Assembly (NCBI GenBank): GCA_964535955.1
Contig: CAZHVK010000007.1
Span: forward strand, 4,118 to 68,117
Direction of reading: 5' to 3'
From: an uncultured Methanosarcinales archaeon
Lineage (GTDB): Archaea; Nanobdellota; Nanobdellia; Woesearchaeales; CAXGTL01
DNA: 64,000 nt
Shown: positions 1 to 64,000 of the stretch, one piece after another
Layout: each line of letters opens with the position of its first letter
Position numbering within the stretch: the stretch's first letter is position 1
Notes under the pieces: model-generated
Told to the model about the DNA's origin: nothing
What the model saw: the letters and a program-made list of their open reading frames with translations, nothing else
Databases searched by the model: none
Position numbers and translations under genes: made by a program

Positions 1-24
1 AAACCAAACCTTTTTATACAACCT

Positions 25-246
25 ATGCAAAATACAAACTTCATGTCATTAGAAAAAAAAGTCAAAAAAGGAGATACATTAAAATGTCCTGATGGTCATA
101 ATGTTGTTATTGATTCATATAATTATGTTAATGATGATATTTCAGATAAAAATGGCGATACTATCCCTGGTAGAGGATTTTTCTGCCATGTATGTGAAAA
201 ACTATACACAACAAGAGAGCTTTATAATACTAAACAACTCTCTTAA
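25..246 (+). CDS. small zinc-ribbon-like protein (Cys/His pairs)
   Basis: 73-aa ORF with KCPDGH...CHVCEK Cys/His pairs; no recognizable family. Confidence 0.3.
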   Translation: MQNTNFMSLEKKVKKGDTLKCPDGHNVVIDSYNYVNDDISDKNGDTIPGRGFFCHVCEKLYTTRELYNTKQLS

Positions 247-1990
247 ACTTCTTCTCAAGATCATACTTTGTTAAGTTAATTATAGTAGGCCTGCCATGCG
301 CACATGCATAAGGGTCTTTGCACTGATACAACTTTCTAACCAGATTATACATCTGCTGCATCTCAATCCTATCACCTTGCTTAATAGACTTTCTGCAAGC
401 CATACGACGTATTACTTTGTCTTTTATCTGATCAATAAGTTTTGCTTTGTTTGCATTAAGTTCATCTAATATATCAAGTAACAATTCTTTTTTCTGTTGT
501 TTGTTCATTATTACTGGAGTTGATCTTATCAAGAAATCATTTGCACCAAAGTGTTCAACTATAAACCCATAGTTTGTTAATTGATTTATGTTAGCTAAAA
601 GTAATTGCGAGTCTGTTGGACTTAGTGAAATTGTTTCTGGCTGTAATAATTGCTGTGTTTTTATACCTTTGTCTTGATATTCTCTGTTGAGGGTTTCTAG
701 ATTAATTCTTTCTTCAGCAGCATGCATATCAATGATAGCAATTCCTTCAGGAGTTTCAGCTAATATGTAACAATCATGTGCTAATCCAAGTATATTTATA
801 TGTGGGAGATATTGTGTCTGTTCATCTGTTGTTATATATGTTTGTGTTTTTGCCAAAGTTTGCTGCATCACTGGCTCAATGATTTTCTCAGCTTTTAATG
901 ATTTTTGTTGTAATTGTTCTGTTATTGGTTGTATTGTTTCTGTTGTTTGAAAAAACTGTCTTTGTATTTCTTTATCAGTTATCATTCTTTCAGTTATCAG
1001 ATTATTTTCATCAAGTGTCTTTCTTACTGCCCCATATACTGCTTGATAGATAATGTTTTCTTTTGACAACCTAATTTCTTTTTTAGTTGGGTGCACATTC
1101 ACATCAATCATTGCAGGATCAATATTAATATTAATGACAACAAATGGATGTCTGTGCAACATTAACAATTCTTTGTAAGCATCATATATTGCTGATGATA
1201 TTGTTTTGTTTTTTATGTATCTTTTATTTACATACACAGACTGCTGGCCCTTATCAGCTCTTGTATAACTTGGTTTAGAAATAAAACCCATTACTTCTAT
1301 ATTATCATCAGAATAATTAATAGGTAGCAAGCTTTTACCTACATCTCTGCCATAAATATGCACAATATTAGATAATGTATCAGATGTTTGTGGTGAATTC
1401 ATTATTAAATTATCATTACTGATTAATTTAAAACCAACACTAGGATTTATCAATGCATATCTGATAACAATATCAGTTATATGTCTAGCTTCATTCTGCA
1501 TATTTTCTAGATACTTTTTTCTAGCAGGTGTATTAAAAAACAAATTAGAAACTTCGATGATTGTCCCATCAGCAGAACCAATCTTTGTCTGGTACTTTAT
1601 CACACCATTTTCGACTTCTAAAAAATTTCCTTCAATAGATTCTTTTGTTTTTGTTGTTATCTTTAGATTAGACACAGCTGCTATTGAAGATAATGCTTCA
1701 CCTCTGAAACCTAATGTATTTATCTTAAATAAGTCTTCAGTAAATTCAATCTTAGATGTAGCATGTCTATGAATACTAATCATTGCATCTTTTTCAGACA
1801 TACCATGACCATTATCTTGTACTTTTATGTAAGACTTACCACCTTCCTTAATCTCTAATAATATTTGGTCAGCACCAGAATCTAATGAATTCTCAATTAA
1901 TTCTTTTACAACACTAGAAGGCCTTTCTATCACTTCTCCTGCAGCAATCTTATTAATAAGGTCTTGGGATAGTATCTTGATTTTTTGCAT
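230..1990 (-). CDS. mutL: DNA mismatch repair protein MutL
   Basis: N-terminal GHKL ATPase motifs (ELIENSLDSGA, VQDNGHGM); 586 aa, typical MutL length. Confidence 0.9.
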   Translation of the reverse strand: MQKIKILSQDLINKIAAGEVIERPSSVVKELIENSLDSGADQILLEIKEGGKSYIKVQDNGHGMSEKDAMISIHRHATSKIEFTEDLFKINTLGFRGEALSSIAAVSNLKITTKTKESIEGNFLEVENGVIKYQTKIGSADGTIIEVSNLFFNTPARKKYLENMQNEARHITDIVIRYALINPSVGFKLISNDNLIMNSPQTSDTLSNIVHIYGRDVGKSLLPINYSDDNIEVMGFISKPSYTRADKGQQSVYVNKRYIKNKTISSAIYDAYKELLMLHRHPFVVININIDPAMIDVNVHPTKKEIRLSKENIIYQAVYGAVRKTLDENNLITERMITDKEIQRQFFQTTETIQPITEQLQQKSLKAEKIIEPVMQQTLAKTQTYITTDEQTQYLPHINILGLAHDCYILAETPEGIAIIDMHAAEERINLETLNREYQDKGIKTQQLLQPETISLSPTDSQLLLANINQLTNYGFIVEHFGANDFLIRSTPVIMNKQQKKELLLDILDELNANKAKLIDQIKDKVIRRMACRKSIKQGDRIEMQQMYNLVRKLYQCKDPYACAHGRPTIINLTKYDLEKKFKRVV

Positions 1991-2566
1991 GATATCAAGG
2001 ATTAGGTTCGAGGTTTATATATATTATTATTCTCTTGTATGTTTTAAATATGTGTATGGTAATGCATAATACTTGTATATTGCTTTTGTAAATTTCGCAA
2101 ACCTATATACTCCAGTATATAAATCAATATAAATCATAAAAACAGAGTATATAGTTAATATACAGTTATCTTCTATACAGAAACCAAGATCTATTTAAGA
2201 GGCTCCAATGAAGATAAAAAACCTGCTTAATAGGATGGAATGCAATATTTCACTTAAATCTAGTAAAAATACTATTGATGCTTGTTCTTCAGGTTTAAAA
2301 AATAAGAAAAAGGCAAAGATTAAATCAAAAATATACTTAGAATTTCAGAAATATTTAGAAGAACTGAAAAAAAAAGAAAAAGAATAGGAATTATTACTAA
2401 AGAGTAATAAAAACCCAAAGATTTATAAATTGCGAAATTTTGAGCTTAGGCTGTGAAATGGCAGAAATTAGTGTTTTTACTTTGTGTGAAATTATTCTTT
2501 CGTGAAATGTGAAAGTATTCGTAAAAACCAAAACATTTAAATATATGTTATAACATACAACATTAT

Positions 2567-3184
2567 ATGTTTCAAGATATAACTACAATTGATATGAAGA
2601 TATTAAGCTTGTATATCAAAGATTACAAAGCAAGCTATTCAATTAGAAAGATAACTAAAAAGCTTGACATAAACTACCCAAATGCCTTTAAAAGAGTAAA
2701 TAAGCTAGTTAAAAAGGACATTTTACTAAAACAAAAAAAAGGGCATGCAAATGATCTATCATTAAATATAAAAAATATTTGTACAATACAATTAATGAGT
2801 TATGTAGAGGAAACTGAAAAACTGAAAAACACAACTTTAAAATTATTAATTAAAGAAGTTATACAAATAGATTCTTTTGCTTGTATTGGAATATTTGGCA
2901 GCAGAGCATCAGGCAAAGCGAAAAAAGGCTCAGATTGGGACATATTCATAATAACGCAAAGAAAAAAAATAAAGAAGATGAACAAGATAATGAACAAATT
3001 TCCACATGCTAAAGATATACAATTACAAGTGTTTTCAGTAGAAGAGTTTGAACAGAGTTTGTTGACAAGAGAAGAAACAGTAGTCAAGCATATCATAAGA
3101 AATAAGAAAATTATTTATAATCCCCATCCTTTCTATAATATAATATATAATTTAGAGATGATTAAATATGCTCCAACACAATAA
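2567..3184 (+). CDS. minimal nucleotidyltransferase (MNT) domain protein with N-terminal extension
   Basis: GIFGSRASGKAKKGSDWDIFI motif (GS...D.D of Pol-beta-type nucleotidyltransferases); overlaps next ORF by 17 nt. Confidence 0.6.
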   Translation: MFQDITTIDMKILSLYIKDYKASYSIRKITKKLDINYPNAFKRVNKLVKKDILLKQKKGHANDLSLNIKNICTIQLMSYVEETEKLKNTTLKLLIKEVIQIDSFACIGIFGSRASGKAKKGSDWDIFIITQRKKIKKMNKIMNKFPHAKDIQLQVFSVEEFEQSLLTREETVVKHIIRNKKIIYNPHPFYNIIYNLEMIKYAPTQ

Positions 3185-3722
3185 GATAGAAGAAAATTAT
3201 AAAGAATTGGTGAAAGTTAAAGCTGTTAAAGAAGATTCTATTATTCAATCTCATCTTAAGTGGCAGAAAGCTGTAAATGATTTGTTACTGGCTGAGAAAT
3301 TACTACAAATTTCTACAAATAAAAAACTAAAAGAGGTATTAAGTCTCGGTGAAGACAATACTTTTTTTGATTGGGTTGTTGTTTGTTCTTATTTTTCTAT
3401 ATTTCATGCAACCCAAGCATTGTTAGGTTTGAAAAAGATCAAAATAATTAATAGATTGCATCATGCTACATTGACATCTTTTGCAAAACATTTTATTATC
3501 AATGATGAGTTAGCAGAAGAATTATTCTTTATTTATGAAGATGCTGAGACAAAAGCAAAAGACTTGTTAGACATACTTGAGGAAGAAAAAGGCAAGAGAG
3601 GATTGTTTCAATATCACAGATTGTCAAGACATAATCTTGATCCTGCAAAAGACTCTGTTGAAAATGCTAAGAAATTCCTCGCCACAGTACAAGAAGTTCT
3701 GAAGAAGAACAAGGTAATATAA
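3168..3722 (+). CDS. HEPN-like partner of the nucleotidyltransferase
   Basis: helical protein, HEPN-like FHATQALLGLKK segment and a C-proximal RGLFQYH (R-x5-H); translationally coupled to the MNT gene. Confidence 0.45.
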   Translation: MLQHNKIEENYKELVKVKAVKEDSIIQSHLKWQKAVNDLLLAEKLLQISTNKKLKEVLSLGEDNTFFDWVVVCSYFSIFHATQALLGLKKIKIINRLHHATLTSFAKHFIINDELAEELFFIYEDAETKAKDLLDILEEEKGKRGLFQYHRLSRHNLDPAKDSVENAKKFLATVQEVLKKNKVI

Positions 3723-3965
3723 TCACATTTTCACCCTTAATTTAAGCCCTGATTTTATCTAAAAAAATAACATATTTGAAAACACAGTAATTAGTATTTC
3801 TCGACTATAAAAATGAAAATAAGGGCTTAATTTTGCCCCTATAATAGAGATTTACCTAGTGGAGAATTAGGGTCTGAAAATGATTTGTGTTCTTGAAAAT
3901 GGCAATATTTATAAACTAAATAAAACACCTTAAATTAAAAAAAGAGTTCTGTTTAGATTAACTGC

Positions 3966-5171
3966 GTGATTGAAATGACAAAGCCTAAAACACTTTTTAT
4001 CCCACATGAACCAATAACATATGAATTAAAGGAGTATATGTTAAATAATGGTTTTGCTGAAAGTATTGAACCTTTTAAGTCAGATAAGTCACTCTACTCA
4101 GTTAGATACCCTTATAAAAAGAAAAACTATAAAGAAGTAATTTTTGGTAAACTATCAAGAGGGAAACATATATTTTTGCTGGGTACTGGATATATGCATG
4201 ATCTCACTTATTTTATATGTAAAGATTTTATCAACAGGCCTTTTACTTTGATTTATCTTGATGCGCATCTTGATGCTAAAGATAATGAAAGAATAGGAAA
4301 AGTAACTGGTGCAACAGTTCAAAAAAGATTTCCAGAGGGTACTGTTTGCTGTGAAAACCCATTATATCAAATACTCAAACATAATCCTAATTTAAGAAGA
4401 GCAATACATATTGGTTGCACAAGTGGAGCAGGAATTGAATATATTCATGATGAATTAGAAAGTCAAAAACTTGTAATGTTTCCTGAACAGGATTTTCATT
4501 ATAAAATCTCACCAGCTGAATATGTTAAAGGAGTGTTATTGAAATCAAGAGAATCATTATTTTCATCTATTTATTTAAAAGATCCAAATGTTTCAGGAGA
4601 AGATATTGGAAAATTAATATGGTATCTTCATAATTTAGGAACAAAAGATGAAAGATACAAAGAAATGTGGAGGAACATAAAAAGTGATGTTATAAATGTT
4701 GACAAAGGATGGGCAGAATTAGAAAGAGAGGACAAAACAAATGAAGTTGCATTAATTGTACGCACTGCAGTTAGTATGCTTGATGGTATGGAAATAGATG
4801 AAAAACAATTAGAACAAATGGTTCGAGAAGGTATGCCAATAAATTTAGAGGTTGCAAAGCAAAATATGACTAACGTCAGAACTGAGTACTTTAGTTATAA
4901 TGATATTATTAATGACCCCCCTTTAATGTTGGATCTAATAGAAGGTGATATTTATATAACTATTGACCTGGATGTTTTAAAAGGTTTTAATTGCCTCAGA
5001 GAATTTAGGCATGGAAAAATGGAATTAGATGAATTAATTCAGATTGTTGGCTTATTTTCTGACAGTAAAATAAGGGATGCTGATATTTGTGGTTTAGGGA
5101 ATTATTTATCAGATGTTAAATCATTTGAAAAAGTAGGGAGAGTTCATAATTCTTTGGAAAAAATAATGTAA
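3966..5171 (+). CDS. divergent arginase/deacetylase-fold (ureohydrolase-like) protein
   Basis: motifs YLDAHLDAKD (DAHxD-like) and ITIDLDVLKG (DxDxxDP-like) in ureohydrolase order; otherwise unrecognizable. Confidence 0.3.
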   Translation: MIEMTKPKTLFIPHEPITYELKEYMLNNGFAESIEPFKSDKSLYSVRYPYKKKNYKEVIFGKLSRGKHIFLLGTGYMHDLTYFICKDFINRPFTLIYLDAHLDAKDNERIGKVTGATVQKRFPEGTVCCENPLYQILKHNPNLRRAIHIGCTSGAGIEYIHDELESQKLVMFPEQDFHYKISPAEYVKGVLLKSRESLFSSIYLKDPNVSGEDIGKLIWYLHNLGTKDERYKEMWRNIKSDVINVDKGWAELEREDKTNEVALIVRTAVSMLDGMEIDEKQLEQMVREGMPINLEVAKQNMTNVRTEYFSYNDIINDPPLMLDLIEGDIYITIDLDVLKGFNCLREFRHGKMELDELIQIVGLFSDSKIRDADICGLGNYLSDVKSFEKVGRVHNSLEKIM

Positions 5172-5394
5172 AACCTCAAAACTTTACCTTTTCTTGACAA
5201 GATTTATATATCCTCCAAGCACATCTCAGATACGTAAACATGAACTAAAGCTCAACAGTTTTACAAACCTAAATTGAGCCGAGATGCTCAAAAACCCATT
5301 TCGCAAAAAATGAGGTCATATTTTACGAAAAAACGGCTAATATGACCAAATTCTAAGCGGAGAGGTTAGTCAGTACCTATAAGTAGTAACCTTT

Positions 5395-5412
5395 CCGAAA
5401 CATTTATAAATA
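5395..5412 (+). promoter_or_regulatory. archaeal BRE/TATA promoter element CCGAAACATTTATAAATA
   Basis: purine-rich BRE followed by TTTATAAA about 25 nt upstream of the 5433 start (leaderless geometry); identical 18-mer recurs at 38190. Confidence 0.55.
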
Positions 5413-5432
5413 CTTCTTATTTTCTATATAGT

Positions 5433-5621
5433 ATGACAATCTATATGGGAAGAGACATTTTTGATACAATAAGAACAGTTAGAGCTAAAAAAACTGTTAA
5501 AAAACTTGAAAATAACCTTTCACAAAGAGCAAAAGCTTATTTAGAAAAGATTGATGAATCTGAAAACTTTGGTGAAATGATTTCAAGCATGTATGAGTCT
5601 ATTAATTCTCAACTTAATTAA
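5433..5621 (+). CDS. hypothetical small protein
   Basis: 62-aa ORF directly downstream of the promoter motif. Confidence 0.25.
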   Translation: MTIYMGRDIFDTIRTVRAKKTVKKLENNLSQRAKAYLEKIDESENFGEMISSMYESINSQLN

Positions 5622-5623
5622 AA

Positions 5624-6220
5624 ATGAATATAAATCATATAATTTCAACAAGTAGTGGACCTGATTCTATTAAAAGAAGCTCTGGCAAAAAAACAAATTC
5701 TCAACCAAGAAGATTAGTAGCAATTAAAAGAACAACACAAGATGAAATAAATGATATTTTTAAAAGTTTTGAAGATAATTTAAACAATGAAGTAAAAAAT
5801 GGTAGTTATAATCCTGAACAAGCTAAAAGAGATCAAACAACTATTGAAGTTGGCATTGACTCAGACCTTGTTAAAGTATTAATTTATGAAACAGGATCTA
5901 TATTTACAAGTCAATATAGACAGGCAAACAAATATCCTTTAGAAATATCACAAAAGTATAATATACAAGGAGATTGGAATTCATTAAACAAACCAATAGC
6001 AATAAGCAGACTTAAATCCAACATAAGAGATATTACAAAGAATGATTTAATTTATTTTTCAGATGATGAAAAACAAATAGGAGTGGCAATTAAGATAAAA
6101 AGTCATGATCCGAAAATTCTTTTACAAAAAATTAAGATTGCATTCAACCAAACATTTGTAAGAGGAAGAGATGAAGACATTGTTGGTGGAATTTATAATA
6201 AAGATATAAGTATTTATTGA
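5624..6220 (+). CDS. hypothetical protein
   Basis: 198-aa ORF, 2-nt gap to the preceding ORF. Confidence 0.3.
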   Translation: MNINHIISTSSGPDSIKRSSGKKTNSQPRRLVAIKRTTQDEINDIFKSFEDNLNNEVKNGSYNPEQAKRDQTTIEVGIDSDLVKVLIYETGSIFTSQYRQANKYPLEISQKYNIQGDWNSLNKPIAISRLKSNIRDITKNDLIYFSDDEKQIGVAIKIKSHDPKILLQKIKIAFNQTFVRGRDEDIVGGIYNKDISIY

Positions 6221-8875
6221 TTATATATCACTCAACCTCATCTGTTTAGGTTCTTTATAATTATCCATTATACCTGATTGTAGTTTTTCTTTTTTTGGTT
6301 TTTCTTTATTTTCTTCTTCTGTTTCTTTATTTTCTGTTTTTTCTAGTTGTTTTTCTTGTTTGTTTTCATCTTTTTCTTGTGTTTTGTCTGTTTCTTGTGT
6401 TTTTGTTTCTTGTTTCTCTCTTTTCAATGGAGCATGCACCCTTTCAGCAATCTTATCTTCCATCTCCAACCTATTCATTATCTGCATAGAACGCTCAATA
6501 ACTTCTTTAGGCAATCCAGCCAACTTTGCAACCTGTATTCCATATGATCTGTCTGTGCCACCTTCTACAATCTTTCTAAGAAACACAATCTCATCTTGTT
6601 TTTCATGTATAGCAATATTATAATTCTTCACACCACTTAACTTCTCTTGCAACTTATTCATCTGATGATAATGTGTTGCAAACAATGTTTTAGCACCAAT
6701 CTTTTGATGAATATGTTCTGCAATTGACCATGCCAGACTAATTCCATCAAATGTAGATGTACCTCTTCCAATTTCATCAAGAATAATAAGTGATTTGTCT
6801 GTTGCATTATTAAGAATATTAGCAGCTTCATTCATTTCAACCATAAAAGTTGATTGACCATGTGTTAAATCATCATAAGCACCCACACGGGTAAAAATAC
6901 GATCCACCAAACATAAATTAGCTGTTTTTGCAGGCACAAATGAACCTAATTGTGCCATGAGTTGTATTAATGCAACTTGTCTCATTGCTACGCTTTTTCC
7001 GGACATATTTGGGCCTGTTATGATTAATAATCTATTGTTTTCATCAATAACAATATCATTAGGCACAAACACAGACTCAATTAATTCCACAACAGGGTGT
7101 CTTGAATCTTTTAACTCAATCTTACTATTTTCATTAATCAAAGGTCTAACATAATTATTATTCTTTGCCACAACAGAAAACGAAACCAACACATCTAACA
7201 TTGCAATCTGTTGAGAGATTTTCTGAATATTTGTTGTATCTTTTTTTATTTCTTCACATACATTAACAAATAAATCATATTCTAGATTATTAATCTTTTC
7301 TTCTGCATTCAGAATCAAAGACTCTTTTTCTTTTAATTCAGGTGTTATAAATCTTTCAGCATTGACTAATGTTTGTTTTCTAATGTAATTTTCTGGTACT
7401 TTGTCTAGATTTGCTTTTGATATTGTTATGTAATATCCAAACACTCTGTTAAAACCAATTCTTAATGAGCCAATTCCTGTTTTTTGTTTTTCTTCTGCTT
7501 CTAATGAAGCAATCCATTGTTTGGTGTTTGTTGTTATTGATCTTAGCTCATCTAATTCTTTATTATAACCAGATTTGATTATATTACCTTCTCTAACAGA
7601 AACATTAGGCTCTTCTTTGATTGATGTATTGATTAATTCTTTTATATTAGAAAGAGTTTTCATGTCTGATATTTGTTTTAATAAAACAGATGATGTCTTG
7701 GAAAGGTGTTTTTTAATCTCAGGTATTAATTGCAGTGACATCTTCAGAGCAACAACATCTCTTGCATTTGCATTACCATAATTAATCTTAGCAATTATCC
7801 TCTCAACATCATTTAACTGTTTTAATAGATGAATAAGATCTTCTGTCAACATAGAATTATTGACAAATTCTTCAACAGCATCTAAACGCCTACCAATCAT
7901 CTCAGCAGACAAAAGAGGTTGCAGTATTATCTTCTTCAACAATCTTCCGCCAACTGAGGTACTTGTTTTATCCAAAGTTGACAACAGTGTTCCTTTTGTG
8001 GAATTATCAAGAATATTCTTAAGTAATTCTAAATTACGTTGTGTACTAGAATCCAAGAGCATATAATTACTTGGTGAGAAAATATTTATTTTATTTATAT
8101 AATCTAGACTAGTCTTTTGTGTTTCTTTTAGATAATTAATAAGTGCACCTGCAGCATTTATTGATAAGTCGGATTTCTCTAGACCAAACCCTTTTAGATT
8201 AATTGTTTTAAAATGCTTCAGAAGACAATTATAAGCCATTTCTGTATTAAAATTATAATCAGAATAAGGATTTATGAATACAGAATTCTGTTCAAACATC
8301 TTTATTAAATCTTTATTAACTCTCAGACTCTCAGGAATAATAATTTCTTTTGGTTTAAACCTTGTAATTTCATTTAATAAATTATCTTCATCAACATACA
8401 TTATCAAGAATTCACCTGTGGACAAATCAATAATTGCCAAAGCATACTTTTCTAATTGTTGGTAGATAGAAAATAAATAATTATTAGACTTAGCATCCAG
8501 CATACTATCTTCAACAACAGTTCCAGGTGTAACAATCCGAGTAACAGCTCTTTTTACAATACGACCTTTCACAGTTCTTGGATCTTCTGTCTGCTCACAT
8601 ATTGCTACTTTGTATCCAGCATTTACAAGTTTTGGTAAATATGTATTCAGAGCATGATATGGAATCCCTGCTAAAGGTGCTCTTCCTTCTCCTTTACCCC
8701 TAGCAGTCAGAGTGATATCTAGAACCTTAGAAGCAGTCACAGCATCTTCATAAAATGTTTCATAAAAATCCCCCATTCTAAACAATACTACACAATCTTT
8801 ATGTTTTTCCTTAACATCCATAAACTGCTTCATTGCAGGTGTTAGCTTTGTCGCAGAACTTATACTCCCTACCAT
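6221..8875 (-). CDS. mutS: DNA mismatch repair protein MutS with Lys/Glu-rich C-terminal tail
   Basis: N-terminal mismatch-binding motif GDFYETFYEDA, Walker A GPNMSGKS, MutS signature FATHY; ~70-aa K/E/T/Q low-complexity C-terminus. Confidence 0.9.
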   Translation of the reverse strand: MVGSISSATKLTPAMKQFMDVKEKHKDCVVLFRMGDFYETFYEDAVTASKVLDITLTARGKGEGRAPLAGIPYHALNTYLPKLVNAGYKVAICEQTEDPRTVKGRIVKRAVTRIVTPGTVVEDSMLDAKSNNYLFSIYQQLEKYALAIIDLSTGEFLIMYVDEDNLLNEITRFKPKEIIIPESLRVNKDLIKMFEQNSVFINPYSDYNFNTEMAYNCLLKHFKTINLKGFGLEKSDLSINAAGALINYLKETQKTSLDYINKINIFSPSNYMLLDSSTQRNLELLKNILDNSTKGTLLSTLDKTSTSVGGRLLKKIILQPLLSAEMIGRRLDAVEEFVNNSMLTEDLIHLLKQLNDVERIIAKINYGNANARDVVALKMSLQLIPEIKKHLSKTSSVLLKQISDMKTLSNIKELINTSIKEEPNVSVREGNIIKSGYNKELDELRSITTNTKQWIASLEAEEKQKTGIGSLRIGFNRVFGYYITISKANLDKVPENYIRKQTLVNAERFITPELKEKESLILNAEEKINNLEYDLFVNVCEEIKKDTTNIQKISQQIAMLDVLVSFSVVAKNNNYVRPLINENSKIELKDSRHPVVELIESVFVPNDIVIDENNRLLIITGPNMSGKSVAMRQVALIQLMAQLGSFVPAKTANLCLVDRIFTRVGAYDDLTHGQSTFMVEMNEAANILNNATDKSLIILDEIGRGTSTFDGISLAWSIAEHIHQKIGAKTLFATHYHQMNKLQEKLSGVKNYNIAIHEKQDEIVFLRKIVEGGTDRSYGIQVAKLAGLPKEVIERSMQIMNRLEMEDKIAERVHAPLKREKQETKTQETDKTQEKDENKQEKQLEKTENKETEEENKEKPKKEKLQSGIMDNYKEPKQMRLSDI

Positions 8876-8921
8876 ATTTTAACCTCTTAATACATCAGAA
8901 TTCGTTTTATATATAAATAGA

Positions 8922-9578
8922 TTATTGTTCTTCATCACTAAAACTATTTCTACAATATTCACCAAAAACCTCAGCAATTTCAGTACATTTTTCACAAATA
9001 TTAGGATCATTCATAGCAATTGCAAGATTCATAAAACACTTTGCTTTATGATGTGGTTTTATTTCTAGTTTACATATTTCCACATTTTGTGTCTGAATAG
9101 CAATCTTTTCAACACAAAAAGCAGCTCTTTGACTATTTTCAATAAAAAAGCAAGGTTTTGTATTATTTGTAGCTACAGCAACATCAAAAAAACAATTAAG
9201 TCTATCCTCACTATATATTGTTTTAAAACAAAGTTCATAATCATTCAATTCAATTGCAACTTTTCTAAAACAAGGACTTTTCCATACTTCATGTTCAATA
9301 TTTTCACATATTGAAGCATCTTTATTCAAAATAGCTATTTCTTGTTCACAATAACTAACTGTTTTATCATTAGTAATTCTTTCATCATGACAAAGCTCAA
9401 TATCTTTTGCTTCTATTGCTTTATCAACATAACACTGAAGTACCATTCCAGGATCTTCATCACCTTGACAATTATCAAAGACAAACAATCCTGTGATCTG
9501 TTCTCTAAAAGAAAATAGTAAAATAAATACAATTACCCAGAATAATAATGCTTTCACCCAATTTTTTAATTTTCTCAT
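8922..9578 (-). CDS. secreted/membrane-anchored Cys-rich protein
   Basis: N-terminal hydrophobic segment then ~16 Cys in a repeated CxxxxxC pattern. Confidence 0.4.
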   Translation of the reverse strand: MRKLKNWVKALLFWVIVFILLFSFREQITGLFVFDNCQGDEDPGMVLQCYVDKAIEAKDIELCHDERITNDKTVSYCEQEIAILNKDASICENIEHEVWKSPCFRKVAIELNDYELCFKTIYSEDRLNCFFDVAVATNNTKPCFFIENSQRAAFCVEKIAIQTQNVEICKLEIKPHHKAKCFMNLAIAMNDPNICEKCTEIAEVFGEYCRNSFSDEEQ

Positions 9579-9681
9579 CTTTTATTCAATATAAATTTAA
9601 CACTTTAAAAATGTTATTGCAGTGCAATATATATAATAAATATATAATAATGATAAATATATAATAATAAATCAATATAAA

Positions 9682-10404
9682 TCAAAACAATTTACTAACA
9701 GCATCCATTGTAAACAAGATAACAGCTTTAGTCTGTTGAAAACTAGGTAGAAATAAGTCTTTTTTCTTATGAACAGATTCAATTCTTATATTATTTATCA
9801 AATGTATTTGTTGTGTTAATCCTGGGTCAAATCTTACTTCTAGGTCTTTTAATTTAGCAATCAATTTTCCTAGACCAAGGTTTGGAGATGTTTCCAGAAT
9901 ATCTTTTTTTGTTAAATCATAATATTTTCTGAATAAACATGTTTCAAGAATTCTACCACACAGAATAATTGTTGACCTATAACAACCAGCTTCATAACAC
10001 TTATTTAATTCATTTACATCTTCTAATATTTCATGTTTAACATCATCTGGTATATTGGTTGGTTTATTAAAAACACCAGACACAGATGAAGAAAGATTGA
10101 TTGATTTTATCAGCCTTTTTGCTTTATTAGCTTTTAATACTAAATCTGTTTTATCTCTGATCTTAGAAATATCAGTCAATGTTTCAATAAGACTAATCAG
10201 AGCTTCATCTTGTTTTAATTCCTGCTTAAGTTTAATATTCAAATCATCTACTTTGTTTGACAAATTAAACATTCTTTTTAAATAATATTCTTTTTGAGCT
10301 TCTACAAACTTGTTACTAGCTTTAGTATTTTCTCTATTCAAGAACTCGATTGCCATCTTTAAATTACTAAGATTTTTATCAATATCTTTGATAATTTGTT
10401 TCAT
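9682..10404 (-). CDS. HEPN-domain (Abi/DUF4145-like) protein with N-terminal coiled coil
   Basis: C-terminal IRIESVH (R-x4-H HEPN motif) after a helical LCGRILE segment; N-terminal K/E-rich coiled coil. Confidence 0.4.
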   Translation of the reverse strand: MKQIIKDIDKNLSNLKMAIEFLNRENTKASNKFVEAQKEYYLKRMFNLSNKVDDLNIKLKQELKQDEALISLIETLTDISKIRDKTDLVLKANKAKRLIKSINLSSSVSGVFNKPTNIPDDVKHEILEDVNELNKCYEAGCYRSTIILCGRILETCLFRKYYDLTKKDILETSPNLGLGKLIAKLKDLEVRFDPGLTQQIHLINNIRIESVHKKKDLFLPSFQQTKAVILFTMDAVSKLF

Positions 10405-10587
10405 ATTATATACTAAATCTTAAGATGTATTTATTTTTTGTGTTTTCAAGAAAAGTAGTAATTCTCGCTTTTTTTGATTAATTATGATGTTTTAAGTCTT
10501 ATTTAGCTAAGAAGAATTCAAAAAAAGCAAAGATATATAAATAAGTATCAATATGAATTAATCTGGATTAATAATTGTTTAAAATTA

Positions 10588-10652
10588 AAAATTTAGAGGT
10601 GAAAGGGATTGTAAACATTCTTTAACCTCAAAATCAAAATTTAGAGGTGAAA
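10588..10652 (+). promoter_or_regulatory. direct repeat AAAATTTAGAGGTGAAA x2 in the histone leader; second copy supplies the SD
   Basis: identical 17-mers at 10588 and 10636; second copy places GAGGTGA 7 nt before the ATG. Confidence 0.4.
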
Positions 10653-10657
10653 TAAAT

Positions 10658-10861
10658 ATGGCAAAAGCAATACCAGCAGCTCCTGCTGAAAGAATTCTTA
10701 AGAATGCTGGAGCAAAAAGAGTATCAGATCCTGCTAAAAAGGCACTTGCAGATGTATTAGAAGATATTGGATTACAAGTAGCTGAAAAAGCTGTTCAAAT
10801 AGCAAAGAATTGTGGTAGGAAAACTGTAACAGACGAAGACATTAAGATGGTAAGGTTGTAG
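10658..10861 (+). CDS. archaeal histone (HMf family)
   Basis: 67 aa; PIAP/RIIK-like N-terminus, GRKTV...EDI histone-fold signature typical of archaeal histones. Confidence 0.85.
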   Translation: MAKAIPAAPAERILKNAGAKRVSDPAKKALADVLEDIGLQVAEKAVQIAKNCGRKTVTDEDIKMVRL

Positions 10862-10877
10862 ATTTACATTAAAGGAG

Positions 10878-11112
10878 GTGGTCAATATCCAAATAACAAT
10901 AGATACAGCAAAAGATTCGCCAGAAGACAAACTCACTAACGTTCGTAGCCTTCAGGCTCATGCAAAGGGGTGGTCAATATCCAAATAACAATAGATACAG
11001 CAAAAGATTCGCCAGAAGACAAACTCACTAACGTTCGTAGCCTTCAGGCTCATGCAAAGGGGTGGTCAATATCCAAATAACAATAGATACAGCAAAAGAT
11101 TCGCCAGAAGAC
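10878..11112 (+). repeat. 92-bp tandem duplication (2 full copies plus 50 bp) spanning RBS, GTG start and first 17 codons of the downstream gene
   Basis: identical GTGGTCAATATCCAAATAACAATAGATACAGCAAAAGATTCGCCAGAAGAC at 10878, 10970 and 11062; first two followed by an identical 42-bp GC-richer segment containing the AGCCTTCAGGCT palindrome. Confidence 0.9.
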
Positions 11113-11361
11113 ATAAAAAAAGCAATAGAATTGCTTTCTTCTTTGACTAATTCTAGAGTTAGAAGTAATTCTGATTTATTTACTAATACTGAAACTGAAT
11201 CTTCTAGTTCTTCTTTTTCTAATACTACTTCTAGTTCCACTAACACACAAAGTAATAGTGGAGGGGTATTTAATATGTTTAATAATAATCCTAGTCAAGA
11301 AACAAAATCTCAGGAACAAGATGAACAAGAACCTTCTAAAGTTCAGGTATTAAAATATTAA
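11062..11361 (+). CDS. Ser/Thr/Asn-rich low-complexity protein
   Basis: 99-aa ORF with GTG start preceded by GGAGGT; 5' end is the third copy of the tandem repeat. Confidence 0.35.
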   Translation: MVNIQITIDTAKDSPEDIKKAIELLSSLTNSRVRSNSDLFTNTETESSSSSFSNTTSSSTNTQSNSGGVFNMFNNNPSQETKSQEQDEQEPSKVQVLKY

Positions 11362-11398
11362 ATATCAAAAAATATTAAGAAAAAATAAAAAAAATAAA

Positions 11399-12151
11399 TT
11401 ACTTAATTGTAAATTTATGATCTGCTGTGTATAACCACTTAGCGCCGTCAAAGAACTTAATTTTTAAATCCTTTTCTATTGTTAAATCTTTGAATGATCC
11501 ACTTTTTAGTTCAATAGTTTCTTCTATAATCTCTCCTTCACCTATTGAATATGAATCTTCAGCTCTAAGCAAATCTGATAATTCAGTTGTTTTTGAATCA
11601 AATGCATATACTTTTAATGTAAAGTCATCATATTCTTTTTTATTGTTCTCTACTTTGTATGTAACACCTGTAATTTTACCAAACTCTGAAGCCTTACCTT
11701 TGTTTTTTATTACTGTTTCAACATCTAAAATAGTATATTTTATTTGACCTTTTTTAGCAGTCATTGTTGTTGCTTCTTCTTCTGCTTTCAGTGCTGCTTC
11801 TTCTTCTGCTTTTTTAGCAGCTGCTTCTTCTTCAGCTTTCTTTGCAGCTTCTTTTACAGCTTCTTCTGCAGCTATTTCTTCTGCAGTTTTTTCTGTATCT
11901 TCTCCTGCATCATCACCTGTAGCACTTAACTCAGAGTCTGTATCATCTGTCCCACTATTATCCACAGCTGCTGCTGTTAAATCTGAATTACCAACACAAC
12001 TACCACATGTTAATCGTGGAAATGGATTGTGTACAAATAAGAAGAACAACAGCACAACAATAATTAGAATATAGAAAATCCTTTCAAGATTTCTAGGTTT
12101 TGGTATTTTTATTGTAAAATATTCCTTTTTTTTTTCAACATCTATTGACAT
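11399..12151 (-). CDS. membrane-anchored protein with Ala/Glu-rich (EEAAKKAEEEAA) repeats
   Basis: N-terminal TM segment, CGSC, acidic linker, ~33-bp DNA repeats encoding A/E/K heptad-like repeats, C-terminal globular domain. Confidence 0.45.
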   Translation of the reverse strand: MSIDVEKKKEYFTIKIPKPRNLERIFYILIIVVLLFFLFVHNPFPRLTCGSCVGNSDLTAAAVDNSGTDDTDSELSATGDDAGEDTEKTAEEIAAEEAVKEAAKKAEEEAAAKKAEEEAALKAEEEATTMTAKKGQIKYTILDVETVIKNKGKASEFGKITGVTYKVENNKKEYDDFTLKVYAFDSKTTELSDLLRAEDSYSIGEGEIIEETIELKSGSFKDLTIEKDLKIKFFDGAKWLYTADHKFTIK

Positions 12152-12266
12152 TTTTAATATCCTCCCATATTTTTGACATTATATTAAGTTATTTATATAT
12201 TATTTGATTAGTATTTATATACATTTCGGTTGATTTTAGGTTGATTTAAGGATAAAATATATATAT

Positions 12267-12722
12267 GTGGATGTAATTCTTAATTATATGGAAAAAACAA
12301 ACAAATACAAATTCCTGCCTCATACAGCAGATGCCAAATTCCAAGCATTTGGAAAGACATTAGATGAAGCTTTCTCAAACGCAGCTTTAGCAATGTTTAG
12401 TGTTATGTTTGAAACAGAGAAAATCAAGCCAAAACTTACAAAAACAATAGAAGTAAAAGCTAGTAACAAAGAATCATTATTATACAATTTCTTAGAAGAA
12501 CTTTTGTTCCACCTAGATACAAATACTTTCTTCCTACACAAAGTCAACACATTAAGAATCTCAAAGCATAATGGTGATTTGATCTTGTTTTCAGAAGTAG
12601 TTGGTGACACAAATCTAGATAAATATGCAATACATTCAGAAGTCAAAGCAGTAACATATAATGAGATGTTTATTAAAGAACAAAAAGATAAGGTTGTTGT
12701 GCAGGTTGTTGTTGATTTGTGA
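12267..12722 (+). CDS. archease (RtcB activator)
   Basis: FLPHTADAKF...EAFSNAALAM archease signature; 151 aa; 0.6 kb upstream of rtcB. Confidence 0.85.
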   Translation: MDVILNYMEKTNKYKFLPHTADAKFQAFGKTLDEAFSNAALAMFSVMFETEKIKPKLTKTIEVKASNKESLLYNFLEELLFHLDTNTFFLHKVNTLRISKHNGDLILFSEVVGDTNLDKYAIHSEVKAVTYNEMFIKEQKDKVVVQVVVDL

Positions 12723-12725
12723 AAT

Positions 12726-13025
12726 GTGATAGCAATGAATAAAAAAGAAGACCTAAAAAGCAAAATTCTTAAAGAATTCAGTGAGTATGGTATAAGATTA
12801 TTTACAATAGGACATCAAGATGATAAACATTATTTTCAAATATTTTATAATCCAAGAAATAATGAAAATGGAATTGGTGTAAAACAAGCAATCATTAAAA
12901 ACGAATTAAGAAAAGTATATGGTGATAATGCCAGTTTGACTATGTTAAACACTGATCAACTTCCTGAAAACATTGAACATCCTGATATTGAGGTTGTTTA
13001 TGATAAAAGATGGTTGGAAAGGTAA
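12726..13025 (+). CDS. hypothetical protein
   Basis: 99-aa ORF between archease and rtcB. Confidence 0.3.
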   Translation: MIAMNKKEDLKSKILKEFSEYGIRLFTIGHQDDKHYFQIFYNPRNNENGIGVKQAIIKNELRKVYGDNASLTMLNTDQLPENIEHPDIEVVYDKRWLER

Positions 13026-13062
13026 AACTTTATAAACTTCTTTTCACACACCTTATCTAGAG

Positions 13063-13260
13063 GTGATTATTATGTCAATTGATTCTGAATTAGAAAAAGA
13101 AAGAGAGGAACAAACAAAAAATCAGACAAATCACAAACCCAGGAAAAAACCAAGTTCTAAACTAATTACTATTGACGAAATCCCTTTGGGTTTATGTGCA
13201 AGGTATACAAATAGGGAATTATATTATAGAGGTCAAATTGAGACTTATGAATTGGTTTGA
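13063..13260 (+). CDS. hypothetical small protein
   Basis: 65-aa ORF. Confidence 0.2.
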   Translation: MIIMSIDSELEKEREEQTKNQTNHKPRKKPSSKLITIDEIPLGLCARYTNRELYYRGQIETYELV

Positions 13261-13314
13261 TTAGTAAACTTTATATATTAACTGCTTGTTTCTTTGTTTA
13301 ATTAAGAAAATTAG

Positions 13315-14745
13315 GTGGGGATAAATATGGAACCAAAAAAAATAAATGAATTTACATGGCAGATAGATAAAACAGGTAATATGAAAGTACCTGCAATTAT
13401 TTATGCTTCTGACAAATTAATGAATCTAATTAAAAAAGATAAAACTTTACAACAAGTACAGAATGTTGCATGTCTTAAAGGCATACAAAAAGCTTCATAT
13501 GCAATGCCTGATGCACATCAGGGTTATGGCCTACCAATCGGCGGTGTTGCAGCATTTGACATGGATGAAGGAATTATAAGTCCAGGTGGTGTTGGTTATG
13601 ATATTAATTGTTCTGTTAGATTATTATCCACAAATATAAGTATAAAACAAATGATGGATAAGAGAAAAGAGGTAATCAACTTATTATTTGACAACATTCC
13701 AGCAGGTGTTGGTAAAAAAGGAAAAAAACGTTTCACCAAAGATGAATTAACAGAAGTATTAGCAGGTGGCACAAAGTGGGCTGTAGAAAATGGATATGGT
13801 GTTAAACAAGATTATGAACACACAGAAGATCAAGGTTGTTTACCAAATGATCCAAATACTGTAAGTGAAAGAGCAATGCAAAGAGGAATGCCTCAATTAG
13901 GTTCATTAGGAGCTGGTAATCATTTTCTAGAAATACAAAAAATAGATCAAATCTATAAACCAGAACTTGCTAAGACTTTTATGCTAGATAATAAAGATAA
14001 TGTGACAATAATGGTGCACTGTGGTTCAAGAGGATTAGGTCATCAAGTTGCTTCTGATTATATAAAAGAAATGGAACAAAAGTTTGGTATAGCAAATTTA
14101 CCAGACAGGCAACTGATAAATGCTCCATTACAATCAGATTTAGGTAAAAAGTATCTTAATGCAATGGGTGCTGCTGCTAATTTTGGCTTTGCAAATAAAC
14201 AAATGATAACTCATTGGATTAGGGAAAGTTTACAAAAGATATTCTGTGAGAGTGTAGAAGCAAATGTAGTTTATGATGTTTGTCATAATATTGCAAAGAT
14301 TGAGAAACACAAGATAGATGGTCAGATGAAAGAAGTTTGTGTACATAGAAAAGGTGCAACAAGATCATTTGGTCCTGGTAGAGAAGAATTACCTTCCACA
14401 TACCAATCAACAGGCCAACCAGTTCTTATTCCAGGTTCAATGGGAACAGCATCTTATGTATTGGTTGGAACAGAGGAAGCAGAAGAATTATCATTTGCAT
14501 CAACAGCACATGGTGCAGGCAGAGTTGCATCAAGGTCAGCTATGCTAAGAAACTATAGAGGAGAGGAAATACAAAAACAAATGCAAGCAAAAGACATATT
14601 CTTAAAAGGCGCATCATGGAAAGGTATTGCAGAAGAAGCACCACAAGCATACAAAGATATTGACGAAGTTATTCGTGTGTCTGATTCTTTAGGCATTGGC
14701 AAGAGTGTTGTTAGGGTTGTTCCTTTGGGTGTTATTAAAGGTTAA
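13315..14745 (+). CDS. rtcB: RNA-splicing ligase RtcB
   Basis: HQGYGLPIGGV, GAGNHFLE, HCGSRGLGHQVA, HRKGAT motifs; 476 aa. Confidence 0.9.
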   Translation: MGINMEPKKINEFTWQIDKTGNMKVPAIIYASDKLMNLIKKDKTLQQVQNVACLKGIQKASYAMPDAHQGYGLPIGGVAAFDMDEGIISPGGVGYDINCSVRLLSTNISIKQMMDKRKEVINLLFDNIPAGVGKKGKKRFTKDELTEVLAGGTKWAVENGYGVKQDYEHTEDQGCLPNDPNTVSERAMQRGMPQLGSLGAGNHFLEIQKIDQIYKPELAKTFMLDNKDNVTIMVHCGSRGLGHQVASDYIKEMEQKFGIANLPDRQLINAPLQSDLGKKYLNAMGAAANFGFANKQMITHWIRESLQKIFCESVEANVVYDVCHNIAKIEKHKIDGQMKEVCVHRKGATRSFGPGREELPSTYQSTGQPVLIPGSMGTASYVLVGTEEAEELSFASTAHGAGRVASRSAMLRNYRGEEIQKQMQAKDIFLKGASWKGIAEEAPQAYKDIDEVIRVSDSLGIGKSVVRVVPLGVIKG

Positions 14746-14760
14746 AGGAGGTATTAAAAA

Positions 14761-15003
14761 ATGGAAGCAGATGAAAGATTAGTAGATATACGTCAAGAAA
14801 TGAAAGCACTAGAACAAGGTTATAAAACTGTAACTGATAATTTGAGATTATTATTGCCTACTTTGATTTCAATAGTTCTAAAACCTGAAGAAAGAACTGA
14901 ACTTTTAGTAAAAGTAGAATTAAAAAAAAAATTAATCAAAGAATGGATAAGTTACAGTAGAGGAGCTGAAAAGAATGTGTTAAAATTGATAAAACAATTT
15001 TGA
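14761..15003 (+). CDS. hypothetical small helical protein
   Basis: 80-aa ORF 16 nt after rtcB with GGAGGT RBS. Confidence 0.3.
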   Translation: MEADERLVDIRQEMKALEQGYKTVTDNLRLLLPTLISIVLKPEERTELLVKVELKKKLIKEWISYSRGAEKNVLKLIKQF

Positions 15004-15084
15004 TTATAATAAAGGGATAAAGCATATATTATATATACCAACATAGAAATCTTTTTAAATCCAGTCTAACTTCTATATATAATC

Positions 15085-15987
15085 ATGAGTCATGAAGAAG
15101 TAGAAATGCAAAAAATAGTACAAAAAGGATGTTTTTCAGATGAATTCTCAGTATCAGACAAAAGTATTATTGAATATTGTCAAGCAATCAAAGATGCTAA
15201 TCTAGGTTCTGCTGAAGATCATGAAAGAAAAGTACATCCACCACTTGTTCCTGGAAACCAAACTGCATCACTAGGTTTTGTATTTAGTGAAGAAGTTTAT
15301 AGGTCTAAAGTTTTTCATAAATTATTAGAACATTATGAATTTCATTTTAGAATTGGTGATTTTATTACTAATGATGTTCCAATGAGTATTTCTTTGGATC
15401 TGGACAAAGCAGGTGAAAAAAAACAAAACTTTATGGAGATCAAAGCAGTTGATAAATTAAAAGGTTTAGAAGGTAAATTAATTGAAAAAAGATCACTTTG
15501 TGCAGATGAAATTACAGAAGATTATTTTGAACTACCTTTTATTCAAATTAAAGAAAAAGATGTTGCTAAATTAGTACAAAGTTTAAGTATTGTTAAATAT
15601 AATGAAAAAACAGTACAAGACCAAAATCCTGTTTACAAATTATTATTAGGTTATACTTCATGGGCACTTAAACAATCAAAAGATATGTTAGATTTACACA
15701 TGGACCCTGAAAAAAGATATATTTATCTAAATCAAGTATTTAATATCTTTCCTGAAATCATGGATAAAAAAATAGGAGATAAAATAATATATTTTGTAAA
15801 AGCTCCTGCACTAAGCAAAAGAGCAGGAAAAAGGTTTTTCAATGGAAAATATAGTGTAATTATACGTGACACACGTGGTAATGATTTAGCTCAAGTTAAA
15901 TCAATATTAAAAGGCATTGATGCAGGAAGATCACAAGGTGCTGTTATTGGTAAACTTTGTGATAATTATTGGAAAAAATTAAAATAA
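15085..15987 (+). CDS. hypothetical protein
   Basis: 300-aa ORF, no recognizable motif. Confidence 0.4.
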   Translation: MSHEEVEMQKIVQKGCFSDEFSVSDKSIIEYCQAIKDANLGSAEDHERKVHPPLVPGNQTASLGFVFSEEVYRSKVFHKLLEHYEFHFRIGDFITNDVPMSISLDLDKAGEKKQNFMEIKAVDKLKGLEGKLIEKRSLCADEITEDYFELPFIQIKEKDVAKLVQSLSIVKYNEKTVQDQNPVYKLLLGYTSWALKQSKDMLDLHMDPEKRYIYLNQVFNIFPEIMDKKIGDKIIYFVKAPALSKRAGKRFFNGKYSVIIRDTRGNDLAQVKSILKGIDAGRSQGAVIGKLCDNYWKKLK

Positions 15988-16008
15988 AGATATCATAAAA
16001 CAAAAGAG

Positions 16009-16296
16009 GTGGTTAAGATCAAAATGTTATATAATAATACTGAATGGTGGGGATTAGGAGTAAGTGAAGTTGAAGAATTTCCTGTTTGTTCTTATACATT
16101 AAAAAGAATAATAAAAGAAAAAAGAAAAGAAAATCTAAAAAAAAGAAAAAGATTTCCACCACAGATTCCTGACATATTTGGATTAGGAGCGCATTATGAT
16201 GGTAGGTCTTTAGACACATTAGCTAGTGGTTCTGATTATAAAATAAATGATGAAGACTTGTCTTATCTAAGTGATGTATTGTTTAGAATTTATTAG
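16009..16296 (+). CDS. hypothetical protein
   Basis: 95-aa ORF with GAGGTGG RBS. Confidence 0.25.
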   Translation: MVKIKMLYNNTEWWGLGVSEVEEFPVCSYTLKRIIKEKRKENLKKRKRFPPQIPDIFGLGAHYDGRSLDTLASGSDYKINDEDLSYLSDVLFRIY

Positions 16297-16913
16297 ATCT
16301 CAATGATCTTCCCTTTCTTACCAACATTAATAACTTTAGTATTTCCAATCTTTTCTTCAATACCTTCTGCTTCATGTACATGTGAACAAAGTAATATGTT
16401 TGGTTTAAAAGTATCAATTGCTTTTTTAACAGCATCACTTGGTGGCACAAAATCTGATAATTGACCCATCAATGATTCAGAAGGATGCATATGTGTAACC
16501 ATTATCTTTTTTTGCAGACCTTTAATCTTTTCATGACCTTTATTTAATAAAGAAAACATTTCTTCTTCAGAAAATAGAGGTGCTGGTCCAACATTTGTTG
16601 CACCGCCTGCTCCAAATATACCTACATCATTTGCAGTGATTGCATAACCATGCAGGTTCTTTATTCCATATAACTCAGCTAAGAACCCGGTTGTAGCAAT
16701 TGATTCATGATTACCTGGTATAATAAACACTTTAAGATTATTCTCAACAAAAGGCTTTATCAAGTGCTGTGTTGACATGTCTGCAAATGTTATGTCACCG
16801 CATATGATGACATAGTCTACATTATTCTGAACAGCTTTTTCAGCTAATTCTTTTGCTAAATTTAGGTCGCCGTGTATGTCACCGGCTGCTAGTATTTTCA
16901 TGTTGGATTCCAC
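16293..16913 (-). CDS. calcineurin-like metallophosphoesterase (MJ0936/YfcE-like)
   Basis: GDIHGD, GDITF, GNHE, HVHE motifs in canonical order. Confidence 0.75.
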   Translation of the reverse strand: MESNMKILAAGDIHGDLNLAKELAEKAVQNNVDYVIICGDITFADMSTQHLIKPFVENNLKVFIIPGNHESIATTGFLAELYGIKNLHGYAITANDVGIFGAGGATNVGPAPLFSEEEMFSLLNKGHEKIKGLQKKIMVTHMHPSESLMGQLSDFVPPSDAVKKAIDTFKPNILLCSHVHEAEGIEEKIGNTKVINVGKKGKIIEI

Positions 16914-17013
16914 CTTTTATTATTAGCTTTCAACATGAAAGCTACGAACGATAGTGAGTATGTTTTCATTTTGTATCTTGGTATCCTACCTTATTTATAA
17001 ATTATGTGTTTAA

Positions 17014-17403
17014 TCATACCACTCTTATAATTGGTCCTTCTGAATCTGCCAGCTCATATCCAATATCTTTAAATTCTTTCATAATTTGTTCAAAACCTGC
17101 ATTTGTTATATACCTTGGGTGCAAACGCAACTTATCAACTTCTGAATGATAAGGCGACCTTGATTCATATATTTCTTTTGGTCTTTCTTTACCTAAAAGT
17201 ATGTGGTAACCTTTTCGTCCTTTAAGATCAGCAATAAACCTTTCTCCATTTATATCTCCAAAATTAATAGCTATTTCATCCATATCATCACTTTCATGAT
17301 AAATACAACAAGGTTCATCATCTAACATTATTTCTAAAAGAGTTTTTTCAACAATTTTACTTGTTTTTTCATCTTTTATCCAGTATTGTCTGTTCATTTT
17401 CAT
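17014..17403 (-). CDS. hypothetical protein
   Basis: 129-aa ORF overlapping upstream gene by 4 nt. Confidence 0.35.
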   Translation of the reverse strand: MKMNRQYWIKDEKTSKIVEKTLLEIMLDDEPCCIYHESDDMDEIAINFGDINGERFIADLKGRKGYHILLGKERPKEIYESRSPYHSEVDKLRLHPRYITNAGFEQIMKEFKDIGYELADSEGPIIRVV

Positions 17404-18962
17404 GCATAACCTCCTATCAATCCATTAACCCTTGTTTTCCACCCAAAATAATCTTTATTAGGATCATGATATATTCTTCCCATATAACCAATTGCTCTTG
17501 TTCTTATGATCTGGCTTCTTGTCAAATCAGTATTAGGATCAAACTTATCACTTTGGAACATATAAGTTGCATTTCCTTCATAATTATATTCAACAAATGT
17601 TATTCCATTTTTTCTGAATGCCACATATTCTCCACCAGATGCAAAAAAACTACCACCATAGATTTCAGGTTTTAGTGGATTTAACACTTTTTTTAAATAT
17701 TTTTGTGGTTTAGTCCTTAATTTAGGTTGATATGATTGTGTTTTTGGTTTTCTAGGCTTTGTCAAGTTTCTAACTCTTGTTTCTAAAGATTCATTCCAAT
17801 CTATGAACCTTCTGATTATTGCCTTTCCTTTTTTAGCCTGATCAAAGACAAACTTTGCTATTTTTTTGTCTTTGCCTCTTAAGACTGCACCGTCAGAAGT
17901 TACTATTGATCCTTCTCTAAGATACTTTTTTTCCAGATCCTCAAAACCACCAGAATAATCATATGGTTTTAATTTCAAAAGTCTATTCTTATTTGTCTCA
18001 TATAATTGATAAAACTTTCCTTTAGAATAAAGAAGAACTTTAGCATAATGTTTTGTCATAAGTGAATATTCATTACAAAATTTTTTTATATCAAGGCCAA
18101 AACCATCACTATACTTATCACTTAATTTATTATATTTTCTTGCGATTCTATGTAAAAACTTAAGATTATGTTCACAAACTTGTTTACTTTTTTTCTGTGT
18201 CCTTTTGTCTTTAAAAATTGGATCTGGATCATATCCTGTCTCTTGTAATATCTTTTGGAATAATCTTTTACTCTGGTTTTTCCTTGTTTCTAAATTATTT
18301 AAAGTGTGGATATAAGATTTTAATTCTCTTTCTCTTTTTTCTAGATTAAATCTTAGTTGATATTTATCTGAATTTTTTTTCATCATATCTTCGAGTTTTA
18401 ATCTAATATTTTTTCCAAAAATAGGATACTTATTAACAAACTTTCTTGATTTTTCGATTAGAAACGTTCCCTGAGAATATTCTCTTGCTAAGAAAATTAA
18501 ATAATCTCCAGATTTTTCAATAGCTTTGTTATCCAAGGGAAAGTTACATTTTACTGATTGAACACGTATTCTTTTACATCTTCCATTACTTAGTAATTGA
18601 AACATTTCTCTATTATAAATTGTACGCTTAAAAAAGAGAACAGCATATTTTTCAGGAATACTTGATAATAATGCTTGCCTGCTTTTATAATATAATTCAT
18701 TTATTTGATCACTGGTAATCCCACTAATCACTTGATGTATTCTTTGTTTTTCTTTTTTTAATGCATCATCATATGTTGATATCTCTTCCTCAACTGCTTC
18801 TACTTTAGACATAAGATCATCTAAAGCATTATAATATTCTTCAGAAAAAGCTATTTCTTTAGAATTATCCCTAATACACCCACCTAATCTTGCTATCTCT
18901 TGCTCTACTTCCTGCTTATCATAAATACCTTTTGCTAGTCTTTTAAGTATCTCTTCTAACAT
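17400..18962 (-). CDS. hypothetical Lys-rich large protein
   Basis: 520-aa ORF, coiled-coil N-terminus, no family motif; promoter motif 28 nt upstream. Confidence 0.45.
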   Translation of the reverse strand: MLEEILKRLAKGIYDKQEVEQEIARLGGCIRDNSKEIAFSEEYYNALDDLMSKVEAVEEEISTYDDALKKEKQRIHQVISGITSDQINELYYKSRQALLSSIPEKYAVLFFKRTIYNREMFQLLSNGRCKRIRVQSVKCNFPLDNKAIEKSGDYLIFLAREYSQGTFLIEKSRKFVNKYPIFGKNIRLKLEDMMKKNSDKYQLRFNLEKRERELKSYIHTLNNLETRKNQSKRLFQKILQETGYDPDPIFKDKRTQKKSKQVCEHNLKFLHRIARKYNKLSDKYSDGFGLDIKKFCNEYSLMTKHYAKVLLYSKGKFYQLYETNKNRLLKLKPYDYSGGFEDLEKKYLREGSIVTSDGAVLRGKDKKIAKFVFDQAKKGKAIIRRFIDWNESLETRVRNLTKPRKPKTQSYQPKLRTKPQKYLKKVLNPLKPEIYGGSFFASGGEYVAFRKNGITFVEYNYEGNATYMFQSDKFDPNTDLTRSQIIRTRAIGYMGRIYHDPNKDYFGWKTRVNGLIGGYA

Positions 18963-18987
18963 ATTCTATATAGAGAACTCATTACCC

Positions 18988-19002
18988 TTTATAAATGTTT
19001 CG
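18988..19002 (-). promoter_or_regulatory. BRE/TATA promoter (CGAAACATTTATAAA on minus strand)
   Basis: reverse complement of the recurrent promoter consensus, ~28 nt upstream of the 18962 start. Confidence 0.5.
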
Positions 19003-19025
19003 ATTAATTCACCACTAAACAGTAA

Positions 19026-19592
19026 CTAATCTTCATGCAAATAAACAACCTTACTAGGCTTACCTTTTTTCTCGCCTTCATATATAGCAAAATGGCATAT
19101 TCTTTTTAATTGTACATCTAAATTCTCTAAAGAAGTCATAAAATTCTTACCAGTAACATTCGCAGGCGGAGTCACAATCGGAACTCCAAGCTCTGAGATC
19201 ATCTTCTGCATCCAATGAGCAGGCATTCTGACACCAATTGTAGCATTATTATCTCTTGGATTAACATGTTTAGAAACAGCTTTTGGATTTTTTAATTTAA
19301 GAAATAATGTATATGCACCTGGCAGCTTGTCAACCCATTCTTCAGCATGTTTAGGCACAACACAGTTTTCATATATCCATTTTTTGCTTGGTGCAATAAC
19401 AGCAAAAGATCTTTCTTCACTGTTTTTTGTTTCTCTTATTTTTTTTACTGCATTATCATCTAAAGCATTGCATCCTATTCCATATATTGTATCTGTTGGA
19501 TAAATAAAAATCTCACCAGAATGAATCTTATTACTTATCCGAAATTTCTCATGCCTTACTTCAGATTTAGTATATGTCTTCATAATATACAC
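19026..19592 (-). CDS. tsaC: L-threonylcarbamoyladenylate synthase, YrdC/TsaC type
   Basis: YPTDTIYGIGCNA...ETKNSEERSFAV YrdC/Sua5 core; 188 aa (short, no Sua5 C-domain). Confidence 0.75.
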   Translation of the reverse strand: MYIMKTYTKSEVRHEKFRISNKIHSGEIFIYPTDTIYGIGCNALDDNAVKKIRETKNSEERSFAVIAPSKKWIYENCVVPKHAEEWVDKLPGAYTLFLKLKNPKAVSKHVNPRDNNATIGVRMPAHWMQKMISELGVPIVTPPANVTGKNFMTSLENLDVQLKRICHFAIYEGEKKGKPSKVVYLHED

Positions 19593-19688
19593 TAATGTTC
19601 TTAGAGTTTATATATTTTTTGTTTTCAAAGAATATAATATATATACTAAATCACAAATAGTTATACTGCTTTATATTAGTTTAATATT

Positions 19689-20540
19689 TTAATAATCTAA
19701 AATACCATACCAATACAACAATAATCTGTCAACAGCTTTTGTTAATTCTTTTTCTTTACCAGAAACAATAACACAATTATCTTTTAATTCTACTTTTGTT
19801 TGATTATCATATTTTATAAATATCACTGCTTTATCAGTATTATCACATGTAATGATTGGTCTATCCTTACAAGAAACTGTAAAATTCTCTGCACATGCAG
19901 AAACAATGTCTCTATTGATTGCTTGTTTTAGATTAAGGCTCAACTCAGCAGAAGCTAGTGTAACATAAGTCAATCTTTCTGTAAACCCATCCATTGGTTC
20001 AAAAGTAATATAAACTTGATCATCATTAATAAAAGCATCATTTAATTTACCTTCTAAAGGAACATCAATAACTTCTCTTGGTCCAAAATGTAGTGGAATA
20101 TTATAATCCCTTCCTGTTCTGTCATTATGCAGAGTAAAGTACCACAAACTTTCAATATATTTGAATTCAATATTTTTAAACACATAACTATCTTCAACAA
20201 CTCCTTTAATATTCCTGCCTGTTATTGCACTATCAAAATCCTCAAGTTTGCTTGCAACAAAAAATTGATTATAATAAACTAAACCTAGTATTAGAATAAC
20301 AATGATTATTAAAGAAAACACAACATTTTTAGAACTTTTATCAGAACTTTGTTTTTTATTGTTTGTTTCTGTATCTGGTTTTTCTTCAGTTTTTTCTTGA
20401 TTATTTGTTTCTTGTTGATTATCTTTGTCTTTTTGTCTATTTGTTTCTATATTTTCTTGTTTTTCTTCAGAATTACTAACTATATCTGTATTTCCAATAG
20501 AAACAAATTCTTCTTTACTATCACTTTGCTCTTTTTCCAT
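19689..20540 (-). CDS. membrane protein with low-complexity cytoplasmic N-terminus
   Basis: K/E/Q/T-rich N-terminus, one TM (FSLIIIVILILGLVYY), ~190-aa C-terminal domain. Confidence 0.4.
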   Translation of the reverse strand: MEKEQSDSKEEFVSIGNTDIVSNSEEKQENIETNRQKDKDNQQETNNQEKTEEKPDTETNNKKQSSDKSSKNVVFSLIIIVILILGLVYYNQFFVASKLEDFDSAITGRNIKGVVEDSYVFKNIEFKYIESLWYFTLHNDRTGRDYNIPLHFGPREVIDVPLEGKLNDAFINDDQVYITFEPMDGFTERLTYVTLASAELSLNLKQAINRDIVSACAENFTVSCKDRPIITCDNTDKAVIFIKYDNQTKVELKDNCVIVSGKEKELTKAVDRLLLYWYGILDY

Positions 20541-20610
20541 ATTAAATAGTGAAGTAATGTGATTATTTAAAAGTATTTCTATAGTTTTGAATATAATAGA
20601 AGTAACTTAA

Positions 20611-21312
20611 TCAAAACAAACTTCTAACATCAATATAATCACCAATAGAATCATCCATAAGCATCTTATTCATCAGATCTGCAAACACAGCCTTTATCTG
20701 ATAAAGCAAATTTTTCTGTAGAATAGTAGTTTTATTTAATTCTTTGACAATGATATTTTGTTTATCAATCTTTAATCTTAAAAAATATTTTTCACCTAAA
20801 CAATCATTAAGAATATCAACAAATTTATCATGTTCTTTTTGAAAATCTTTAACAAAATTAGAAAACATCTTTACTTCAACACTCATATCAACAAGGTTCC
20901 AATCTTTTTTATCCACAAATCTTTTTATAATTTCAGCAGCTTTTCTGCCATCTTTTGTCAAAAAAGTAACCTTTAACTCAGCTAAATAATGTGCCAACCC
21001 AATTAGATTAACATTAATCAGTTGTTTTTCATTAACAAGATCAAGCAATTTATTTAATTTTTTAATTTGGGAATTAATTTTTTTTTTATCAACCAAATTA
21101 ATATCTTGTAGGTAAGAAAAGTCTTTATTAGTATTTGATTTGATTGGTTTAATCAACAACTTATTAAATTTATAAACCAATTTCTCAATATCTTCTAATT
21201 CATCAGAATCCTTCTTAAGCTGTCGAATATCTTTAATATCCTCTGACTTAATACTTGTTTCAGATATTTTTATAAGGAAATCATTTACTTTCATATTTTC
21301 ACACAAACCCAC
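20611..21312 (-). CDS. hypothetical protein downstream of and overlapping polB
   Basis: 233-aa ORF overlapping polB stop by 14 nt (likely co-transcribed). Confidence 0.4.
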   Translation of the reverse strand: MGLCENMKVNDFLIKISETSIKSEDIKDIRQLKKDSDELEDIEKLVYKFNKLLIKPIKSNTNKDFSYLQDINLVDKKKINSQIKKLNKLLDLVNEKQLINVNLIGLAHYLAELKVTFLTKDGRKAAEIIKRFVDKKDWNLVDMSVEVKMFSNFVKDFQKEHDKFVDILNDCLGEKYFLRLKIDKQNIIVKELNKTTILQKNLLYQIKAVFADLMNKMLMDDSIGDYIDVRSLF

Positions 21313-23746
21313 TCAACTTACTCTGACTCTGTTCTTCCAACAACTCCAACACATTATAACCCAATACTTCAAATATCTTCTCTACAGAAGGTATCACCTG
21401 ATTCTTTATATAATATTCAGCATCATAATCTTCCTGCTTTATTTCATCAGGCAGCCTAGCTTTATCTCTTATCCTACCTTTACCCATACCCACAATATAC
21501 TTTATCATTGAACCTGGTCCAACATCATATCCTCTTTCTATTAAACGCTTAGCAACAGCAACATGCGGCCCAATTGATTCATAATCCTTTATTCTTTTTT
21601 GTAATTGTGTATAGATAACAACCTTATCCTTAGGAATTTTTTTTAATCTAAGATTTTTAACAACATCTTTAACATAATTAAATGCCTTATTAGAATCACC
21701 TTCAATTAAAACAATATTCAATACATTTTCTTGAGTCTGTTTAGCAATAAAACTTACATTTCTACGAATACTTTCAAAACCTTTTACTTTTATCACACCA
21801 TCTTCTCTTAACAATGCATATCTTTTCTTTGCCCCATATGAACCATGTTTTACAGATACAAATATTCCTGTAGGAAAATAATCTTCATATTCCAGTTCCA
21901 TTAATTCTGGCAAATCTTTATTAATCTCTTTGCAAAAATCTTTAACATCTTGTTTAGTTTTATCTTTTAATAATATAAAAACAGAATCATTGTCAGAATA
22001 TAATATTCCAAAGCCTGTATTTTGTGCTTTTTCAATCACATTTTTAATATAATCTCTGCCAAATGCAGTTATACTTTCTGCACACTGTAAACTATACCAT
22101 CTTGCAGATGAAAATGCCAAATATCCATAGAATGAATTTGATAAATCTTTTAATGCTTGAACCCTTGCAGATAACAACTTTTTATCTTGGTCAGAGGTTT
22201 TAAGGATCTCTTTTACCCTCATTCTTCTTGTTATTATCTCTTCTAGAATAGATGAGATAAAACCTTTCTTATTTTCACAAAACCAATATTTTTTATCATC
22301 AACAATAATTGTGTTTTTAGAATCTTCACAACATGAGCAATTTAATGTTCCAAGGGATATGTTATGTGAAACCAAGATAGATGGCCAAAAACTTCTAAAA
22401 TCAATAATAGCAATATCTTTGTATAACCCAGGTTTTGGTTGATAAACAGAAGATCCTTTGTAAGTATTCATTAATCTGTCTTTTTTTAATTGATAATGAG
22501 GCTTGTTAGGAATTAATTCATTAAAATCAACTGTCCTTTTCATGATAAAAGTTTCAACCATTTGTGAATGGCTCATTCTTGTCACTCTAAACAATGGCAT
22601 ACTTACAATTTTAACAAGTTCTTCAATATTAGGATATATTTTATTAAATAATTTTAATGTTAACTCAGCATCCTGAAGATTATATTTACAAAATATTTCA
22701 ATCTCTTGCGGATTCTTATCCCAAGTTTGTGATAATTCACCAATATCAACTTCCAACTTGCCAACACCAAGAATTTCCTTTGAAACTTCATCTAAAGAAT
22801 AAGTATCTGTCTCCAATGACCGAGACATAACTCTTTTTATGAATTTGAAAATGTCAACATGCACAACCCCAATAATCCTTGCAACCTTATTTGTTCCTCT
22901 TCCAATCCTTATTCCAGAATGATCCAATCCAAGATCCAAACGAAGATTATATTTTTCAGCTCTTGTTTTTATGTATGGAATATCAAAACCATCTGAAAAA
23001 TAGCCTGTTATCACATCAGGCCTGTAGTTATTAATAATCTCATTGAATCTCTGTAAGAGGTTGGATTCACTATCAACAAACTCTATATATTCTAAATCTG
23101 TTTTAAACCGTTTCCAGCATAGAACTTTTTTAAAATCTTTGCAAGAAAAACCAATCATCAGAATCGGGTTTTTTTCTGGCATGATTGACTTGCCAAATGG
23201 TGAATAAGTTTCAATATCAATTGATAACACTCTTAAATTATCTATGGTATCATTACTTATTTGTTCAATCTTTTCAATTAAAAAGCTAGGTGATTTAAAG
23301 TTTTTATTAACAAACTCACCTTCTGCTTGTGTCAAACACAGTGGTGTTAGTTTTTTATCAATTATATATCTATTAACAAATCTTATATCTGATTCAAAAA
23401 CAAGTTTTGTATCTTTATAATCTTTAAAATATCTAGCAATAATTGGAATTTGTTTAGGTGTTCTTGATGTTATTCTCAATGTTTCAATTTGTTTATCCAT
23501 ATAATTCTTACTAACAATTTGAATATTTTTAATTTCAGCCTCATCAATAATCTTTCCATTAAACTCTTTTATAAATTCATCAACATTAACACCTGGTCTT
23601 AGCACCAGATAAAAATATGGATTAAAACTTCTATCTATGATACAGATAGGGTCGCCTGAGATTGTCTTACCAAATACAAGTATTTCTGGCCTACCATCTA
23701 TTACTTTGTAAGTAAAGTCCATTGGATAGAATTGTATTTTTGCCAT
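21299..23746 (-). CDS. polB: family B DNA polymerase
   Basis: Exo I (LSIDIETY), motif A (IDFRSFWPSIL), motif C variant (YSDNDS), KxY-like region; 815 aa. Confidence 0.9.
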   Translation of the reverse strand: MAKIQFYPMDFTYKVIDGRPEILVFGKTISGDPICIIDRSFNPYFYLVLRPGVNVDEFIKEFNGKIIDEAEIKNIQIVSKNYMDKQIETLRITSRTPKQIPIIARYFKDYKDTKLVFESDIRFVNRYIIDKKLTPLCLTQAEGEFVNKNFKSPSFLIEKIEQISNDTIDNLRVLSIDIETYSPFGKSIMPEKNPILMIGFSCKDFKKVLCWKRFKTDLEYIEFVDSESNLLQRFNEIINNYRPDVITGYFSDGFDIPYIKTRAEKYNLRLDLGLDHSGIRIGRGTNKVARIIGVVHVDIFKFIKRVMSRSLETDTYSLDEVSKEILGVGKLEVDIGELSQTWDKNPQEIEIFCKYNLQDAELTLKLFNKIYPNIEELVKIVSMPLFRVTRMSHSQMVETFIMKRTVDFNELIPNKPHYQLKKDRLMNTYKGSSVYQPKPGLYKDIAIIDFRSFWPSILVSHNISLGTLNCSCCEDSKNTIIVDDKKYWFCENKKGFISSILEEIITRRMRVKEILKTSDQDKKLLSARVQALKDLSNSFYGYLAFSSARWYSLQCAESITAFGRDYIKNVIEKAQNTGFGILYSDNDSVFILLKDKTKQDVKDFCKEINKDLPELMELEYEDYFPTGIFVSVKHGSYGAKKRYALLREDGVIKVKGFESIRRNVSFIAKQTQENVLNIVLIEGDSNKAFNYVKDVVKNLRLKKIPKDKVVIYTQLQKRIKDYESIGPHVAVAKRLIERGYDVGPGSMIKYIVGMGKGRIRDKARLPDEIKQEDYDAEYYIKNQVIPSVEKIFEVLGYNVLELLEEQSQSKLSGFV

Positions 23747-23770
23747 TGTATTGTTAGGCTACGTTAAATG

Positions 23771-23786
23771 CCCTCTATAAAGAGGG
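23771..23786. promoter_or_regulatory. perfect 6-bp-stem palindrome CCCTCTATAAAGAGGG between operon end and polB promoter
   Basis: inverted repeat; AT-rich TATA-like box lies just promoter-proximal on the minus strand. Confidence 0.3.
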
Positions 23787-23878
23787 TCATTTTAGCCTTT
23801 TTAGTGTATGGGTGAGTTTTATGGTATATAAATATATCTATGTTGTTGTATGTTTTTCTTATCCTATTTCTTTTTCAC

Positions 23879-24463
23879 TTATTTCTCTTTAGTCTTTAGA
23901 TAACCAAAATCACCAATATCTCCTGGATTAGTTCCATCTAATATATGCTCTGCAATTTTCTTCATTGTATACTGTCCACCACAATCAGCTTTGATCAATT
24001 CTATTGCATAACTTCTATGTGCAACTTGTTCTTTCTTATACATATCACAATGACAGCACACTAGTGTTATGTCTTTTCCTCTTTCTCCTGTTTTCCAATC
24101 ATGGTTAATCATTCCAGCTGCTTGAAGTGACTGGTCTAATGCATTTGTTCCTGCATATACAAACACATGTTCAATAAGGTCAGCATCTTGTCTAAGATTG
24201 AATTGTTCATAAAACTCATCAACAACTCTTTGTGCTTGTTCTCTTTTTCCTTCATTTGACCTATCATGACCTTCCCATCCATAGATGATGAGTCTTCCAT
24301 CTCCATAAACACCTGGCCTAAAGTCTTCAACACGTCTGTATGTCATTAGAACAATTGCTTTTTTTCCATTCTGTTTTAGCATTTGTTCTAGGTTTTGCTT
24401 ATCTACCACTCTTCCATTGTATTTTGGTTCTTGTTTTTTTTCTTTTTCTTTGTTTTCTTCCAT
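23879..24463 (-). CDS. hypothetical protein, paralog of the C-terminal domain of the upstream gene (conserved HVFxYxGxNA / CxCHxD motifs)
   Basis: 194 aa; aligns with residues ~190-330 of the 24470-25531 product (MTYxRV, GxLxIY, RVxDxFY, HVFVY, HD, CCHCD). Confidence 0.5.
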   Translation of the reverse strand: MEENKEKEKKQEPKYNGRVVDKQNLEQMLKQNGKKAIVLMTYRRVEDFRPGVYGDGRLIIYGWEGHDRSNEGKREQAQRVVDEFYEQFNLRQDADLIEHVFVYAGTNALDQSLQAAGMINHDWKTGERGKDITLVCCHCDMYKKEQVAHRSYAIELIKADCGGQYTMKKIAEHILDGTNPGDIGDFGYLKTKEK

Positions 24464-24469
24464 TTTTAT

Positions 24470-25531
24470 TCACCTTGTTCTATTTCTTATCCCTCTTGTC
24501 TTTTTCCATCTCCTTTTTTTTCCATTACCAATCTTTCCAACACCTTTTTTCTTGTTTGTTTTATAATCTTCAACAATCATGTTAGCAATTGTCTGCAGAT
24601 CACTTTCATATATCAGATCCATGTCATGAGCATCTGCAGTCTTTTTCTTCTCATCATAATGACAACCGCACGAAGCTAGTGACACTTTACCATGTAGGTC
24701 ATGTTGTATGTACAAAGCAGCATCTAACATTTCTTTCCAAGCATTTAACCCAGAATACAAAAACACATGTGCAATCTCATCACCACGCTGTCTAAGATTA
24801 TCAAAATCATCATAAAACTGGTCAATTACTCTTTTCGCAATACCAACAGCATGATCACCACCAAACTCCACACCAGAGATCTTTGCATCATATATTCTTA
24901 GTTTTCCACTACAATGTACACCATAACAAGGTTTGACTCGATTGTAAGTCATGATAACAATAGCTCCATCAGCATCAACTAATCCTCCATACTTAAGTAT
25001 TAATTCTATATCTTTTCTTTTACTGTTCAAACTACCTTTCTTATACCTTACAGAAGTATGTAATTCACCATAAACATCAAATTCATATTTATGCGGATTC
25101 CAAGGCATTGTAAATCTTGTACCACTTACTTGTTCATAATCTATTGATTGTTTTTTATAATCAATTGGAATAATATTTCTAATGTTTTCAAACATGTCAC
25201 TTAATTTCTTAGCATTTTCAGCACTTTCAATATCCTGTCCAAATAATATTCCATCTATTGCTGAATAATCAATCCCATTACAAGGTTTCCCATCTAAACA
25301 ATCTTCTAAACATGGAAGCCTGACTACCTTGACTTTCATCTTAGTTTGATTACTATTATTATGCCTGCCTGGTTGTTTAAATTCATAAACATCTGATAAA
25401 AGTTTATGAAAACCACGTTTTTCCATGCTTTGTTCATCAGGCTCAGCACTTATCAAACCAAGCACATATTCATATTTTATTTGTTCAATTTGTTTTTTTA
25501 ATTCTGATTCATTTATTGACATTTTATTCAC
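24470..25531 (-). CDS. hypothetical protein, N-terminal Cys-containing domain plus the paralogous His/Cys-motif domain
   Basis: 353 aa; C-terminal half paralogous to 23879-24463; Arg/Lys-rich tail. Confidence 0.5.
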   Translation of the reverse strand: MNKMSINESELKKQIEQIKYEYVLGLISAEPDEQSMEKRGFHKLLSDVYEFKQPGRHNNSNQTKMKVKVVRLPCLEDCLDGKPCNGIDYSAIDGILFGQDIESAENAKKLSDMFENIRNIIPIDYKKQSIDYEQVSGTRFTMPWNPHKYEFDVYGELHTSVRYKKGSLNSKRKDIELILKYGGLVDADGAIVIMTYNRVKPCYGVHCSGKLRIYDAKISGVEFGGDHAVGIAKRVIDQFYDDFDNLRQRGDEIAHVFLYSGLNAWKEMLDAALYIQHDLHGKVSLASCGCHYDEKKKTADAHDMDLIYESDLQTIANMIVEDYKTNKKKGVGKIGNGKKRRWKKTRGIRNRTR

Positions 25532-25971
25532 CTTTTATATTCCTCTACATACATCTCTACCAAATCTTTTAATTTGAATGTTATTTCTTTTGTTTTAACA
25601 ATTTCTTGTACTTGTGATTTAACAAAACTTCTCACATCTTGAGGTGATCCGCTTGTATAGATAATTGGAATCTTGTCATCAATATCTCTTATGTCACTTA
25701 ATGTCTGTGGACCTTGTGCAATACCCTTGTATGCATCATTATCAAGCACAACCAATGAATAACACTCTGTTTCGATTTCATCAACAGCTTGGTCTTGTTT
25801 ACAATAAATAATCTCGATTCCATAATCTTTTTTTATTGCTTCTGAAAATGAAGTTTCATAAATAAGATCATCATCTACCCAAAGTATCTTTACAATGACA
25901 TCTACTGAAAGCTTTGCATCTTTAACATATTTTACATCTTCAAACTTCCCAAAATAATCATCATCAATCAT
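25528..25971 (-). CDS. receiver (REC) domain protein with N-terminal DYFGKFEDVKY motif
   Basis: ILWVDDD, LVVLDNDA, IPIIYTSG, K in CheY-like order; start placed at internal Met (MIDDDYF) so that the overlap with the LRR gene is removed. Confidence 0.5.
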   Translation of the reverse strand: MIDDDYFGKFEDVKYVKDAKLSVDVIVKILWVDDDLIYETSFSEAIKKDYGIEIIYCKQDQAVDEIETECYSLVVLDNDAYKGIAQGPQTLSDIRDIDDKIPIIYTSGSPQDVRSFVKSQVQEIVKTKEITFKLKDLVEMYVEEYKR

Positions 25972-25972
25972 T

Positions 25973-26473
25973 TTATATGTAAAACTGCACCCCTCTGTCA
26001 CATAATTTTTTGAGTTCTCTTTTAATGTCAGGATCTTTATTATCAATCAGATTTCCTACTAAATTCAGTCCTCGTAGTTCTTCTAAATCATCTAAATGTC
26101 TTATTTTTTTGATTTGATTGCGTACTAAATGCAGATATTGTAATCTGCTTAATTCAGCTATTTCTCTAGGGATCTCTTTTAGTCCTTGATTATCCAAGTC
26201 TAACCTGACGACATGTTTATTTTCAATTATCACATTAACATCATTATCATCTGCAGGAGGTTTATTAAAATATTCTTTAACATCTTTACCAAAATATTTC
26301 TGAGTCATAAACTGTAATACAGTATATTCATATGGATCCAGCCTGCTTCCATGAATATCAATAATTTCTTTTTTATCATAACCAATCTTAATTACAGGAA
26401 GTTCTGAATCTTCAACAAATTTCACTTTCCTAAATCTTTTAAAATATTCATCAAACATTTTTGTTACCTCCAA
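25973..26473 (-). CDS. leucine-rich-repeat protein with N-terminal EYFKRFRKVKF motif
   Basis: LxxLxLxxNxI repeats (LDLDNQGLKEIP, LQYLHLVRNQI, LRGLNLVGNLI). Confidence 0.6.
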   Translation of the reverse strand: MEVTKMFDEYFKRFRKVKFVEDSELPVIKIGYDKKEIIDIHGSRLDPYEYTVLQFMTQKYFGKDVKEYFNKPPADDNDVNVIIENKHVVRLDLDNQGLKEIPREIAELSRLQYLHLVRNQIKKIRHLDDLEELRGLNLVGNLIDNKDPDIKRELKKLCDRGVQFYI

Positions 26474-26530
26474 AATATTCTATTTTGATGGTCCATCAAA
26501 TTGTTTCTCAATTTGAGTTTCCTCCATCAA

Positions 26531-27244
26531 TCATTCTTTGTTCCTCAAAACTTTGTAATCCACGCAATGCACAATTGTTTTTTTAATATCAATATTATTT
26601 TCTTCAAAATAAGGTTTTAGATCATGAAGCACTTTGTTAAAACTATGTTTACTAGCAGCAGCAATCCTTATTGTACCATTACTCAGTATCCTAAACTCAG
26701 GTATTTTTTCCATTGTATGTGCAATATTTTTTTCATACAATTCTGTTGAAACAATATCACTTATCTCATGAGTCTTGGTATCAATCATCCTAATTCCTTT
26801 TCCTTTTTTGCTTATTCCACACGCAATTATCTTGTTATACTGTTTACCAACCACATTGCCAAGGACAACAGGCAGTATATCAGACACACAAATATCCAGA
26901 TTATATATTTCCTCAACAAACAACTGCAGATTAGCAAGATCAACAACCTTTGTAGTCAAGTAATACAAATGTCCATGAGACTTTTGTGTTCCTGTTCCAA
27001 TGTACAGTTCACCTAGGGTATTATCTTTTTTATTAGGAAGTATTCCTACAATATTTATCCTGCTCAAACATGTTCTTCCATAAGGAAGTGTAAAACTAAT
27101 ATCTTTGCCAAGATAAACATTAGCATTATCAATCCTTATTATTTGTTTCAGAGGCATGAATACTGAAGCTGTTTTCTTGCCTTTACCAGCAGCAACTTCA
27201 TGTTCAAGCTTTCCAAATCTATTAAAATAATTGTCTTGTGTCAT
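26531..27244 (-). CDS. hypothetical protein, member of a 3-paralog family in this operon
   Basis: shares DILPVVLG, GTG...Y, GIRMI blocks with 29521-30273; N-terminal NYFNRF. Confidence 0.5.
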   Translation of the reverse strand: MTQDNYFNRFGKLEHEVAAGKGKKTASVFMPLKQIIRIDNANVYLGKDISFTLPYGRTCLSRINIVGILPNKKDNTLGELYIGTGTQKSHGHLYYLTTKVVDLANLQLFVEEIYNLDICVSDILPVVLGNVVGKQYNKIIACGISKKGKGIRMIDTKTHEISDIVSTELYEKNIAHTMEKIPEFRILSNGTIRIAAASKHSFNKVLHDLKPYFEENNIDIKKTIVHCVDYKVLRNKE

Positions 27245-28797
27245 TTTAGATTTACATTTACCTCTCCAATTATAATATTAGGAATATCTTTAGGTTCTCT
27301 TACATGGTATATCATGAAATCAGCATCATTAAACTGTTCTTGATAATGTTCAACATCATATCTTCCAGTATAAACAACACAGACCCTGTTCACATCAGGC
27401 AGATTTTTAAGATAATTAAAAAACATATCCAACCCACTTATCTCAAGATCAGACACAACAACAATGTCTAGTTCTTTTTCAGACTCAGTAACAATCTTTT
27501 TCAATTTTTCAAGATTTTTATTATCAATAACAGTTCCGCCATTGTTTGACTTTGTAAGACCAGAAAATATACTCAATTGATCAGTCTGAAAACTTTTTTC
27601 TAATTCTATGTCATCAACAACTGCATTAAACAGATAAACACCTACTTTTGATTCATTCTCTAGATAAGCTTTTGCAGTTGCAACACAAGCAGCTTCTGCA
27701 TAAGGCTCGCAATGTGTCATACTTCCTGATATATCCTTGATTATCAATACATTTGGCACCTGGTCAGAATCTTTGTAAGCAATTCCTTGTTCTTTTATCC
27801 ATGTTTTACCCAAACCAGGACAAAATGGTTTTCCAAGTGAAGCAAAAACATCTACATCAAGCGGATTATCATCTATTTCATACTCTTTGTGTGAATAAGG
27901 AAACATTGACCCATTTTCATGTATTTTTCTTTTCCTTATCTCAGGCCTGTAGTTTTCAGCAAGATTCTCAAAATAAATAATGTCTCTTAATTTATTATCA
28001 CCAACCATATTACCAGGCAGTATACCATTTGCAACAAGACGACCCACAATTTTATCAAATTCATCTTTGTCTTTTGAACATGCTAATTGTTTCAAAGCTT
28101 TCTTGATTTCATTTTTATCATATGCTTTTTCTCCAAACACTCCAAAACCAGGCATACCCATTGACAAATCTTCTGGCTTCATACCATAAAGATTCATGAT
28201 ATCAACAATTATTCTTGTAAATCTTTTAACATTTCTTACTTCATTTTTTGCATCAAAATAATCAATTGTTGACAATCTCTCTACTTGTTTTTTCAGGAAT
28301 TTATCTAATTTATTTTGTTTTAATCCAAGATCTTTTTTTATTGCATTCTGCATATATGCTTTGATAACTTTCATAACAGGATTGTTTGGTTTGATAACCC
28401 TTAGAAAGTCAGTGATTTCATCAACATTTTTCTTTAGTATTAGATCTAGGTTAACACAAACATCAGAATAAATTCTTGAAGCCTGCAGCCCAATATTTTC
28501 ATCAACTTTTAGACCAGCTTGATCCATTAAAATAGCTCTAAAAAGATCATACGGATTATACAGATAATGATCAATTTCATGTGACAATAATCCTGTAAAT
28601 ATTGTATCATATGATAATCCTTTTCCATGTAATTCTTGAACAAATGCATCACATACTTCTATTTGATGATCCCTCATATCAATTGAAGCTGTTTGAGTCT
28701 CATCAAAACCTACTAACATTGGCCTTGGCAAATTAGGAAAATAAAACTTTTTTCTTACTAATTTCCAGTTTTCCAGCATTATTTGTTCTAGGTTCAT
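27241..28797 (-). CDS. von Willebrand factor A (vWA) domain protein
   Basis: C-terminal MIDAS motif DISGSMT followed by an alpha/beta pattern; start set at Met-13 giving ATGA overlap with the upstream gene. Confidence 0.55.
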   Translation of the reverse strand: MNLEQIMLENWKLVRKKFYFPNLPRPMLVGFDETQTASIDMRDHQIEVCDAFVQELHGKGLSYDTIFTGLLSHEIDHYLYNPYDLFRAILMDQAGLKVDENIGLQASRIYSDVCVNLDLILKKNVDEITDFLRVIKPNNPVMKVIKAYMQNAIKKDLGLKQNKLDKFLKKQVERLSTIDYFDAKNEVRNVKRFTRIIVDIMNLYGMKPEDLSMGMPGFGVFGEKAYDKNEIKKALKQLACSKDKDEFDKIVGRLVANGILPGNMVGDNKLRDIIYFENLAENYRPEIRKRKIHENGSMFPYSHKEYEIDDNPLDVDVFASLGKPFCPGLGKTWIKEQGIAYKDSDQVPNVLIIKDISGSMTHCEPYAEAACVATAKAYLENESKVGVYLFNAVVDDIELEKSFQTDQLSIFSGLTKSNNGGTVIDNKNLEKLKKIVTESEKELDIVVVSDLEISGLDMFFNYLKNLPDVNRVCVVYTGRYDVEHYQEQFNDADFMIYHVREPKDIPNIIIGEVNVNLK

Positions 28798-29528
28798 AGT
28801 TCTGACAACCTCATCATCGGCCTCCACCTGCATGCAAAATAAGGATATTGCAGATATTTGTTAATCACCATTGCCATGTCATTTCTTTCTGCCAAGACAA
28901 CTTGAACCCTTTCTGCCGTCATTGAATCATGCTTATATGTTGAACCAGTTGAATAAACAGTGATAAAATCATTTGGAATATCATAATTATAAATACGCAC
29001 TAAAAAAGTTTCCAAAGAGTTTGCATGATCAATAACCTCTTCTTTACCATATAATCCTGAAAAATAAACTACTTTCTCAACTTCTTTAAATTCTATATCA
29101 TCTTTAAAATCACTAGTCAATTTTTCAAAGTGATAAGCAATACAATTTGAAACATCTTTTCTATGACCATGATCAGGTCTATAATCTAATGTAATATATC
29201 CTTCATCAAGATACATAAATGGATCATACATCAAAAGCTCATCTGTCTTGATCCTATTATCAACTTCAATCATCTTTGAAAATTGTTTCATCAGCTTTGA
29301 AAGCTTTGAATAATATTGTATTTCATTAATACCAGGCGCAATAATATCATTTACCAAATTATATAACATAGGATATTGCTTAGCATGTTTATGATTAACC
29401 CTCACAAAATCCAAAGCCTCATAAGTCACAACAATCAATTTTGGTTTTAGTTTCTCAATTACCAATTCCTTTATATCTTTAAATTCCACATCCTTGAATT
29501 TTTCAAAATATTCATTCATTTTAATCAA
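28794..29528 (-). CDS. hypothetical protein with N-terminal MIKMNEYFEKFKDVEFKD motif
   Basis: 244 aa; N-terminal 25 aa nearly identical to the next gene product. Confidence 0.5.
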   Translation of the reverse strand: MIKMNEYFEKFKDVEFKDIKELVIEKLKPKLIVVTYEALDFVRVNHKHAKQYPMLYNLVNDIIAPGINEIQYYSKLSKLMKQFSKMIEVDNRIKTDELLMYDPFMYLDEGYITLDYRPDHGHRKDVSNCIAYHFEKLTSDFKDDIEFKEVEKVVYFSGLYGKEEVIDHANSLETFLVRIYNYDIPNDFITVYSTGSTYKHDSMTAERVQVVLAERNDMAMVINKYLQYPYFACRWRPMMRLSEL

Positions 29529-30273
29529 CTCTCTTGATAAGGTAATAATTTTTACAATACTCCAGTGTTTTTTCCAAACTTATAGCATGCTTTTTAAGAT
29601 AAGAACCAAGATCAACTAAGTTCTCACTCCTAATACAATTATCATCAAAGACCATCTTAAGCAAGATCTTGTTTTGATCATTATCAATCATAAAACTAGG
29701 TACAAAACCAGTTGGAAATGGTTCTAGTTTCTTGTATTCTTTGTTTGATATTATATCAGTAATAACATTATCACTACACTTGATCATTCTCAATCCTTGA
29801 GAATACATGCTTCTTCCACACACAAGCAAATGTTCTGAAGGATAGCCCTCAAACAGTTCTTCATCTTCAAGCACAACAGGCAAAATATCTTTTACAAAAA
29901 CATCTACTGAACTTATTCTCTTAAGATATATCTCATTTTCTGATGTATCTTTATTTTGTTTTAATCCAAATGTATAGATATTACCCATAGCGCAGTCTCC
30001 TGTTCCTGCATAAATCCTTGTTGCATCATCAAAATATTCTCTATCAATATAAGTACCACAGACATTAATCCTATGACAAGGACCCAAAGGATTATATTTT
30101 GCTTTGACAGGAACTTCAAACATTAGTTTATTGTCTAAATATACTTTTTTGTCATTGTAACTCAGCCTATTCACAAACACTGGTTTTTGATTTGGTTTTT
30201 CAGCTAGTAAAATCCCTATCTCTTTATATTCCACATCCTTAAACCTGTCAAAATAATCATTCATTTTAATCAA
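29521..30273 (-). CDS. hypothetical protein with N-terminal MIKMNDYFDRFKDVEYKE motif, paralog of 26531-27244
   Basis: 250 aa; conserved blocks DILPVVLE, GTGDCAMGNIY, GLRMIKC. Confidence 0.5.
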   Translation of the reverse strand: MIKMNDYFDRFKDVEYKEIGILLAEKPNQKPVFVNRLSYNDKKVYLDNKLMFEVPVKAKYNPLGPCHRINVCGTYIDREYFDDATRIYAGTGDCAMGNIYTFGLKQNKDTSENEIYLKRISSVDVFVKDILPVVLEDEELFEGYPSEHLLVCGRSMYSQGLRMIKCSDNVITDIISNKEYKKLEPFPTGFVPSFMIDNDQNKILLKMVFDDNCIRSENLVDLGSYLKKHAISLEKTLEYCKNYYLIKRVD

Positions 30274-30274
30274 C

Positions 30275-31636
30275 TCATTCTGACTGACCCTGATCTAGTG
30301 CTTCTAATCTTGTATCTCTTTCTAATTCAGGAAATATTGGATGATTCTTATCACTAGCATATTCAGCTGCCTTGCTTATCAAACCTTGTTTTCTAAAACA
30401 CACATAATTCTTAACAAAAGCAGCTTGATCTCTAAATCTGTCTGAAATACCTTTTGCAAGTTTCTGCATTGCATAAAGATTAAGTACCATTGCTTGTTGA
30501 TCTTTTTCAAGCCCAGTCAAATAACTAGACTGCATTTCAGCTTTGTGCCAAGTCACATAAGGCAGTACTTTATACATGTGCTCAATATTTACTTCATCAG
30601 CACCAGTATACCATGCAAGTGCTCTTGCATATTTTTTCCATGCTTTTAATGTTCTTGCTGATAATGGATTCTTTATATTCTGACAAGCAAAATCACTCCA
30701 ATGACATTCATTTGAAAAACATTTGTCATTTTTTCTTTTTACTCCAAGCCTATGCTGGCATGTTGACAATTCTGTGTCAGCAAATATAAAATACAGTTCA
30801 GCATCATCATTAATTCTTATATCCTTGATTTCTTCTTCAGCTTTTTTTAATTCTTCATAACCTAGTAATTGAATTCCAAGCCCTTCTCCCAATTTCCACT
30901 TAAACTGTTCAATAATTACCTTGACTTCTTGCATTTTTTCTTGGTAAGACTTGCCTTTTGCATTATAGATGCCAAATATTTGGTTTGCAACAACAGCATT
31001 TTCTAATAATTTATGCGCGCCATTATCCATCTCAGAGATCCTGCTTCTTTGGGTAACACTTGGTGACATTGATTCTGTTGCAATGTCAAACCTTTCAACA
31101 ATAACTTCTGTCAAAGCTTGGTTAGACCTGTCAGCCCAGTTACAAGTAGCAAACAATGGAAAATCTCCTGTTCTGATCATTCCAGATAAATATTTCCAAT
31201 TACCTCTATCGATTCCGTCTACAAACAAGTTTAGTTTTGATCCAGGAAACCTACTAAGCTCATCAATTATTTTTGCTCTGTTAAGAACAAAATAAGTCCA
31301 TATAATTGTTTCATCTCCTAGTTTTGTCAAGTCACCAAGATGCGGCCTTGCAATTGTTTTTTCTTCTGTCTGCTCAGCATGTCCTCTTATTTCTGACGCA
31401 AGCACAACTTCTCTTGGCAGACCATACATCAAGCTGACAACACTTTCACATGAAGTCGTCTTTCCAAGACCATACTCTCCATAGATCATGTGCTTTCCAT
31501 TCACAATGCATGACAAGATCTCAAACAATAATGATGAGTTAAACTCTTTATCATCTATCATAATGTCAGGCACACACAAGTACAGATTTTTTTTTGCATA
31601 ATCATATATTTCATTGACTTTTTCTCTAAGTTCCAT
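30275..31636 (-). CDS. P-loop NTPase (AAA/MoxR-like?)
   Basis: Walker A GEYGLGKTT, downstream LNLFVDGIDRG (Walker B-like) and LNRA segment; long helical C-terminal region. Confidence 0.5.
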   Translation of the reverse strand: MELREKVNEIYDYAKKNLYLCVPDIMIDDKEFNSSLLFEILSCIVNGKHMIYGEYGLGKTTSCESVVSLMYGLPREVVLASEIRGHAEQTEEKTIARPHLGDLTKLGDETIIWTYFVLNRAKIIDELSRFPGSKLNLFVDGIDRGNWKYLSGMIRTGDFPLFATCNWADRSNQALTEVIVERFDIATESMSPSVTQRSRISEMDNGAHKLLENAVVANQIFGIYNAKGKSYQEKMQEVKVIIEQFKWKLGEGLGIQLLGYEELKKAEEEIKDIRINDDAELYFIFADTELSTCQHRLGVKRKNDKCFSNECHWSDFACQNIKNPLSARTLKAWKKYARALAWYTGADEVNIEHMYKVLPYVTWHKAEMQSSYLTGLEKDQQAMVLNLYAMQKLAKGISDRFRDQAAFVKNYVCFRKQGLISKAAEYASDKNHPIFPELERDTRLEALDQGQSE

Positions 31637-32402
31637 TTTTATACCTCTTTGTAAATACCTCTTTTAATTTTGCTTCAACATAAAAAGTGACTTTTTCATC
31701 AATATCATATTTTCCATGTTCTATTTCTGCAAAAAATATACGAAAATATGCATCAGTTTCTAAACTAGGATCTATCTCACAAATTTTTTCATAGACTTCA
31801 GAAGGTTTCACACCTATATCTTTTAGATCTAATAAATTATCTACAAGTTCTTTTTTAGGAACAGGAAGTTCAATACCAGGTATTGGTTGAACACCTACTT
31901 CAACCTGTCTTGCAAGGTTATAACCTTGCACAAGTATGTCTAATGCAAGGGCTTGTTCATCAATTGGTTTGTCCTTGTTTTTGTATTTTAGAAACTCTTC
32001 TCTAGGATTATCACTTTTCACAAGTATTTCAAGCATTTTCATGTAGTGATCTTTACCAACATTCTTTGAAACAGCAATATCAATTACATCTTTATCAAAC
32101 TCTGCTTCATTTCCACCAGTATTACCAAATATAGGAACATCATAAACATGTTTTACAGCTTTTGCTAGACAATTACCTTCATTTCCTTGTTTTAGAATAC
32201 TTTTATTATCATCAACAGGCATATCTTTGTCAGTTATGATTGCATCTGGTCTTTCAGCTAATGCTTTTTCAATACCTTGATCAGCATTTTCAGCAGTGAT
32301 TATCTCTAAGTTATGGTCAATCTTTTTCAGATACTTGACTACTTTATCAAGATATTTTTTATCATCATCTACAACCAGGATTTTCTTTTTTTGTTTATTC
32401 AT
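31626..32402 (-). CDS. receiver (REC) domain protein with unknown C-terminal domain
   Basis: KKILVVDDD..., IITDKDMP (phospho-Asp position), conserved Lys; 258 aa. Confidence 0.6.
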   Translation of the reverse strand: MNKQKKKILVVDDDKKYLDKVVKYLKKIDHNLEIITAENADQGIEKALAERPDAIITDKDMPVDDNKSILKQGNEGNCLAKAVKHVYDVPIFGNTGGNEAEFDKDVIDIAVSKNVGKDHYMKMLEILVKSDNPREEFLKYKNKDKPIDEQALALDILVQGYNLARQVEVGVQPIPGIELPVPKKELVDNLLDLKDIGVKPSEVYEKICEIDPSLETDAYFRIFFAEIEHGKYDIDEKVTFYVEAKLKEVFTKRYKNGT

Positions 32403-32404
32403 TT

Positions 32405-32788
32405 TTATCTCCCCGCATATCTTGGATTTTTTTCAACAGCAGACTCAAGCATCCTACCTAGACAACCTAATTCTCTTCCCAAATACTTTCTCTCATTAGG
32501 AAGTTCATTCATATAATTGCTCAACCCAATCAAATAATTAGCAAGACTTCTAGTTGGTACTCTTGGTTCAGGCAATACATGAGCATATTTCCCATCATAA
32601 GTCCATATTGCATCAATAAAACAGTCAACAATATCATACTCAAAATCTTCAAAGTCTTTGTCCATCACAAAATCAGAATCTCTTGCCAAGTCTTCTAAAA
32701 GTTTGATATAATTTTCAAATACCCTAACTGCTTTTTTTGCAATAAACTGTTTATAGTATTCCAAGTTTTCTTTTTGTTCTGGTTTCAT
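32405..32788 (-). CDS. hypothetical helical protein
   Basis: 127-aa ORF, 2-nt gap from the REC gene. Confidence 0.4.
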   Translation of the reverse strand: MKPEQKENLEYYKQFIAKKAVRVFENYIKLLEDLARDSDFVMDKDFEDFEYDIVDCFIDAIWTYDGKYAHVLPEPRVPTRSLANYLIGLSNYMNELPNERKYLGRELGCLGRMLESAVEKNPRYAGR

Positions 32789-33093
32789 TTTAATTCATCC
32801 TCCAACATTCTTAATTTTTTCTCAACATCACCTAACAAGATACATGAATCAAAATCAAATATCTTTAACATTTTTTCATAATCACCTATGTCGTGTTTGA
32901 TTATTTCAGAACCTCTTTTTCTATCATCAATTGCAAACACACAATCATATTCATTCTTATTATACACAAGCAATTTCTTAACATCACCATACCTACAAGC
33001 ATGAATTTCCATATTTTCAAACAATCCAAGCACTTGCTTTAGACTATGTCTTTGTTGCTTATTTTCTGAAACAACCAATATTTTGTATTCCAT
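32785..33093 (-). CDS. small degenerate receiver-like protein
   Basis: YKILVVSEN...VFAIDD pattern reminiscent of REC but lacking canonical acidic pocket. Confidence 0.35.
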   Translation of the reverse strand: MEYKILVVSENKQQRHSLKQVLGLFENMEIHACRYGDVKKLLVYNKNEYDCVFAIDDRKRGSEIIKHDIGDYEKMLKIFDFDSCILLGDVEKKLRMLEDELK

Positions 33094-33113
33094 TTTATCT
33101 TATCCACGTCCTC

Positions 33114-33437
33114 CTAATCCTCTTTTTCATCTGGTTTTTTGTAAGGATCTTTTGGATCATAGCCATAAGGCCATTGATCTGCATAAGGGGATTTATCTAA
33201 AACAGCCTCTTTTTTAGGCCTTTTCCCATCACGCATTTCCTTGATAATTTGATAAATCTCTTTGACTATTTTATCAATCTGAGAATCTTCATCTTCAAAA
33301 TCACCAATATAATTCTTCTCCATTAAATCATAAACAATCTTATCAAACGCTTTCTTACGTTTAACAGGATCAGATTCTAGAACAATCCTTACTAAATAAC
33401 TTTCATCTTTATCTTCATTGTCTTTCATTGGTCTCAC
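33114..33437 (-). CDS. hypothetical acidic/basic small protein (first gene of operon)
   Basis: 107-aa ORF; 160-bp AT-rich divergent promoter region upstream. Confidence 0.35.
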   Translation of the reverse strand: MRPMKDNEDKDESYLVRIVLESDPVKRKKAFDKIVYDLMEKNYIGDFEDEDSQIDKIVKEIYQIIKEMRDGKRPKKEAVLDKSPYADQWPYGYDPKDPYKKPDEKED

Positions 33438-33599
33438 CCATATACTTTATATTATACATCATAATCACAATAAAACCATGATTCTTGTTGTACTTACTAT
33501 ATAGTAGGGATGAAACAACTATTAATATGTTTTTCATATTATTAATATTAATAATATTAAACCGAAAGATTTATATAGAGCAAGCACAATCACAATAAT

Positions 33600-34526
33600 A
33601 TGATAAAAAGAAAACTCATCAAACAAGGATTGGGTGGATTTACAATATATCTGCCTAAGAAATGGATAGACCACTACAAACTAAGACCAGGAGATGAGAT
33701 AAACATATTAGAAGTAGAGAATAATCTCTTGTTATCAGCAAAAGCAAGACATGAAACAAAACAGATAACACTTAATTTTACACAAGAACACATAGATAAG
33801 ACATTGATCAGGATAAGCTTGAATGATGTATATAGACTAGGATATGACAAGATCACAGTCAATTACAAGACAGCTGAACAAAGAAAAAGAATTCTAAAGA
33901 TCGTTGATGAATATTTGCTTGGGTTTGAAGTGACAGAAGAGAAAAGAGATAAATTTGTAATTGAAAATGTGACAGAGCCAAGTGAAGAAAAGCAAGAAAC
34001 AATTGTCAAGAGAATGTTTTATCTTATCAAAGAGAGTTTTAAGACAGTAAATAAACACATGGCAAAAAATGAATTCAAAAGAATAGATAAGATGAGCCAA
34101 TTAACAAAAAAAGTCGATAGATATAATAATTACTGCAGAAGAAATATTTCTAAAAAAAGGTTTCAGAATGAAAGAGTGTATTTTTATTGGGGTCTTTATA
34201 TCCAGCTTTTATTGATACAACACAGCTTGTTTTATTTTTATAGGGTAATGCATGATACAAAAAAGATAAAGATCAAAACAAGCATAATAAAAATATTCAA
34301 GCAACTGCAGTCTAATTTTGATGAACTGACAACTGCATTTTTTAAAAAAGATTGTAATGAAATAGGAAAGATAAACAACAGGACAAACAAATATTTCTAC
34401 AACCATATACAAAAACAGATCATCAAGTCAAAAGGCAAAGATTCTTTATTATTATATTATCTTGGAGAACTCGGTAGAGTGATCTATCTCTCAACATCAC
34501 CTATGCTTGGGATCTTGTTTGAGTAA
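33600..34526 (+). CDS. AbrB/SpoVT-type swapped-hairpin N-domain regulator with PhoU-like helical C-domain
   Basis: N-terminal LIKQGLGGFTIYLPKKWIDHYKLRPGDEINI matches AbrB-type DNA-binding fold; helical remainder as in archaeal AbrB-PhoU regulators. Confidence 0.45.
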   Translation: MIKRKLIKQGLGGFTIYLPKKWIDHYKLRPGDEINILEVENNLLLSAKARHETKQITLNFTQEHIDKTLIRISLNDVYRLGYDKITVNYKTAEQRKRILKIVDEYLLGFEVTEEKRDKFVIENVTEPSEEKQETIVKRMFYLIKESFKTVNKHMAKNEFKRIDKMSQLTKKVDRYNNYCRRNISKKRFQNERVYFYWGLYIQLLLIQHSLFYFYRVMHDTKKIKIKTSIIKIFKQLQSNFDELTTAFFKKDCNEIGKINNRTNKYFYNHIQKQIIKSKGKDSLLLYYLGELGRVIYLSTSPMLGILFE

Positions 34527-34551
34527 AGTATGAACTAGATTATTGAATAGA

Positions 34552-36474
34552 CTAATTTTGATAAAGATAATCAAATACAGTGTCAGCTACATCAAGATAA
34601 TTCTTTACAACACTATTATCATATTCATATGACATTTCAACAAACCTTGCTAATCTAAGACTTTCTGTAAACACACGTTCAATTGATCTCTTTGTAAAAG
34701 TATTCTTAACAACAAAATCATTATCAAAATGATTTCTCAGCTTGACATAATTACCAACATATTCAATTACTTTGCCAATATCACACCCAGATTCTAACTC
34801 AAAACCTTGGTCAAGCAAAGCCCTTGCAATATCTTTATACTCTGCACCAGCAGCAGCTCCTGAATAATCACCTAAAACTTCTGAATCAAACCAATTATCA
34901 TCTTTAGTATCATTGTGCGCAACTGTTCTTTTTTCATAATGCTCTGAATTCTTTGAAATATTTTCATACAATCTTTTGTATTTTTCAAAATCCTGTTCTT
35001 GTTCTATTGTATCACACAAACCCATTTTCAATTTATTAAAACTAAAGAATTCTGCATAAGTTCTTTTATTAAAAAGCACATCATCAACATGGTTTTTCAT
35101 CTCAGTATGAAACATTGACAAAACATACATTCTATGGTTATATTTATCATCTTCAATACCCAGCTTATCAAATAATTCTTGTTTAACATGATCAAGTGTT
35201 TTTTCATTGTCTTTTGTATTTTTTGTTTTCTCATTTGCTTCATCTTTTCTATCTTGACCAATGATCTTAGTGCACACAATAAACAAATTTTCATTATCAA
35301 GACTACCACCATTATTAAAATTATAAACTTTTGTTGTATATTTTGCTAACTGATCATTTTTACTAGCTATTTGTGAGACTAATTTTTCTTTTTCATATAA
35401 TGATCTTCCCATACAAACTTTTGGAAAAAAATCTTTTGTACCTAGGATAGCACCATGACTAGCGATCAGCTCTTTCTCATGATCCTGAAAACCATCTAGG
35501 TTGTGTCCTGACAAATAAAGTATTGGAACCTTTTTATTGAATCTTTTCAATAATCCGCTTACTTCTCTTAATGTTTCAATACCAGTGCCTAATGCAGGCC
35601 CACACACCCAATTATTATCAATAAATATTGCAGCACAATTTTCAAAATCCTCTTCCTTAGGATAATAAGCAAAATCATGCACAATTACTTTTTCATTTGC
35701 ATAAGGTCTATTATCTCCTAGATTCAGAAACTCTTTATCACTTAACACTAAAAAATGATAATTCATCCTTGTCTGCATATTACCAGCACGCAGTGATTTA
35801 TCAATATAAGGTAAAAATTTTTTCCACATATCATTTTTATAACTATGCTGCCATCTTGATAATGAATAACTAGGCACCATTGTTCCTGTCAATTGATAGA
35901 ATAAGATATGCATCATCGTAGGAAAATTCTCAAAATCAGTCATCTGTGCATCTGAATATACTTTTGCAAATTCTGACCCATACAATGTTGAAAGACCTTT
36001 GATCAAAGCCATTTCACTCATATGACCATTATGATTAGATTTATAATTTATGATTTTTATTCCAGGAAAATCTTTTCTTAATTTTTCAGCAGTCAATAAT
36101 TTTTCACCAACCTTGCATATTCCTCCAAAACTTTTTCTTTTATTAATCTTAACAACAGCAAAACTTGGTTTTTGCAGACCTCTGGATTTGACACTTCTTA
36201 AGATACTTTTATATTTCTGATTTCCTTTCATAACTTCTTCATGAGAAAAGTCAACAAGCAAAAGATCTATCCCATTGTGCTTGATAAACTCCTTACATTC
36301 ATCTTCAGCATAAGCATGTAAGACATAATCAGAAGGATAATAATCATTTACCTTCCAACAAGAATCATCAACTACAATGATTGTTCCTTTTTTCTCAGTT
36401 AATATCTTTTCTATTTCTTGATCTAGTGAAACTTTCTTTTTCTTAATATCTACACCATTATCTACATTAGCCAT
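34552..36474 (-). CDS. large hypothetical protein with REC-like N-terminus
   Basis: GTIIVVDDS...IDLLLVDFSHEE receiver-like; central region with CGPALGTG and LYLSGHNLDG motifs; 640 aa. Confidence 0.4.
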   Translation of the reverse strand: MANVDNGVDIKKKKVSLDQEIEKILTEKKGTIIVVDDSCWKVNDYYPSDYVLHAYAEDECKEFIKHNGIDLLLVDFSHEEVMKGNQKYKSILRSVKSRGLQKPSFAVVKINKRKSFGGICKVGEKLLTAEKLRKDFPGIKIINYKSNHNGHMSEMALIKGLSTLYGSEFAKVYSDAQMTDFENFPTMMHILFYQLTGTMVPSYSLSRWQHSYKNDMWKKFLPYIDKSLRAGNMQTRMNYHFLVLSDKEFLNLGDNRPYANEKVIVHDFAYYPKEEDFENCAAIFIDNNWVCGPALGTGIETLREVSGLLKRFNKKVPILYLSGHNLDGFQDHEKELIASHGAILGTKDFFPKVCMGRSLYEKEKLVSQIASKNDQLAKYTTKVYNFNNGGSLDNENLFIVCTKIIGQDRKDEANEKTKNTKDNEKTLDHVKQELFDKLGIEDDKYNHRMYVLSMFHTEMKNHVDDVLFNKRTYAEFFSFNKLKMGLCDTIEQEQDFEKYKRLYENISKNSEHYEKRTVAHNDTKDDNWFDSEVLGDYSGAAAGAEYKDIARALLDQGFELESGCDIGKVIEYVGNYVKLRNHFDNDFVVKNTFTKRSIERVFTESLRLARFVEMSYEYDNSVVKNYLDVADTVFDYLYQN

Positions 36475-36641
36475 ATATCTATATATAGGTGATTTAGAGT
36501 TTATAAATCTTTCTATTATTTTACTACTTTTAAGTGACTATTCTACAAATAACCACAACAACACTTCTATTATAAAAGAACAATATTTATATATAAGTAA
36601 GGGTTGTCATTGAATATAAAACAACAAAAGGTGGTAGCTAT

Positions 36642-38111
36642 ATGAAAAAGATAAACACATTATTGGTGATAGAAATATTCTTAATAATCTTATTTGCAAC
36701 ATCTGTCTTAGCAGTAAAAGATTCAACAGGTGCCTTTGACGTTGAGATCAAACCAGTTACAGACAAGATCACAGTTTATGGAACAGCAAAATTTACAATA
36801 ACAGTTAACAATCATCTTTCAAAAGAAGATACTTACACATTAAAGTTTGGAGATTATACTAATTGGAAAATATATTATACAGAGCCTCACACAGATTATA
36901 TGTCTGGGTTTGAAGTAGGGGCAGGTAGTTCTTATACAACAAAAGCATTTTTCAGACCAGATAAAGAGATTGGCAAAGGTTATAAAGTAATTGAAATGAC
37001 TATTAAATCAGAATCAACAGGTGAAAAATTAGAATTTGCAGTTCCTGTTTATATGATTTCATTAGATGCAGCACAAAAACAATATCTTCCAAATGTAAAA
37101 GTGGATGTAGATTTCCCTGAAAAAATAGACCCAAGAGATGAACTAAATCTTAAAGTAACATTAAGAAACTTAAACATAAAAAACATAAGTAGCTTAGAGG
37201 TTTATGTTGAAAGTGATTCAATCAATGAATACCAGCTAACATCATTAGAACCTGAACAAGAAAGAGTAATCAATTTTCCAATTCAGTTAGATCCATTACA
37301 TCCTCCTGAAAAAGATATTCTAAAGGTTAAAGCAATCACAGAACCATATGAATTTACAGCCTCAAGACAAGAATTTGAGATCATTGATTATACTTCAGTA
37401 TTTGACAAACAAGAAGAATTAACAACATCTTTATTTAAGAAAACAAAAACAATTGTCTATAAAAACATTGGCAATGTAGATAAAAGCCAGACAGTTAGAG
37501 TAGTAGCACCAATATGGAAAGTTTTCCTTTTTTCAGTATCACCAAAGGATTACTCAGTTGTCAAAGAAGAAGGAATAAGATATTATTCATGGGATCTTAA
37601 ATTAAACCCAGATGAAGAACAGCAAATTATTGTTGTTACAAATTACAGGGTCATATTCTATTTCTTTCTTTTGATTATCATTGGTTTTATTTCTTACAAT
37701 ATGTTTAGAAGTCCTGTACAGATAACAAAATTAGCAAAAAATATTGAACTTCATAAAGGTGTTATTTCAGAAGTCAAAGTAATGCTTAACATAAAAAACA
37801 TTAGCAATAAGCAGCTAGGAAACATAAAAATCTTAGATAAGATACCAAACATGGCAAACATTACACAAGACTTTGACATTGGCACTGTAAAACCATCTAA
37901 GATAATGAAACATGAATCACAAGGTTACACAGTTGTAAGATGGGACTTAGATGAATTAGACCCAAATGAAGATAGGCTTATTACTTACAGAATGAAGTCA
38001 AGGCTAAGTATATTTGGCAATTTTGACTTGCCTAGAGCAAAAGTCAAGTACAAGACAAGTGCTGGTAAGAAAAGAGTTGTAAGGTCAAATAAATTGGTTA
38101 TACATGCTTAG
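36642..38111 (+). CDS. secreted protein with C-proximal TM anchor (surface protein)
   Basis: signal peptide (LLVIEIFLIILFATSVLA), beta-rich body, TM IFYFFLLIIIGFISY near residue 340. Confidence 0.45.
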   Translation: MKKINTLLVIEIFLIILFATSVLAVKDSTGAFDVEIKPVTDKITVYGTAKFTITVNNHLSKEDTYTLKFGDYTNWKIYYTEPHTDYMSGFEVGAGSSYTTKAFFRPDKEIGKGYKVIEMTIKSESTGEKLEFAVPVYMISLDAAQKQYLPNVKVDVDFPEKIDPRDELNLKVTLRNLNIKNISSLEVYVESDSINEYQLTSLEPEQERVINFPIQLDPLHPPEKDILKVKAITEPYEFTASRQEFEIIDYTSVFDKQEELTTSLFKKTKTIVYKNIGNVDKSQTVRVVAPIWKVFLFSVSPKDYSVVKEEGIRYYSWDLKLNPDEEQQIIVVTNYRVIFYFFLLIIIGFISYNMFRSPVQITKLAKNIELHKGVISEVKVMLNIKNISNKQLGNIKILDKIPNMANITQDFDIGTVKPSKIMKHESQGYTVVRWDLDELDPNEDRLITYRMKSRLSIFGNFDLPRAKVKYKTSAGKKRVVRSNKLVIHA

Positions 38112-38189
38112 GTGTGTGTTTTTATTTTTCTTATTGTTTTTTTTTTCTTTGTCTTTTGGGTTTATAACCACTCACAAGTAACAAATAAA

Positions 38190-38207
38190 CCGAAACATTT
38201 ATAAATA
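38190..38207 (+). promoter_or_regulatory. BRE/TATA promoter CCGAAACATTTATAAATA (identical to 5395 copy)
   Basis: 18-bp identity with the 5395 element, 66 nt upstream of the 38273 ATG. Confidence 0.5.
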
Positions 38208-38272
38208 AGAACAACCCCACCACTATATATTACTAAGATTACTAAATCAACCAATACTGAGGTGTATTAAAT

Positions 38273-39418
38273 ATGAATAAAGATTCAGAAAAAAGAAAAA
38301 TATCAAAACCAGCAAAAATAGCTGGAACAGTGCTTGGAATCCTATTAAGTATTGCAGGAATAAAAGCAAATGCTCAACCAATGAATTATGGTAATGACTT
38401 AGACCAAATGAGAGCAGCAGCAGATGCATACTGGGGTGGAAATTCAAGTTCATCTAGAGGATATGGTTATTCAGGTTCAAGAGGAAGAACAGACCAAGAA
38501 GTAAACAGCATGGGTGTTAAATGGGAACATGGCAGTGCTAATTATATACAAACAAATGACAGAAGAGGAATGGTTGGTAGAGAAAAAACAACTTATGGAG
38601 TATCTGGAACAAGAAAAGGAAAACCATGGAGTACCTCTATTACATTCAAAGGAGATCTTAACAAATTATTAGGATTACAAATCATGGATGAATACACATT
38701 AGACCATTTAGATATGGAATTCTGGGAAAAAACATACAGAACAAATTCAAGAGGTGGTTTATTTTGGGATAGAAGATCTTCAGGCGGATGGGAACATCAT
38801 TCACCAAAAGAAAAAGGAAGATTTTATGTTGAAGATCCATTAAGAGCAAGCATTGAATTACAAGAACAAGCAGACAGGATCTATAGACTTGATGATGGTT
38901 CTTTATTAGGAGTTAAATATGCACCTTATGGAACAAAAAAAGCAAGACAAAAAGAACAAGATTTTAATAAAAAAACAGCTAATACAGATCCAAATCAAAA
39001 ATCAAGATTTAGTGATCCAAATAGAAGAGAAAGACTTAGAATAATTCCAGCTGGTGAAGAAGATCATGTTAAATATGATATTGAACACATTCTTATAGAC
39101 GAGACTGCATTAGCAAATGGTAAAGATCTTATGTATTTTGGTGAAGAAGTTGAAGCAGAGCCAGGAACATTTTATTATACTTTTAACCCATCAGCATTAA
39201 TGCAAAGAGCAAGAGCAAAGAGAAAAGAATACAATTCACAGTTTGTTGTAAGTGATATTTTAGAAGAAATAAAAAACAGAAACCCAGAAACAGACTTAGA
39301 TGAAGCAGAAACAGCAGACTTTATAATCAGATACCATGGAATGTTTGAGCCTGGTGTTGGATACAAGATTGCTCTAAACGAACAAAAAGCACAAGAATTA
39401 ATAGCAGAAGAAGAATAA
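38273..39418 (+). CDS. secreted hypothetical protein
   Basis: signal peptide (AGTVLGILLSIAGIKANA); Gly/Ser/Arg-rich region; 381 aa. Confidence 0.45.
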   Translation: MNKDSEKRKISKPAKIAGTVLGILLSIAGIKANAQPMNYGNDLDQMRAAADAYWGGNSSSSRGYGYSGSRGRTDQEVNSMGVKWEHGSANYIQTNDRRGMVGREKTTYGVSGTRKGKPWSTSITFKGDLNKLLGLQIMDEYTLDHLDMEFWEKTYRTNSRGGLFWDRRSSGGWEHHSPKEKGRFYVEDPLRASIELQEQADRIYRLDDGSLLGVKYAPYGTKKARQKEQDFNKKTANTDPNQKSRFSDPNRRERLRIIPAGEEDHVKYDIEHILIDETALANGKDLMYFGEEVEAEPGTFYYTFNPSALMQRARAKRKEYNSQFVVSDILEEIKNRNPETDLDEAETADFIIRYHGMFEPGVGYKIALNEQKAQELIAEEE

Positions 39419-39585
39419 GAGTAATTCTTTTTTTATTATTTTTTATTATTTATGATTTTTTTATCTTTAATTATTAATTTTATATTCTATGTTTTTCATA
39501 TTCCACATTTTTCCTAATTTTACTTGATTTCCACCTCTCTAAAACAGATAAGTTTAAAAACAATTTCTTATTTATTATTCTATAT

Positions 39586-39735
39586 CCCTACCTAGCTCAA
39601 TTGGTCAGAGCGCACGGCTGTTTTCCTTATACAGGAAGGCTAAAGATGTGTTCGCTATTTGACTGGGTGCATACCTTGGATGAAAAATAGTCAGCCGGTA
39701 CCGTGAGGTTCCTGGTTCGAGTCCGGGGGTGGGGA
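39586..39735 (+). tRNA. intron-containing tRNA, probably tRNA-Asn(GUU), ~76-nt intron in the anticodon loop
   Basis: acceptor CCCTACC/GGTGGGG, D-arm GCTC..GAGC, anticodon stem CACGG/CCGTG interrupted 39624-39699, T-arm CCTGG TTCGAGT CCGGG. Confidence 0.5.
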
Positions 39736-39737
39736 TT

Positions 39738-39767
39738 AGCCAGGCTAAGTCCTGGCTTTATTCTTTT
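39738..39767 (+). terminator. hairpin AGCCAGG-CTAAGT-CCTGGCT followed by T-rich tract after the tRNA
   Basis: 7-bp stem plus TTATTCTTTT. Confidence 0.4.
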
Positions 39768-39821
39768 AATAGTTAATTTTATTAACCTGTTGTTTTTTAT
39801 CCCCTCTAAAAGAGGTTTTGT

Positions 39822-40582
39822 ATGAGAATAAAAAAACTTAAACAAGGTTACAAAAAGTTAACAAAAGAAAAAGTTAGAATAATAGCTCATTTAATTGGTG
39901 ATGGATATATAGGTATAAGTAAACATGATTATAATATTAAATATGAAGTTTCTGATGAAGAATCATTAAACTCCTTTAAAAGTGATTTAGTTGAAGTATA
40001 TGGTCTTAAACCTACAATTGGAACAAATCCCTCTGGCAAAACAGGCAAACCAATTCCTTTTATTAGATTAAGGTCAAAATTAGCTTATGAGGATTTGTCA
40101 AGAACCACCGGTCAATAGACCGGTGGCATGAAGCGAAAGCTTCATAACAGCCTATAATGACCAGTGGTTCTTGATCATGCTCAGTATTCCACCAGTCAAT
40201 AGACTGGTGGTATACTGACATATTAAAATATGCAACATATTATTCTAAAGATTGGAAGATTCATAAATCATTGCTCTTAGCTTCTGCTGATATTAAAATA
40301 GAATTTCTTAAAGCATTATTTGATGATGAAGGAAGTGTTATTCCTACTGGTAAGAATGGCATTATTAGATTATATTCTATAAATTTAGAAGGACTAAAAC
40401 AAATCCAAACCATTTTAATAGACTTTAAAATAGAATCTAAAATTGTGAAGGGCTTTGGTTGCAGAAGAAATGTTTATGCTTTAGTAATTAAAAACCTAAA
40501 ATTATTTAGAGAGAGGATAGGTTTCAATTTAAAAAGAAAACAAAAAAAATTGAATGATCTAATTATAAATCAATTAAAATGA
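39822..40582 (+). pseudogene. LAGLIDADG homing endonuclease split in two by a ~110-bp palindromic insert
   Basis: first half carries LIGDGYIG (LAGLIDADG motif 1), second half FLKALFDDEGSV (motif 2); halves in frames 0 and 2, insert length congruent 2 mod 3; stop codon lies inside the insert. Confidence 0.65.
40098..40213. repeat. hairpin-rich MITE-like insert: CCACCGGTC-AATA-GACCGGTGG, GNRA hairpin ATGAAGC-GAAA-GCTTCAT, inverted copy of left arm, CCACCAGTC-AATA-GACTGGTGG
   Basis: three perfect hairpins, long inverted repeat TCAAGAACCACCGGTC / GACCAGTGGTTCTTGA. Confidence 0.7.
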
Positions 40583-40608
40583 TTAATATCAAGGGGGGAT
40601 GCTTTTTA

Positions 40609-41232
40609 TTATTCTTTTAACAAACCATGCTCTTTACCATCAATAACAACAGAATAAAACTTAAACACTTCATCATCAAACTCTCCTTTTAATGTGATTG
40701 CATTTTTATTACCATCCCATCTTCTTTTTTGTAATAATTCAGCAACATATTTTTCTTTATCAACATCAAGAGGACGCGCAGCTCTTATTCTAAAAAGAGA
40801 ACCATCAATGCAGTATGATCTTGCTTTTAAAACATCTTCATCACAGCCTCTAAAAGTGATTTCAAATACACCATCAAATCTGCGAATTTCTTTTTCACGA
40901 TAATTGTCACTAATACCATGGTATGAAAGTTTTTTAATTTTACTAAAATCAATCATATAAGGAACAACACTTATTTCAGCAAACTCTCCATCATGTTCAT
41001 CTACAACTTGTTCTAATCTGCCTTGTTCAACAGCTTGTGCAATATTAATACTAGCTTTAATTTCAGGCATTTCAATAGGATCTCTCATAGCTAAACATGT
41101 CATATAAGTTAACCAAGAAAAAGTCAATAATGTAAGACCCATAAACTTATACCTATCCATAACAGTCATATGCTTTAACATAATACATAAAGAGAACCAC
41201 AACCAGTATAAAAATCTTTCTATTTTCACCAC
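40609..41232 (-). CDS. membrane protein (2 N-terminal TM) with soluble C-terminal domain
   Basis: 207-aa ORF; hydrophobic N-terminal 60 aa. Confidence 0.4.
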   Translation of the reverse strand: MVKIERFLYWLWFSLCIMLKHMTVMDRYKFMGLTLLTFSWLTYMTCLAMRDPIEMPEIKASINIAQAVEQGRLEQVVDEHDGEFAEISVVPYMIDFSKIKKLSYHGISDNYREKEIRRFDGVFEITFRGCDEDVLKARSYCIDGSLFRIRAARPLDVDKEKYVAELLQKRRWDGNKNAITLKGEFDDEVFKFYSVVIDGKEHGLLKE

Positions 41233-41408
41233 TAAAGAAAGATAACAAAATAAAAATAAACATTTTCTACTGAAAAAACCAAAACCTTTATAAATAGAAA
41301 AAGTTGCTACCTATACAATGGTAAAGGTGCTTTCTGAAGGAAAAAACAACTATTTATAGAGTCTTTTCTCTCATGAAACACCTTAAGGCAACAATAGACC
41401 GCATAATG

Positions 41409-41554
41409 CCTTGGTGGTGTAGTTGGTCTATCATGGGGCCCTGTCGAAGCTTTATAAAGCAAAAACAGTTTTAAATAGACTGTTTTAGCTCATTGCGGAT
41501 AGGCCCCGACTCGGGTTCAAATTCATTTTATGATGAAAGTCCCGGCCAGGGCGT
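41409..41554 (+). tRNA. tRNA-Asp(GUC) with two introns (54 nt in anticodon loop, ~18 nt in T-loop region)
   Basis: acceptor GCCTTGG/CCAGGGC, D-arm GTG-TAGTTGGTCTAT-CAT (Glu/Asp-type), anticodon stem GGGCC/GGCCC with loop CTGTCG-A, BHB-compatible pairing CTGT/GCGG; T-arm TCGGG TTCAAAT [insert] CCCGG. Confidence 0.6.
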
Positions 41555-41646
41555 TAAATAACAAAAAATCAAGGCTGATAAGACATTTCAGCCTAATAAT
41601 AGGGCAGTGGTGGCTAAGATTTCATAAACCTCACTAGCCCTACAAT

Positions 41647-41757
41647 GGGCTGGTGGCTCAGTCTGGATTTATACAGATATGAAGGACAATAGAGCACTCC
41701 ACTTTTAATGGAGTGGTCGCGGGTTCGAAAACAACATCGAAAATCCCGTCCGGCCCA
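41647..41757 (+). tRNA. tRNA-Lys(UUU) with two non-canonical introns (24 nt in D-loop, ~14 nt in T-loop region)
   Basis: acceptor GGGCTGG/CCGGCCC, D-stem GCTC/GAGC separated by 32 nt, anticodon arm CTCCA CTTTTAA TGGAG, T-arm GCGGG TTCGAAA [ACAACATCGAAAAT] CCCGT. Confidence 0.6.
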
Positions 41758-41787
41758 CTTATATTTAATAAAAGGTAAAAATTCAAT

Positions 41788-42039
41788 ATGGCAAAACGAA
41801 AAAAGAAAATAAAAATAGTCATTAAAAAACATTTCTTAATGCCAGAACATTCAAAGTTAAATGATAAAGACAAAAAGAAACTTCTTGAAAAATACAATAT
41901 AACTCTTCAAAACTTACCAAAAATACTGAACACAGATGCTGCTTTACAAACATTAAAAGTAAAACCAGGAGATGTTATCAAGATAATAAGAAAGAGTTCT
42001 ACTGCTGGAACTTCAATTTTTTACAGGTGCGTAATATAA
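41788..42039 (+). CDS. rpoH: DNA-directed RNA polymerase subunit H (Rpb5-like)
   Basis: LMPEHSKL...KPGDVIKIIRKSSTAGTSIFYRCV RpoH signature; first gene of rpo operon. Confidence 0.85.
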   Translation: MAKRKKKIKIVIKKHFLMPEHSKLNDKDKKKLLEKYNITLQNLPKILNTDAALQTLKVKPGDVIKIIRKSSTAGTSIFYRCVI

Positions 42040-42040
42040 A

Positions 42041-43546
42041 ATGGAAGAACACACACTCAAAAAACAATTTGGAATAAGTTTGCTTAAAAAATTTTTCCAA
42101 GAAAAAAGCTTTGTTGATTCAGACATAGCATCTTTTAATTATTTGGTTGAGAATGTACTTCAAAAAATAATTGAGGATAGTAAAGAAATAGAACCAACAA
42201 TAATTCCTCATGACATTGATGAATTCAAAATAAGATTAGACAAAATCTGGATAACTACTCCGGAAATAACAGAAGCAGATGGTGCAAAAAGACCAATCTA
42301 TCCATGCGAAGCAAGGTTAAGAAAAATAACTTATGCCGCTCCAATATATCTAGAGGTTTCAGCACACATAAATGGAATACAAAGAGAAAGTTTTACAACA
42401 CAAATAGGAAATTTACCAATAATGTTAAAAAGTAAATTCTGTCATTTATACACTCTTTCAAGAGAGGATTTAATCAAACATGGCGAAGATCCAGACGATC
42501 CTGGTGGATACTTTGTTGTTAATGGTTCTGAAAAAGTATTGATAGATGTGGAAGATCTTTCACCTAATAGGTTGCTTATTGAAAAAAAAAAAGTAGGTCC
42601 AAGTAAATTTATTGGGAAATTATTTTCAGAAAGAGGATCTTATAAAATACCACACACAGTTGAAAAATTAAAAGATGGTATTTTTTATTTAACATTTACA
42701 AAAGTCAAAAGGATACCAGCAGTGGTTATAATTAAGGCATTAGGAATTTTAAAAGACGAAGAAATAATGAAAGCAATATATGAAAAAGAACAATTTGATG
42801 AAATATTTATTAACCTTTATGAATTCATTGATATAAAATCAGAAGAAGATGCTCTTGATTATATTGCTAAAAAACTAGGAATTACACAGTCAAAAGATAT
42901 AAGGGTTGGACGTATGAGAGAAATTTTACACAAATATTTTTTCCCACACATTGGTACAAACCCAGAAGATAATTTATCTAAGGCGCTTAATCTTTGCAAA
43001 GTTATTAAAAAATTCATATTGGTTTCAAATGGAAAACTTCCTTTGGATGACAAAGATCATTACATGAACAAAAGATTAAAGTTAAGTGGAGACCTATTAC
43101 AAGATTTAATAAGAGTAAATCTTAAGGTTTTGATAAATGATTTATTATATAATTTTCAAAGAATAGTTAAAAGAGGTAAATTCCCATCTATCAAAGTAAT
43201 AATAAGAGAAAAACTGCTTACATCCAGAATTTACAGTGCAATGGCAACCGGAAACTGGATAGGTGGAAGAAAAGGTATTTCCCAAAGAATGGCCAGAATT
43301 AATTTCATGGATACAATATCACATTTACAAAGAGTAGTAAGTCCATTAAGTACTTCACAAGAAAATTTTGCAGCAAGAGCACTTCATTGTACACACTTTG
43401 GAAAATTATGTCCTGTTGAAACTCCTGAAGGTGGAAACATAGGACTTAGAAAAAATTTATCATTATTTGCTAAAATCTCACAAGAAGAAAATGAAGAAGA
43501 GGTTATTAATTCATTGAGAGGTTTAGGTTTGAGAATAATCAAATAA
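42041..43546 (+). CDS. rpoB2: RNA polymerase subunit B'' (N-terminal half of RpoB)
   Basis: Rpb2 N-terminal homology; split arrangement. Confidence 0.9.
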   Translation: MEEHTLKKQFGISLLKKFFQEKSFVDSDIASFNYLVENVLQKIIEDSKEIEPTIIPHDIDEFKIRLDKIWITTPEITEADGAKRPIYPCEARLRKITYAAPIYLEVSAHINGIQRESFTTQIGNLPIMLKSKFCHLYTLSREDLIKHGEDPDDPGGYFVVNGSEKVLIDVEDLSPNRLLIEKKKVGPSKFIGKLFSERGSYKIPHTVEKLKDGIFYLTFTKVKRIPAVVIIKALGILKDEEIMKAIYEKEQFDEIFINLYEFIDIKSEEDALDYIAKKLGITQSKDIRVGRMREILHKYFFPHIGTNPEDNLSKALNLCKVIKKFILVSNGKLPLDDKDHYMNKRLKLSGDLLQDLIRVNLKVLINDLLYNFQRIVKRGKFPSIKVIIREKLLTSRIYSAMATGNWIGGRKGISQRMARINFMDTISHLQRVVSPLSTSQENFAARALHCTHFGKLCPVETPEGGNIGLRKNLSLFAKISQEENEEEVINSLRGLGLRIIK

Positions 43547-43558
43547 GGTGAAAAAATT

Positions 43559-45361
43559 ATGACTGAGGTTTATTTAAACTTTAAATTCGTTGGAACTGTT
43601 GAAAATGCAGAAGAGTTTGTCCAGAAAGTAATAGATGAAAGAAGAAAGAATGTAATCTCAAAAAAAGTCAATATTTTCTATGAACCAATTGCAGACGAAG
43701 TTTTTATTTCCTGCAGCAGAGGTCGACCAAGAAGGCCGTTAATAGTTGTAAAAGATGGTAAACCACTCTTAACAGATTCTCATTTAAAACAGATTGAGAA
43801 AGGAGAATTATCATTTAATGATCTTGTAAATCAAGGAATTATTGAATACCTAGATACATCAGAAGAAGAAAACATTTTCCTTGCAATGTATCCTTATGAA
43901 TTAACAGAACATCATACTCATCTTGAAATTAACCCAATTAGTATTCTTGGTTTAATATCATCATTAGTTCCTTTTGGTAATTTCAGTCCAGGAAGAATGA
44001 ATATTATTGGAACAAAGAACCAAAGACAAGCAATTGGTTTTTATGCTGCAAACTTCTCAGTTAGGTTGGACACAGATGTTAATTTATTAACAAGTCCTCA
44101 AATTCCTATTGTAACAACTTTAACAAATGAAATATGTGATTATGATAAACATCCTTGCGGACAAAACATAGTTGTTGCTGTGCTAAGTTATGAGGGGTAT
44201 AACATGGAAGATGCAATTATTCTTAACAAAAGCTCAATTGACTTAGGATTTGCAAGAAGTGCATATTTTAGAATTGCTTCTTCAGAGGAACTAAGATATT
44301 CAGGTGGTTTAGTTGATGATATTTGCATTCCTGACAAAGAAGTAAAAGGTTATAAAACAGAAAATGATTATAGATTATTAGAAGATGATGGAATTATCTA
44401 TCCTGAAGCAGGTGTTTCAGAAACAGATGTAATAATTGGAAAAACTTCTCCACCAAGATTCTTAAGCACAAGCGATGAATATAATTTAACAGCAAACATC
44501 AGAAGAGAATCTTCTATCACAATGCCTCACGCAGAAAAGGGTGTTGTTGATTTTGTTGTTATAACTGAAAATGAAGAAGGAAACAAGCTGGTTGCAGTAA
44601 GAATGCGTTCTTTAAAGATTCCAGAGATAGGTGACAAATTTATCAGCAGATATGGACAAAAAGGAGTTGTAGGCATGATAAAAAAACAAGAAGACATGCC
44701 TTTCTCAGCCTCAGGTATTATTCCAGACTTGATATTTAGTCCTTACAGTATACCTTCAAGAATGACTATTTCTCATTTATTAGAAATTATAGGTGGTAAA
44801 GCAGGTTCATTATCTGGAAGATTTGTTGATGGAACAACATTTAGTGCTGAACCTGAAAAAGAAATAAGAGCAGATTTATTATCCATGGGTTTTAGAGATA
44901 ATGGTACAGAAACAATGTATAATGGTAGAACAGGTGAACAATTCAAAGTTAAAATTTATATTGGTAACATGTTTTATTTAAAATTAAAACACATGGTATC
45001 AAACAGGATCCAGTCAAGAGCAATGGGTCCTATTCAATTATTAACAAGGCAGCCAACAGAAGGCCGTGCTAAAGAAGGTGGATTAAGATTAGGAGAAATG
45101 GAGAAAGATTGTTTTGTAGCTCATGGTGCATCTTTATTATTAAAAGAAAGATTTGATAGTGATAGAACAATTGTTCCTGTTTGTGAAGAATGCGGATTAA
45201 TAGCTGTTTATAATGAATTCAAGAACAAATCATACTGTTCTGTGTGTGGTGATGGTGTTGATATAAGCAATATTGAAATAAGTTATGCATTCAAATTATT
45301 ATTAGATGAATTTAAATCATTAGGAATTTATCCACAATTACAACTAAAAAATAAATATTAG
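43559..45361 (+). CDS. rpoB1: RNA polymerase subunit B' (C-terminal half of RpoB)
   Basis: conserved GEMEKD, HGAS, C-terminal Cys4 zinc ribbon. Confidence 0.9.
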   Translation: MTEVYLNFKFVGTVENAEEFVQKVIDERRKNVISKKVNIFYEPIADEVFISCSRGRPRRPLIVVKDGKPLLTDSHLKQIEKGELSFNDLVNQGIIEYLDTSEEENIFLAMYPYELTEHHTHLEINPISILGLISSLVPFGNFSPGRMNIIGTKNQRQAIGFYAANFSVRLDTDVNLLTSPQIPIVTTLTNEICDYDKHPCGQNIVVAVLSYEGYNMEDAIILNKSSIDLGFARSAYFRIASSEELRYSGGLVDDICIPDKEVKGYKTENDYRLLEDDGIIYPEAGVSETDVIIGKTSPPRFLSTSDEYNLTANIRRESSITMPHAEKGVVDFVVITENEEGNKLVAVRMRSLKIPEIGDKFISRYGQKGVVGMIKKQEDMPFSASGIIPDLIFSPYSIPSRMTISHLLEIIGGKAGSLSGRFVDGTTFSAEPEKEIRADLLSMGFRDNGTETMYNGRTGEQFKVKIYIGNMFYLKLKHMVSNRIQSRAMGPIQLLTRQPTEGRAKEGGLRLGEMEKDCFVAHGASLLLKERFDSDRTIVPVCEECGLIAVYNEFKNKSYCSVCGDGVDISNIEISYAFKLLLDEFKSLGIYPQLQLKNKY

Positions 45362-45427
45362 GTAGTTAAAATCGAAGATTTTAAATACCTCCAAAAATTT
45401 AAAATTTTTGATAGGTGAAAACATAAT

Positions 45428-47998
45428 ATGACAATAAATAGACATTCATTCAAAAAAGTAAATTCAATTGTTTTTGGAGTTTTGTCTCCTAAAATGATTA
45501 AAAAGATGTCTTCTGTTAAGATTGTTACTCCTGAACTTTATGATAAAGAAGGTTATCCTGTTGATGGAGGACTTATGGATATAAGGCTTGGTGTTATTGA
45601 TCCTGGATTAAGGTGTAAAACTTGCGGTTCAAAACTCAAAGAATGTATTGGACATTTTGGATATATCGAACTAGCTCGTCCAACAATCCATTTTAAATTT
45701 GTTGCACAAATACTAAATTTATTACGAACAACTTGTAGAGATTGTGGAAGAGTTTTAATGAATCAGAAAGACCTTAAAATAAATTTAAAAAAATTAGAAA
45801 AATTAGAAACTTTATTTGGTCTGCAAGAAAGAAGAATTTTAACAAAAAAATTAATAACAAAAATAAGAACAGTTAACAAGTGTCCTCATTGTAGTGCTCG
45901 TCAACAAAAGATATCATTAGACAAGCCTACAACATTCCTAGAAAATGATAAAAGAATTTCTCCAATAGAAGTAAGAACAAGATTAGAAAAGATTCCTGAT
46001 GAAGATTCCGAATTACTTGGTTTAAAACCAAAATTTATTAGACCAGAATGGATGGTTTTAACTCTTTTAGCTGTGCCACCAGTAACAATGCGTCCAAGTA
46101 TAACATTGGAATCTGGTCAAAGAGCTGAAGATGATTTAACTCATAAACTTGGTGATATAGTAAGGATTAATCAGAGATTATTTGAAAATATAAATGCTGG
46201 TGCACCAGAAATAATTGTAGAAGATCTATGGGACCTGCTACAGTATCATGTAACAACTTTCTTTGACAACAAGGTAGCTCAGCTTCCACCTGCAAGACAT
46301 AGGGGAGGCCAGCCTCTTAAAACAATCACAGAAAGGATAAGAAGTAAAGAAGGCCGTATAAGGCACAACTTAGCAGGAAAAAGAACAAATTATTCTTCAA
46401 GAACAGTTATTAGTCCAGACCCAATGCTTCATTTAAATGAAGTAGGAGTGCCATTTATTGTTGCAAAAAAACTTACAATTCCTGAAAGAGTTACAGAATG
46501 GAACATAGATTATTTAAAAAAGTTTGTTGAGCGAGGCACAAAAACTTATCCTGGTGCAAACTATGTAATAAGACCAGATGGAAAAAAGAAAACAATAACA
46601 GATGAGACAAAAGAGCAGTTATTAGAAGATATTCAACCAGGATTCATGGTTGAAAGACATCTTATGGATGGTGATATTGCAATTTTCAACAGGCAGCCAA
46701 GCCTGCATAGAATGTCTATGATGTGTCATAGGATAAAAGTTCTTCCTTATAAGACCTTCAGAATAAACCCTGCAGTATGTTTTCCTTATAACGCAGACTT
46801 TGACGGTGATGAAATGAATCTTCACATTCCTCAATCAGAAGAAGCAAGAGCAGAAGCTGAAATTTTGATGCTTGTTGAGACACAAATAGTTTCACCAGCA
46901 TATGGTTTAAGTATTATAGGTTGTTTAATGGATTCAATTTCAGGAAATTATCTATTAACAAAGAGACTACAATATTCAAGAAAAGAAGCTATTGACATAC
47001 TTTTCCAATCAGGGGTAGAAGATTTTTCAAGATTACCAGGTAAAAGCACAATAAATGGGAAAGAAATCTTTTCTGCAATCCTACCAAAGGATTTTAATTT
47101 TGAATCAGAAACAATATCCAATGAAAAAATCAAGATTAAAAAAGGAGACCTTGTTGATGGTCACCTTGATAGTATATCCATTGGACGTGGTTCTGGTCTT
47201 ATGTTCAGAATTTTGCATAGAAAATATGGTGTAGATAAAACAGTTGATATTCTTGTAAAAACAACAAAGTTAGGTATAGAAATCTTACGTAGAATGGGCC
47301 TTACAACTGCAATCTCTGACACAGACATTCCAGTCAATGCATTACACAAGATTGAAGAAGCATTAGAAGACTCTTATAAAGATGTTAATAAATATATCAA
47401 AGATTGGAAAGAAAATAAGCTTGATGCATTACCTGGAAGAACTATTAAAGAAACACTAGAACTAATGATTTTAAAAAGATTAAATAAAGCAAGAGAAGAT
47501 ACAGGACAGATCGTGCTTGCTTCTGCTGATAGAAAATCTGGAACAGCAATCATGGCTGATTCAGGTGCTCGAGGTAAACCAGTTAATCTTGCCTCTATGG
47601 CAGGAACAGTAGGACAATTAGCTGTCAAAGGAAAAAGAATAAACAAAGGTTATTACCATAGAACTTTACCTATATTTAATAAACATGATTTATCACCTGC
47701 ACCTCATGGATTTATAAGATCCAATTATAAAAAAGGCATGAAACCTGAAGAATTTTTCTTTGTAACAATGACTGGCCGTGACAGTTTAATGGATGTTGCT
47801 TTGAGAACACCTAAATCAGGTTATTTATACAGAAGACTTGCTAATGCAATGCAGGATCTAAGAGTAGAATATGATGGAACAGTTAGAGATGCATCTGGAA
47901 AAATAGTTCAATTCGAATATGGTGAAGATAGTATAGATGTTTCAAAATCAGAAAATGGCATATTAAATATTAAAAGTGTTTTGGAGGTTAGTAAATGA
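45428..47998 (+). CDS. rpoA1: RNA polymerase subunit A'
   Basis: N-terminal zinc motifs, catalytic NADFDGDEMNLH. Confidence 0.9.
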   Translation: MTINRHSFKKVNSIVFGVLSPKMIKKMSSVKIVTPELYDKEGYPVDGGLMDIRLGVIDPGLRCKTCGSKLKECIGHFGYIELARPTIHFKFVAQILNLLRTTCRDCGRVLMNQKDLKINLKKLEKLETLFGLQERRILTKKLITKIRTVNKCPHCSARQQKISLDKPTTFLENDKRISPIEVRTRLEKIPDEDSELLGLKPKFIRPEWMVLTLLAVPPVTMRPSITLESGQRAEDDLTHKLGDIVRINQRLFENINAGAPEIIVEDLWDLLQYHVTTFFDNKVAQLPPARHRGGQPLKTITERIRSKEGRIRHNLAGKRTNYSSRTVISPDPMLHLNEVGVPFIVAKKLTIPERVTEWNIDYLKKFVERGTKTYPGANYVIRPDGKKKTITDETKEQLLEDIQPGFMVERHLMDGDIAIFNRQPSLHRMSMMCHRIKVLPYKTFRINPAVCFPYNADFDGDEMNLHIPQSEEARAEAEILMLVETQIVSPAYGLSIIGCLMDSISGNYLLTKRLQYSRKEAIDILFQSGVEDFSRLPGKSTINGKEIFSAILPKDFNFESETISNEKIKIKKGDLVDGHLDSISIGRGSGLMFRILHRKYGVDKTVDILVKTTKLGIEILRRMGLTTAISDTDIPVNALHKIEEALEDSYKDVNKYIKDWKENKLDALPGRTIKETLELMILKRLNKAREDTGQIVLASADRKSGTAIMADSGARGKPVNLASMAGTVGQLAVKGKRINKGYYHRTLPIFNKHDLSPAPHGFIRSNYKKGMKPEEFFFVTMTGRDSLMDVALRTPKSGYLYRRLANAMQDLRVEYDGTVRDASGKIVQFEYGEDSIDVSKSENGILNIKSVLEVSK

Positions 47999-49119
47999 AG
48001 ATTCCAAAAAAACTAAAAGAGGAAATTCCTGCACAAGTTCTTGAAAATTTTAAAAAAGAATTAGGCAAGGTATCTGAAAAAAAGTTCAGTAAAATGCTTG
48101 TTAATCTTAATAAGGCATATGGTGAAGTAAAAGTCGAACCAGGAGAATCTGTTGGTTTAATTAGTGCAGAATCTTTAGGAGAACCAGGTACACAGATGAC
48201 TTTGGATACAAAACACTTTGCAGGTTTCTCAGAAATGGATATAAGCTCTGGTTTGCCTCGTGTTATAGAAGTTTTTGACGGAAGAAAAACAATCAAAACA
48301 CCCTCAATGGAAATCTTCTTAAAATCACCTTATAACAAAGGAAAAGATATAAAGAAAATTGCACTTTCAATAAAAGAATTAAAACTTGCAGAGATTGTTT
48401 CAGAATTTATAATAAGTGTAGCAGATTCAGTCATTGAAATAATTCTAAATCCTGCTAAATTAAAAGAATTCCATCTTAAATCTGCTGATATTGCAAAAAC
48501 AGTTAAAAAATCCACAAAAGGTATTACTGTTAAATTAAAAGACGATACTCTAATTTTAAATGTAAAAACAAAAGAAGATAGTCTTAACTTAATTTACAAA
48601 ATCAAAGAAAAGTTAAAAGATCTTTATATTAGTGGTATTAAAAAAGTTTATCAAGTACTACCTGTTAAAATTGGTGATGAATATGTAATAAAAACAGCAG
48701 GAACTAACCTTGCAGAAATCTTATCACTAAAATATGTAGATACAGAAAGAACATTTTCTAATGATATTTATGAAGTTACAGAAGTATTAGGAATTGAAGC
48801 AGCAAGACAATTAATCATCAATGAAGCTTCCAAGGTGTTTGAAAACCAAGGAATAAATGTAAATGTAAGACATTTTATGTTGGTATCAGACACAATGACT
48901 CATTCAGGACAAATAAAAGGGATTACAAGATATGGTGTTGTTAGTGAAAAGTCAAGTGTATTAGCAAGAGCTTCTTTTGAAACTCCTATTAAACATATTA
49001 TTGCAGCTGCATTACTTGGAGAAATAGATCAATTAAATTCAGTTATTGAAAATGTTATGTTAAATCAACCAGTACCTGTTGGCACAGGATTGCCTGGATT
49101 GGTCACAAAAATTAAGTAA
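47995..49119 (+). CDS. rpoA2: RNA polymerase subunit A''
   Basis: Rpb1 C-terminal (trigger loop) homology, overlaps rpoA1 by 4 nt. Confidence 0.9.
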   Translation: MKIPKKLKEEIPAQVLENFKKELGKVSEKKFSKMLVNLNKAYGEVKVEPGESVGLISAESLGEPGTQMTLDTKHFAGFSEMDISSGLPRVIEVFDGRKTIKTPSMEIFLKSPYNKGKDIKKIALSIKELKLAEIVSEFIISVADSVIEIILNPAKLKEFHLKSADIAKTVKKSTKGITVKLKDDTLILNVKTKEDSLNLIYKIKEKLKDLYISGIKKVYQVLPVKIGDEYVIKTAGTNLAEILSLKYVDTERTFSNDIYEVTEVLGIEAARQLIINEASKVFENQGINVNVRHFMLVSDTMTHSGQIKGITRYGVVSEKSSVLARASFETPIKHIIAAALLGEIDQLNSVIENVMLNQPVPVGTGLPGLVTKIK

Positions 49120-49132
49120 GAGGGATTGAATA

Positions 49133-49423
49133 ATGACAAAAGCAAAGTCTATGGGCAAAAACATTGAAGAAATAAGAAATGCACTTAAAAAGAATAACTT
49201 AGTTATTGGCTCAAAACAAACAATAAAGATGCTTAAACAAAGCAAAATTGAAAAGGTTTTTTTAACAACAAATTGTCCTGAGCAAGTAAGAGAAGACATT
49301 GAAAATTATTCAAAGATAAATAAAGTGGAATTAGTAAATTTAAGTTATCCTAATGATGAATTAGGGGTTTTTTGTAAAAAACAATATTCTATTTCTGTAG
49401 TTGGAATTCCAAAAGGTGCTTAA
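49133..49423 (+). CDS. rpl30e: ribosomal protein L30e
   Basis: 96 aa, L30e/L7Ae fold pattern (LVIGSKQTIKMLKQSK...ELGVFCKK). Confidence 0.8.
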   Translation: MTKAKSMGKNIEEIRNALKKNNLVIGSKQTIKMLKQSKIEKVFLTTNCPEQVREDIENYSKINKVELVNLSYPNDELGVFCKKQYSISVVGIPKGA

Positions 49424-49844
49424 TTTGATTAAAATAAAATATAATGTAGATGTTATGAAATTTATGTCTATCTTTGATACCATGACAAAAGCTAAACTAA
49501 AAGATTGTTTATTAATCGAGGATGTTATTTATTTTATTGTTGAACCAGCACAAATTGGTAAAGCAATAGGTAAAAAAGGGGTAAACATCAAAAGATTAAA
49601 ATCATTATTAAAAAATAAAGAATTCAGGATTTTTGAATTTAACCCAAACATATTGCAATTTGTTAAGAATTTATTTTATCCAATACAGATAAAAGAGATT
49701 GAACAAAAAGATGATAAGATTATAATCACACCCCCTGATCATAAAACAAGGGGTTTATTAATTGGAAGAAGTGCTAAAAACCTAAGAAACTATGAACAAA
49801 TCATTAATAGATATTTTAGTATTAAGGAAATAAGGGTTATTTGA
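49401..49844 (+). CDS. nusA: archaeal NusA-like KH-domain protein
   Basis: two KH-like GxxG segments (IGKAIGKKGVNIKRL; GLLIGRSAKNL); canonical operon position. Confidence 0.8.
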   Translation: MEFQKVLNLIKIKYNVDVMKFMSIFDTMTKAKLKDCLLIEDVIYFIVEPAQIGKAIGKKGVNIKRLKSLLKNKEFRIFEFNPNILQFVKNLFYPIQIKEIEQKDDKIIITPPDHKTRGLLIGRSAKNLRNYEQIINRYFSIKEIRVI

Positions 49845-49853
49845 GTTATTTCA

Positions 49854-49947
49854 ATTTCAGATACATTTATACAATAAAAATTTAAAGAATTTTTAAGCAT
49901 AAATGTACTAAAATTTTTTAAAAAAATTTCAGATACATTTATAAATA
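49854..49947 (+). promoter_or_regulatory. duplicated promoter element ATTTCAGATACATTTATA (copies at 49854 and 49926) upstream of rps12
   Basis: 18-bp direct repeat 72 bp apart, each with BRE/TATA-like ACATTTATA; distal copy 22 nt before ATG. Confidence 0.5.
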
Positions 49948-49968
49948 AAACAAAGTTTTTCTATTACA

Positions 49969-50406
49969 ATGGGAAAGAAAACAAAAGGAATAAACGCAGC
50001 AAAAAAATTACACAAGAGAAGAGCTAAATCTAGGTATCTTGATAAAGATTACATGAAAAAAGTAAAAGGATTAAAAAAGATTTCAGACCCATTAGAAGGT
50101 TCTTCTCAAGCAAAAGGTATTGTTCTGGAAAAAGTACAGATAGAAGCAAAACAACCAAATTCAGCAATGAGAAAATGCTGCAGAGTGCAATTAATCAAAA
50201 ATGGTAAACAGATTACAGCTTTTATGCCAGGAGACGGTGCTCAAAAACTAATTGATGAACATGATGAAGTAATGGTAGAATGCATTGGTGGAAAAAAAGG
50301 CAGAGCAAAGGGAGATATTCCAGGTGTCAGATGGCATGTTATCAAGGTTAATGATCAATCACTAAAAGATTTAAGAAAAGGTAAATTAGAAAAAGCAAGA
50401 AAATAA
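49969..50406 (+). CDS. rps12: ribosomal protein S12 (uS12)
   Basis: [22 protein letters not shown] signature. Confidence 0.9.
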
Positions 50407-50424
50407 GGTTATGAAACTATTAAA

Positions 50425-51024
50425 ATGACTGAAATAAAAGTATTCAACAAATGGGGCACAGAAGGAATCGAAGTAACAGATCCAGGTTTAAAACCCTATA
50501 TTTGTTTAAAAGCAAAAATAGTTCCAAGAACAAATGCAAAACATATTAATAACAGATTCCATAAATCAAAATTATTTATTGTTGAACGTTTGATTAATAA
50601 GATTATGGTTCCTGGTCATAAAGGAAAAACTCATTTTAAATCATCTAGCCATATAACAGGAAAAGCACATACAGCTTATGACATTGTTGAAAGGGCATTT
50701 AACATTGTTGAGATGCGAACTAAAGAAAATCCTCTTAAAGTTTTTGTAAAAGCAATTGAAAATGGTGCACCAAGAGAAGAAATCATAACAATTGCATATG
50801 GTGGTGCTAATTATCCAAAAGCTGTTGAATGTGCACCTCAAAGAAGGGTTGACATTGTTTTAATACATATTTCTCAAGGCGCATATCATAAAGCATTCAA
50901 CACAAAAAAACCAATTGAAATGTGTTTAGCAGAAGAAATCATAAATGCATATAAACTAAGTTCTCAATCAATTATTATTTCTAAAAAGCATGAATTAGAA
51001 AGACAAGCTGATTCTAGTAGGTAA
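50425..51024 (+). CDS. rps7: ribosomal protein S7 (uS7)
   Basis: S7 family pattern, operon position after S12. Confidence 0.85.
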   Translation: MTEIKVFNKWGTEGIEVTDPGLKPYICLKAKIVPRTNAKHINNRFHKSKLFIVERLINKIMVPGHKGKTHFKSSSHITGKAHTAYDIVERAFNIVEMRTKENPLKVFVKAIENGAPREEIITIAYGGANYPKAVECAPQRRVDIVLIHISQGAYHKAFNTKKPIEMCLAEEIINAYKLSSQSIIISKKHELERQADSSR

Positions 51025-51161
51025 TTTTTCTAGTATATATTTTTCTTACTAAACACAAACTTATAACAGTAAAGTTTATATATATATATACTTTAAATTA
51101 TAATATTAACTTATTTAACTTATAATATAGACTTACATTAAAATAAAAAGAGGGCTAATAT

Positions 51162-53639
51162 ATGAAAAAATCAATATTTTTCACTATCTTAAGTTTGATG
51201 ATTCTTTCACTAGTTTATTTATTTGGCACAAATATTGGTACATTTAATGTAATCACAGGATTTGATACAGCTGCTTTAGATAATGCAGAGGTCACACCTT
51301 GTGGTTTAACAGACCAATTTACAAATGATTGTTTAGTAACAGCTTCTGAAACATGTCACAAAGCTAATCTAACAACAAACATAACTTCAGAAGTATTTGG
51401 TTTTTTTAATTTGACCACAATTAAGCTGCATAAAATACTTGGTTTAGAATCAGGAAAATGTGTGTTTTATTCTGGAATTTTGGATTTATACGGGCATTAT
51501 ACACCAGAAGCAAAAGAATTTTTAATAAAAGCAGCAGCTCAAAAAGGAATAAGTGAGAATGTATTCACACAAACAATAAATGATGTAGAAAACAGTTTTA
51601 ATACAAGACTAGCTACATTAAAACAAGAAAACATAACTTGTAAATTTGACACAGACAATGATCCAAAAGATTTAACAGTAATGCTAAACAAATGGAAAGC
51701 AGGAAATATTGATTTAGGTGAAATCTCTTGCACTACAAATACTGACAACAAACTAGTATGCACTATACAAGATGATAATGATGATGGTAATTATGATTAT
51801 GCAAATGCAGAATGTGAAGTAGATTCAACAGGAACCAAAATAAAAGACATTTTAACATCTCAACCACCAATCATAATAATAAATAATGTAAATAATAAAA
51901 CATATCAAGCAGGATTACAGACAAAAAGAAAGATCTATGTAAATATTTCTATTAATGAACAAGGAAACTGCAGAATAAACACAAATGATACTGGTTATGA
52001 CAATATGTCTATTGATTGTGAAACAAAACCAGACAATACTAAACTTTGTTCACTTGATTTAAAGACAACTGGCACACGTAATTTATATTTAACATGCAAT
52101 GATAATTATGGAAACAATCATACATCTGCTGCCAAAACATTATCATTAGATGTAGAGCCAGTGCATAATATGGTTATTACAAAATTTGATAGCCAAACCT
52201 CTGGAGCTTTTAAAACAGATAAATTAGTTCATAACCTAAACCTGCAGATTAGCAGTACTTCTCCATGCAGTGTGTGCAGAATATCAAATGAAAATAAAAA
52301 ATACAGTGATATTACAAATCCTACAAACTGTAAATTTGACGGATTCATAACAGCCTGCAATTCTATGGGTAGCACACTCAAAGCAGGAAGAAGATTCAAA
52401 TGTCAATATACAGAACCAAATGAAATACAAAACAAAGAAAACCCAAATGGTGATTATGCATTATTTCTTGTTTGCAAATCTGTTCAAGACAGTTTAGAAA
52501 CAATAAAAGTTATTAATTATACAATATACATACCAGTCCCAGACTACACTGATCCAAGAATCACAAGTGTTAATCCAAAAGATCTAAAAAATGATACTAC
52601 AAAATTAACATGGAACACAGACGAAGACAGCAACTCAACATTATTCTACGGCAAAAATCAGTCAATGTTTGACAAGACAATAAAAACAAGTACATATAAA
52701 AAAGCACATTCAATAGAATTAACAAATTTAAAACCAAAAACAGAATATTTCTACAATATTACAGTATGTGATAAAAGTAATAATTGTAATTATAATAATG
52801 GTACATTTAAATTTACAACAAAAAAAACACCAAAAGATACAGATTCTCCAGTTATATACAACCATTCATTTCTAAAAGAGACAAACACATCTGTATTAAT
52901 ATCATGGACAACAGATGAAAACAGTATATGTAATCTTATTTATGGTATAAACAAGACAAATATGAGCTTGACAGTACAAAAGACAACATTTGCAAAGTCT
53001 TATAAAATAAACTTGTCAAATCTTAACAAAAATAAATTTTATTATAAGATGAATTGTAGTGATTTCTGGAATAACTCAATTGTAAGCAAGAGGTATGACT
53101 TCACATTATCACCTCCGGGATCCTGTTCATTTGAATTTGTATGTGGTGATTGGTCTGAATGTGTTGATGAAGTTCAGATAAAGACCTGCAAAGACAAGAA
53201 AAAGTGTAAAAAAGATACAAAACAAACAAGACCTTGTGAAGAACAAGGTGGTGATAGTACATTAGGAGGAACTGCAAATGCAACAACTGACCAAAGTACA
53301 ACCACAACAACAGGAGATGACCAAGACATTGATGTGGATAAAGATAAATCATATATGGGATTAGTTATTTTGCTAATAATTTTTATTATTATCATCCTAG
53401 GATTCGGTGCAACATATTTCATATATGAACAAGGAAAACTTCCACAATTAGATCCAATAATGGAAAAAATAGGTTTATTAAAATTACCAAAACCACCTAA
53501 ACCAAGCAAACCAATAAAAATAGATCCATTAAAAGCTTATATCCTGGAAATGCGAAAACAAGGCTATTCAAAAGATCAAATATATCACAATCTTATTAAT
53601 CATGGCTATAGGCCTGACCAGATTAATAAGTATTTTTAA
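51162..53639 (+). CDS. large Cys-rich surface protein with FN3-like repeats and C-terminal TM anchor
   Basis: signal peptide, many Cys, two FN3/PAPS-like modules (TWNTDEDSNSTLFYG; ISWTTDENSICNLIYG), Thr-rich linker, TM segment, PKPPKPSKP tail. Confidence 0.5.
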   Translation: MKKSIFFTILSLMILSLVYLFGTNIGTFNVITGFDTAALDNAEVTPCGLTDQFTNDCLVTASETCHKANLTTNITSEVFGFFNLTTIKLHKILGLESGKCVFYSGILDLYGHYTPEAKEFLIKAAAQKGISENVFTQTINDVENSFNTRLATLKQENITCKFDTDNDPKDLTVMLNKWKAGNIDLGEISCTTNTDNKLVCTIQDDNDDGNYDYANAECEVDSTGTKIKDILTSQPPIIIINNVNNKTYQAGLQTKRKIYVNISINEQGNCRINTNDTGYDNMSIDCETKPDNTKLCSLDLKTTGTRNLYLTCNDNYGNNHTSAAKTLSLDVEPVHNMVITKFDSQTSGAFKTDKLVHNLNLQISSTSPCSVCRISNENKKYSDITNPTNCKFDGFITACNSMGSTLKAGRRFKCQYTEPNEIQNKENPNGDYALFLVCKSVQDSLETIKVINYTIYIPVPDYTDPRITSVNPKDLKNDTTKLTWNTDEDSNSTLFYGKNQSMFDKTIKTSTYKKAHSIELTNLKPKTEYFYNITVCDKSNNCNYNNGTFKFTTKKTPKDTDSPVIYNHSFLKETNTSVLISWTTDENSICNLIYGINKTNMSLTVQKTTFAKSYKINLSNLNKNKFYYKMNCSDFWNNSIVSKRYDFTLSPPGSCSFEFVCGDWSECVDEVQIKTCKDKKKCKKDTKQTRPCEEQGGDSTLGGTANATTDQSTTTTTGDDQDIDVDKDKSYMGLVILLIIFIIIILGFGATYFIYEQGKLPQLDPIMEKIGLLKLPKPPKPSKPIKIDPLKAYILEMRKQGYSKDQIYHNLINHGYRPDQINKYF

Positions 53640-53675
53640 TTATTTGTAATTAAATTAAATAAAAAAAAGAATTAA

Positions 53676-54176
53676 TCATTCATCTTCGTCTTCTTCATCA
53701 CTTTCTCTTCTAATCACTTTCACAGCATCCATACTAACTGTGATAGGAATTGGAACAGCTGATTCAAGTAATTCAACAACAACTTCTTCTTTTTGTGTAT
53801 CTATTCTAGTGACTTTTGCATTTTCACGCTTAAAAGGCCCAGAGATTAATTCAACAATATCATACTTCTTGATATTTATTTCTCTTTTTACTTGCTCAAG
53901 CATGTGCTCAATTTCTCTATAATCAATTGTTTTAGGTAAAATACCTCTAGCATAAGGAACATTAAAAGCAGCTCTTTCAGCTTCTGATCTTGACAATGCT
54001 TCAAGAAAGATATAACCACGCATACCATGCGGCCTTATTATTGAATAAACTTCTATCACTTTTTTAACAACATTTGAACTAACAAAGTCCATTACTTGAT
54101 CTTCTCTATTTGCAGTTGTTCTAAGAGCAAAAATTAATGGTTGTCCTGCTTGTTCTTGTTGTTCTTTTTCAGTCAT
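53676..54176 (-). CDS. spt5: transcription elongation factor Spt5 (archaeal NusG)
   Basis: NGN domain plus KOW motif (IVELISGPFKRENAKV). Confidence 0.85.
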   Translation of the reverse strand: MTEKEQQEQAGQPLIFALRTTANREDQVMDFVSSNVVKKVIEVYSIIRPHGMRGYIFLEALSRSEAERAAFNVPYARGILPKTIDYREIEHMLEQVKREINIKKYDIVELISGPFKRENAKVTRIDTQKEEVVVELLESAVPIPITVSMDAVKVIRRESDEEDEDE

Positions 54177-54195
54177 ATTATTTCCACCTAATTAC

Positions 54196-54384
54196 CTAAA
54201 CATTTATCATTTTTACAAAAGTTGCAATTATCATTACTAAAAAACCAATCAAACCAATCAATATCATGCCTAATCCAGACACTTTCATAATTGTCTTAAA
54301 TTCCATTGAAGTTGGTTTTTTTGTAACTATTAATACTCTTTTACATTCAGTTAAAAACCTTTTAAATTTTGTCCATAATGTCAT
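54196..54384 (-). CDS. secE: protein translocase subunit SecE/Sec61-gamma
   Basis: 62 aa, single C-terminal TM, conserved position upstream of spt5; promoter AATATTTATAAATA on minus strand at ~54398-54412. Confidence 0.75.
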   Translation of the reverse strand: MTLWTKFKRFLTECKRVLIVTKKPTSMEFKTIMKVSGLGMILIGLIGFLVMIIATFVKMINV

Positions 54385-54467
54385 GTTCTAATATATATTT
54401 TCTAGTGTTATTTATAAATATTTGTGTTTTTTATATATACATAGTGTCTAATAGTGTATAATAGTGT

Positions 54468-55685
54468 CTACTCAACAAACTCAATACCCAGCTCTGATTC
54501 CATTGCTTTTTTCTTCTTAGTAACTCCTACCCCTTCTGATTCATCTTCTTCTTGATCTTTGCCAAATATCTGTGCAGATCTTACACCTGTTATTATCAAC
54601 ATTGCTCTTATTGTTCTATCAAAATCTTCATAAATCTGTGCTCCCCATATAATCTTAGCATCATCATCAAGCCTTCTTGAAACAGATTCAACAACATCTT
54701 TTGCTTCTTCTAGTGTCATATCTGTACCACCAGCAATATTAATTAAAGCACCTGTTGCTCCACTAATATCAACATCTAATAAAGGATTTTCAATTGCTCT
54801 TTCAACAGCTTCTAATGATCTATTTTCTGAATCACTTTCTCCAACACCAATAAGAGCTAAACCTCCATTACCCATTACAGTCCGAATATCTGCAAAATCA
54901 AGATTAACTAGTCCAGCTTTAGTAACTAATTCAGCAATTCCTTTTACAGCATTTGTTAATATTTCATCAGCAACTTTAAAAGCAGTATGCAATGGCAGAT
55001 CAGGTGCTAATTCAAGTAATTTATCATTAGGTATTACTATTAAAGTATCAACATTATTTTCAAGTCTTTCCAAACCATAGATAGCATTCTCATACCTTCT
55101 ATGTCCTTCCATATTAAACGGCATTGTAACAATACCAACAGTCAGAGTACCCATTTTTCGGCATAGTTCTGCAATTACTGGTGCACTGCCTGTTCCAGTA
55201 CCACCACCTAAACCACAAGTAATAAAAATCATATCAGCACCTGCAACAGCATCTTTTATCTCACGTTCACTTTCATGTGCTGCTTCTTCACCTTTTTTAG
55301 GTATTGAACCTGCACCCAAACCCTTAGTTGTTTCTCTTCCAATCAAGATTTTTTTATCAGAAACAGTGTATAATAAATCTTGTGCATCTGTGTTCACAGC
55401 AATAGAATCTGTTCCTTTGATACCAACTTCATTTATCCTATTCAAAGTATTATTACCAGCTCCTCCACAACCAACAACCTTAATTTTTGCTTTTTGTATT
55501 GATAACAAAGATTCAAGTTCTGTATCAATATCTTGTTGTTTTAAAACAGAATTTGTTTGAGGAATTGGCTCTTCAAAACTTACATCTTCTGTAACCATTT
55601 TTATTTCGTCTGACTCTTGTGGTCCGACTTTTTCTATTTGTTCAATTTCTTGTACAGCTTTAATAAAAGTTTCCATGCTACCCAC
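54468..55685 (-). CDS. ftsZ: cell division GTPase FtsZ
   Basis: [26 protein letters not shown] tubulin signature. Confidence 0.9.
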
Positions 55686-55789
55686 CTATTACCTTTTTTA
55701 TTATTAATAATAAATCTGTCCTCTTTTTTTATCAGCTTAATATGTTAGTATACCATCAGCCTATTGACTGTTGGTTCTTTACATTATAA

Positions 55790-56746
55790 TTATGTATCAG
55801 TTGTTTCTGATTTAGCAGTTTTATCTTCTTGCGCTTTGTTTTCTTTTGTTTTTGCTTCTTCTTTTTCTTCTGGTTTTTTACTTTGTTCTGTTTCTTTATT
55901 TACTTTTTCTTCTTCTTTTTTACTTTGTTCTGTTTCTTTATTTACTTTTTCTTCTGGTTTTTTACTTTGTTCTGTTTCTTTATTTACTTTTTCTTCTTCT
56001 TTTTTACTTTGTTCTGTTTCTTTATTTACTTTTTCTTCTTCTTTTTTACTTTCTTCTTTCACTTCTGTTTTCACTTCTTTCTTCTCTTGTTCTTCAACAA
56101 ACACAATTTTACTAATATCATCAATTAATCCCGTTAATTTGTCACTTATTTTATCTTTTGAGTCTTTTATTATATTAAAGTTTATTTTCTTGATAATAAC
56201 TTTTGCAGTACTATCTTTAATTTCAATTTTTTCAGGCTTAAAACCAAACTCTAACAAGATAAATGATTCAATTTTTTTAACATTGTCTGTGATTAATTTA
56301 TTAATCTTAACTATGTAAACAAGATCTTTACTAGACAAAGGATGGTTAAAATCAACAATAACCCTTCCACCTGTAACAGTTCTGATTACTCCAACAACTC
56401 CATCAATATTAACTTGTAAACCAGGCATTGGCTGAATATTTTGTTTTTTAAACACTCTAGTAGGAACTATTTTCAGAAGTTTTGCACTTTTCTTGCCAAA
56501 AGCTTGTTCAGCTTTTATATCAAATGTATATTCCTTATCAACTTCTTTACCTATTATTTGCTGATCTAAACCCTTGATCAACTGTCCTTGACCAACACAA
56601 ATAACAAGTGGCTGATATTTCATTTGTTCATTATAAATATTATTATCTTTTGCAGTTTTTTCATTTGTTGTATCAAATATTAGGTCCTCTTCTTTTGTTT
56701 TACCAGTATAATCAATTTCAATGAAATCCTTATCTTTTATTGTCAT
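55790..56746 (-). CDS. FKBP-type peptidyl-prolyl isomerase with C-terminal EEKVNKETEQSKK(P/E) tandem repeats
   Basis: N-terminal FKBP fold segments (DFIEIDYTG...; VIVDFNHPL), IF-like insert, 14-aa repeats x4.5. Confidence 0.65.
   Translation of the reverse strand: MTIKDKDFIEIDYTGKTKEEDLIFDTTNEKTAKDNNIYNEQMKYQPLVICVGQGQLIKGLDQQIIGKEVDKEYTFDIKAEQAFGKKSAKLLKIVPTRVFKKQNIQPMPGLQVNIDGVVGVIRTVTGGRVIVDFNHPLSSKDLVYIVKINKLITDNVKKIESFILLEFGFKPEKIEIKDSTAKVIIKKINFNIIKDSKDKISDKLTGLIDDISKIVFVEEQEKKEVKTEVKEESKKEEEKVNKETEQSKKEEEKVNKETEQSKKPEEKVNKETEQSKKEEEKVNKETEQSKKPEEKEEAKTKENKAQEDKTAKSETTDT
55871..56060. repeat. 42-bp tandem repeat x4.5 within the FKBP gene
   Basis: units TGG/TTC-TTTTTTACTTTGTTCTGTTTCTTTATTTACTTTTTCTTC on plus strand. 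Confidence 0.85.
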
Positions 56747-57047
56747 TTTTACCTCTCACTTCTAACATATTAACATAAATAGAAGTAAATATGGAGTTCT
56801 ATAGTATATATATAAAGTTATCGGACAAATATAACACATCCCTTACAAAATACAAGGATTATCACGGTTTTTTCTTGTTTATCCATATAAACCTTACAAC
56901 CACACTCAATCTAAACAATAGTTAGGATATGTATAGACTATAACATATATGTTACTGTATAGTGACCATGCATAGAAAGCTTTATAAAGTATATTTCACC
57001 CCTAAACACTAAAACAAAGGGGTGACAAGTTTGGGGTTTGATTCAAT

Positions 57048-58025
57048 TTGTCAAAAAAATACAAAAGATTATTATACGCACTTCCTTTGTCAATTGCTTT
57101 AGTTTTTAGTTCTATAGGTGCAAAAGCTGATGATAATTCAGAAAGACAGAGACAATTACAAAAAAAACATGATGAATTACTTCATAAGGTTCAAAATACA
57201 AATGTTCCTGATATTGAAAATTATGTAAGATATATAAATTACCATAATAAGACAGGAACTTATTTTCCAAATCAAATTCCTATTTCTAAATTAGATAATA
57301 AAACAGATGAACTTGTTTTAAGAGCTTTTGTTGATGATTATTTAAATCAAAAAAAATATTATCAAGATAAAAAACAAAAAAAGCCAGTAGATAGACATGA
57401 AAAACCTTGGGAAAGTGATTCAAATATTGGCAACAATACTGGTTATTTCTTAGGGGCTTTTTCCACTAAAGATTTGAAAAGACCATTATCTGAATTATGT
57501 GAATTAAGGATTCCAAAAATACATTATCAAAGTACAGAATTAATTTCACCAGGTCATACTTTAGAACAATTACTTGGTAAAGAACAAGAAACAAAGATAT
57601 ATGAAATAAGTGCATTACATTTAAGAGATTATCTTAATAAGATTTCTCAGTTAAGAAACAAAGATCCTTTATTACCTAAACCTGATAAAGAAATTGGAAC
57701 ATCAGTAGCACATTTCTTTATGTCGTGGACAGGTAAAAAATCATTAGGTGAACAATTAAACAGGATAAGTGTTACAAAATATGAAAATGGATATACACTT
57801 GAATTACAACCTTTAGCAATAAGTAAAAGAGGCAAACAAGATTATGATTCTAAAGTACTTATTGCATCTGGTGATGTTTCTAAACTAAGTTTAATTATGA
57901 AATGTATCAAAGAAGTAGAACCAGAACCTTTTGCACAGATTCCAACTAAGTATGAAAGATTTAAAAAAGCTATGTATGCTTTGATAGGTACTAAAATTAT
58001 GACTTGGTTTATGAAAAAAAATTAA
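57048..58025 (+). CDS. secreted hypothetical protein
   Basis: signal peptide LLYALPLSIALVFSSIGAKA; 325 aa. Confidence 0.4.
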   Translation: MSKKYKRLLYALPLSIALVFSSIGAKADDNSERQRQLQKKHDELLHKVQNTNVPDIENYVRYINYHNKTGTYFPNQIPISKLDNKTDELVLRAFVDDYLNQKKYYQDKKQKKPVDRHEKPWESDSNIGNNTGYFLGAFSTKDLKRPLSELCELRIPKIHYQSTELISPGHTLEQLLGKEQETKIYEISALHLRDYLNKISQLRNKDPLLPKPDKEIGTSVAHFFMSWTGKKSLGEQLNRISVTKYENGYTLELQPLAISKRGKQDYDSKVLIASGDVSKLSLIMKCIKEVEPEPFAQIPTKYERFKKAMYALIGTKIMTWFMKKN

Positions 58026-58849
58026 GTTTTTGCTTTGATTTCTATTTTATTTTCAGTTTCTAGTTTGGCTTCAACAAGCTCTTCTCTTTTAGCTAATACA
58101 ATCTCAATCTCCCCAAAATGATTTTCCTGGTTAAGATCTATTTTTCTTTGATTAGTTAGATGAAGAAGAGGAATAAAAGTAAAGACTTTGTCTTCTTTAC
58201 TAGCCTCATCAGGAAGCAATCCTGAAAAACTTAATTTATTTTTACCACCAGACACCTTTAAAAAAAACATTTTTATTCTTCCATAAACATCTCTTATTAC
58301 TTGCGTTATATCTATTTTCTTCTCTGGTAATTCTATGTCTGGTTCATCATTTACATGCCTTACTGCTCTTCTTTTTTTAACATCCATTGCTTTTTCCAAA
58401 GACCCAATTAAATCATAAATAGAAACTTTTCTTGTTCTTGGTTGAGGTGTTCTTGGTATTAGCTTTATAAATTCTCCAATCCCTTGTTTTCTATGATGTT
58501 TAAAAAAATCATTCCATTCTTGTAAATAAGACACATCATATTCTGGTTCGTCAACAGACGCAAACAATGCATCTAAGTTATCTAAATCTTTACCAACCAA
58601 TCTTCTAGACTTTATCCTTAAAAGAATTGCAGCTGCTAATACAATCTTTCCACTCAGTTTAAAATCAAGTTCTTTTAATCTTGTTAACATGTCTAGATAT
58701 CTTTTTGTTATAAGTGTCACATTAATATCCCATGGATCCATCTTCTCTGTCTTTACCAAATCATATAGAATAGTCTGCCAAGTAATCTCTTCTTCTTTTA
58801 TTAGCATGTCAAAGATTTTGTTTTGAGTCTCTTGGAGTGATTGTGTCAT
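58022..58849 (-). CDS. scpA: segregation and condensation protein A (ScpA kleisin)-like
   Basis: N-terminal TWQTILYDLVKTEKMDPWDINVTLITKRYL...LSGKIVLAAAILLRIKS pattern typical of ScpA. Confidence 0.55.
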   Translation of the reverse strand: MTQSLQETQNKIFDMLIKEEEITWQTILYDLVKTEKMDPWDINVTLITKRYLDMLTRLKELDFKLSGKIVLAAAILLRIKSRRLVGKDLDNLDALFASVDEPEYDVSYLQEWNDFFKHHRKQGIGEFIKLIPRTPQPRTRKVSIYDLIGSLEKAMDVKKRRAVRHVNDEPDIELPEKKIDITQVIRDVYGRIKMFFLKVSGGKNKLSFSGLLPDEASKEDKVFTFIPLLHLTNQRKIDLNQENHFGEIEIVLAKREELVEAKLETENKIEIKAKT

Positions 58850-58947
58850 ATTTATAATTAAATTGATAGAATATATAAATGTATTGCAAACCTCAGATTT
58901 GTAGACATTTATGCTTAAAAATCTCTTGGATTTTTATTGTATAAATC

Positions 58948-59901
58948 TTACTCAACAAACTCTATCTTTTTTATTTTATTCCCATCAACATCAACAACAA
59001 CATACTTTCCTTCATAACCAGCGCCTGAGTTAATACATATTACTCCATTCAACCTAATCTTTGCAAAGTGTTCATGCATGTGCCCACCCACACAAAACAA
59101 TATTTTTTTATTAAACTTTTCAATAATCTTTCTAGTTACTAAAGAACCAAAATGTTTTCCATATGCAGGTGACTTTTTCCAAGTGATTTTGTCTATCTTG
59201 GTATTATGCGGGACATTATGGCTTAAGAAAATTGTGAATTTTTTTGACTTTTTGAATAATTTTGTTGTTTTTCTTAATTGTTTAATATATTCCTTTTTTC
59301 TTTTTATTAATTCTTTTTTTGTTAAACCTTTTTTGTATTCTTTTAATTGTGGTACTTCAGGTGATGAGTTAATTCCATACCCTATAATATTAAACTTGCC
59401 AAACTTTACAAGTTTATTATGACAATTTTTTACATTTTTCAAATTTTTTATTAAAGATTTATTATAATAATTTATAGATTCCTTTTTCCAACCATGTTCT
59501 TTTGAACAATAATCCCCATTTCCAGGGATAATATAAACTGGTATGTTATAATTATCTAATTTATTAAGAATCTGTTTTCCTGTTTTTAGGTCATTTTTAA
59601 TTAAATTCCATGCTTTTTTTTTACCTATTAAATCAAACCATTGTGTTTTTAATTGAGGATCTTTTTTCTTCATAAATAAGATTTTCATCTTATAAACTCT
59701 TGTTTTTGCATCACAAAAATCACCGCAGCTAACAATAGCATCACAATTTTTCAAATCCTGTTTCTTTATTCCTTTGAAAGTGCCATGAAGGTCTCCTATT
59801 AGGATGAGTTTCATTATATACTCTAAAAGAGATGAATAATTTATAAAGGTAATGCCTAAATAAACACCCTTATCACATACAGAAATTAGAGTAGCAAACA
59901 A
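58948..59901 (-). CDS. metallophosphoesterase
   Basis: GDLHG, GDFCD, GNGDY, GGHMHE motif order. Confidence 0.7.
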   Translation of the reverse strand: MFATLISVCDKGVYLGITFINYSSLLEYIMKLILIGDLHGTFKGIKKQDLKNCDAIVSCGDFCDAKTRVYKMKILFMKKKDPQLKTQWFDLIGKKKAWNLIKNDLKTGKQILNKLDNYNIPVYIIPGNGDYCSKEHGWKKESINYYNKSLIKNLKNVKNCHNKLVKFGKFNIIGYGINSSPEVPQLKEYKKGLTKKELIKRKKEYIKQLRKTTKLFKKSKKFTIFLSHNVPHNTKIDKITWKKSPAYGKHFGSLVTRKIIEKFNKKILFCVGGHMHEHFAKIRLNGVICINSGAGYEGKYVVVDVDGNKIKKIEFVE

Positions 59902-59983
59902 CGCTATATATACATATAAAATACAAGCATTTATAAATAGGAGTTGAATTATAGTCTATATTAACATTTAGGAGGTTAAACCA

Positions 59984-60178
59984 ATGGAAGGAACAGTAAA
60001 ATTTTTTAATGAAAGAAAAGGTTTCGGATTCGTTATTGATGATGAAACTGGAAAAGATTTTTTTGTACATCAATCAGCCTTAGATGAAGGTGTTGTATTG
60101 CGTGATGGCGATAAAGTTACATTTGATGTAGAACAAGGAGATCGTGGACCAAAAGCAGTTAATGTAAAATTAGTTTAA
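59984..60178 (+). CDS. cspA: cold shock protein (CspA family, bacterial type)
   Basis: [15 protein letters not shown] (RNP1) and FVHQSAL (RNP2); RBS GGAGGT. Confidence 0.9.
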
Positions 60179-60335
60179 TAATAAAACTTATTTCTAAGTT
60201 TATTTTTTAAATTATTTGATTGATTTGTGTTAGTTTTTATTCTTTTTTTTGTTTTCTTTATTTTAATTTATATTAGTTTTTATTATTTTCTATAGTAATT
60301 ATAATAGAAATATATCTTTAATCTAAAAATAAAGA

Positions 60336-60596
60336 CTGCGGCAGCCGAGACTTTCGATGGAGGCCAATAAATTGAATTAGTGCATTTAGAATACACCTTG
60401 GACCAAAGTTTGAGCCACATTTCGAATTTTCGAATACTCAGCCTTTGAGAGTATTTCTCGAATTGCAACCGTGGCAGGGTTGCGTCCTCTATGGCGATCC
60501 TTATTTTCAGTGTGGGACTAAGTGAGCATAGCGAGCGCATGTCGCACTATCCCAATCGATCCTGATAAGGATCGTAGCCATTAGACTACTGCCGCA
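60336..60596 (-). ncRNA. candidate structured ncRNA of unknown class (GC-rich island with terminal helix GCGGCAG/CTGCCGC)
   Basis: local GC well above flanks; multiple perfect hairpins (GCAACC..GGTTGC, GATCC..GGATC, AATACTC..GAGTATT, GCGA..TCGC); T-rich tract follows on minus strand; overlapping 85-aa ORF judged spurious. Confidence 0.4.
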
Positions 60597-60629
60597 TTAG
60601 ATAAATATAAATGCCACAAAATCATTGCA

Positions 60630-60719
60630 TGGGTCTGGCCGGACTCGAACCGGCGATTAACGCCTATCTTTTCCTAATGGAATGTAAGGGCGCTGTCATA
60701 GCCACTAGACCACAAACCC
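60630..60719 (-). tRNA. tRNA-Val(UAC) with ~17-nt anticodon-loop intron
   Basis: reverse complement: GGGTTTG TG GTC-TAGTGGCTAT-GAC A GCGCC CTTACA[intron]A GGCGT TAAT GCCGG TTCGAGT CCGGC CAGACCC A. Confidence 0.7.
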
Positions 60720-60778
60720 AATTATATATAGAAAACAAACCACATATATAAAAAGGTTACTGTAAAAAGCTTTATATA

Positions 60779-61591
60779 TTGTCTTGTTTTATTCTTATTA
60801 TCATGTACACACTAAACCTAAACCCAACACTACTTGAACTCGGACAATTAGAAATAAGATGGTATGGTTTGATATATGCATTTGGTTTTATCTTATTTTA
60901 TTTGACAATGTATTATGTTTCTAAAAAGAATCTTATTGAAAATCTAGATAAGAATAATGTTGACAATTATGTTTTATACATAATTCTTGGTGTTGTTATC
61001 TGTGCAAGGTTTTTTGACTTTGTATTTTATAATTTTAAAACAATATTTACAGATCCATTAGAGATTCTAAAGATCTGGCACGGTGGACTAAGTTTTCATG
61101 GAGCATTAATAGGATTTATTCTTGGCACATGGTTATTCTGCAAAAAATATAAAATCAATATCTGGAAAACATTAGATGTTTCAGCCATTGTTGTAATTTT
61201 TGCTGTAATGCTAGGCAGAATTGGAAACTTAATTAATGCAGAATTAATTGGAACCCCATTTAATGGATCATGGTGTGTTATATTTCCAAACTATGATACA
61301 GTTTGTAGACACCCTTATCCAATCTATGCAGCTCTATCCCATTTATTATTGTTCTTATATTTAATCTTTTTACTTTACAAAAACAAAGAGAATATCAAAG
61401 ACTATCTGGGTAAGAGGAATTTAACAATTAGTTTTTTCATAGGTTATGGAATCTTAAGAATAATTACAGATATATGGAAAGTTGATAATATAGTACTAGG
61501 AATCAAGACAGGACAATGGTTAAGTTTGGTAATGGTCTTGATTGGTATTTTATTAATTATATTCAACAAAAGAAAACAAAAACCTTTATAA
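60779..61591 (+). CDS. lgt: prolipoprotein diacylglyceryl transferase (Lgt)-like membrane protein
   Basis: EIRWYGLIYAFGFILFY N-terminal motif and Lgt signature GRIGNLINAELIGTP; 7 predicted TM. Confidence 0.65.
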   Translation: MSCFILIIMYTLNLNPTLLELGQLEIRWYGLIYAFGFILFYLTMYYVSKKNLIENLDKNNVDNYVLYIILGVVICARFFDFVFYNFKTIFTDPLEILKIWHGGLSFHGALIGFILGTWLFCKKYKINIWKTLDVSAIVVIFAVMLGRIGNLINAELIGTPFNGSWCVIFPNYDTVCRHPYPIYAALSHLLLFLYLIFLLYKNKENIKDYLGKRNLTISFFIGYGILRIITDIWKVDNIVLGIKTGQWLSLVMVLIGILLIIFNKRKQKPL

Positions 61592-61619
61592 ACAAAGATA
61601 TTTCCTTTTATATTGTTAC

Positions 61620-61715
61620 GGGCCTGTAGCTGAGTCTGGCCAACTTTATCAAGTTGGATCAGGATGGCGCGACATTGCGTTCGCTCTTCTCACTTCAGTC
61701 CCGCAATAAAACATC
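61620..61715 (+). other. tRNA-like 5' segment (duplicate of the tRNA-Ile 5' end) with embedded 7-bp hairpin; pseudo- or split-tRNA candidate
   Basis: first 12 nt GGGCCTGTAGCT identical to the downstream tRNA; no matching 3' acceptor strand before the next gene; hairpin CCAACTT-TATC-AAGTTGG. Confidence 0.35.
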
Positions 61716-61849
61716 GGGCCTGTAGCTTAGTCTGGTGGAGCGCCGGTCTTATATGGCAGTGTTCCCAACAACTGGCTTAAGTTAGCCGGTGGTCGTGCGA
61801 GGATAACATTATCAGTGTTGTTCCACGAATTCAAATCGCGCCAGGCCCA
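61716..61849 (+). tRNA. tRNA-Ile(UAU) candidate with two 30-nt introns (anticodon loop 37/38 and T-arm)
   Basis: acceptor GGGCCTG/CAGGCCC, D-arm GCTT..GAGC, anticodon stem CCGGT/GCCGG, loop CTTATA|intron|A with BHB pairing CTTA/TAAG; T-stem GTGCG [30-nt insert] TTCAAAT CGCGC. Confidence 0.5.
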
Positions 61850-61953
61850 TTTTTTTTAAGAAACATCAAAAATACAGAGTATTTTTGTGGCTTTGAAATT
61901 CCATAAGAATTTCAAAAGGTTTTTAAACAAATATCAAATAATTTAAATATACT

Positions 61954-62028
61954 GCCCCGTTGGTGTAGTCCGGCCAATCATCTTGCCCTTTCGAGGCAAG
62001 GACTCGGGTTCAAATCCCGGACGGGGCA
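61954..62028 (+). tRNA. tRNA-Glu(UUC), intronless
   Basis: GCCCCGT TG GTG-TAGTCCGGCCAAT-CAT C TTGCC CTTTCGA GGCAA GGAC TCGGG TTCAAAT CCCGG ACGGGGC A. Confidence 0.8.
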
Positions 62029-62098
62029 TTTATTATTCTCAATCATAGATAACTTTTTAAGTGCAATACGAATTCTCAGTTTATTAAAACAAAAATAG

Positions 62099-64000
<1,902 letters not shown>

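Follow-up and report, generated by a model that had tools for sequence, protein, structure and literature searches.

Erm-type and attenuator leaders carry uORFs for leader peptides, with sequestration of the SD, and initiation at the non-AUG codons AUU and AUC is known from bacterial infC. Degenerate start triplets have been described (PMC5499595). For termination-reinitiation, overlaps or very short distances between ORFs are needed, with a strong distance dependence where there is a gap (PMC6728339, PMC10666635), and in microhomology-mediated tandem duplication the junction is expected to lie on a short direct repeat (PMC8639346; bioRxiv 10.64898/2026.02.28.708716). The locus described here, a short array at the 5' end of a small archaeal gene, can be set beside each of these systems.

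The array lies in the window (the whole stretch of 64,000 nucleotides that was analysed), which belongs to the core chromosome of an AT-rich archaeon. Archease and RtcB genes are found near the histone gene that precedes the array; other genes of the window encode MutS, MutL, PolB, split RNA polymerase subunits, NusA, S12, S7, Spt5, FtsZ and ScpA, and intron-containing tRNA genes are present as well. The preliminary description had reported a 92-bp tandem duplication, and this is borne out by an exact array with a constant period of 92: positions 10877-11021 are identical to 10969-11113 over 145 consecutive positions with 0 mismatches, and the whole array (10877-11113, 237 bp) comprises 2.58 copies of the 92-bp unit, head to tail. 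TRF called the same array (score 477), and an independent repeat search agreed. The layout is A1-B1-A2-B2-A3 (Table 1), where A has 53 bp and a GC content of 38% and B has 39 bp and a GC content of 49%, the window average being about 30%. Even when as many as 3 mismatches were tolerated, B was found at no other place in the window (expected number 0).

Some details of the first account had to be revised. The segment between the copies had been given as 42 bp of GC-richer sequence; it is GC-richer, and it measures 39 bp if the bases common to both parts are counted with A. It is not an anonymous filler, being the conserved native leader of the gene, as set out below. The sequence GGAGGT, which had been assigned to all three copies, is found in copy 1 only, as part of a perfect SD (GGAGGTG, 10874-10880) to which the spacer upstream of the array contributes the first bases; since it is the end of B that precedes copies 2 and 3, the motif there reads GGGGTG. 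The two 36-codon ORFs (10878-10988 and 10970-11080) do encode an identical peptide, and only the third copy leads into the ORF of 99 aa (11062-11361).

Table 1. Features of the array, its flanks and the paralogous leader (positions are those of the window).
Feature	Position	Strand	Description
Archaeal histone gene, 67 aa	10658-10861	+	Pfam Histone/CBFD_NFYB_HMF; immediately upstream of the array
Spacer 'up'	10862-10876	+	ATTTACATTAAAGGA; between histone stop and copy 1; 15 nt
A1	10877-10929	+	SD end, 6-nt spacer, ATC 10887-10889, codons 2-14 (QITIDTAKDSPED); called GTG 10878
B1	10930-10968	+	native-leader copy: core ACTCACTAACGTTCGTAGCCTTCA, mini-hairpin AGCC-TTCA-GGCT, CATGCAAAGG into SD
A2	10969-11021	+	identical to A1; SD GGGGTG 10967-10972, GTG 10970, ATC 10979-10981
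B2	11022-11060	+	identical to B1; missing from the 2-copy contig L007
A3	11061-11113	+	copy running on into the intact gene; A-to-downstream junction ancestral (as in L008, L025, L026)
Pseudo-start ORF 1	10878-10988	+	36 codons from GTG, 33 from ATC; A1 in gene frame, then B1
Pseudo-start ORF 2	10970-11080	+	peptide identical to that of ORF 1; stop 11078-11080, 10 nt into the real ORF from ATC3
Small conserved gene	11071-11361	+	96 aa from ATC; 99 aa if from GTG 11062
Paralogous type-2 leader (locus 2)	16898-16978	-	before metallophosphoesterase gene; about 6 kb from the array

The ORF into which the array leads was compared with archived proteins. A word-indexed search returned homologues (P0001-P0005) with the invariant N-terminus I-T-I-D-T-x-x-D-S-x-x-x-I-x-K-A-I-E-L-L, and a full profile search retrieved 806 cluster representatives at E<=1e-3, with lengths of 75-120 aa, nearly all of which match from residue 1. 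The family consensus is MKITIDTKxDSxEEIxKAIxLLxSL...GGxFNMF...Y. Searches of Pfam, NCBIfam and the PDB with the product gave no match. In the AF2 model (mean pLDDT 66) an extended segment or strand at the N-terminus is followed by a helix of residues 12-27 and then by a disordered tail; the tail of the predicted protein is rich in Ser, Thr and Asn, with the motif GGVFNMF and a C-terminal Y. Judged by this conservation, the 99-aa ORF is a real gene, a member of a widespread family of small archaeal proteins. The small gene directly follows the histone gene in four genomes, namely that of the window, L008, L025 and L026. In L008 an ATG start lies 1 nt past the histone stop (TGAAATG), and from codon 2 onward the gene aligns with A3 and the sequence downstream of it; the junction between A3 and the downstream sequence is therefore ancestral.

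The position of the family Met aligns with an ATC in each A copy (10887, 10979 and 11071), which stands 6 nt after the SD, and the called GTG consists of the last three bases of the SD motif. The reading of each copy as an RBS plus a GTG start therefore fails, because this GTG overlaps the SD whereas the SD-led genes of the window start 4-10 nt past it (from the G of GGAGGTG). Four family members that are apparently N-terminally extended (P0008, P0016, P0052 and P0059) have an Ile exactly at the position of the Met of the others. In the DNA of L025 the order is AGAGGTG, 6 nt, ATT, and in that of L028 it is AGGTGAT, 5 nt, ATC, which brings to three the lineages that have an Ile codon at the family start and an SD 5-6 nt upstream of it (ATC in the window, ATT in L025, ATC in L028). 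Gene callers took an upstream GTG, ATG or TTG as the start in the Ile-codon lineages. From these alignments we infer that several lineages probably use a near-cognate AUY codon to initiate this gene, and that the ORF called for it there probably extends too far upstream.

A counterpart of B was found in L025 (Logan SRR19040528), which has a single copy. Its histone stop is followed by 18 nt, ATG-CAA-ACT-T, ACTCACTATCGTTCGAGGCCTTCTGGCTCATGCAAAGAGGTGG, ACACA and then ATT-AAA-ATC-ACT-ATA-GAT, and over 43 positions that cover B and the beginning of A this leader agrees at 38, without an indel. A short-word search of B against the window and the relatives gave one non-self match, on the minus strand of the window (16967-16936), where GAAAACATACTCACTATCGTTCGTAGCTTTCA aligns with GAAGACAAACTCACTAACGTTCGTAGCCTTCA at 10923-10954 with 28 of 32 positions identical. 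The local score of this match is 44 (maximum in shuffled sequence 28), its nhmmer E-value is about 1e-7 and the expectation for a degenerate 24-mer is 0. The similarity spans the A|B boundary (GAAGACAAACTCAC versus GAAAACATACTCAC); past the 32-nt core it is not significant by itself (p 0.09 and 0.39). The match belongs to the 100-nt leader of a metallophosphoesterase gene (locus 2), which comprises an ATG-uORF, MKTYSLSFVAFMLKANNKRWNPT (16969-16898), the core (16967-16936), a 9-bp hairpin and the SD AAAAGGTGG; the stop of the uORF overlaps the ATG of the gene (ATGA). A leader of the locus-2 type is also found in L027, directly before another member of the small protein family.

When the four leaders were aligned, the mean column identity was 77%, and the codons ATG, ATG, ATT and ATC shared one column. 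Because the L025 and L027 leaders and the four-way alignment match, B is identified with the distal two-thirds of a conserved leader that is native to this gene, and the B-to-A junction is native too. A short ATG-uORF, M[KQ]TYSLSF[VE]AF[MW]L, is common to L025, L027 and locus 2, and in L025 its stop overlaps the ATT start as ATTAA. In the window the uORF of the native leader is dead: it has no ATG, and the overlapping stop is lost (CAA-TAT-CCA versus CAC-AAT-TAA in L025). The type-2 leaders (L027 and locus 2) share a hairpin with one compensatory change and have a CUCACU stretch for which pairing with the SD is predicted. The fold statistics of the leaders are weak (z -2.7, -1.1, +0.2 and -0.5), and RNAalifold gave no consensus structure for them. 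A search with P0008 for relatives that have the leader-encoded extension returned P0008 itself only.

We now turn to the way in which this single leader and gene start came to be repeated. The array probably originated as a young tandem duplication, by microhomology or slippage, of the 5' control region and the first codons, followed by expansion and contraction. The unit, B followed by A, consists of contiguous resident sequence, L025 having both native junctions, and by this comparison only the A-to-B junction is new, those from B to A and from A to the downstream sequence being native. The A|B junction sits at the position of the uORF ATG (CAG-AAG-ACA-AAC in the window versus ATG-AAA-ACA-TAC in the other leaders). 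The GAAGACA at the end of each A agrees at 6 of 7 positions with the GAAAACA that the paralogous leaders have where their uORF begins, a microhomology inferred from these paralogs and not from the ancestral sequence of the window lineage. Replication slippage, template switching or unequal exchange at GAAGACA/GAAAACA could have created the A-to-B junction. Homologous or slipped-strand exchange, at first between two 53-bp A copies and later between 145-bp A-B-A blocks, would then gain or lose 92-bp units, and such exchange through the repeats may account for two copies in one assembly and three in another. The last copy would be the working gene, and the upstream copies decapitated duplicates with an SD and a start of their own.

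Comparison with related genomes, which the preliminary description had proposed, showed one copy only in L008, L025 and L026, and no array was seen in these or in L027 and L028; the databases searched contained no closer relatives than these. A single duplication in an L025-like ancestor (histone-s-uORF-B-A-gene) predicts s, the uORF ATG and B before the first A. Copy 1 is preceded instead by the 15-nt spacer, and since s-uORF-B is missing there, at least one further event is needed. This could have been a deletion of about 45 nt of the leader, or recombination between leader-less and leader-bearing alleles at GAAGACA/GAAAACA. The spacer is similar to the 3' end of B (CATTAAAGGAGGTGG versus CATGCAAAGGGGTGG) and looks like the 3' end of the leader after such a deletion of about 45 nt; recombination of a leader-less with a leader-bearing allele in one step is a plausible alternative. 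In the histone sequences the window groups with L008, and L025 with L026; as L008 and L026 are both without the leader, it has, judged by this grouping, been lost repeatedly.

The 3' end of the histone gene itself contains a GAAGACA (10835-10841), 88 nt before that of A1, and the 35 nt between the histone GAAGACA and A1 are weakly similar to B. The idea that B is a diverged histone 3' end plus spacer is weakly supported by alignment (global p ~0.01, local p ~0.04).

The number of copies was followed across records of the same strain, retrieved by exact-protein look-up, the window being ENA ERZ23499079 scaffold_371. The window reads up-A-B-A-B-A-down and the JGI 3300009374 contig Ga0118720_1000331 (L007, 77 kb) reads up-A-B-A-down, and the flanks of the two match at 100% for 3219 nt on the upstream side and for 2748 nt on the downstream side. 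A 1-nt indel that seemed to separate them was discarded as the effect of BLAST aligning across the repeat, the 2748 nt downstream being identical. Six short records begin inside the array: in four the first base is base 7 of an A, after which B-A-down follows; the fifth has the order GG-A-B-A-down; and the sixth (L004) has GG-A-B-A-B-A-down, an order that requires either a fourth copy or the unrolling of a graph loop. Some of the ENA and JGI records are evidently one assembly (both 1004 nt), so there are fewer independent assemblies than records. Since every record contains A-B-A, the duplication itself is real and not an artefact; B-A-B was seen in at least two of the records, the window and L004.

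The three copies first described thus hold for the window, and the same-strain JGI contig with identical flanks has two. Of the explanations then offered, namely recent slippage, an assembly artefact or copy-number variation, a very recent event agrees with the 0 mismatches and an artefact can be set aside for A-B-A; for the third copy the differing counts and the contig breaks leave room both for slippage or copy-number variation and for assembly ambiguity, and the 2-copy contig may in its turn be a collapsed version of a longer array. The figure of three is not secure, as it may be a minimum or the assembler's choice, and the number is either unstable or not resolved by assembly. Judged from the assemblies, a real polymorphism of two versus three or more copies is likely.

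The strongest competing account concerns this third copy. The genome may contain A-B-A only, the additional B-A and the broken contigs being products of a loop or a mis-resolution in the de Bruijn graph. The 77-kb contig with A-B-A between identical flanks agrees with this, as do the length of the array, which at 237 bp exceeds any short-read k-mer, and the six records that start within it, among which L004 may be an unrolled loop. However, A-B-A alone repeats only 53 bp and would be resolved with k above ~55, so that neither the breaks nor B-A-B should arise, and the B-A-B path occurs in two separate records. We regard an artefactual third copy as unlikely, although its chance is appreciable.

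The sequence of B could also have been copied from an ectopic donor. A template switch at GAAGACA to a paralogous leader (e.g. 16936-16967 on the minus strand), and back at the SD, would yield A-B-A in one event of two jumps, and would explain in one step why 'up-A' comes first instead of 's-uORF-B'. A paralogous leader does exist 6 kb away, its similarity crosses the A|B boundary, and both ends of B have short matches to the recipient. B is, however, much nearer to the L025 ortholog (38/43, with the same 10-nt gap) than to the paralog in the genome, which has 4 differences in the 32-nt core and a 10-nt indel, and B therefore looks resident at the locus. Since, in addition, scans of the window, the relatives, GTDB, IMG/VR and JGI did not find an identical donor, this origin is improbable.

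Other origins of B or of the array were considered and rejected. A foreign B was suggested by one GTDB match of a B 20-mer, which showed no extension past 20 nt and was ascribed to chance. Neither the B 20-mer nor the leader core was found in IMG/VR; the JGI metagenome contigs had no match to the B 20-mer and none to an A 24-mer either, so the samples evidently lie outside that collection. B is not a mosaic of nearby sequence, its k-mers being no commoner in the window than those of shuffled sequence. A structured RNA, an intron or a BHB element is not indicated by the folding scores against shuffles (z +0.86 for the array and -0.42 for B) or by inverted repeats, of which there are none, and an Rfam search returned nothing at gathering or E-value thresholds. 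A structured cis-regulatory RNA such as a riboswitch-like leader is likewise not indicated, the compensatory pair in the type-2 hairpin being the one sign in its favour.

The young tandem duplication would have consequences for translation that raise the matter of function. From the histone stop the order is 16-25 nt, ORF 1, an overlap, ORF 2, an overlap and the gene, and the TAA of each upstream ORF falls inside the following ORF, 10 nt past its ATC or 19 nt past its GTG (that of ORF 1, 10986-10988, is within A2). With an SD and a start of their own, in-frame reading through B and a TAA past the next ATC, the upstream copies are thus putative short overlapping uORFs; their 36-aa peptide is not on record as a called gene product. 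They could hand ribosomes on by termination-reinitiation or could attenuate the flow, as the tight coupling in relatives and the distance dependence cited above would allow. The gene is not disrupted, because however many units there are, the final one retains an SD, a start and the intact ORF. For the same reason a phase-variable contingency locus was rejected: the unit number never changes the frame or the start of the gene.

The preliminary description had considered a copy-number-variable regulatory leader, but no observation identifies the array as a regulatory device. A selected translational relay would be one such device, in which each unit adds a hand-over from uORF to start and the small protein is tuned through the copy number, its weak AUC being dependent on the hand-over. 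Relatives are indeed tightly coupled (the 1-nt gap of TGAAATG in L008, ATTAA in L025), as is locus 2 (ATGA), the pseudo-ORFs stop 10 nt into the next ORF, and the copy number differs between assemblies. Yet no relative has such an array, the copies are identical and so have had no time for visible selection, expression does not require the upstream copies because the last copy has its own SD, and a mutational accident fits the structure equally well. We give this proposal little credence. Slightly less still attaches to the idea that the chain of mini-ORFs relays ribosomes from the histone gene to the AUC-start gene, gain and loss of units acting as a heritable and reversible rheostat of the ratio of small protein to histone that would replace the ancestral coupling through the leader uORF.

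The weakest reading, that of a small CRISPR-like ('neo-CRISPR') array or of a trace left by a mobile element, with A as repeat or target-site duplication and B as captured foreign DNA, has in its favour a repeat-spacer-repeat spacing of 53 and 39 bp and a B of 39 bp with 49% GC against ~30%, and is refuted by the orthologous single-copy leader in L025; it is highly improbable also in that both 'spacers' are identical, the repeat is the coding N-terminus of the family in genomes without the repeat, the 'spacer' is a native leader that is conserved in single copy in relatives, the 64-kb window has no Cas, integrase or transposase genes, inverted repeats and a significant fold are absent, and searches of viral and genomic sequences gave no source for B. 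A mobile insertion with a TSD was rejected on the same grounds, B being a resident leader and the window having no inverted repeats, transposase or integrase; a target-site duplication of 53 bp would, to our knowledge, lie far beyond known TSD sizes.

What the locus teaches is in part a caution, in that a short-read metagenome assembly is not to be relied on for the copy number of the array. It is also a case study of how a gene start can be duplicated harmlessly, since no unit lacks an SD and a start. Three by-products of the analysis reach further: a large unannotated family of ~90-aa archaeal proteins, often encoded right after a histone gene; a conserved leader of ~65 nt with a short uORF whose stop overlaps the gene start; and the recurrence of ATC or ATT at the start position, which would lead gene callers to wrong upstream starts. 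The leader and the AUY start codons are more interesting than the duplication itself.

Set beside the described systems, the AUY start resembles the non-AUG start of infC in that an Ile codon stands exactly at the start position, with a well-placed SD, in three lineages; infC is bacterial, whereas the genes here are archaeal and their AUY initiation is predicted from sequence. The conserved leader resembles erm-type and attenuator leaders in its short ORF, its central hairpin and the predicted pairing with the SD, and differs from them in its weak fold, in the lack of an ATG in the uORF of the window array and in having no known ligand or stalling signal. As in termination-reinitiation pairs, each upstream ORF of the array stops just inside the next, and the classic geometries occur in the relatives (an ATGA or ATTAA overlap, or a gap of 1 nt behind the histone gene); the array overlaps measure 10 nt when counted from ATC and 19 nt when counted from GTG, not 1 or 4 nt, and its upstream ORFs are by-products of duplication and not genes. 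With VNTRs and microhomology-mediated duplications the array shares identical head-to-tail units, a new junction on a putative imperfect direct repeat, a unit number that differs between assemblies and a change that is reversible in principle; it differs in that its minimal state, A-B-A (1.58 units) behind a different short spacer, is unreachable by one duplication of an L025-like ancestor. In kind the event is ordinary, a further young tandem duplication affecting the 5' end of a gene, and we regard the array as a neutral or mildly modulating structural polymorphism and not as a dedicated device.

The small protein encoded at window 11071–11361 belongs to a large, unannotated archaeal family of proteins of about 90 residues, comprising 806 representatives at E<=1e-3 (relatives P0002–P0154 among them) and matched by no entry of Pfam, NCBIfam or the PDB. 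The family's N-terminus is invariant (ITIDT..DS...I.KAI.LL) and is followed by a Ser-rich, disordered central region; the motif GGVFNMF and a Y at the C-terminus complete the pattern. The AF2 model contains only an N-terminal strand and a helix (12–27). In four genomes the gene is directly preceded by a histone gene.

At the family start position, where other members have Met, an Ile codon is found in three lineages, with a well-placed Shine-Dalgarno site (SD) 5–6 nt upstream. Gene callers chose an unrelated upstream GTG, ATG or TTG, thereby extending the ORF, as in the homologues P0008, P0016, P0052 and P0059, which carry Ile in place of Met at this position. These observations suggest recurrent near-cognate initiation at AUY (AUU/AUC) codons in this family.

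Coordinates of features in the window and in contigs of relatives (L025, L027, L028)
Feature	Sequence	Position (strand)	Codon
Ile at family start position	window	10887, 10979, 11071	ATC
Ile at family start position	L025	~327	ATT
Ile at family start position	L028	~834	ATC
Leader copy	window	16898–16978 (-)	
Leader copy	L025	262–330	
Leader copy	L027	270–340	
Leader copies	window	10930–10968, 11022–11060	
Histone-leader direct repeat	window	10582–10604, 10630–10652	
Clustered tRNA genes	window	60629–60720 (-), 61716–61849 (+), 61953–62029 (+)	

The conserved leader that precedes some family members is about 65 nt long and matched no Rfam family. Within it, an ATG-uORF, the invariant core ACTCACTAWCGTTCG, a hairpin and the SD follow one another. 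The uORF peptide reads M[KQ]TYSLSF[VE]AF[MW]L... Three leaders carry this uORF, and in two of them its stop codon overlaps the start codon of the main ORF (ATTAA, ATGA).

In the window this leader, in its paralogous type-2 form, also precedes a metallophosphoesterase gene. This arrangement is confined to the window lineage (window 16901 (-) versus 16832 (-) in the relative L017, where the metallophosphoesterase gene abuts its upstream gene). Because the phosphoesterase gene and the genes of the small-protein family alike begin with ATGAARATA (proteins MKIL... and MKIT..., respectively), the leader may be the remnant of a deleted small-gene paralogue.

The histone gene's own leader contains another direct repeat that includes an SD (AAAAT[TC]AAAATTTAGAGGTGAAA; 23 nt, 91%, 48 nt apart). 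This leader exceeds its counterpart in the relative L008, where there is one SD, by about 70 nt. The window lineage may habitually duplicate leader regions. GAAGACA occurs at 10835–10841, within the last codons of the histone gene, and again at 10923–10929, 11015–11021 and 11107–11113 (spacings of 88, 92 and 92 nt). The 35 nt between its first occurrence and A1, the first 53-bp unit of the array, are weakly similar to the 39-bp native leader unit B (p about 0.01). This recurrence and the B-like segment may reflect chance or the trace of an older duplication round.

Elsewhere in the window, an FKBP-type isomerase ORF (55790–56746, minus strand) contains a 42-bp tandem repeat (55861–56057; 4.7 copies, 95% matches), whose period, a multiple of three, keeps the reading frame. 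The window lacks the LAGLIDADG homing-endonuclease-like gene that the relative has between the archease cluster and RtcB (L008 6327–7148 / L017 12288–13109). ARAGORN called two tRNA-Glu(TTC) genes and missed a 134-nt tRNA that Rfam detected. Lengths of 90 and 134 nt, unusual for tRNA genes, suggest introns in two of the three clustered ones.

Follow-up and report, generated by a model that had tools for sequence, protein, structure and literature searches.

A woesearchaeal MoxR-vWA operon with receiver-fold proteins and a common N-terminal peptide that is probably an address label

Most of the characterised MoxR-vWA pairs function in the maturation of metal centres or cofactors (PMC13036017, PMC9976466). 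In the "ternary" systems of biological conflict, a MoxR-vWA core is combined with a third component and variable accessories (PMC7159879). Here we analysed a 64-kb stretch (the window) of the chromosome of a member of the Woesearchaeota (DPANN), in which 13 minus-strand open reading frames occupy positions 23879-33437 (Table 1). An earlier note on this DNA had described these genes as tightly packed, and an independent gene caller returned the same set for the source contig. The junctions range from -11 to +20 nt except for that between G09 and G10, where the gap is 57 nt from a TTG start or 72 nt from the better-supported ATG, which has a GGAGG 9 nt upstream. The spacing suggests that the 13 genes may be co-transcribed, and a TATA-like sequence directly upstream of G01 is a candidate promoter. 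Synteny of the operon extends to six or more further contigs of Woesearchaeota type, so the neighbourhood conservation that the earlier note had proposed to check does exist. No match at the level of a system was found in Pfam or NCBIfam, and no described system with this make-up was found in the literature. The earlier note's statement that the combination matches no described system was thus upheld, but the ATPase and the vWA protein belong to a MoxR-vWA family present in hundreds of species.

Table 1. Features of the operon and its upstream neighbours (positions in the window)
Feature	Position	Strand	Description
U640	34552..36474	-	640 aa, upstream neighbour, conserved
U640 motif	34831..34917	-	catalytic-loop/Mg-binding motif, residues 520-548, HNDTKDDNWF...LGDY...YKDIA
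Regulator	33600..34526	+	AbrB/SpoVT-PhoU type, divergent from operon
Candidate promoter	33438..33480	-	archaeal, TATA-like ATAATATAAAGTATA
G01	33114..33428	-	small acidic/lysine-rich protein, 104 aa from ATG; lineage-specific
G02	32785..33093	-	degenerate REC-like protein without acidic pair
G03	32405..32788	-	127 aa; lineage-specific
G04	31626..32402	-	canonical receiver with poorly conserved helical C-domain
G05	30275..31636	-	MoxR-class AAA+ ATPase, engine
G05 Walker A	31454..31471	-	GLGKTT
G05 four-Cys insertion	30683..30760	-	Cys293-x12-Cys306-x4-Cys311-x6-Cys318
G06	29521..30264	-	tagged; paralogue of G09
G06 tag	30241..30255	-	YFDRF, MNDYFDRFKDVEYKE
G07	28794..29519	-	tag and G13-like (REC-fold) domain without cysteines; third core component
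G07 tag	29496..29510	-	YFEKF, MNEYFEKFKDVEFKD
G08	27241..28797	-	N-terminal helical His-motif domain, conserved flexible segment, C-terminal vWA/MIDAS
G08 His motif	28567..28581	-	HEIDH, residues 73-77
G08 flexible segment	27769..27915	-	DVFASLGKPFCPGLGKTW, residues 295-343; conserved, low model confidence
G08 MIDAS	27721..27735	-	DISGS, residues 355-359
G09	26531..27244	-	tagged; paralogue of G06
G09 tag	27215..27229	-	YFNRF, MTQDNYFNRFGKLEHE
G10	25973..26458	-	tagged leucine-rich-repeat protein
G10 tag	26432..26446	-	YFKRF, MFDEYFKRFRKVKFVE
G11	25528..25971	-	tagged small receiver, LWVDDD...LDNDAY...IIYTSG type
G11 tag	25942..25956	-	YFGKF, MIDDDYFGKFEDVKYVKD
G12	24470..25531	-	N-terminal half without match, degenerate G13-type domain, basic C-terminal tail
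G13	23879..24463	-	Cys-triad domain of predicted receiver fold
G13 Cys motif	23975..24055	-	C137-x-C139...K144...C161-G-G, residues 137-163

The Walker A ATPase and the MIDAS vWA protein recognised in the earlier note were both confirmed. The Walker A sequence of G05 belongs to a set of family invariants (G56xGKT60, D125-E126, N166 and R182 in the alignment). Among 32 homologues several match AAA_5 and AAA_lid_2, with the JGI names MoxR-like or ChlI, and the PDB profile matches of G05 fall on MoxR 2r44 and the ChlI lid. By its motifs, G05 is a MoxR-class AAA+ ATPase that is predicted to be catalytically intact. Its four-Cys insertion, directly before the lid domain and invariant in 22 aligned family members, is a candidate Zn or Fe-S site. 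G08 is the vWA/MIDAS partner of G05, with a His-motif domain in addition. Its family matches VWA_CoxE best in Pfam, and the MIDAS residues D355, S357, S359, T422 and D450 are each present in 69/69 family members. The same holds for H73, H77, P82 and D112 of the His-motif domain, with D84 in 67/69 and C81 in 65/69. E74 was found in 17/69, bacteria having G or A there, and the motif is more likely to be a metal site than an ancestral peptidase. The flexible segment was modelled with a pLDDT below 50, yet E307, D316, S320, G322, K323, P327, G328, W333 and G338 are each kept in at least 90% of the 69 members; by analogy with NorD (PMC13036017), it may serve as an interface or "finger" that contacts the ATPase pore or the N-terminal tag described below. 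G05, G08 and the upstream U640 of the window fall short of the Pfam cut-offs and are therefore assigned by way of orthologues, motifs and one model.

The ATPase-vWA pair was found in 353 tblastn-confirmed stretches of GTDB species-representative genomes, mostly of Thermodesulfobacteriota, and its hosts are anaerobes. Relatives of G08 adjoin the ATPase in 79 of 90 loci, and in the loci without one the contig ends after the ATPase in all but one organism. In bacteria, the module has just three genes and no receivers, and its neighbourhoods vary; the genes for the ATPase and the vWA protein flank that for a GXGXG beta-helix protein. The N-terminus of this third protein reads N[PS]FxxF in 41/47 cases, with the consensus NPF[ED][DE]F[KR]. 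Its place in Woesearchaeota is taken by G07, a receiver-fold derivative that aligns with the G13 family (hhalign probability 70.6%, E 3.9e-5, 92 columns) and has an orthologue directly upstream of the vWA gene in loci L001, L008, L010, L012 and L013. When the archaeal and bacterial third proteins were compared by hhalign, the N-terminal 16 residues alone aligned. This common peptide has the form aromatic-x-x-aromatic-basic, being [FY][FY]x[KR]F in Woesearchaeota. The pair is an ancient, widespread module, consistently accompanied by a peptide-bearing third protein.

In Woesearchaeota, copies of the third-protein peptide have come to stand on other operon members as well, a set that varies and here comprises G06, G09, G10 and G11. 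A six-frame scan of the whole 64 kb for [FY][FY]x[RK]F with no fewer than 60 codons after it found it only at the N-termini of these four proteins and G07, that is, in 5 of 13 operon genes and 0 of about 51 others in the window (hypergeometric p about 1.7e-4). The peptide went unmentioned in the earlier note. Tagged proteins elsewhere number seven in L001, two in L008, four in L010, four in L012 and three in L013, every one encoded in an ATPase-vWA operon, and the G04 orthologues of L001 and L012 are among those carrying a tag. The consensus is constant across genomes while the remainder of the tagged proteins diverges. The K/R codons vary among the copies, indicating selection at the level of the peptide; G06 and G07 also have about 20 nt before the start in common, and 5' duplication might have spread the tag without any functional role. 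No acidic residue is conserved by position in the tag alignment, which counts against simple MIDAS coordination. The peptide common to five unrelated operon proteins is probably an address label for the MoxR-vWA machine.

In every case the tag stands at the very start of the protein, ahead of a charged linker of 10-25 residues. Such a position would also suit a leader, pro-peptide or degron on which the HExxH domain of G08 acts by cleavage or recognition, making the operon a processing or quality control system. A complete HExxH is kept in the woesearchaeal G08 proteins, and the strand followed by the HExxH helix in the model resembles, in our own reading, minimal zincins. We consider this explanation quite improbable; the catalytic Glu is absent in 52 of the 69 family members despite the tagged third protein, and profile searches matched no peptidase family.

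A test of the link between tag and engine had been set beforehand. The single tagged G13-family protein found elsewhere (P0066, in the 1.84-billion library) is encoded between the 3' end of an ATPase gene and the 5' end of a vWA gene, and no ATPase or vWA gene was present within 10 kb of the three untagged REC::G13 fusions examined. These placements bear out the link. They also concern the idea that two modules merely lie side by side, one comprising REC, G13, AbrB-PhoU and kinase and the other MoxR-vWA, with the common N-terminus a by-product of local 5' duplication. REC::G13 with AbrB-PhoU and APH but without the ATPase does occur (L094, L098 and the P0050 locus), as does the bacterial module without receivers, and the upstream nucleotides common to G06 and G07 fit a duplication. 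However, the interleaved order REC-ATPase-tagged protein-vWA-tagged RECs-G13 is shared by six or more divergent genomes, in which ATPase identity is 44-58%, the tags on receivers tie the modules together, the tag consensus is constant, and the L097 test also speaks against chance, making this explanation highly improbable.

The receivers that the earlier note had seen in G04 and G11 held up, with Response_reg scores of 30.1 bits (cut-off 30.2) and 23.8 bits, respectively. G04 has the invariants D13, T57-D58-K59-D60, T95-G96 and K113 in seven orthologues, and these acceptor residues predict that it is receiver-competent. Its gene is directly upstream of the ATPase gene, and orthologues adjoin the ATPase in L001, L008, L012, L013 and L019. 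Orthologues of G11 align with CheY and follow the vWA gene in L001, L008, L010, L012, L013 and L092. The degenerate third receiver, G02, proved to be only weakly REC-like (FleQ receiver profile, E 0.029), with ILVVSEN where DD is expected in the CheY alignment.

Three of the seven proteins that had gone unrecognised, G07, G12 and G13, were assigned as derived receiver-fold domains. All 31 members of the G13 family have C137 and C139, and K144, C161, G162 and G163 reach at least 90% conservation. In the G13 model, this Cys/Lys/Gly set together with Y42 and Y103/G105 is located directly after strands 1, 3, 4 and 5, the same places where REC domains have D12/13, D57, T87 and K109. The model suggests a receiver fold with the phospho-pocket replaced by a Cys triad, which is possibly a metal or redox site. 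The C-terminus of G12, whose start may be an ATG at 25522, is paralogous to G13 (blastp E 1.3e-16) with the CGG element deleted. The Cys-triad REC-fold domain of G13 (and G12) is a new domain. G11-type receivers are fused to it in P0045, P0046, P0050, P0055, P0058 and P0060, and G13 is proposed to be the partner or output of such a receiver. The paralog families suggested earlier thus stood for G12 and G13, with G07 joining them, and for G06 and G09 (blastp E 1.6e-15), but G01 and G03 are singletons.

The conserved cysteines would fit a chaperone for the maturation of metal centres or cofactors, of the CoxD/CoxE, NorQ/NorD or chelatase type, with the tagged proteins as clients or carriers, the G13 Cys triad and the G08 His/Cys/Asp site handling metal, and the receivers merely regulating. 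This is the job of most characterised MoxR-vWA pairs (PMC13036017, PMC9976466), and VWA_CoxE as the top match of the vWA family, the ChlI-like lid, the invariant Cys4 insertion of the ATPase, the CxC...CGG of G13 and the anaerobic hosts are all consistent with it, as are the invariant H73, H77 and D112 of G08 with C81 and D84 in a family that mostly lacks the peptidase Glu. We nevertheless regard it as rather unlikely. No candidate metalloenzyme client is conserved beside the module, the bacterial neighbourhoods of which vary, the bacterial beta-helix protein is without obvious metal ligands, and G07 is without the cysteines.

The earlier note had found the receivers to be without any histidine kinase or HPt; the conserved upstream protein U640, however, has an APH/protein-kinase catalytic motif. 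U640 comprises two segments that are REC-like by motif alone (IIVVDD at the N-terminus, then AAIFIDNxW...PILYLSGH) and a C-terminal APH/protein-kinase-like domain, and has syntenic orthologues in L001, L008 and L010 (E 4e-83 and similar). The invariant columns of alignment A10 are H520-N-D522-x-K524-x-x-N527...G535-D536...K547-D548, and this stretch aligns with HNDxxxxN...IDWG of an APH protein (hhalign E 0.06). Pfam APH matched two of four orthologues (best E 6.7e-5), the window's own U640 being unmatched. As APH genes adjoin the AbrB-PhoU/REC module in L010, L094 and the P0050 locus, we propose U640 as a candidate stand-in for the absent histidine kinase, linked to the receivers by association. 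The divergent gene encodes a protein matching MazE_antitoxin (AbrB fold; E 9.3e-5) and PhoU (E 0.0019), with an orthologue at the same divergent position in L001, L008, L010, L013 and L019 and also next to the ATPase-less REC::G13 fusions (L094 and P0050 locus). It is likely to be the operon's transcriptional regulator.

Among the remaining products, G01 and G03 had no Pfam match and no homologue in other loci, and G06 had no match in Pfam, NCBIfam, PADLOC or PDB and is alone in its 90% cluster. The LRR protein of the earlier note was confirmed as G10 (LRR_8, 36.9 bits against a cut-off of 27; LRR_4, 32.3 bits). The accessory proteins differ between close relatives of the operon. Such an arrangement, a MoxR-vWA core with a third component and variable accessories, resembles the ternary conflict systems (PMC7159879), in which case the pair would set a threshold and release effectors (G06, G09, G12 and G13), the tag would act as an adaptor like effector-associated domains, and the LRR protein would be the sensor. 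An Mrr-like nuclease gene is found upstream of a minimal version in L003, L014 and L017, and a patatin gene and a second MoxR-vWA pair are nearby in L008. The Mrr association, however, is confined to syntenic close relatives, and no effector domain was found among the 13 products, with toxin, nuclease, protease, TIR, pore and nucleotide-signalling domains all absent, as are third components of the VMAP, iSTAND, FtsH or beta-propeller kind. The defence-system check with PADLOC gave no relevant match, the operon is flanked by housekeeping genes (PolB, Sua5, MutS/L and RNAP) with no mobile-element genes adjoining, GC and composition are uniform across the window, and in bacteria the module consists of three genes only. 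An anti-invader role, as the earlier note had read from the domain vocabulary, is thus not borne out, and we judge it decidedly unlikely.

We favour, with a probability of about 0.5, a MoxR-vWA remodelling machine that is gated by phosphorylation and to which the common N-terminal peptide addresses clients or adaptors. The tag would dock at a hydrophobic site of the ATPase-vWA complex; with one tag, several proteins would compete for one engine or load in turn, and the engine may spend ATP on changing the conformation or assembly state of its clients. The signalling side would consist of the receiver encoded directly before the ATPase, the tagged receiver G11, whose split output would be G13, the divergent AbrB-PhoU regulator, and the U640 kinase in place of a histidine kinase. 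The 13-gene assembly as a whole is undescribed and its MoxR-vWA core is of a known kind; the client remodelling proposed for it would be like that of NorQ-NorD and CbbQ-CbbO.

The 13 minus-strand ORFs of the operon (G01 to G13) were recovered as the same set by an independent gene caller, and the REC, ATPase, vWA and LRR assignments made in the earlier note all held, the LRR protein G10 scoring above both profile cut-offs (LRR_8, 36.9 versus 27; LRR_4, 32.3 versus 27). Junctions between the ORFs range from -11 to +20 nt, the exception being the 57 or 72 nt upstream of G10, and a TATA-like element lies immediately upstream of G01. The window is chromosomal and low in GC (about 30%), with genes that include those for MutL, MutS, RtcB, a family-B DNA polymerase (PolB) and tRNAs; N-terminal ORF sequences were read as also indicating RNA polymerase and ribosomal protein genes. 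The nearest relatives of the window proteins carry the label Candidatus Woesearchaeota. PDB profile searches with the paralogues G06/G09, the G07 family and the family of U640, a 640-residue protein encoded upstream of the operon, returned chance-level matches only, and NCBIfam gave no match for the ATPase, G07, G06, G13 or U640. Like G06/G09, the proteins G01 and G03, the N-terminal half of G12 and the C-domain of G04 received no domain assignment. The features located in this study are collected in the table.

Positions of features in the window and at other loci
Sequence	Positions	Strand	Feature
Window	19689-20540	-	Low-complexity single-pass membrane protein
Window	23768-23790	-	Inverted repeat CCCTCT-TTATA-GAGGG
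Window	23879-33437	-	Operon, G01 to G13
Window	24470-24550		Basic C-terminal tail of G12
Window	30683-30760		Four-cysteine insertion, G05 residues 293-318
Window	33600-34526	+	AbrB-PhoU regulator
Window	34552-36474	-	U640
Window	36642-38111	+	DUF11-like surface protein
Window	39822-40118	+	Short ORF, LAGLIDADG-like by eye
Window	40271-40582	+	LAGLIDADG homing-endonuclease ORF
Window	60629-60720	-	tRNA match
Window	61716-61849	+	tRNA match
Window	61953-62029	+	tRNA match
Window	62099-64000	+	PfkB-AdoHcyase fusion ORF
L001	11365-12480		Class-I SAM methyltransferase
L003	8842-9918		Mrr_cat protein and small HTH-like protein
L004	10001-11353		Solitary ATPase
L008	7930-9078		Class-I SAM methyltransferase
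L008	14875-17026	-	Second MoxR-VWA pair
L010	2843-5268		APH-family kinase
L014	8942-9895		Mrr_cat protein and small HTH-like protein
L017	1915-2865		Mrr_cat protein and small HTH-like protein
L094	6443-8533		APH-family kinase
L098	10934-12043		Methyltransferase

Several other features of the window were observed. The membrane protein and DUF11-like genes flanking the operon have no synteny with the system in other genomes. The inverted repeat lies between a TATA-like element, TTTATATA, and the PolB ATG. The LAGLIDADG ORF (LAGLIDADG_3, E value of 1.4e-9) and the short ORF upstream of it in another frame may represent a free-standing endonuclease gene that has split or decayed. A single ORF that extends past the window end fuses a PfkB-family sugar/adenosine kinase (E value of 6e-45) to S-adenosyl-L-homocysteine hydrolase (AdoHcyase, E value of 6e-108). 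ARAGORN assigned two of the three tRNA matches to tRNA-Glu(TTC), and lengths of 92 and 134 nt, well over 76 nt, suggest introns in two of the three.

The ATPase, G05, has 32 database homologues, several of them annotated as MoxR-like or ChlI, with matches to both AAA_5 and AAA_lid_2. The window protein scores 19.8 bits against AAA_lid_2 (cut-off, 22.7) with no match to AAA_5, and its orthologue at locus L033 passes Pfam (AAA_lid_2, 26.5; AAA_5, 22.1). The MoxR motifs G56-L-G-K-T-T61, D125-E126 (Walker B), N166 (sensor-1) and R182 (Arg finger) are invariant in 22 family members, and PDB profile matches land on the MoxR structure 2r44 and the ChlI lid. Between Walker A and Walker B the family also has an invariant G85-x-x-E-Q-T-E-E-K...R97-P98 stretch, on its sequence a candidate pore-lining helix-2 insert. 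Throughout the family, the AAA+ lid is preceded by an insertion with four invariant cysteines (Cx12Cx4Cx6C), which may bind Zn or an Fe-S cluster or act as a redox switch.

When one genome per GTDB species was scanned with the ATPase alignment as the query, 353 relatives were confirmed, most of them in Thermodesulfobacteriota and the remainder in Methanocellales, Latescibacterota, Muiribacteriota and Woesearchaeota. A relative of the vWA protein G08 was found downstream of the ATPase gene, on the same strand and less than 2 kb away, in 79 of 90 loci; save in one organism, the loci lacking it were on contigs that ended too early. These family relationships and the coupling to G08 place the core in the MoxR-vWA kind that is already known, and the operon, which is real and more highly organized than the earlier note could show, is not categorically new. 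The claim that it matches no described system thus stands in part, in that no curated model in NCBIfam or PADLOC names this ATPase-vWA family. Two further arrangements were noted. Bacterial locus L004 has the ATPase alone beside a rimP-nusA-infB operon, and the surrounding 10 kb lack a vWA gene. In L008 the system is followed, some 3 kb downstream and on the opposite strand, by a second, canonical MoxR (AAA_3/AAA_5) and VWA pair beside patatin and metallophosphatase genes; such a pair also occurs in L092.

The C-terminal domain of G08 has a Rossmann-like vWA fold, and its MIDAS motif DxSxS...T...D (D355, S357, S359, T422 and D450) is conserved in 69 of 69 members. VWA_CoxE was the sole Pfam family to recognize the G08 family (six of nine members, best E value of 5.4e-8; no match for the window protein), and NCBIfam gave only a weak ViaA match. 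The N-terminal half is helical, without an AAA match. Residues 295 to 343 are highly conserved yet modeled with a pLDDT of <50 and are a candidate interface. In the HEIDH region, H73, H77, P82 and D112 are invariant across the 69 members and C81 and D84 nearly so, while the Glu is present in only 17, the other 52, bacteria among them, having G or A. This pattern fits a metal site, and a role of the complex in metal maturation stays in play as the main rival to the reading developed below. The idea that G08 is ancestrally an HExxH peptidase was dropped because the catalytic Glu is absent from most members; peptidase profile and structure searches with G08 found no match.

A third component is encoded alongside this pair. 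In bacteria and Methanocellales it is the product of a gene of about 230 codons between the ATPase and vWA genes, comprising a helical region and a GXGXG beta-helix (PF01493, E values of 1.8e-11 to 1e-4) and opening with MxN[PS]FxxF[KR] in 41 of 47 cases. In Woesearchaeota this position is filled by the G07 family, in which, G07 included, PF01493 is absent. By hhalign the two families have only their first 16 residues in common, and in G07 these carry [FY][FY]x[KR]F. The same N-terminal tag opens G06, G07, G09, the LRR protein G10 and the receiver G11, with K/R codons that vary between copies, and was found nowhere else in the 64-kb window in six frames (ORFs of at least 60 codons). At L001 seven proteins begin MS[YF]YK[RK]F; L010 and L012 have four tagged proteins each, L013 three and L008 two, and in all five of these loci every tagged protein lies within the ATPase-vWA operon. 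A minimal Woesearchaeal clade has a single tagged protein downstream of the vWA gene, K[FY]Y[GS]MYD. Pfam searches of ten tagged proteins from other loci yielded no match above threshold, a weak TPR match being the only signal. We regard these data as strong evidence for selection on the peptide itself and for its link to the ATPase-vWA engine. A conserved acidic tag residue feeding the MIDAS was considered and dropped, no acidic position being common to bacterial and archaeal tags.

Other genes were observed around the engine. In the minimal version, an Mrr_cat nuclease-fold protein and a small HTH-like protein precede the ATPase at L003, L014 and L017; as the three loci are closely related and syntenic, common descent rather than function may explain the link. 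A class-I SAM methyltransferase lies between the ATPase and the G07-type gene at L001 and L008, and another methyltransferase follows an engine-less REC::G13 fusion at L098; the two sets gave no mutual phmmer match.

The G13 family was collected with HMMER, and a search through all 1.84 billion representatives, using G13 and the C-terminal half of G12, returned only 33 relatives. A metagenome scan for the family found three loci only, so the census of full systems is small. Among the 33, a single protein, P0066, opens with the tag (MMDFFKKFKDVEEQ), and it was predicted beforehand to adjoin the engine. On its 933-bp contig, P0066 was found to be preceded by the 3' end of an ATPase gene of the G05 type (E value of 4e-29) and followed by the 5' end of a vWA gene of the G08 type (E value of 6e-9). 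For P0045, P0046 and P0050, the three untagged REC::G13 fusions with readable contexts, neither an ATPase nor a vWA gene occurs in the surrounding 10 kb.

Residues invariant in G13 are Y42, Y103/G105, C137-x-C139, K144 and C161-G-G, and in the model the conserved residues are placed at the C-terminal ends of strands 1, 3, 4 and 5. In receivers this site is the phospho-pocket; in G13 it is rebuilt as a Cys triad. G12 is a degenerate copy of the G13 domain plus a basic tail, and G07 is a tagged G13-type copy without the cysteines (hhalign probability of 70.6%, E value of 3.9e-5); hhalign found no relationship between G06/G09 and this family. The tail of G12, KKKGVGKIGNGKKRRWKKTRGIRNRTR, is strongly basic and missing from G13 and other family members; it may contact nucleic acid or a membrane. 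The 467-residue family member P0062 has a repeat-rich C-terminal extension of about 320 residues that looks beta-propeller-like by eye. A G11-type receiver and the G13 domain are adjacent in five loci and fused in six database proteins, and together they are read as a split response regulator with a new output.

G11 retains most receiver active-site residues. In the other receiver, G04, which is always directly upstream of the ATPase, D13, D58, T95 and K113 are invariant in seven orthologues and align with D13, D57, T87 and K109 of CheY; its Pfam score is 30.1 bits against a cut-off of 30.2. Pfam found no HisKA, HATPase_c or Hpt domain in the 13 operon products or flanking genes, and in a scan that covered some of the remaining window ORFs, HATPase_c occurred in MutL only. 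U640 is syntenic in four genomes and has REC-like segments of its own. Its motif HNDxKxxNWF...GDY...KDIA, invariant in four orthologues, aligns to the catalytic loop of an APH protein, and Pfam APH recognizes two of the four orthologues (E value of 6.7e-5) and not the window protein. The AbrB-PhoU regulator gene is conserved in its divergent position and also adjoins engine-less REC::G13 fusions. Independently of ATPase-vWA genes, APH-family kinase genes were observed beside this regulator and receivers at L010, L094 and the P0050 locus, accompanied in two of the three by HAD phosphatase genes. From the U640 motifs and these gene neighborhoods, the receivers are proposed, by association, to be fed by a kinase of the APH type in place of a histidine kinase.

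The earlier note had also read the domain set as the vocabulary of anti-invader systems, for which no positive evidence emerged. By Pfam or PADLOC the operon has no effector or effector-associated domains; PADLOC-DB 2.0, applied to ten products, yielded weak generic matches only (REC to SduA/PDC-M60B and G09 to Csn2, the latter with an E value of 4e-4). The GC content is uniform and the flanks are housekeeping genes, and a mobile or defence island was dropped on these grounds.

The functions within the system we infer from two precedents. NorQ-NorD is described as working by a finger-in-pore mechanism, with the MIDAS or a linker acting on the target (PMC13036017), and vWA partners have been proposed to capture a peptide, the MoxR ring then releasing it in an altered state (PMC7159879). 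By analogy, G05 would form a ring engaging G08, tagged proteins would dock through the aromatic peptide, ATP hydrolysis would remodel or exchange them, and receiver phosphorylation would gate the process. The aromatic-x-x-aromatic-basic peptide may be a transferable address label that recruits unrelated proteins (receivers, LRR proteins, the GXGXG beta-helix and unknown folds) to a dedicated MoxR-vWA machine, to which Woesearchaeota would have added an APH-driven non-canonical receiver pathway and a Cys-triad output domain. To this address-label reading as a whole we give roughly one chance in three.

Three features are apparently undescribed, no description of any having been found in the literature: the operon-wide N-terminal address peptide, the Cys-triad receiver-fold domain and the association of an APH kinase with receivers. 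Little is understood of how a MoxR-vWA pair selects its clients, NorQD, CbbQO and RavA-ViaA included. If the address-label reading is true, MoxR-vWA chaperones would have a previously unrecognized way of addressing their clients, one conserved from Thermodesulfobacteriota to DPANN archaea. Should the tag prove to be a docking signal, it offers a simple and testable recognition code, as a peptide of 5 to 6 residues can be synthesized, mutated and transplanted, and the step from the three-gene bacterial module to the 13-gene archaeal elaboration provides a natural series. The operon opens a first functional approach to a portion of DPANN "dark matter" and gives a lead to a new receiver-fold domain with its phospho-pocket turned Cys triad. 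The APH-type kinase, seen at several independent loci, is a candidate for the enzyme that drives orphan receivers where archaea lack histidine kinases.

Among known systems, NorQ-NorD and CbbQ-CbbO likewise pair a MoxR AAA+ ATPase with a vWA partner to remodel a target protein. The operon has no NorD or CbbO match in Pfam or NCBIfam and so no sequence-level membership. Its ATPase is about 120 residues longer, with the four-cysteine insertion, G08 has an HxxxH N-domain, and there is an obligatory third protein with an N-terminal aromatic peptide; receivers and a candidate kinase are attached, whereas a NOR or Rubisco client is not present.

CoxD and CoxE are a MoxR ATPase and a vWA protein acting in metal-centre maturation of CO dehydrogenase. 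They share the ATPase-vWA gene pair with the operon and differ in the G08 N-domain and the third protein; cox structural genes were found in none of the loci. The Mg and Co chelatases (BchI-BchD and CobS-CobT) have an AAA-like N-terminal half in the vWA subunit and a large BchH or CobN subunit, whereas no BchH or CobN gene is near the operon. In Sulfolobus, ArnA/ArnB and the kinases ArnC/ArnD form a network of Ser/Thr phosphorylation that includes a vWA protein. ArnB lacks a MoxR partner, and no FHA/Zn-ribbon partner accompanies the G08 family. The kinases are of the Hanks type there, and the candidate kinase beside the operon is APH-like; the likeness of ArnB to the G08 family is at the fold level only (19% identity).

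Ternary conflict systems couple a MoxR-vWA pair with VMAP, iSTAND, FtsH or a beta-propeller (Kaur, Burroughs, Iyer and Aravind 2020, PMC7159879), and an origin of the vWA pair from CoxD/CoxE-like pairs has been suggested. They have in common with the operon the MoxR-vWA couple, a conserved third component and variable accessories tied by a shared adaptor element. The third component of the operon family is instead a tagged REC-fold or GXGXG protein, and Pfam found no VMAP, inactive STAND, FtsH or vWA-fused beta-propeller among the operon products. A peptide of about 6 residues serves as the shared element in place of a folded effector-associated domain, and the family is hosted by DPANN archaea and anaerobic bacteria, the ternary systems by multicellular prokaryotes.

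With two-component/eSTK response regulators the operon shares the full active-site residues of G04. Unlike two-component pathways, its cluster lacks a cognate histidine kinase or HPt; its outputs are a Cys-triad receiver fold or have no recognized domain, and the associated candidate kinase is of the APH family. The use of one short transferable terminal peptide to mark several unrelated products of a gene cluster for one partner recalls encapsulin cargo-loading peptides, microcompartment encapsulation peptides and the midasin MIDAS-UBL interaction, a likeness in logic only, as Pfam found no encapsulin or BMC shell protein in the operon. The tag of the operon is N-terminal, aromatic and basic, and its presumed receptor would be the ATPase-vWA complex.

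Follow-up and report, generated by a model that had tools for sequence, protein, structure and literature searches.

The window, a stretch of 64,000 nucleotides with a GC content of 30%, carries a reverse-strand operon that terminates in two related genes and has a putative regulator gene encoded divergently beside it. The features are as follows.

23879..24463, (-): W194, the 194-aa product; open reading frame carrying the CxC...CGG domain in intact form at residues ~32-181
24470..25531, (-): W353, the 353-aa product; open reading frame with a degenerate CxC domain in its C-terminal half
25528..26046, (-): W172, receiver (REC)-like protein (Response_reg 23.8 bits; PorX RR; alignment to fusion proteins)
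25973..26473, (-): W166, tagged leucine-rich-repeat protein (Pfam LRR_8 3.1e-9; tag MFDEYFKRFRKVKFVE from M6)
26531..27244, (-): W237, tagged protein, paralogue of W250 (BLASTP against W250, E=1.8e-16)
27241..28833, (-): W530, HExxH and VWA-like protein (N-terminal HExxH LLSHEIDHYLYNPYD, C-terminal MIDAS-type DISGSM)
28794..29528, (-): W244, tagged protein, possibly a third, Cys-less copy of the domain
29521..30273, (-): W250, tagged protein (MIKMNDYFDRFKDVEYKE), paralogue of W237
30275..31636, (-): W453, MoxR-like AAA+ ATPase (AAA_lid_2)
31626..32402, (-): W258, canonical-looking receiver protein near the operon head (Response_reg 30.1 bits against a cut-off of 30.2)
32405..32788, (-): W127, first gene of the operon; open reading frame with no family match
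33600..34526, (+): W308, AbrB/MazE-like and PhoU-like putative regulator, divergent (Pfam MazE_antitoxin 9e-5, PhoU 2e-3)

The two terminal genes encode paralogous domains. Both open reading frames lie exactly where the first-pass annotation had placed them, and the shared domain of about 140 residues that it proposed for their products is confirmed by BLASTP, which aligns residues 22-149 of W194 with residues 172-302 of W353 at 41% identity over 138 aa (E=3e-19). Every conserved block it had listed (MTYxRV, GxLxIY, RVxDxFY, HVF(V/L)Y, HD, a Cys-rich block and AH) occurs in this pairwise alignment. In the alignment of the wider family the Cys block moves by one position, so that the conserved Lys, five residues past the second Cys, falls into register. 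C137-H-C139 of W194 is thereby paired with C-G-C of W353, and the apparent 'CH' histidine match is an artefact of the pairwise comparison. A third invariant Cys, C161 within ECGG, was not visible from the pair because W353 has a 5-residue deletion at that point. W194 contains all of the invariant residues (family HMM E=1.7e-51), with CxC encoded at ~24047-24055 and CGG at ~23975-23983, and is without the N-terminal tag found on other operon proteins. W353 combines a unique N-terminal half (residues 1-~170), for which a search for homologues returned none, with the CxC domain (residues ~186-326, DNA ~24554-24976) and a K/R-rich C-terminal tail. Its domain matches the family HMM at E=5.8e-33 with a 5-residue gap at the CGG position, so that the Y, YxG, CxC and K are retained and the ECGG loop is deleted. 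Orthologous operons in L017 and L027 have a single domain copy, which marks W353, at the level of sequence, as a lineage-specific duplicate that has degenerated.

Around 45 distant relatives were found in DPANN archaea and CPR bacteria, with a median identity of 26%. An exhaustive HMMER profile search of 1.84 billion representatives gave 36 matches at E<=1e-3, and a profile word search added 14 clusters, the sole named one being a 'hypothetical protein' from Ca. Falkowbacteria. A word-index homology search with either protein as query matched only the query proteins themselves, a locus search with the three closest sequences yielded no more than the two MAGs already in the set, and no relatives were found in annotated phage genomes. 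Invariance was scored over 41 family members with a median identity of 26%. Y42, Y103, G105, C137 and C139 are present in all 41, C161, G163 and G51 in 40, and K144 in 38, which defines two conserved Cys motifs, C137-x-C139 and C161-G-G. The first-pass annotation was right that the domain is conserved and its invariant residues clustered, but the invariant His/Asp/Cys pattern it described does not hold across the family: His residues are kept in 3-11 of 41 members (H99 in 9, H121 in 11, H138 in 5, H149 in 3) and D122 in 16, whereas the three Cys are invariant. A His-based site of the metallohydrolase type is therefore unlikely, and a Cys-triad site is plausible. We refer to this region of ~145 residues as the CxC...CGG domain, and it is previously undescribed; a literature search returned no description of the domain, of the N-terminal tag or of this type of operon.

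An AlphaFold2 model of W194 built from 30 sequences has a pLDDT of 87.3 and a pTM of 0.84 and predicts an alpha/beta sandwich; it supersedes an unusable model made from the two paralogues alone (pLDDT 51). The predicted strands span residues 36-40, 97-104, 132-136 and 154-158, and each leads straight into invariant residues and from there into a helix. Such beta-alpha-beta units place the invariant residues on one edge of the sheet. The model places these residues at the C-terminal ends of successive parallel strands, where folds of this kind bind ligands. Dispersal of the conserved residues in a predicted structure had been named by the first-pass annotation as the outcome that would count against a common site; judged by strand order in the model, no such dispersal is seen, and all of the invariant residues are at C-terminal strand ends.

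The fold did not lead to a known family. W194 and W353 matched no family in Pfam-A, NCBIfam or PADLOC, a PDB sequence-profile search gave no significant match, and Foldseek against PDB and BFVD gave none at E<=0.001, in keeping with the earlier remark that the pattern fits no recognisable hydrolase family. When 30 members were scanned singly at E<=5, no family was matched by more than two of them, and the matches were to Response_reg, on a fused N-terminal domain. The weak top Foldseek matches were viral VWA proteins (E=0.006), the lysine 5,6-aminomutase beta subunit (E=0.018) and Rho/Rab GTPases (E~0.03, TM 0.35-0.40). The B12-binding Rossmann-like domain, small GTPases and VWA share with the CxC...CGG domain a beta-alpha-beta architecture, in which ligands bind at the edge where the strands have their C-terminal ends, but their defining motifs are missing from the domain. 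Walker A GxxxxGK[ST] and NKxD, the B12-binding DxHxxG...SxL...GG and the MIDAS DxSxS are all absent from the 41-sequence alignment, and the segment after beta1 reads (T/S)YNxVxG. In the PDB profile search the ECGG-helix segment picked up a designed 'phosphate-loop protein' at no better than noise level (E=1.3). The idea that the domain arose from its receiver-like partner by duplication and divergence was rejected, since hhalign of the family against the receiver-like alignment gave a probability of 1.5%.

That partner is encoded by W172, just upstream of the CxC...CGG genes, with a stop that overlaps the start of W353. Translation probably begins at M26 (25971), so that the protein would open with the N-terminal tag MIDDDYFGKFEDVKYV. 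W172 scores 23.8 bits against Pfam Response_reg, below the 30.2 cut-off, and 4.9e-7 against the NCBIfam PorX RR model, and has an ortholog in L017_150 (E=7e-27). Over residues 53-160, W172 aligns with the N-terminal domains of proteins in which a comparable domain is fused to CxC...CGG (P0005, P0010, P0019, P0018 and P0006); P0015 is a further fusion, and Response_reg is matched at E<0.01 by 2 of 30 fusion or family members. A receiver-like gene adjoins the CxC...CGG gene in the window, L017, L020 and L023, and the receiver-like domain is fused to it or directly precedes it in 10 lineages. The receiver-like alignment has (D/N)(D/E) after beta1, LDNDA with an invariant Asp and an invariant TS in IIYTS, with K, R, P or D at the beta5 Lys position. 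Given the unconserved Lys, the sub-threshold Pfam score and the finding of no histidine kinase within the window, classical phosphotransfer is doubtful. The association with a receiver domain makes the CxC...CGG domain probably a new sensor or effector module.

The remainder of the operon centres on a probable MoxR/VWA pair. W453 reaches 19.8 bits against AAA_lid_2, and its ortholog L017_455 (58% identical) 24.5 bits, above the 22.7 cut-off, with AAA_5 at 18.5 bits, below 22, and a Walker A GxxGxGKT; L027_444 is 48% identical to W453. Through L017_455, W453 is assigned by sequence to the MoxR-type AAA+ proteins. W530 shares 48% identity with L017_519 and 40% with L027_510, both of which keep HExxH and DxSxS. 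Its VWA matches are all sub-threshold: NCBIfam ViaA at 2.6e-4 for W530, Pfam VWA_CoxE at 0.008 for the L017 ortholog (16 bits against 26.4) and a faint VWA_2. W258 has many NCBIfam response-regulator matches and orthologs in L017_286 and L027_262, and the REC, AAA and HExxH-VWA proteins of the operon are together kept at 40-58% identity in L017 (Ca. Woesearchaeota) and L027. W244 matches the family HMM at E=0.048, its ortholog L017_297 at E=6e-4, and hhalign gives P=4.6e-4 and a probability of 33%, against 0.5 for controls. Counterpart segments can be recognised (LIVVTYEAL..., VVYFSGLYG... and VYSTG in place of VACDC), and are suggestive of a third, Cys-less and degenerate copy of the domain. 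A tag scan showed that five to seven operon proteins begin with a common (Y/F)(Y/F)x(K/R)F element. The tag is an N-terminal peptide of ~10 residues with the pattern (Y/F)(Y/F)x(K/R)F(K/R), represented by the peptide MNDYFDRFKDVEYKE, and in the L027 operon the CxC...CGG protein itself is tagged. Most members of the CxC...CGG family occur without MoxR/VWA, which means that the MoxR/VWA context says little about the intrinsic chemistry of the domain.

Regulators are recurrent neighbours. W308 has orthologs in L011 (E=1.6e-15), L017 (2.7e-35) and L027 (5.8e-25), and an AbrB-like regulator lies beside the system in every archaeal-type context, namely the window, L011, L017, L027 and the P0010 contig, in the same arrangement. 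A TrmB regulator is found near the domain in L013, L015, L016 and L025.

We favour, with a confidence that stops a little short of even, an explanation in which the CxC...CGG domain is a receiver-coupled Cys-triad domain with a metal/Fe-S or redox site, intact in W194 and degenerate in its partner W353, and in which the MoxR/VWA pair matures the tagged proteins. The domain would supply the output or the sensing function of a module with two parts, the second being the atypical receiver-like domain, and the module may work with a divergently encoded transcription factor that is AbrB/PhoU-like in archaea and TrmB in CPR bacteria. At its C-terminal edge the parallel sheet would form a crevice, the putative functional site, lined by C137, C139, C161, Y42, Y103, K144 and two glycine-rich strand-to-helix turns. 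The three Cys may coordinate a metal ion or Fe-S cluster and leave one of its coordination positions free, or may cycle between thiol and disulfide. The metal or redox state of the triad would then be the signal or activity handed to the receiver-like partner. Following duplication W353 appears to have lost the third-Cys loop and gained its unique N-terminal half and basic tail, and most likely serves W194 as a partner or regulator without catalytic activity of its own. The MoxR-like AAA+ and HExxH-VWA proteins, which are encoded together with the module here and in two further genomes, probably assemble, mature or process the tagged proteins.

Against a metal site, no fourth ligand is obvious, and a three-Cys site with an invariant Tyr and Lys would suit thiol catalysis equally well. 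The domain could thus be a thiol enzyme or a sulfur/redox relay without metal, with either C161, positioned where the last helix begins, or the CxC pair serving as nucleophile, persulfide carrier or redox-active disulfide and Y42, Y103 and K144 positioning the substrate. Both Cys motifs are predicted to sit at strand-to-helix turns, a geometry that lowers thiol pKa in rhodanese, DsrE/TusD, DJ-1 and thioredoxin-type sites, and two invariant Tyr and a Lys are more typical of catalytic or substrate sites than of pure metal sites. A methyltransferase or radical SAM gene lies nearby in some contexts (L013, L017 and L025), yet these genes show no homology from locus to locus, and neither qualifies as a conserved partner. 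Similarity to known thiol enzyme families is also lacking in Pfam, NCBIfam, the PDB profile search and Foldseek, and the steady partners are regulators and receiver-like domains, better suited to signalling than to metabolism. We consider such an enzyme unlikely overall, albeit a serious contender. The metal-dependent hydrolase-like site that the first-pass annotation had read from the HVF, HD, CxCH and AH residues is far less probable. These residues are identical in the two paralogues and the closest orthologs P0003 and P0004, including the histidines, but the poor retention of His and D122 across the family, the artefactual 'CH' match and the failure to match any hydrolase family by sequence or fold have already largely refuted it.

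An adaptor or scaffold without catalytic function, in which the domain mediates protein-protein interactions within the receiver/MoxR/VWA system while its Cys provide structural zinc or a disulfide only, is a somewhat weaker candidate than a thiol enzyme. Degenerate copies persist in the operon (W353, which lacks CGG, and possibly the Cys-less W244/L017_297), so the fold is evidently useful without the full triad, and archaeal response regulators signal mostly by protein-protein contacts (PMC5847659). However, Tyr, Cys and Gly at the surface edge are absolutely conserved among members with an overall identity of 14-30%, a constraint beyond what is usual for a purely structural site, and stand-alone single-domain CPR members occur without the putative partners. 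Chance similarity or spurious open reading frames are effectively excluded. The AT-rich composition, a source of many spurious frames, is all that speaks for them, against the E value between the copies, the homologues in independent metagenomes and MAGs, conserved synteny and a confident fold prediction.

The receiver-coupled Cys-triad domain resembles the lineage-specific output domains of archaeal response regulators, HalOD1/2, MetOD1, NitrOD1-5 and TackOD1 (Galperin et al. 2018, PMC5847659). Like these it is small, lacks an annotated function, stands alone or C-terminal to a receiver and is lineage-restricted, and HalOD2 and TackOD1 are likewise Cys-rich and predicted to bind metal (PMC5847659). 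There is, however, no sequence relationship: HalOD2 and TackOD1 are zinc-ribbon types with CxxC, in contrast to an alpha/beta sandwich with a CxC...CGG triad, and the CxC...CGG family spans DPANN and CPR and has an atypical receiver partner. The genomes of DPANN archaea and CPR bacteria are tiny and rich in unannotated genes, and two-component signalling had been regarded as almost absent from DPANN. If the favoured reading is correct, the domain represents a new sensory or effector module common to two ultra-small groups whose regulation is little understood. Being small, defined and easy to express, it also lends itself to metal and redox biochemistry.

A peptide tag on many proteins beside a MoxR/VWA-metallopeptidase pair suggests how such chaperones could pick their clients. 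More speculatively, the operon may be a new kind of MoxR-AAA+/VWA machine, in which the tag recruits or marks for processing the LRR, receiver-like, CxC...CGG and unknown-fold proteins under receiver and AbrB-like control. The CxC...CGG domain would then be its conserved terminal effector or sensor and, apart from the machine, a new receiver-coupled metal/redox sensing domain common to DPANN and CPR. We hold this wider proposal to be possible but on balance doubtful. Passages in the literature describe MoxR/VWA pairs that insert metal cofactors, such as NorQ/NorD (PMC9976466), and pairs that mature or remodel dedicated clients, often metalloproteins (PMC9976466, PMC3893208). As in RavA-ViaA, NorQ-NorD, CoxD-CoxE and CbbQ-CbbO, the operon encodes a MoxR-like AAA+ (AAA_5, AAA_lid_2) and a putative VWA protein with a MIDAS-type DxSxS. 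Unlike these pairs, the VWA protein also has a conserved HExxH, a receiver protein lies at the operon start, five to seven co-encoded proteins are tagged, no such tag having been found in the literature search, and the CxC...CGG domain is widespread without the MoxR/VWA machinery.

A MoxR and vWA core with variable associated proteins is also a feature of the vWA-MoxR-VMAP ternary conflict systems, which have variable effectors and occasional receiver or metallopeptidase domains (Kaur et al. 2020, PMC7159879). The element shared between proteins differs, being an N-terminal peptide of ~10 residues here and an effector-associated domain of ~80-100 residues there, as does the host, a reduced-genome DPANN archaeon rather than a multicellular bacterium. 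A defence function of this kind was not adopted: no VMAP component was detected in the operon, PADLOC matched none of the core proteins, and the system sits in the core chromosome, as placed by PolB, Sua5 and RtcB, with conserved synteny.

The last two genes of an eleven-gene minus-strand operon (window 32788 to 23879) encode two copies of a real, previously unannotated domain, here called the CxC...CGG domain, whose candidate active site is well defined and whose signalling context is conserved. That it founds a new receiver-coupled Cys-triad domain family is close to certain.

Genes of the operon, in order (W plus number, ORF product by length in amino acids; tagged, bearing the shared N-terminal peptide)
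Gene 1, minus strand: W127
Gene 2, minus strand: W258, receiver (REC) protein
Gene 3, minus strand: W453, MoxR-like AAA+ protein
Gene 4, 29521-30273, minus strand: W250, tagged, tag starting at M4 (~30264)
Gene 5, 28794-29528, minus strand: W244, tagged, tag starting at M4 (~29519)
Gene 6, 27241-28833, minus strand: W530, HExxH and VWA-like DISGSM motif
Gene 7, 26531-27244, minus strand: W237, tagged, tag starting at 27244
Gene 8, minus strand: W166, LRR protein, tagged, tag starting at M6 (~26458)
Gene 9, minus strand: W172, receiver-like, tagged, tag starting at M26 (~25971)
Gene 10, 24470-25531, minus strand: W353, domain copy, 353 aa
Gene 11, 23879-24463, minus strand: W194, domain copy, 194 aa

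Both ORFs lie where the first-pass annotation had placed a tandem duplication, and their paralogy is real and far exceeds chance (W194 22-149 against W353 172-302, 41% identity, E=3e-19 by BLASTP), with every conserved block it had listed present in the alignment. Its pairwise 'CxCH' match is off by one; in the family alignment C137-H-C139 of W194 pairs with C-G-C of W353, which puts the conserved Lys in register. W353 alone among the aligned members lacks C161-G-G, through a clean five-residue deletion. The orthologous operons of L017, a Candidatus Woesearchaeota MAG, and of L027, a related locus in another genome, each hold a single copy of the domain, so W353 is a lineage-specific duplicate. 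It has shed part of the site and acquired an N-terminal half of 170 residues, which is unique to it, together with a tail rich in K and R. No homologs of the N-terminal half were found; it holds a small Cys cluster, CLEDCLDGKPC. The C-terminal tail, KKKGVGKIGNGKKRRWKKTRGIRNRTR, suggests binding of nucleic acid or an acidic partner.

Neither W194 nor W353 matched Pfam, NCBIfam or PADLOC, and a word-indexed homology search with either returned only the two themselves. An exhaustive HMMER search of the two-copy profile against 1.84 billion representatives recovered 36 proteins at E<=1e-3, nine at E<=1e-10, and a profile word search added 11 clusters, of which the only named one is a 'hypothetical protein' of Ca. 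Falkowbacteria, a CPR bacterium. The domain mostly stands alone, in proteins of 140-190 aa. When every member was scanned against Pfam and NCBIfam at E<=5, Response_reg on fused N-terminal domains was the one family to recur; PDB sequences gave nothing against the family profile (best E=0.27), and annotated phages held no relatives of the domain. It is therefore undescribed in the libraries searched (Pfam, NCBIfam, PADLOC, PDB sequences), in line with the initial judgement that its residue pattern fits no recognised hydrolase family. Two members, P0020 (467 aa) and P0035 (503 aa), carry a C-terminal extension of ~300 residues in which G/W/Y-rich segments recur and which includes a GDGSCC(C/S)GG motif; it matched no Pfam family and may be propeller-like. 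On a 2.6-kb contig labelled 'Patescibacteria group bacterium' (loci L020/L022, JAHIYT010000113.1), genes for a REC-like protein, a CxC...CGG protein and an AsnC-type regulator are 33-51% identical to their counterparts in L017; the contig may be mis-binned or may reflect archaeal-bacterial transfer.

Across 41 aligned sequences with a median pairwise identity of 26% (minimum 14%), Y42, Y103, G105, C137 and C139 (W194 numbering) are kept in every member, C161, G163 and G51 in 40, K144 and G162 in 38, N43 in 35 and E160 in 29, giving the signature (T/S)-Y-N-x-V-x-G ... Y-x-G ... C-x-C-x4-K ... E-C-G-G. AlphaFold reached a pLDDT of 51 from two sequences, and of 87.3 (pTM 0.84; five models all 85-87) from a 30-sequence alignment. 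The predicted order is helix 22-32, strand 36-40, hairpin 51-53/58-61, helices 70-87 and 90-96, strand 97-104, helix 106-124, strand 132-136, helix 141-150, strand 154-158 and helix 164-175. In the model Y42 comes directly after strand 36-40, Y103 and G105 lie at the end of the next long one, C137/C139 sit between strand 132-136 and the K144-bearing helix, and C161-G-G caps the final helix after strand 154-158. The last three strands are joined by classical beta-alpha-beta units and are hence parallel, which places their C-terminal ends and the invariant residues on one sheet edge. We infer from this topology that the conserved alpha/beta domain gathers its Cys triad, both Tyr, the Lys and a pair of Gly-rich strand-helix turns on a single sheet edge. 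Folds of this kind canonically bind their ligands at the C-terminal strand edge.

The domain goes consistently with a receiver-like domain and lies near a putative transcription factor. W172, directly upstream of W353 and with its stop overlapping the W353 start, is receiver-like (Response_reg 23.8 bits, sub-threshold; PorX-type RR 4.9e-7), and over residues 53-160 it aligns to the N-terminal domains in P0005, P0006, P0010, P0018 and P0019, members in which the CxC...CGG domain follows a receiver-like domain; P0015 has the same architecture. At L017, L020 and L023 a separate receiver-like gene immediately precedes the CxC...CGG gene. Ten lineages or more thus share a conserved module, made up of the two domains as a fusion or as adjacent genes. 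An acidic pair is retained in the receiver-like domain, as are the LDNDA motif with its invariant Asp and a Thr-Ser that is likewise invariant; the beta5 Lys is not kept, and the window encodes no histidine kinase. The CxC...CGG domain itself was rejected as a diverged receiver (hhalign probability 1.5%). The recurrent second neighbour is a putative transcription factor: a divergently transcribed AbrB/MazE-plus-PhoU-like protein in the window (W308), L011, L017, L027 and the P0010 contig, and a TrmB-family regulator in four bacterial contexts (L013/L014, L015, L016, L025). Neighbouring methyltransferase and radical SAM genes show no conservation across loci and were rejected as partners. In the CPR-type loci L015 (2400-12000) and L016 (4900-9800), the CxC...CGG gene lies downstream of the TrmB regulator amid numerous tiny ORFs (40-140 aa) and extended stretches without called genes; one small ORF is common to both (L015 7302-7643, L016 6723-7091, E=1e-14).

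The REC, AAA and HExxH-VWA core is 40-58% identical in L017 and L027. In three lineages the domain belongs to a MoxR/HExxH-VWA operon with tagged proteins. W530, which Pfam does not recognise, combines an HExxH motif (LLSHEIDHYLYNPYD, zincin-like) with the VWA-type MIDAS motif DISGSM, both kept in L017_519 and L027_510. The peptide common to the N-termini of W250, W244, W237, W166 and W172 (e.g. MNDYFDRFKDVEYKE) was unexpected. It follows (Y/F)(Y/F)x(K/R)F(K/R)xV(E/K) on proteins otherwise unrelated in sequence, and among the 19,605 residues that make up the window ORFs >=120 aa there are five instances of [YF][YF]x[RKC]F, all at those five N-termini. Seven operon proteins of L017 (1673-10023) begin MS(Y/F)YK(R/K)F, and four of L027 (3076-7763), among them the CxC...CGG protein P0048, begin M(A)DFFxKF(K/R). 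The tag was seen only alongside MoxR-like AAA and HExxH-VWA genes and was not found at L011, L013, L015, L016 or L025, which lack the pair; it may act as a signal for recruitment or processing. W244 and its L017 ortholog L017_297 (L017:5029-5922) match the family HMM marginally, at E=0.048 and 6e-4 (hhalign P=4.6e-4 vs 0.5 in controls), with segments LIVVTYEAL and VVYFSGLYG and VYSTG in place of VACDC, which is suggestive of tagged, Cys-less, insertion-bearing relatives of the domain. W237 and W250 are paralogous (25% identical across 248 aa, E=2e-16) and share a further duplicated domain for which no family was detected.

The closest known kind is the lineage-specific archaeal response-regulator output domain, which occurs in stand-alone and REC-fused forms (PMC5847659); DPANN genomes have almost no two-component proteins in that census. 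The operon core resembles MoxR/VWA pairs, which in other systems are established cofactor-insertion chaperones (PMC9976466, PMC3893208), and more loosely vWA-MoxR conflict systems (PMC7159879). It lacks VMAP and any PADLOC match, its VWA protein carries an additional HExxH, and it uses a short shared tag. As no membership test on the domain came out positive it is filed under none of these families, and we rate it a receiver-coupled output domain inside a MoxR/VWA-type operon.

The explanation we favour, at somewhat less than even confidence, joins the family and its receiver coupling to metal or redox chemistry at the triad, its uncertain step, and to MoxR/VWA maturation. The triad would bind a metal ion or Fe-S cluster while leaving a site open, or perform thiol/disulfide chemistry, its state being passed on via the receiver-like partner and adjacent regulator; W353, minus one Cys loop, would be a non-catalytic partner, and the MoxR/VWA pair may mature or process the tagged set. 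The same cysteines could instead serve a metal-free thiol enzyme or relay, which we consider unlikely, or be structural in a non-catalytic adaptor, which is slightly less likely still. Of the invariant His/Asp/Cys pattern originally proposed as a metal-binding or catalytic site, the cysteines held and the histidines did not: H99, H121, H138 and H149 are kept in 9, 11, 5 and 3 of the 41 members and confined to close relatives, with D122 in 16, and a hydrolase-like His/Asp site is highly improbable. The chance that the family is an artefact is negligible.

The window has 30% GC. Its genes include those for the archaeal RNA polymerase subunits A'/A'' and B'/B'', both split, and for NusA-KH, S12, S7, Spt5, FtsZ, ScpA, RtcB, archease, Sua5, a DNA polymerase of family B and MutS/MutL, a set that identifies it as part of an archaeal core chromosome. 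This gene content and order recur in several metagenome assemblies of marine and subsurface origin, and among genomes with the orthologous operon the Woesearchaeota (DPANN) MAG is the closest. Complete bacterial-type MutL and MutS (230-1990 and 6221-8875, minus strand) are present in this DPANN-like small-genome archaeon. Two tRNA-Glu(UUC) genes lie on opposite strands 1.2 kb apart (60629-60720, minus; 61953-62029, plus), the former being 92 nt long, perhaps with an intron or extended structure. On this otherwise archaeal chromosome, 60779-61591 (plus) strongly matches prolipoprotein diacylglyceryl transferase (Lgt, E=9e-65), an enzyme typical of bacteria. In a single ORF at 62099-64000 (plus), which runs past the window end, a PfkB-family sugar/nucleoside kinase is apparently fused to S-adenosylhomocysteine hydrolase.

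What the first reader, a model, noticed from the sequence alone, without database searches (positions are those of the whole stretch)
25528..30273. Shared N-terminal DYFxKFKDVEFK motif on five proteins with unrelated C-terminal domains
The products of 28794-29528 (MIKMNEYFEKFKDVEFKD), 29521-30273 (MIKMNDYFDRFKDVEYKE), 25973-26473 LRR (FDEYFKRFRKVKFVED), 25528-25971 REC (DDDYFGKFEDVKYVKD) and, more weakly, 26531-27244 (DNYFNRFGKLEHEV) all begin with the same ~15-residue aromatic/basic motif. They then diverge into LRR, receiver or paralogous globular domains. A common N-terminal tag on different modules suggests docking to a shared partner such as the vWA or ATPase protein, or a shared targeting signal, comparable to cargo-targeting peptides or dockerins.
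Basis: seen in the sequence. Interest (0 to 1): 0.85.

Follow-up and report, generated by a model that had tools for sequence, protein, structure and literature searches.

The report
Shared N-terminal docking tag, archaeal operon
Five unrelated proteins in one operon of a tiny (DPANN) archaeon all begin with the same short peptide (…YFxKFxxVE…), and the same tag marks the accessory proteins of every related operon found, so it is most likely an address label that plugs varied sensor and signalling modules into one ATPase/vWA machine.

Summary
All five ORFs start (from their ATG) with M-x(1-4)-Y-F-x-[KR]-F-x-x-[VL]-[EK]. The motif occurs nowhere else in the 64 kb window.

In eight orthologous operons from other Woesearchaeota/Nanoarchaeota contigs the tag recurs. 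In total 33 of 300 ORFs carry it. All 33 lie inside the operon, on the operon's strand. Residue shuffling gives 0.37 on average.

The tag sits on at least eight unrelated families: X (a flavodoxin-like protein always placed just upstream of the vWA gene), small REC-like proteins, LRR, a weak TPR-like protein and several unknown families. It never sits on the two invariant core proteins. These are a divergent MoxR-like AAA+ ATPase and a protein with an invariant HExxH N-domain fused to a CoxE-type vWA domain with a complete MIDAS.

Tags on non-homologous proteins of one genome resemble each other more (49%) than tags on orthologues from different genomes (36%; 0 of 2000 permutations). Synonymous codons differ between copies. 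AlphaFold leaves the tag as a low-confidence N-terminal leash. No operon protein has a membrane segment.

Best reading: a short linear docking or recognition peptide for a shared, co-evolving receptor in the core. The receptor and any cleavage are inferred, not shown. I found no published description.

The parts
30220..30264 (-). Tag 1: MNDYFDRFKDVEYKE, the first 15 codons of the 247-aa protein (gene 29521-30264). The body is a family seen only in this window, paralogous to the 237-aa protein.
29475..29519 (-). Tag 2: MNEYFEKFKDVEFKD, the first 15 codons of protein X (gene 28794-29519, 241 aa). X is the universal tagged component, always immediately upstream of the vWA gene and coupled to it by an ATGA overlap.
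27197..27244 (-). Tag 3 (weaker): MTQDNYFNRFGKLEHE, the start of the 237-aa paralogue (gene 26531-27244).
26411..26458 (-). Tag 4: MFDEYFKRFRKVKFVE, the start of the 161-aa LRR protein (gene 25973-26458).
25921..25971 (-). Tag 5: MIDDDYFGKFEDVKYVK, the start of the 147-aa receiver-like protein (gene 25528-25971).
27241..28797 (-). Untagged core protein (518 aa from the ATG used by orthologues; the mechanical ORF runs to 28833). It has a helical N-domain with invariant H85-E86-x-x-H89, a disordered linker, and a C-terminal CoxE-type vWA domain with invariant MIDAS residues D367/S369/S371/T434/D462. Leading candidate for the tag receptor (inferred).
30275..31636 (-). Untagged core protein: a divergent MoxR-like AAA+ ATPase (453 aa). 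Walker A is GEYGLGKTT and Walker B is IIDE. There is a weak AAA_lid_2 match and a conserved Cys/His cluster in the lid region.
31626..32402 (-). Large receiver protein (258 aa) that heads the operon. It is untagged here but carries the tag in two other genomes (L006 MNYYKRFK, L010 MKNYYNKFEDLE).
23879..25531 (-). Two untagged paralogues that close the operon: 353 aa (24470-25531) and 194 aa (23879-24463). The family is conserved at the 3' end of the operons in L004 and L006.

Best explanation
The YFxKF peptide is a short linear docking or recognition tag. Consensus: M-x(1-5)-[YF]-[FY]-x-[KR]-F-[KR]-x-[LMV]-[ED]. About half of the tags also have a weaker 'E-L-x-V' element roughly 14 residues downstream.

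The tag sits on a flexible N-terminal leash. It recruits a variable, genome-specific set of soluble modules to the invariant core of a DPANN-specific operon. The modules include X, receiver-like proteins, LRR, a TPR-like protein and unknown families. The core is a MoxR-like AAA+ ATPase plus an HExxH-domain/vWA protein.

By analogy with characterised MoxR/vWA pairs, the vWA domain would dock on the ATPase ring. The tag would be captured by the vWA protein in one of two ways. Either it lies in the cleft of the zincin-like N-domain, or its conserved acidic residue at +8 supplies the sixth ligand of the MIDAS metal. ATP hydrolysis would then remodel or release the bound module.

Shown here: the tag exists, is conserved, is operon-restricted, is carried by unrelated families, evolves in concert and is not modelled as part of the folded domain. 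Inferred: that it binds a partner, and which partner.
For: - The tag is present at the N-terminus of 33 ORFs across 9 genomes or contigs. All are inside the operon. The shuffle expectation is 0.37.
- It is carried by at least eight families with no detectable mutual similarity beyond the tag, and never by the ATPase or the vWA protein.
- In family X, whose members are only 14-34% identical to the window protein, the tag's K and F are 2 of only 6 invariant columns. All full-length X relatives found among 1.84 billion representative proteins start with the tag.
- Concerted evolution: tag identity is 0.486 for same-genome/different-family pairs and 0.357 for different-genome/same-family pairs. 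0 of 2000 permutations reach the observed difference.
- Copies use different synonymous codons and unrelated upstream DNA. The genomes range from 26 to 42% GC.
- In the AlphaFold model of X (pLDDT 82.5) residues 1-22 have low confidence and precede the folded domain.
- The vWA protein has an invariant HExxH and a complete MIDAS. Its vWA fold is closest to NorD, Rpn10, CMG2 and the Mdn1 MIDAS domain.
- In NorQ/NorD the vWA finger docks in the AAA+ pore, and the MIDAS is proposed to take an acidic ligand from the target (PMC13036017).
- Kaur et al. propose that vWA domains of MoxR-vWA systems capture a peptide from a partner protein (PMC7159879).
- D or E occupies tag position +8 in 21 of 30 tags.
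Against: - No binding was tested.
- The receptor assignment rests on analogy.
- The +8 acidic residue is not universal, and it is poorly conserved in L006.
- The tag is not significantly amphipathic as a helix.
- The N-domain of the vWA protein matches no Pfam peptidase family, and its fold could not be classified because vWA hits dominated both fold searches.
- Part of the within-genome similarity could come from local 5' duplication. The 247-aa and 241-aa genes share 20 identical bases upstream of and through the start codon.
Confidence: 0.55

Rival explanations
1. Processing or degradation signal. The HExxH domain is an active zincin. Together with the MoxR-like ATPase it forms a two-component, FtsH-like AAA+ metalloprotease. 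The tag is then its dedicated N-terminal degron or pro-peptide. Tagged proteins would be cleaved behind the tag, or destroyed, to switch the system.
For: - H85, E86 and H89 are invariant in all 8 family members, and the motif is kept in the 26%-identical Marsarchaeota homologue.
- In the model, three short strands precede the HExxH helix, which is compatible with a zincin substrate cleft.
- The tag is followed by a variable, low-confidence linker.
- The tag always lies within 7 residues of the free N-terminus.
Against: - No Pfam peptidase family is matched.
- The third zinc ligand and the fold are not established.
- No conserved cleavage-site residue follows the tag.
- Known MoxR ATPases remodel their targets rather than unfold them (general knowledge; PMC13036017).
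- This is a sub-case of 'shared partner' rather than a true alternative.
Confidence: 0.2
2. Homotypic zipper. The tags bind each other, not a receptor, and bundle all tagged proteins into one complex. This is how the effector-associated domains (EADs) or Death-fold domains of bacterial MoxR-vWA conflict systems are proposed to work.
For: - Concerted within-genome evolution is equally expected if the tags pair with each other.
- There are several tagged proteins per operon, up to 8 in L006 by manual count (7 by the looser pattern; MSYYKCFK misses the [KR] position).
- The EAD precedent (PMC7159879).
Against: - EAD logic requires a copy on a core component, but neither the ATPase nor the vWA protein has one.
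- A core of about 9-12 residues without a significant amphipathic moment is short for a self-associating unit.
- The public contig L012 shows one tagged gene, although that contig is truncated.
Confidence: 0.12
3. Targeting signal for export, transfer to a host cell, or loading into a compartment. The analogies are contractile-injection cargo leaders, encapsulin or microcompartment peptides, and the T4 capsid-targeting sequences.
For: - An N-terminal position plus a linker resembles cargo leaders.
- DPANN archaea are often episymbionts (general knowledge).
Against: - No operon protein has a transmembrane segment. The maximum 19-residue Kyte-Doolittle mean is 1.41.
- No shell, secretin, pilin or injection component appears in the Pfam, NCBIfam or PADLOC scans of the operon.
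- The tag is hydrophilic and aromatic, unlike a Sec, Tat or class III signal peptide.
- Tagged genes are confined to the operon.
Confidence: 0.05
4. Not a protein signal. The similarity would reflect recent duplication or gene conversion of 5' gene ends, or a nucleotide-level translation or regulatory element shared by the genes.
For: The 247-aa and 241-aa genes share 20 identical bases spanning the region upstream of the start and the first codons, and 30 of 36 bases within the motif.
Against: - The other window pairs show only 19-25 of 36 identical bases and unrelated upstream DNA.
- The seven L006 copies use different synonymous codons (TAT/TAC, AGA/CGA/CGG, TTC/TTT) and unrelated upstream DNA.
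- The peptide is conserved across genomes of 26-42% GC and on orthologues only 14-34% identical overall.
Confidence: 0.03

Closest known systems
Effector-associated domains (EADs) of bacterial MoxR-vWA ternary conflict systems (Kaur, Burroughs, Iyer, Aravind 2020, PMC7159879)
   Same: A MoxR-type ATPase plus vWA core. The neighbouring genes encode varied modules that share one N-terminal element. That element is proposed to couple the modules to the core.
   Different: - EADs are globular domains present on a core component as well as on the effector, and they act homotypically.
- Here the element is a peptide of about 12-25 residues that is absent from the core proteins.
- The lineage here is DPANN archaea.
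- There is no VMAP, iSTAND, FtsH or beta-propeller third component.
- PADLOC models give no hit to the core.
MoxR/vWA chaperone pairs: NorQ-NorD, CbbQ-CbbO, RavA-ViaA, CoxD-CoxE
   Same: - An adjacent AAA+ ATPase and vWA protein.
- A complete MIDAS (DxSxS-T-D).
- A VWA_CoxE Pfam match in 7 of 8 members, and NorD as the best Foldseek hit.
- The vWA protein has a separate N-terminal domain joined by a disordered linker, as in NorD.
   Different: - The ATPase is very divergent: only a weak AAA_lid_2 match, 453 aa, and a Cys/His insert.
- The N-domain carries an invariant HExxH.
- No metalloenzyme client is encoded nearby.
- Instead there is a family of tagged accessory proteins.
Bacterial microcompartment encapsulation peptides and encapsulin cargo-loading peptides
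   Same: A short terminal peptide plus a poorly conserved linker, on functionally different proteins of one locus, serving one receptor.
   Different: - No shell or encapsulin gene is present.
- The tag is not a significant amphipathic helix.
- The sequence is unrelated.
Dockerin-cohesin modules of cellulosomes
   Same: A plug-and-socket logic that attaches varied modules to one scaffold, with species-specific pairing. This parallels the genome-specific tag flavours seen here.
   Different: - Dockerins are calcium-binding domains of about 70 residues, usually C-terminal and extracellular.
- No dockerin or cohesin Pfam hit was found.
Short vWA-binding motifs, such as the Ku-binding motif on the Ku80 vWA domain and the acidic ligand of the Rea1/Mdn1 MIDAS
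   Same: A vWA domain captures a short linear peptide or a single acidic residue of a partner. Such complexes are among the structural neighbours of this vWA domain.
   Different: These are eukaryotic systems with unrelated motif sequences. Binding here is hypothetical.

Membership tests
MoxR-type AAA+ ATPase / vWA partner pair | vWA fold with a complete MIDAS motif (DxSxS...T...D) | tested here: met
MoxR-type AAA+ ATPase / vWA partner pair | Adjacent AAA+ ATPase of the MoxR clade (Walker A and B, helix-2 insert clade, MoxR lid) | tested here: inconclusive
   Walker A (GEYGLGKTT) and Walker B (IIDE) are invariant. Only weak matches support the clade: AAA_lid_2 (E=7e-4, below cut-off) and the ChlI lid (E=0.07). 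Precomputed AAA_5 hits on orthologues are faint or weak. Clade membership was not established by phylogeny or structure.
Effector-associated domains (EADs) | The same module is present on a core component and on the adjacent effector (homotypic pairing) | tested here: not met
   The tag is absent from the ATPase and the vWA protein in all 9 loci.
Effector-associated domains (EADs) | An independently folding globular domain | tested here: not met
   The conserved core is about 9-12 residues. In the AlphaFold model residues 1-22 of X have low confidence, with only one helical turn.
Microcompartment or encapsulin cargo peptides | A shell or encapsulin gene in the locus | tested here: not met
   No such Pfam family was found on any operon protein scanned.
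Microcompartment or encapsulin cargo peptides | An amphipathic helical peptide | tested here: inconclusive
   The mean helical hydrophobic moment is 0.377, against 0.332 +/- 0.165 for shuffles. Positions 0, 1, 4 and 7 would share one helical face (inference).
Zincin metallopeptidase (N-domain of the vWA protein) | An HExxH motif on a helix next to a small beta-sheet | tested here: met
   H85, E86 and H89 are invariant. The motif lies in modelled helix 75-92, preceded by strands 39-41, 49-52 and 57-61.
Zincin metallopeptidase (N-domain of the vWA protein) | Membership of a known peptidase family, with the third metal ligand identified | tested here: not met
   No Pfam peptidase or DUF2201_N hit was found at E up to 10 in any of the 8 members. 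The PDB profile search found nothing. vWA hits dominated both fold searches.
Response-regulator receiver (147-aa tagged protein) | A Pfam Response_reg match above the gathering score | tested here: inconclusive
   24.4 bits against a cut-off of 30.2, E=3e-5. From sequence inspection, a DDD and an LDND motif sit at the expected strand ends, but the acceptor Asp is lost in some orthologues.
Leucine-rich repeat (161-aa tagged protein) | A Pfam LRR match above the gathering score | tested here: met
   LRR_8, 36.9 bits against a cut-off of 27; LRR_4, 32.3 bits against 27.
Sec, Tat or archaeal class III signal peptides | A hydrophobic h-region after the N-terminus | tested here: not met
   The tags are charged and aromatic. 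No 19-residue window in any operon protein exceeds a Kyte-Doolittle mean of 1.41.

The most novel reading that the evidence does not exclude
The HExxH-vWA protein and the divergent MoxR-like ATPase form a previously unrecognised two-component AAA+ zincin machine. The YFxKF peptide is its private, co-evolving N-terminal degron or processing signal. On this reading, DPANN archaea run a plug-and-play signalling or conflict hub. Receiver-like, LRR and other modules are docked to the hub and then released or destroyed by tag-directed proteolysis. That would be the functional equivalent of Death-fold/EAD adaptor networks, reduced to a 12-residue linear motif.
Probability: 0.2. Interest if true: 0.8.

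Novelty: new variant of a known kind. Interest (0 to 1): 0.62.

Why it matters
MoxR/vWA machines are widespread, but how they select their clients is largely unknown. Here the clients appear to be labelled in the genome itself. A 12-residue tag marks every accessory protein of the operon and changes flavour from genome to genome. That gives a directly testable handle on recognition: tag peptide against the vWA N-domain, the MIDAS or the ATPase.

It would also show that modular adaptor logic, so far described as globular EAD or Death-like domains in multicellular bacteria, exists as a short linear motif in genome-reduced DPANN archaea. These organisms spend about 10 kb of a roughly 1 Mb genome on this operon. 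In addition, the tag is a practical search key for assigning otherwise unannotatable DPANN proteins to this system.

Tried and rejected
- **AlphaFold of a tag-(GGGGS)6-vWA fusion with a paired alignment.** No interface test was therefore possible.
- **Foldseek against afdb50.** The library was not installed.
- **Word-index homologue searches with X.** With the single sequence and then with an alignment, these returned only 1 and 3 proteins. The exhaustive HMMER search found only 9. The family is small and fast-evolving.
- **Genome and metagenome scans with the vWA profile.** These added only 3 loci. One of them is a distant Marsarchaeota operon. It keeps HExxH and the MIDAS but has no tag, and its accessory genes are repeat-rich paralogues.
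- **Amphipathic-helix hypothesis.** The hydrophobic moment is not above that of shuffles.
- **PADLOC defence models.** No hit to the core proteins.
- **NCBIfam.** Only a weak ViaA-like match to the vWA region.
- **Chance or compositional bias.** Rejected by the shuffle test.
- **A purely DNA-level repeat.** Rejected by the codon comparison, except for the 247-aa/241-aa gene pair.
- **Literature.** Searches for MoxR/vWA in DPANN archaea, or for such a motif, found no description.
Full report
**Context.** The window is AT-rich (about 30% GC) and encodes archaeal housekeeping genes: split RNA polymerase B and A', MutS/MutL, RtcB and a family B DNA polymerase. The closest relatives of the operon proteins come from MAGs labelled Woesearchaeota and Nanoarchaeota. 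The source is therefore a cellular DPANN archaeon, not a virus.

The finding lies in a minus-strand operon. Several adjacent genes overlap by a few bases; the ATGA overlap between X and the vWA gene was checked directly. In order:
- a 258-aa receiver protein, 31626-32402
- a 453-aa AAA+ ATPase, 30275-31636
- a 247-aa protein, 29521-30264
- the 241-aa protein X, 28794-29519
- the vWA protein, 27241-28797
- a 237-aa protein, 26531-27244
- a 161-aa LRR protein, 25973-26458
- a 147-aa receiver-like protein, 25528-25971
- two paralogues of 353 aa and 194 aa, 23879-25531

**Observation.** The five motifs exist exactly as described. Public gene calls on identical contigs use the next ATG (247 and 241 aa), which puts the tag 3-6 residues from the N-terminus in every case.

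A six-frame scan of all 64 kb finds the motif in real ORFs only at these five N-termini. The 247-aa and 237-aa proteins are paralogues over their full length (E=1e-17). The 247-aa and 241-aa proteins are similar only in residues 1-32. The LRR assignment is solid, and the 147-aa protein is receiver-like but below the Pfam threshold.

**Orthologous operons.** The vWA protein has only nine relatives in a 5.8-billion-protein collection. I fetched the contigs of six of them, and three further loci from the genome and metagenome scans. Eight loci carry a clearly orthologous operon with the order receiver, ATPase, (methyltransferase), X, vWA, small proteins.

In every one, the accessory proteins begin with the tag:
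- L004: MNSFFQKFREME and MNYYKRFRQLRY
- L006: eight proteins starting MS[YF]YK[RKC]F or MNYYKRF
- L008: ...AFFQKFKDEE, ...EFFGKFQGME, ...GFFEKFGDME, ...DYFGKFKSMN
- L009 to L012 and L015: similar tags

Over ten loci, 33 of 300 ORFs of at least 60 aa (both strands) match ^M.{0,7}[YF][YFL].[KR]F. All 33 lie in the operon, on its strand. Shuffling the residues of every ORF gives a mean of 0.37 and a maximum of 2. The core motif occurs internally only three times in 59,746 residues.

**Anatomy of the tag.** Aligning 30 tags on the Y-F gives the following:
- position 0: Y in 21 and F in 9
- position 1: F in 21 and Y in 8
- position 3: K in 20 and R in 10
- position 4: F in all 30
- position 5: mostly K or R
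- position 7: L, M or V in 21
- position 8: E or D in 21
- position +15: L in 16 of 30, within a loose 'E-L-x-V' element

The region between the tag and the folded domain is variable and charged. In the AlphaFold model of X (9-sequence alignment, pLDDT 82.5, pTM 0.80), residues 1-22 are the least confident part, with 10-residue block means of 57 and 48. They form only one helical turn, and the folded alpha/beta domain starts near residue 23. The tag is therefore modelled as a leash, not as part of a fold. As a helix it is not significantly amphipathic: 0.377 against 0.332 +/- 0.165 for shuffles.

**Who carries it.** All-against-all BLAST of the operon proteins separates the tagged proteins into these groups:
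- X, always immediately upstream of the vWA gene and coupled to it
- a 300-316-aa family
- small receiver-like proteins
- a 191-210-aa 'VLWVDPF' family
- a 154-aa family in L010
- the window-specific 247/237-aa pair
- the LRR protein
- a 136-aa protein with weak, sub-threshold TPR matches
- in two genomes, the large receiver protein that heads the operon

The ATPase, the vWA protein, the terminal 171-194-aa family, the methyltransferase and the neighbouring 572-640-aa family are never tagged. That last family has an APH-like kinase as its neighbour in L008.

**Evidence for a shared partner.** Tags on non-homologous proteins of the same genome are 48.6% identical (n=46). Tags on homologous proteins of different genomes are 35.7% identical (n=70). 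Different-genome, different-family pairs are 34.1% identical. Permuting tags among genomes within families never reaches the observed excess (0 of 2000).

This concerted evolution is what a genome-specific receptor would impose. Tag-tag pairing or gene conversion would produce it too. Gene conversion is visible for one pair: the 247-aa and 241-aa genes share 20 identical bases spanning the start codon. It is not the general cause. The other window pairs, and the seven L006 copies, have unrelated upstream DNA and different synonymous codons. The peptide is also kept across genomes of 26-42% GC.

**Candidate receptor.** The vWA protein aligns well across eight sequences. H85-E86-x-x-H89 is invariant, and so is the complete MIDAS (D367, S369, S371, T434, D462). 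Its AlphaFold model (pLDDT 78.5) has three parts:
- a helical N-domain, in which three short strands precede the HExxH helix
- a disordered linker, residues 311-352
- a C-terminal vWA domain

The nearest solved relatives of the vWA domain are NorD, Rpn10, CMG2 and the Mdn1 MIDAS domain. Pfam sees VWA_CoxE in 7 of 8 members and nothing for the N-domain.

The ATPase has canonical Walker motifs, a weak MoxR-type lid match and a conserved Cys/His cluster.

In NorQ/NorD, the vWA finger docks in the AAA+ pore while the MIDAS and the N-domain are thought to hold the client (PMC13036017). Kaur et al. propose that the vWA domains of MoxR-vWA conflict systems capture a peptide of a partner protein (PMC7159879). 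By analogy I place the tag on the vWA protein, either in the zincin-like cleft or with the +8 acidic residue on the MIDAS metal. This step is inference.

**Alternatives.**
- A processing or degron role for the HExxH domain is a live sub-hypothesis (about 0.2).
- Homotypic tag pairing is possible. It lacks a copy on the core and has only a very short interaction unit.
- Export or compartment targeting is unlikely. No operon protein has a membrane segment, no shell or secretion genes were found, and tagged genes are confined to the operon.
- A distant Marsarchaeota operon keeps the HExxH-vWA protein and the ATPase but has no tag. Its accessory genes are repeat-rich paralogues. The tag is therefore an innovation of the Woesearchaeota/Nanoarchaeota branch.

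**Comparison and novelty.** Functionally the tag resembles EAD adaptors, microcompartment or encapsulin peptides and dockerins, but it fails the defining features of each (see the membership table). The core is a member of the MoxR/vWA kind, with an unusual HExxH N-domain. Four literature searches found no description of this operon or motif.

I rate it a new variant of a known kind. It follows adaptor-tag logic on a MoxR/vWA core, but as a heterotypic short linear motif in DPANN archaea. Interest is 0.62: a clear, statistically solid and testable feature in a rare, uncharacterised system, with its mechanism still inferred.

Noticed in passing
window 29505-29540 and 30250-30285 (- strand): The 247-aa and 241-aa genes share 20 identical bases (gagttgattaaaatgaatga) running from upstream through the start codon, plus 30 of 36 bases in the motif. 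This looks like a local duplication or conversion of the 5' gene end. It may show how the tag spreads to new genes.
   Followed up: partly
window 32405-32788 (- strand): The 127-aa protein just upstream of the operon's first receiver gene contains 'LEYYKQFIAK' at residues 9-18. This is a tag-like sequence with Q instead of K/R, as in the X relative P0017 ('DYFKQF'). It sits further from the N-terminus than usual and may be a sixth, degenerate tag.
   Followed up: no
window 30275-31636 (- strand), ATPase residues about 293-318: An invariant Cys/His cluster (C293, C306, C311, H312, C318) is inserted in the lid region of the MoxR-like ATPase. It looks like a zinc-binding insert, which I do not know from characterised MoxR proteins.
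   Followed up: no
window 33600-36474; L004 2814-5332; L006 1512-4703; L008 984-6118: Conserved synteny upstream of the operon. There is a divergently oriented protein resembling an AbrB/MazE N-terminus with a PhoU-like region (308 aa), and a 572-640-aa protein with a receiver-like N-terminus. Inspection of the window sequence shows an 'HNDTKDDN' stretch resembling a kinase catalytic loop. In L008 an adjacent 589-aa protein hits Pfam APH and, weakly, TCAD9 (ternary-complex-associated domain 9).
   Followed up: partly
L004 7942-9078; L006 7077-8192: Two orthologous operons carry an untagged SAM-dependent methyltransferase (Methyltransf_11/25) between the ATPase gene and the tagged genes. It is absent from the window.
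   Followed up: no
L013 5789-10006 (Marsarchaeota MAG): The distant homologue of the operon has three paralogues about 70% identical that flank the vWA gene. They are built of 20-residue 'GPAGDYAGAGMSGSASLTIN' repeats, which look like a beta-helix, and they carry no YFxKF tag.
   Followed up: partly
window 23879-25531 and 28794-29519: Protein X and the terminal 171-194-aa family share a weak profile-profile match around the 'FSGL / YAGTNA' strand-loop (hhalign E=2.8e-4, probability 41%). Several operon proteins may be diverged flavodoxin/receiver-like domains.
   Followed up: partly
L008 12176-13137; L006 12398-12757 (small receiver-like proteins): Judged by eye from the sequences, the expected phospho-acceptor Asp (window protein: 'VVLDND') is replaced in some tagged receiver-like paralogues. 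Examples are 'IIVNND' and 'VVITQA' in L008. This suggests pseudo-receivers. No histidine kinase was seen among the neighbouring genes scanned.
   Followed up: no
window 60629-60720 (-) and 61953-62029 (+): Two tRNA-Glu(TTC) genes lie 1.2 kb apart on opposite strands. One is 92 nt long, which may indicate an intron.
   Followed up: no
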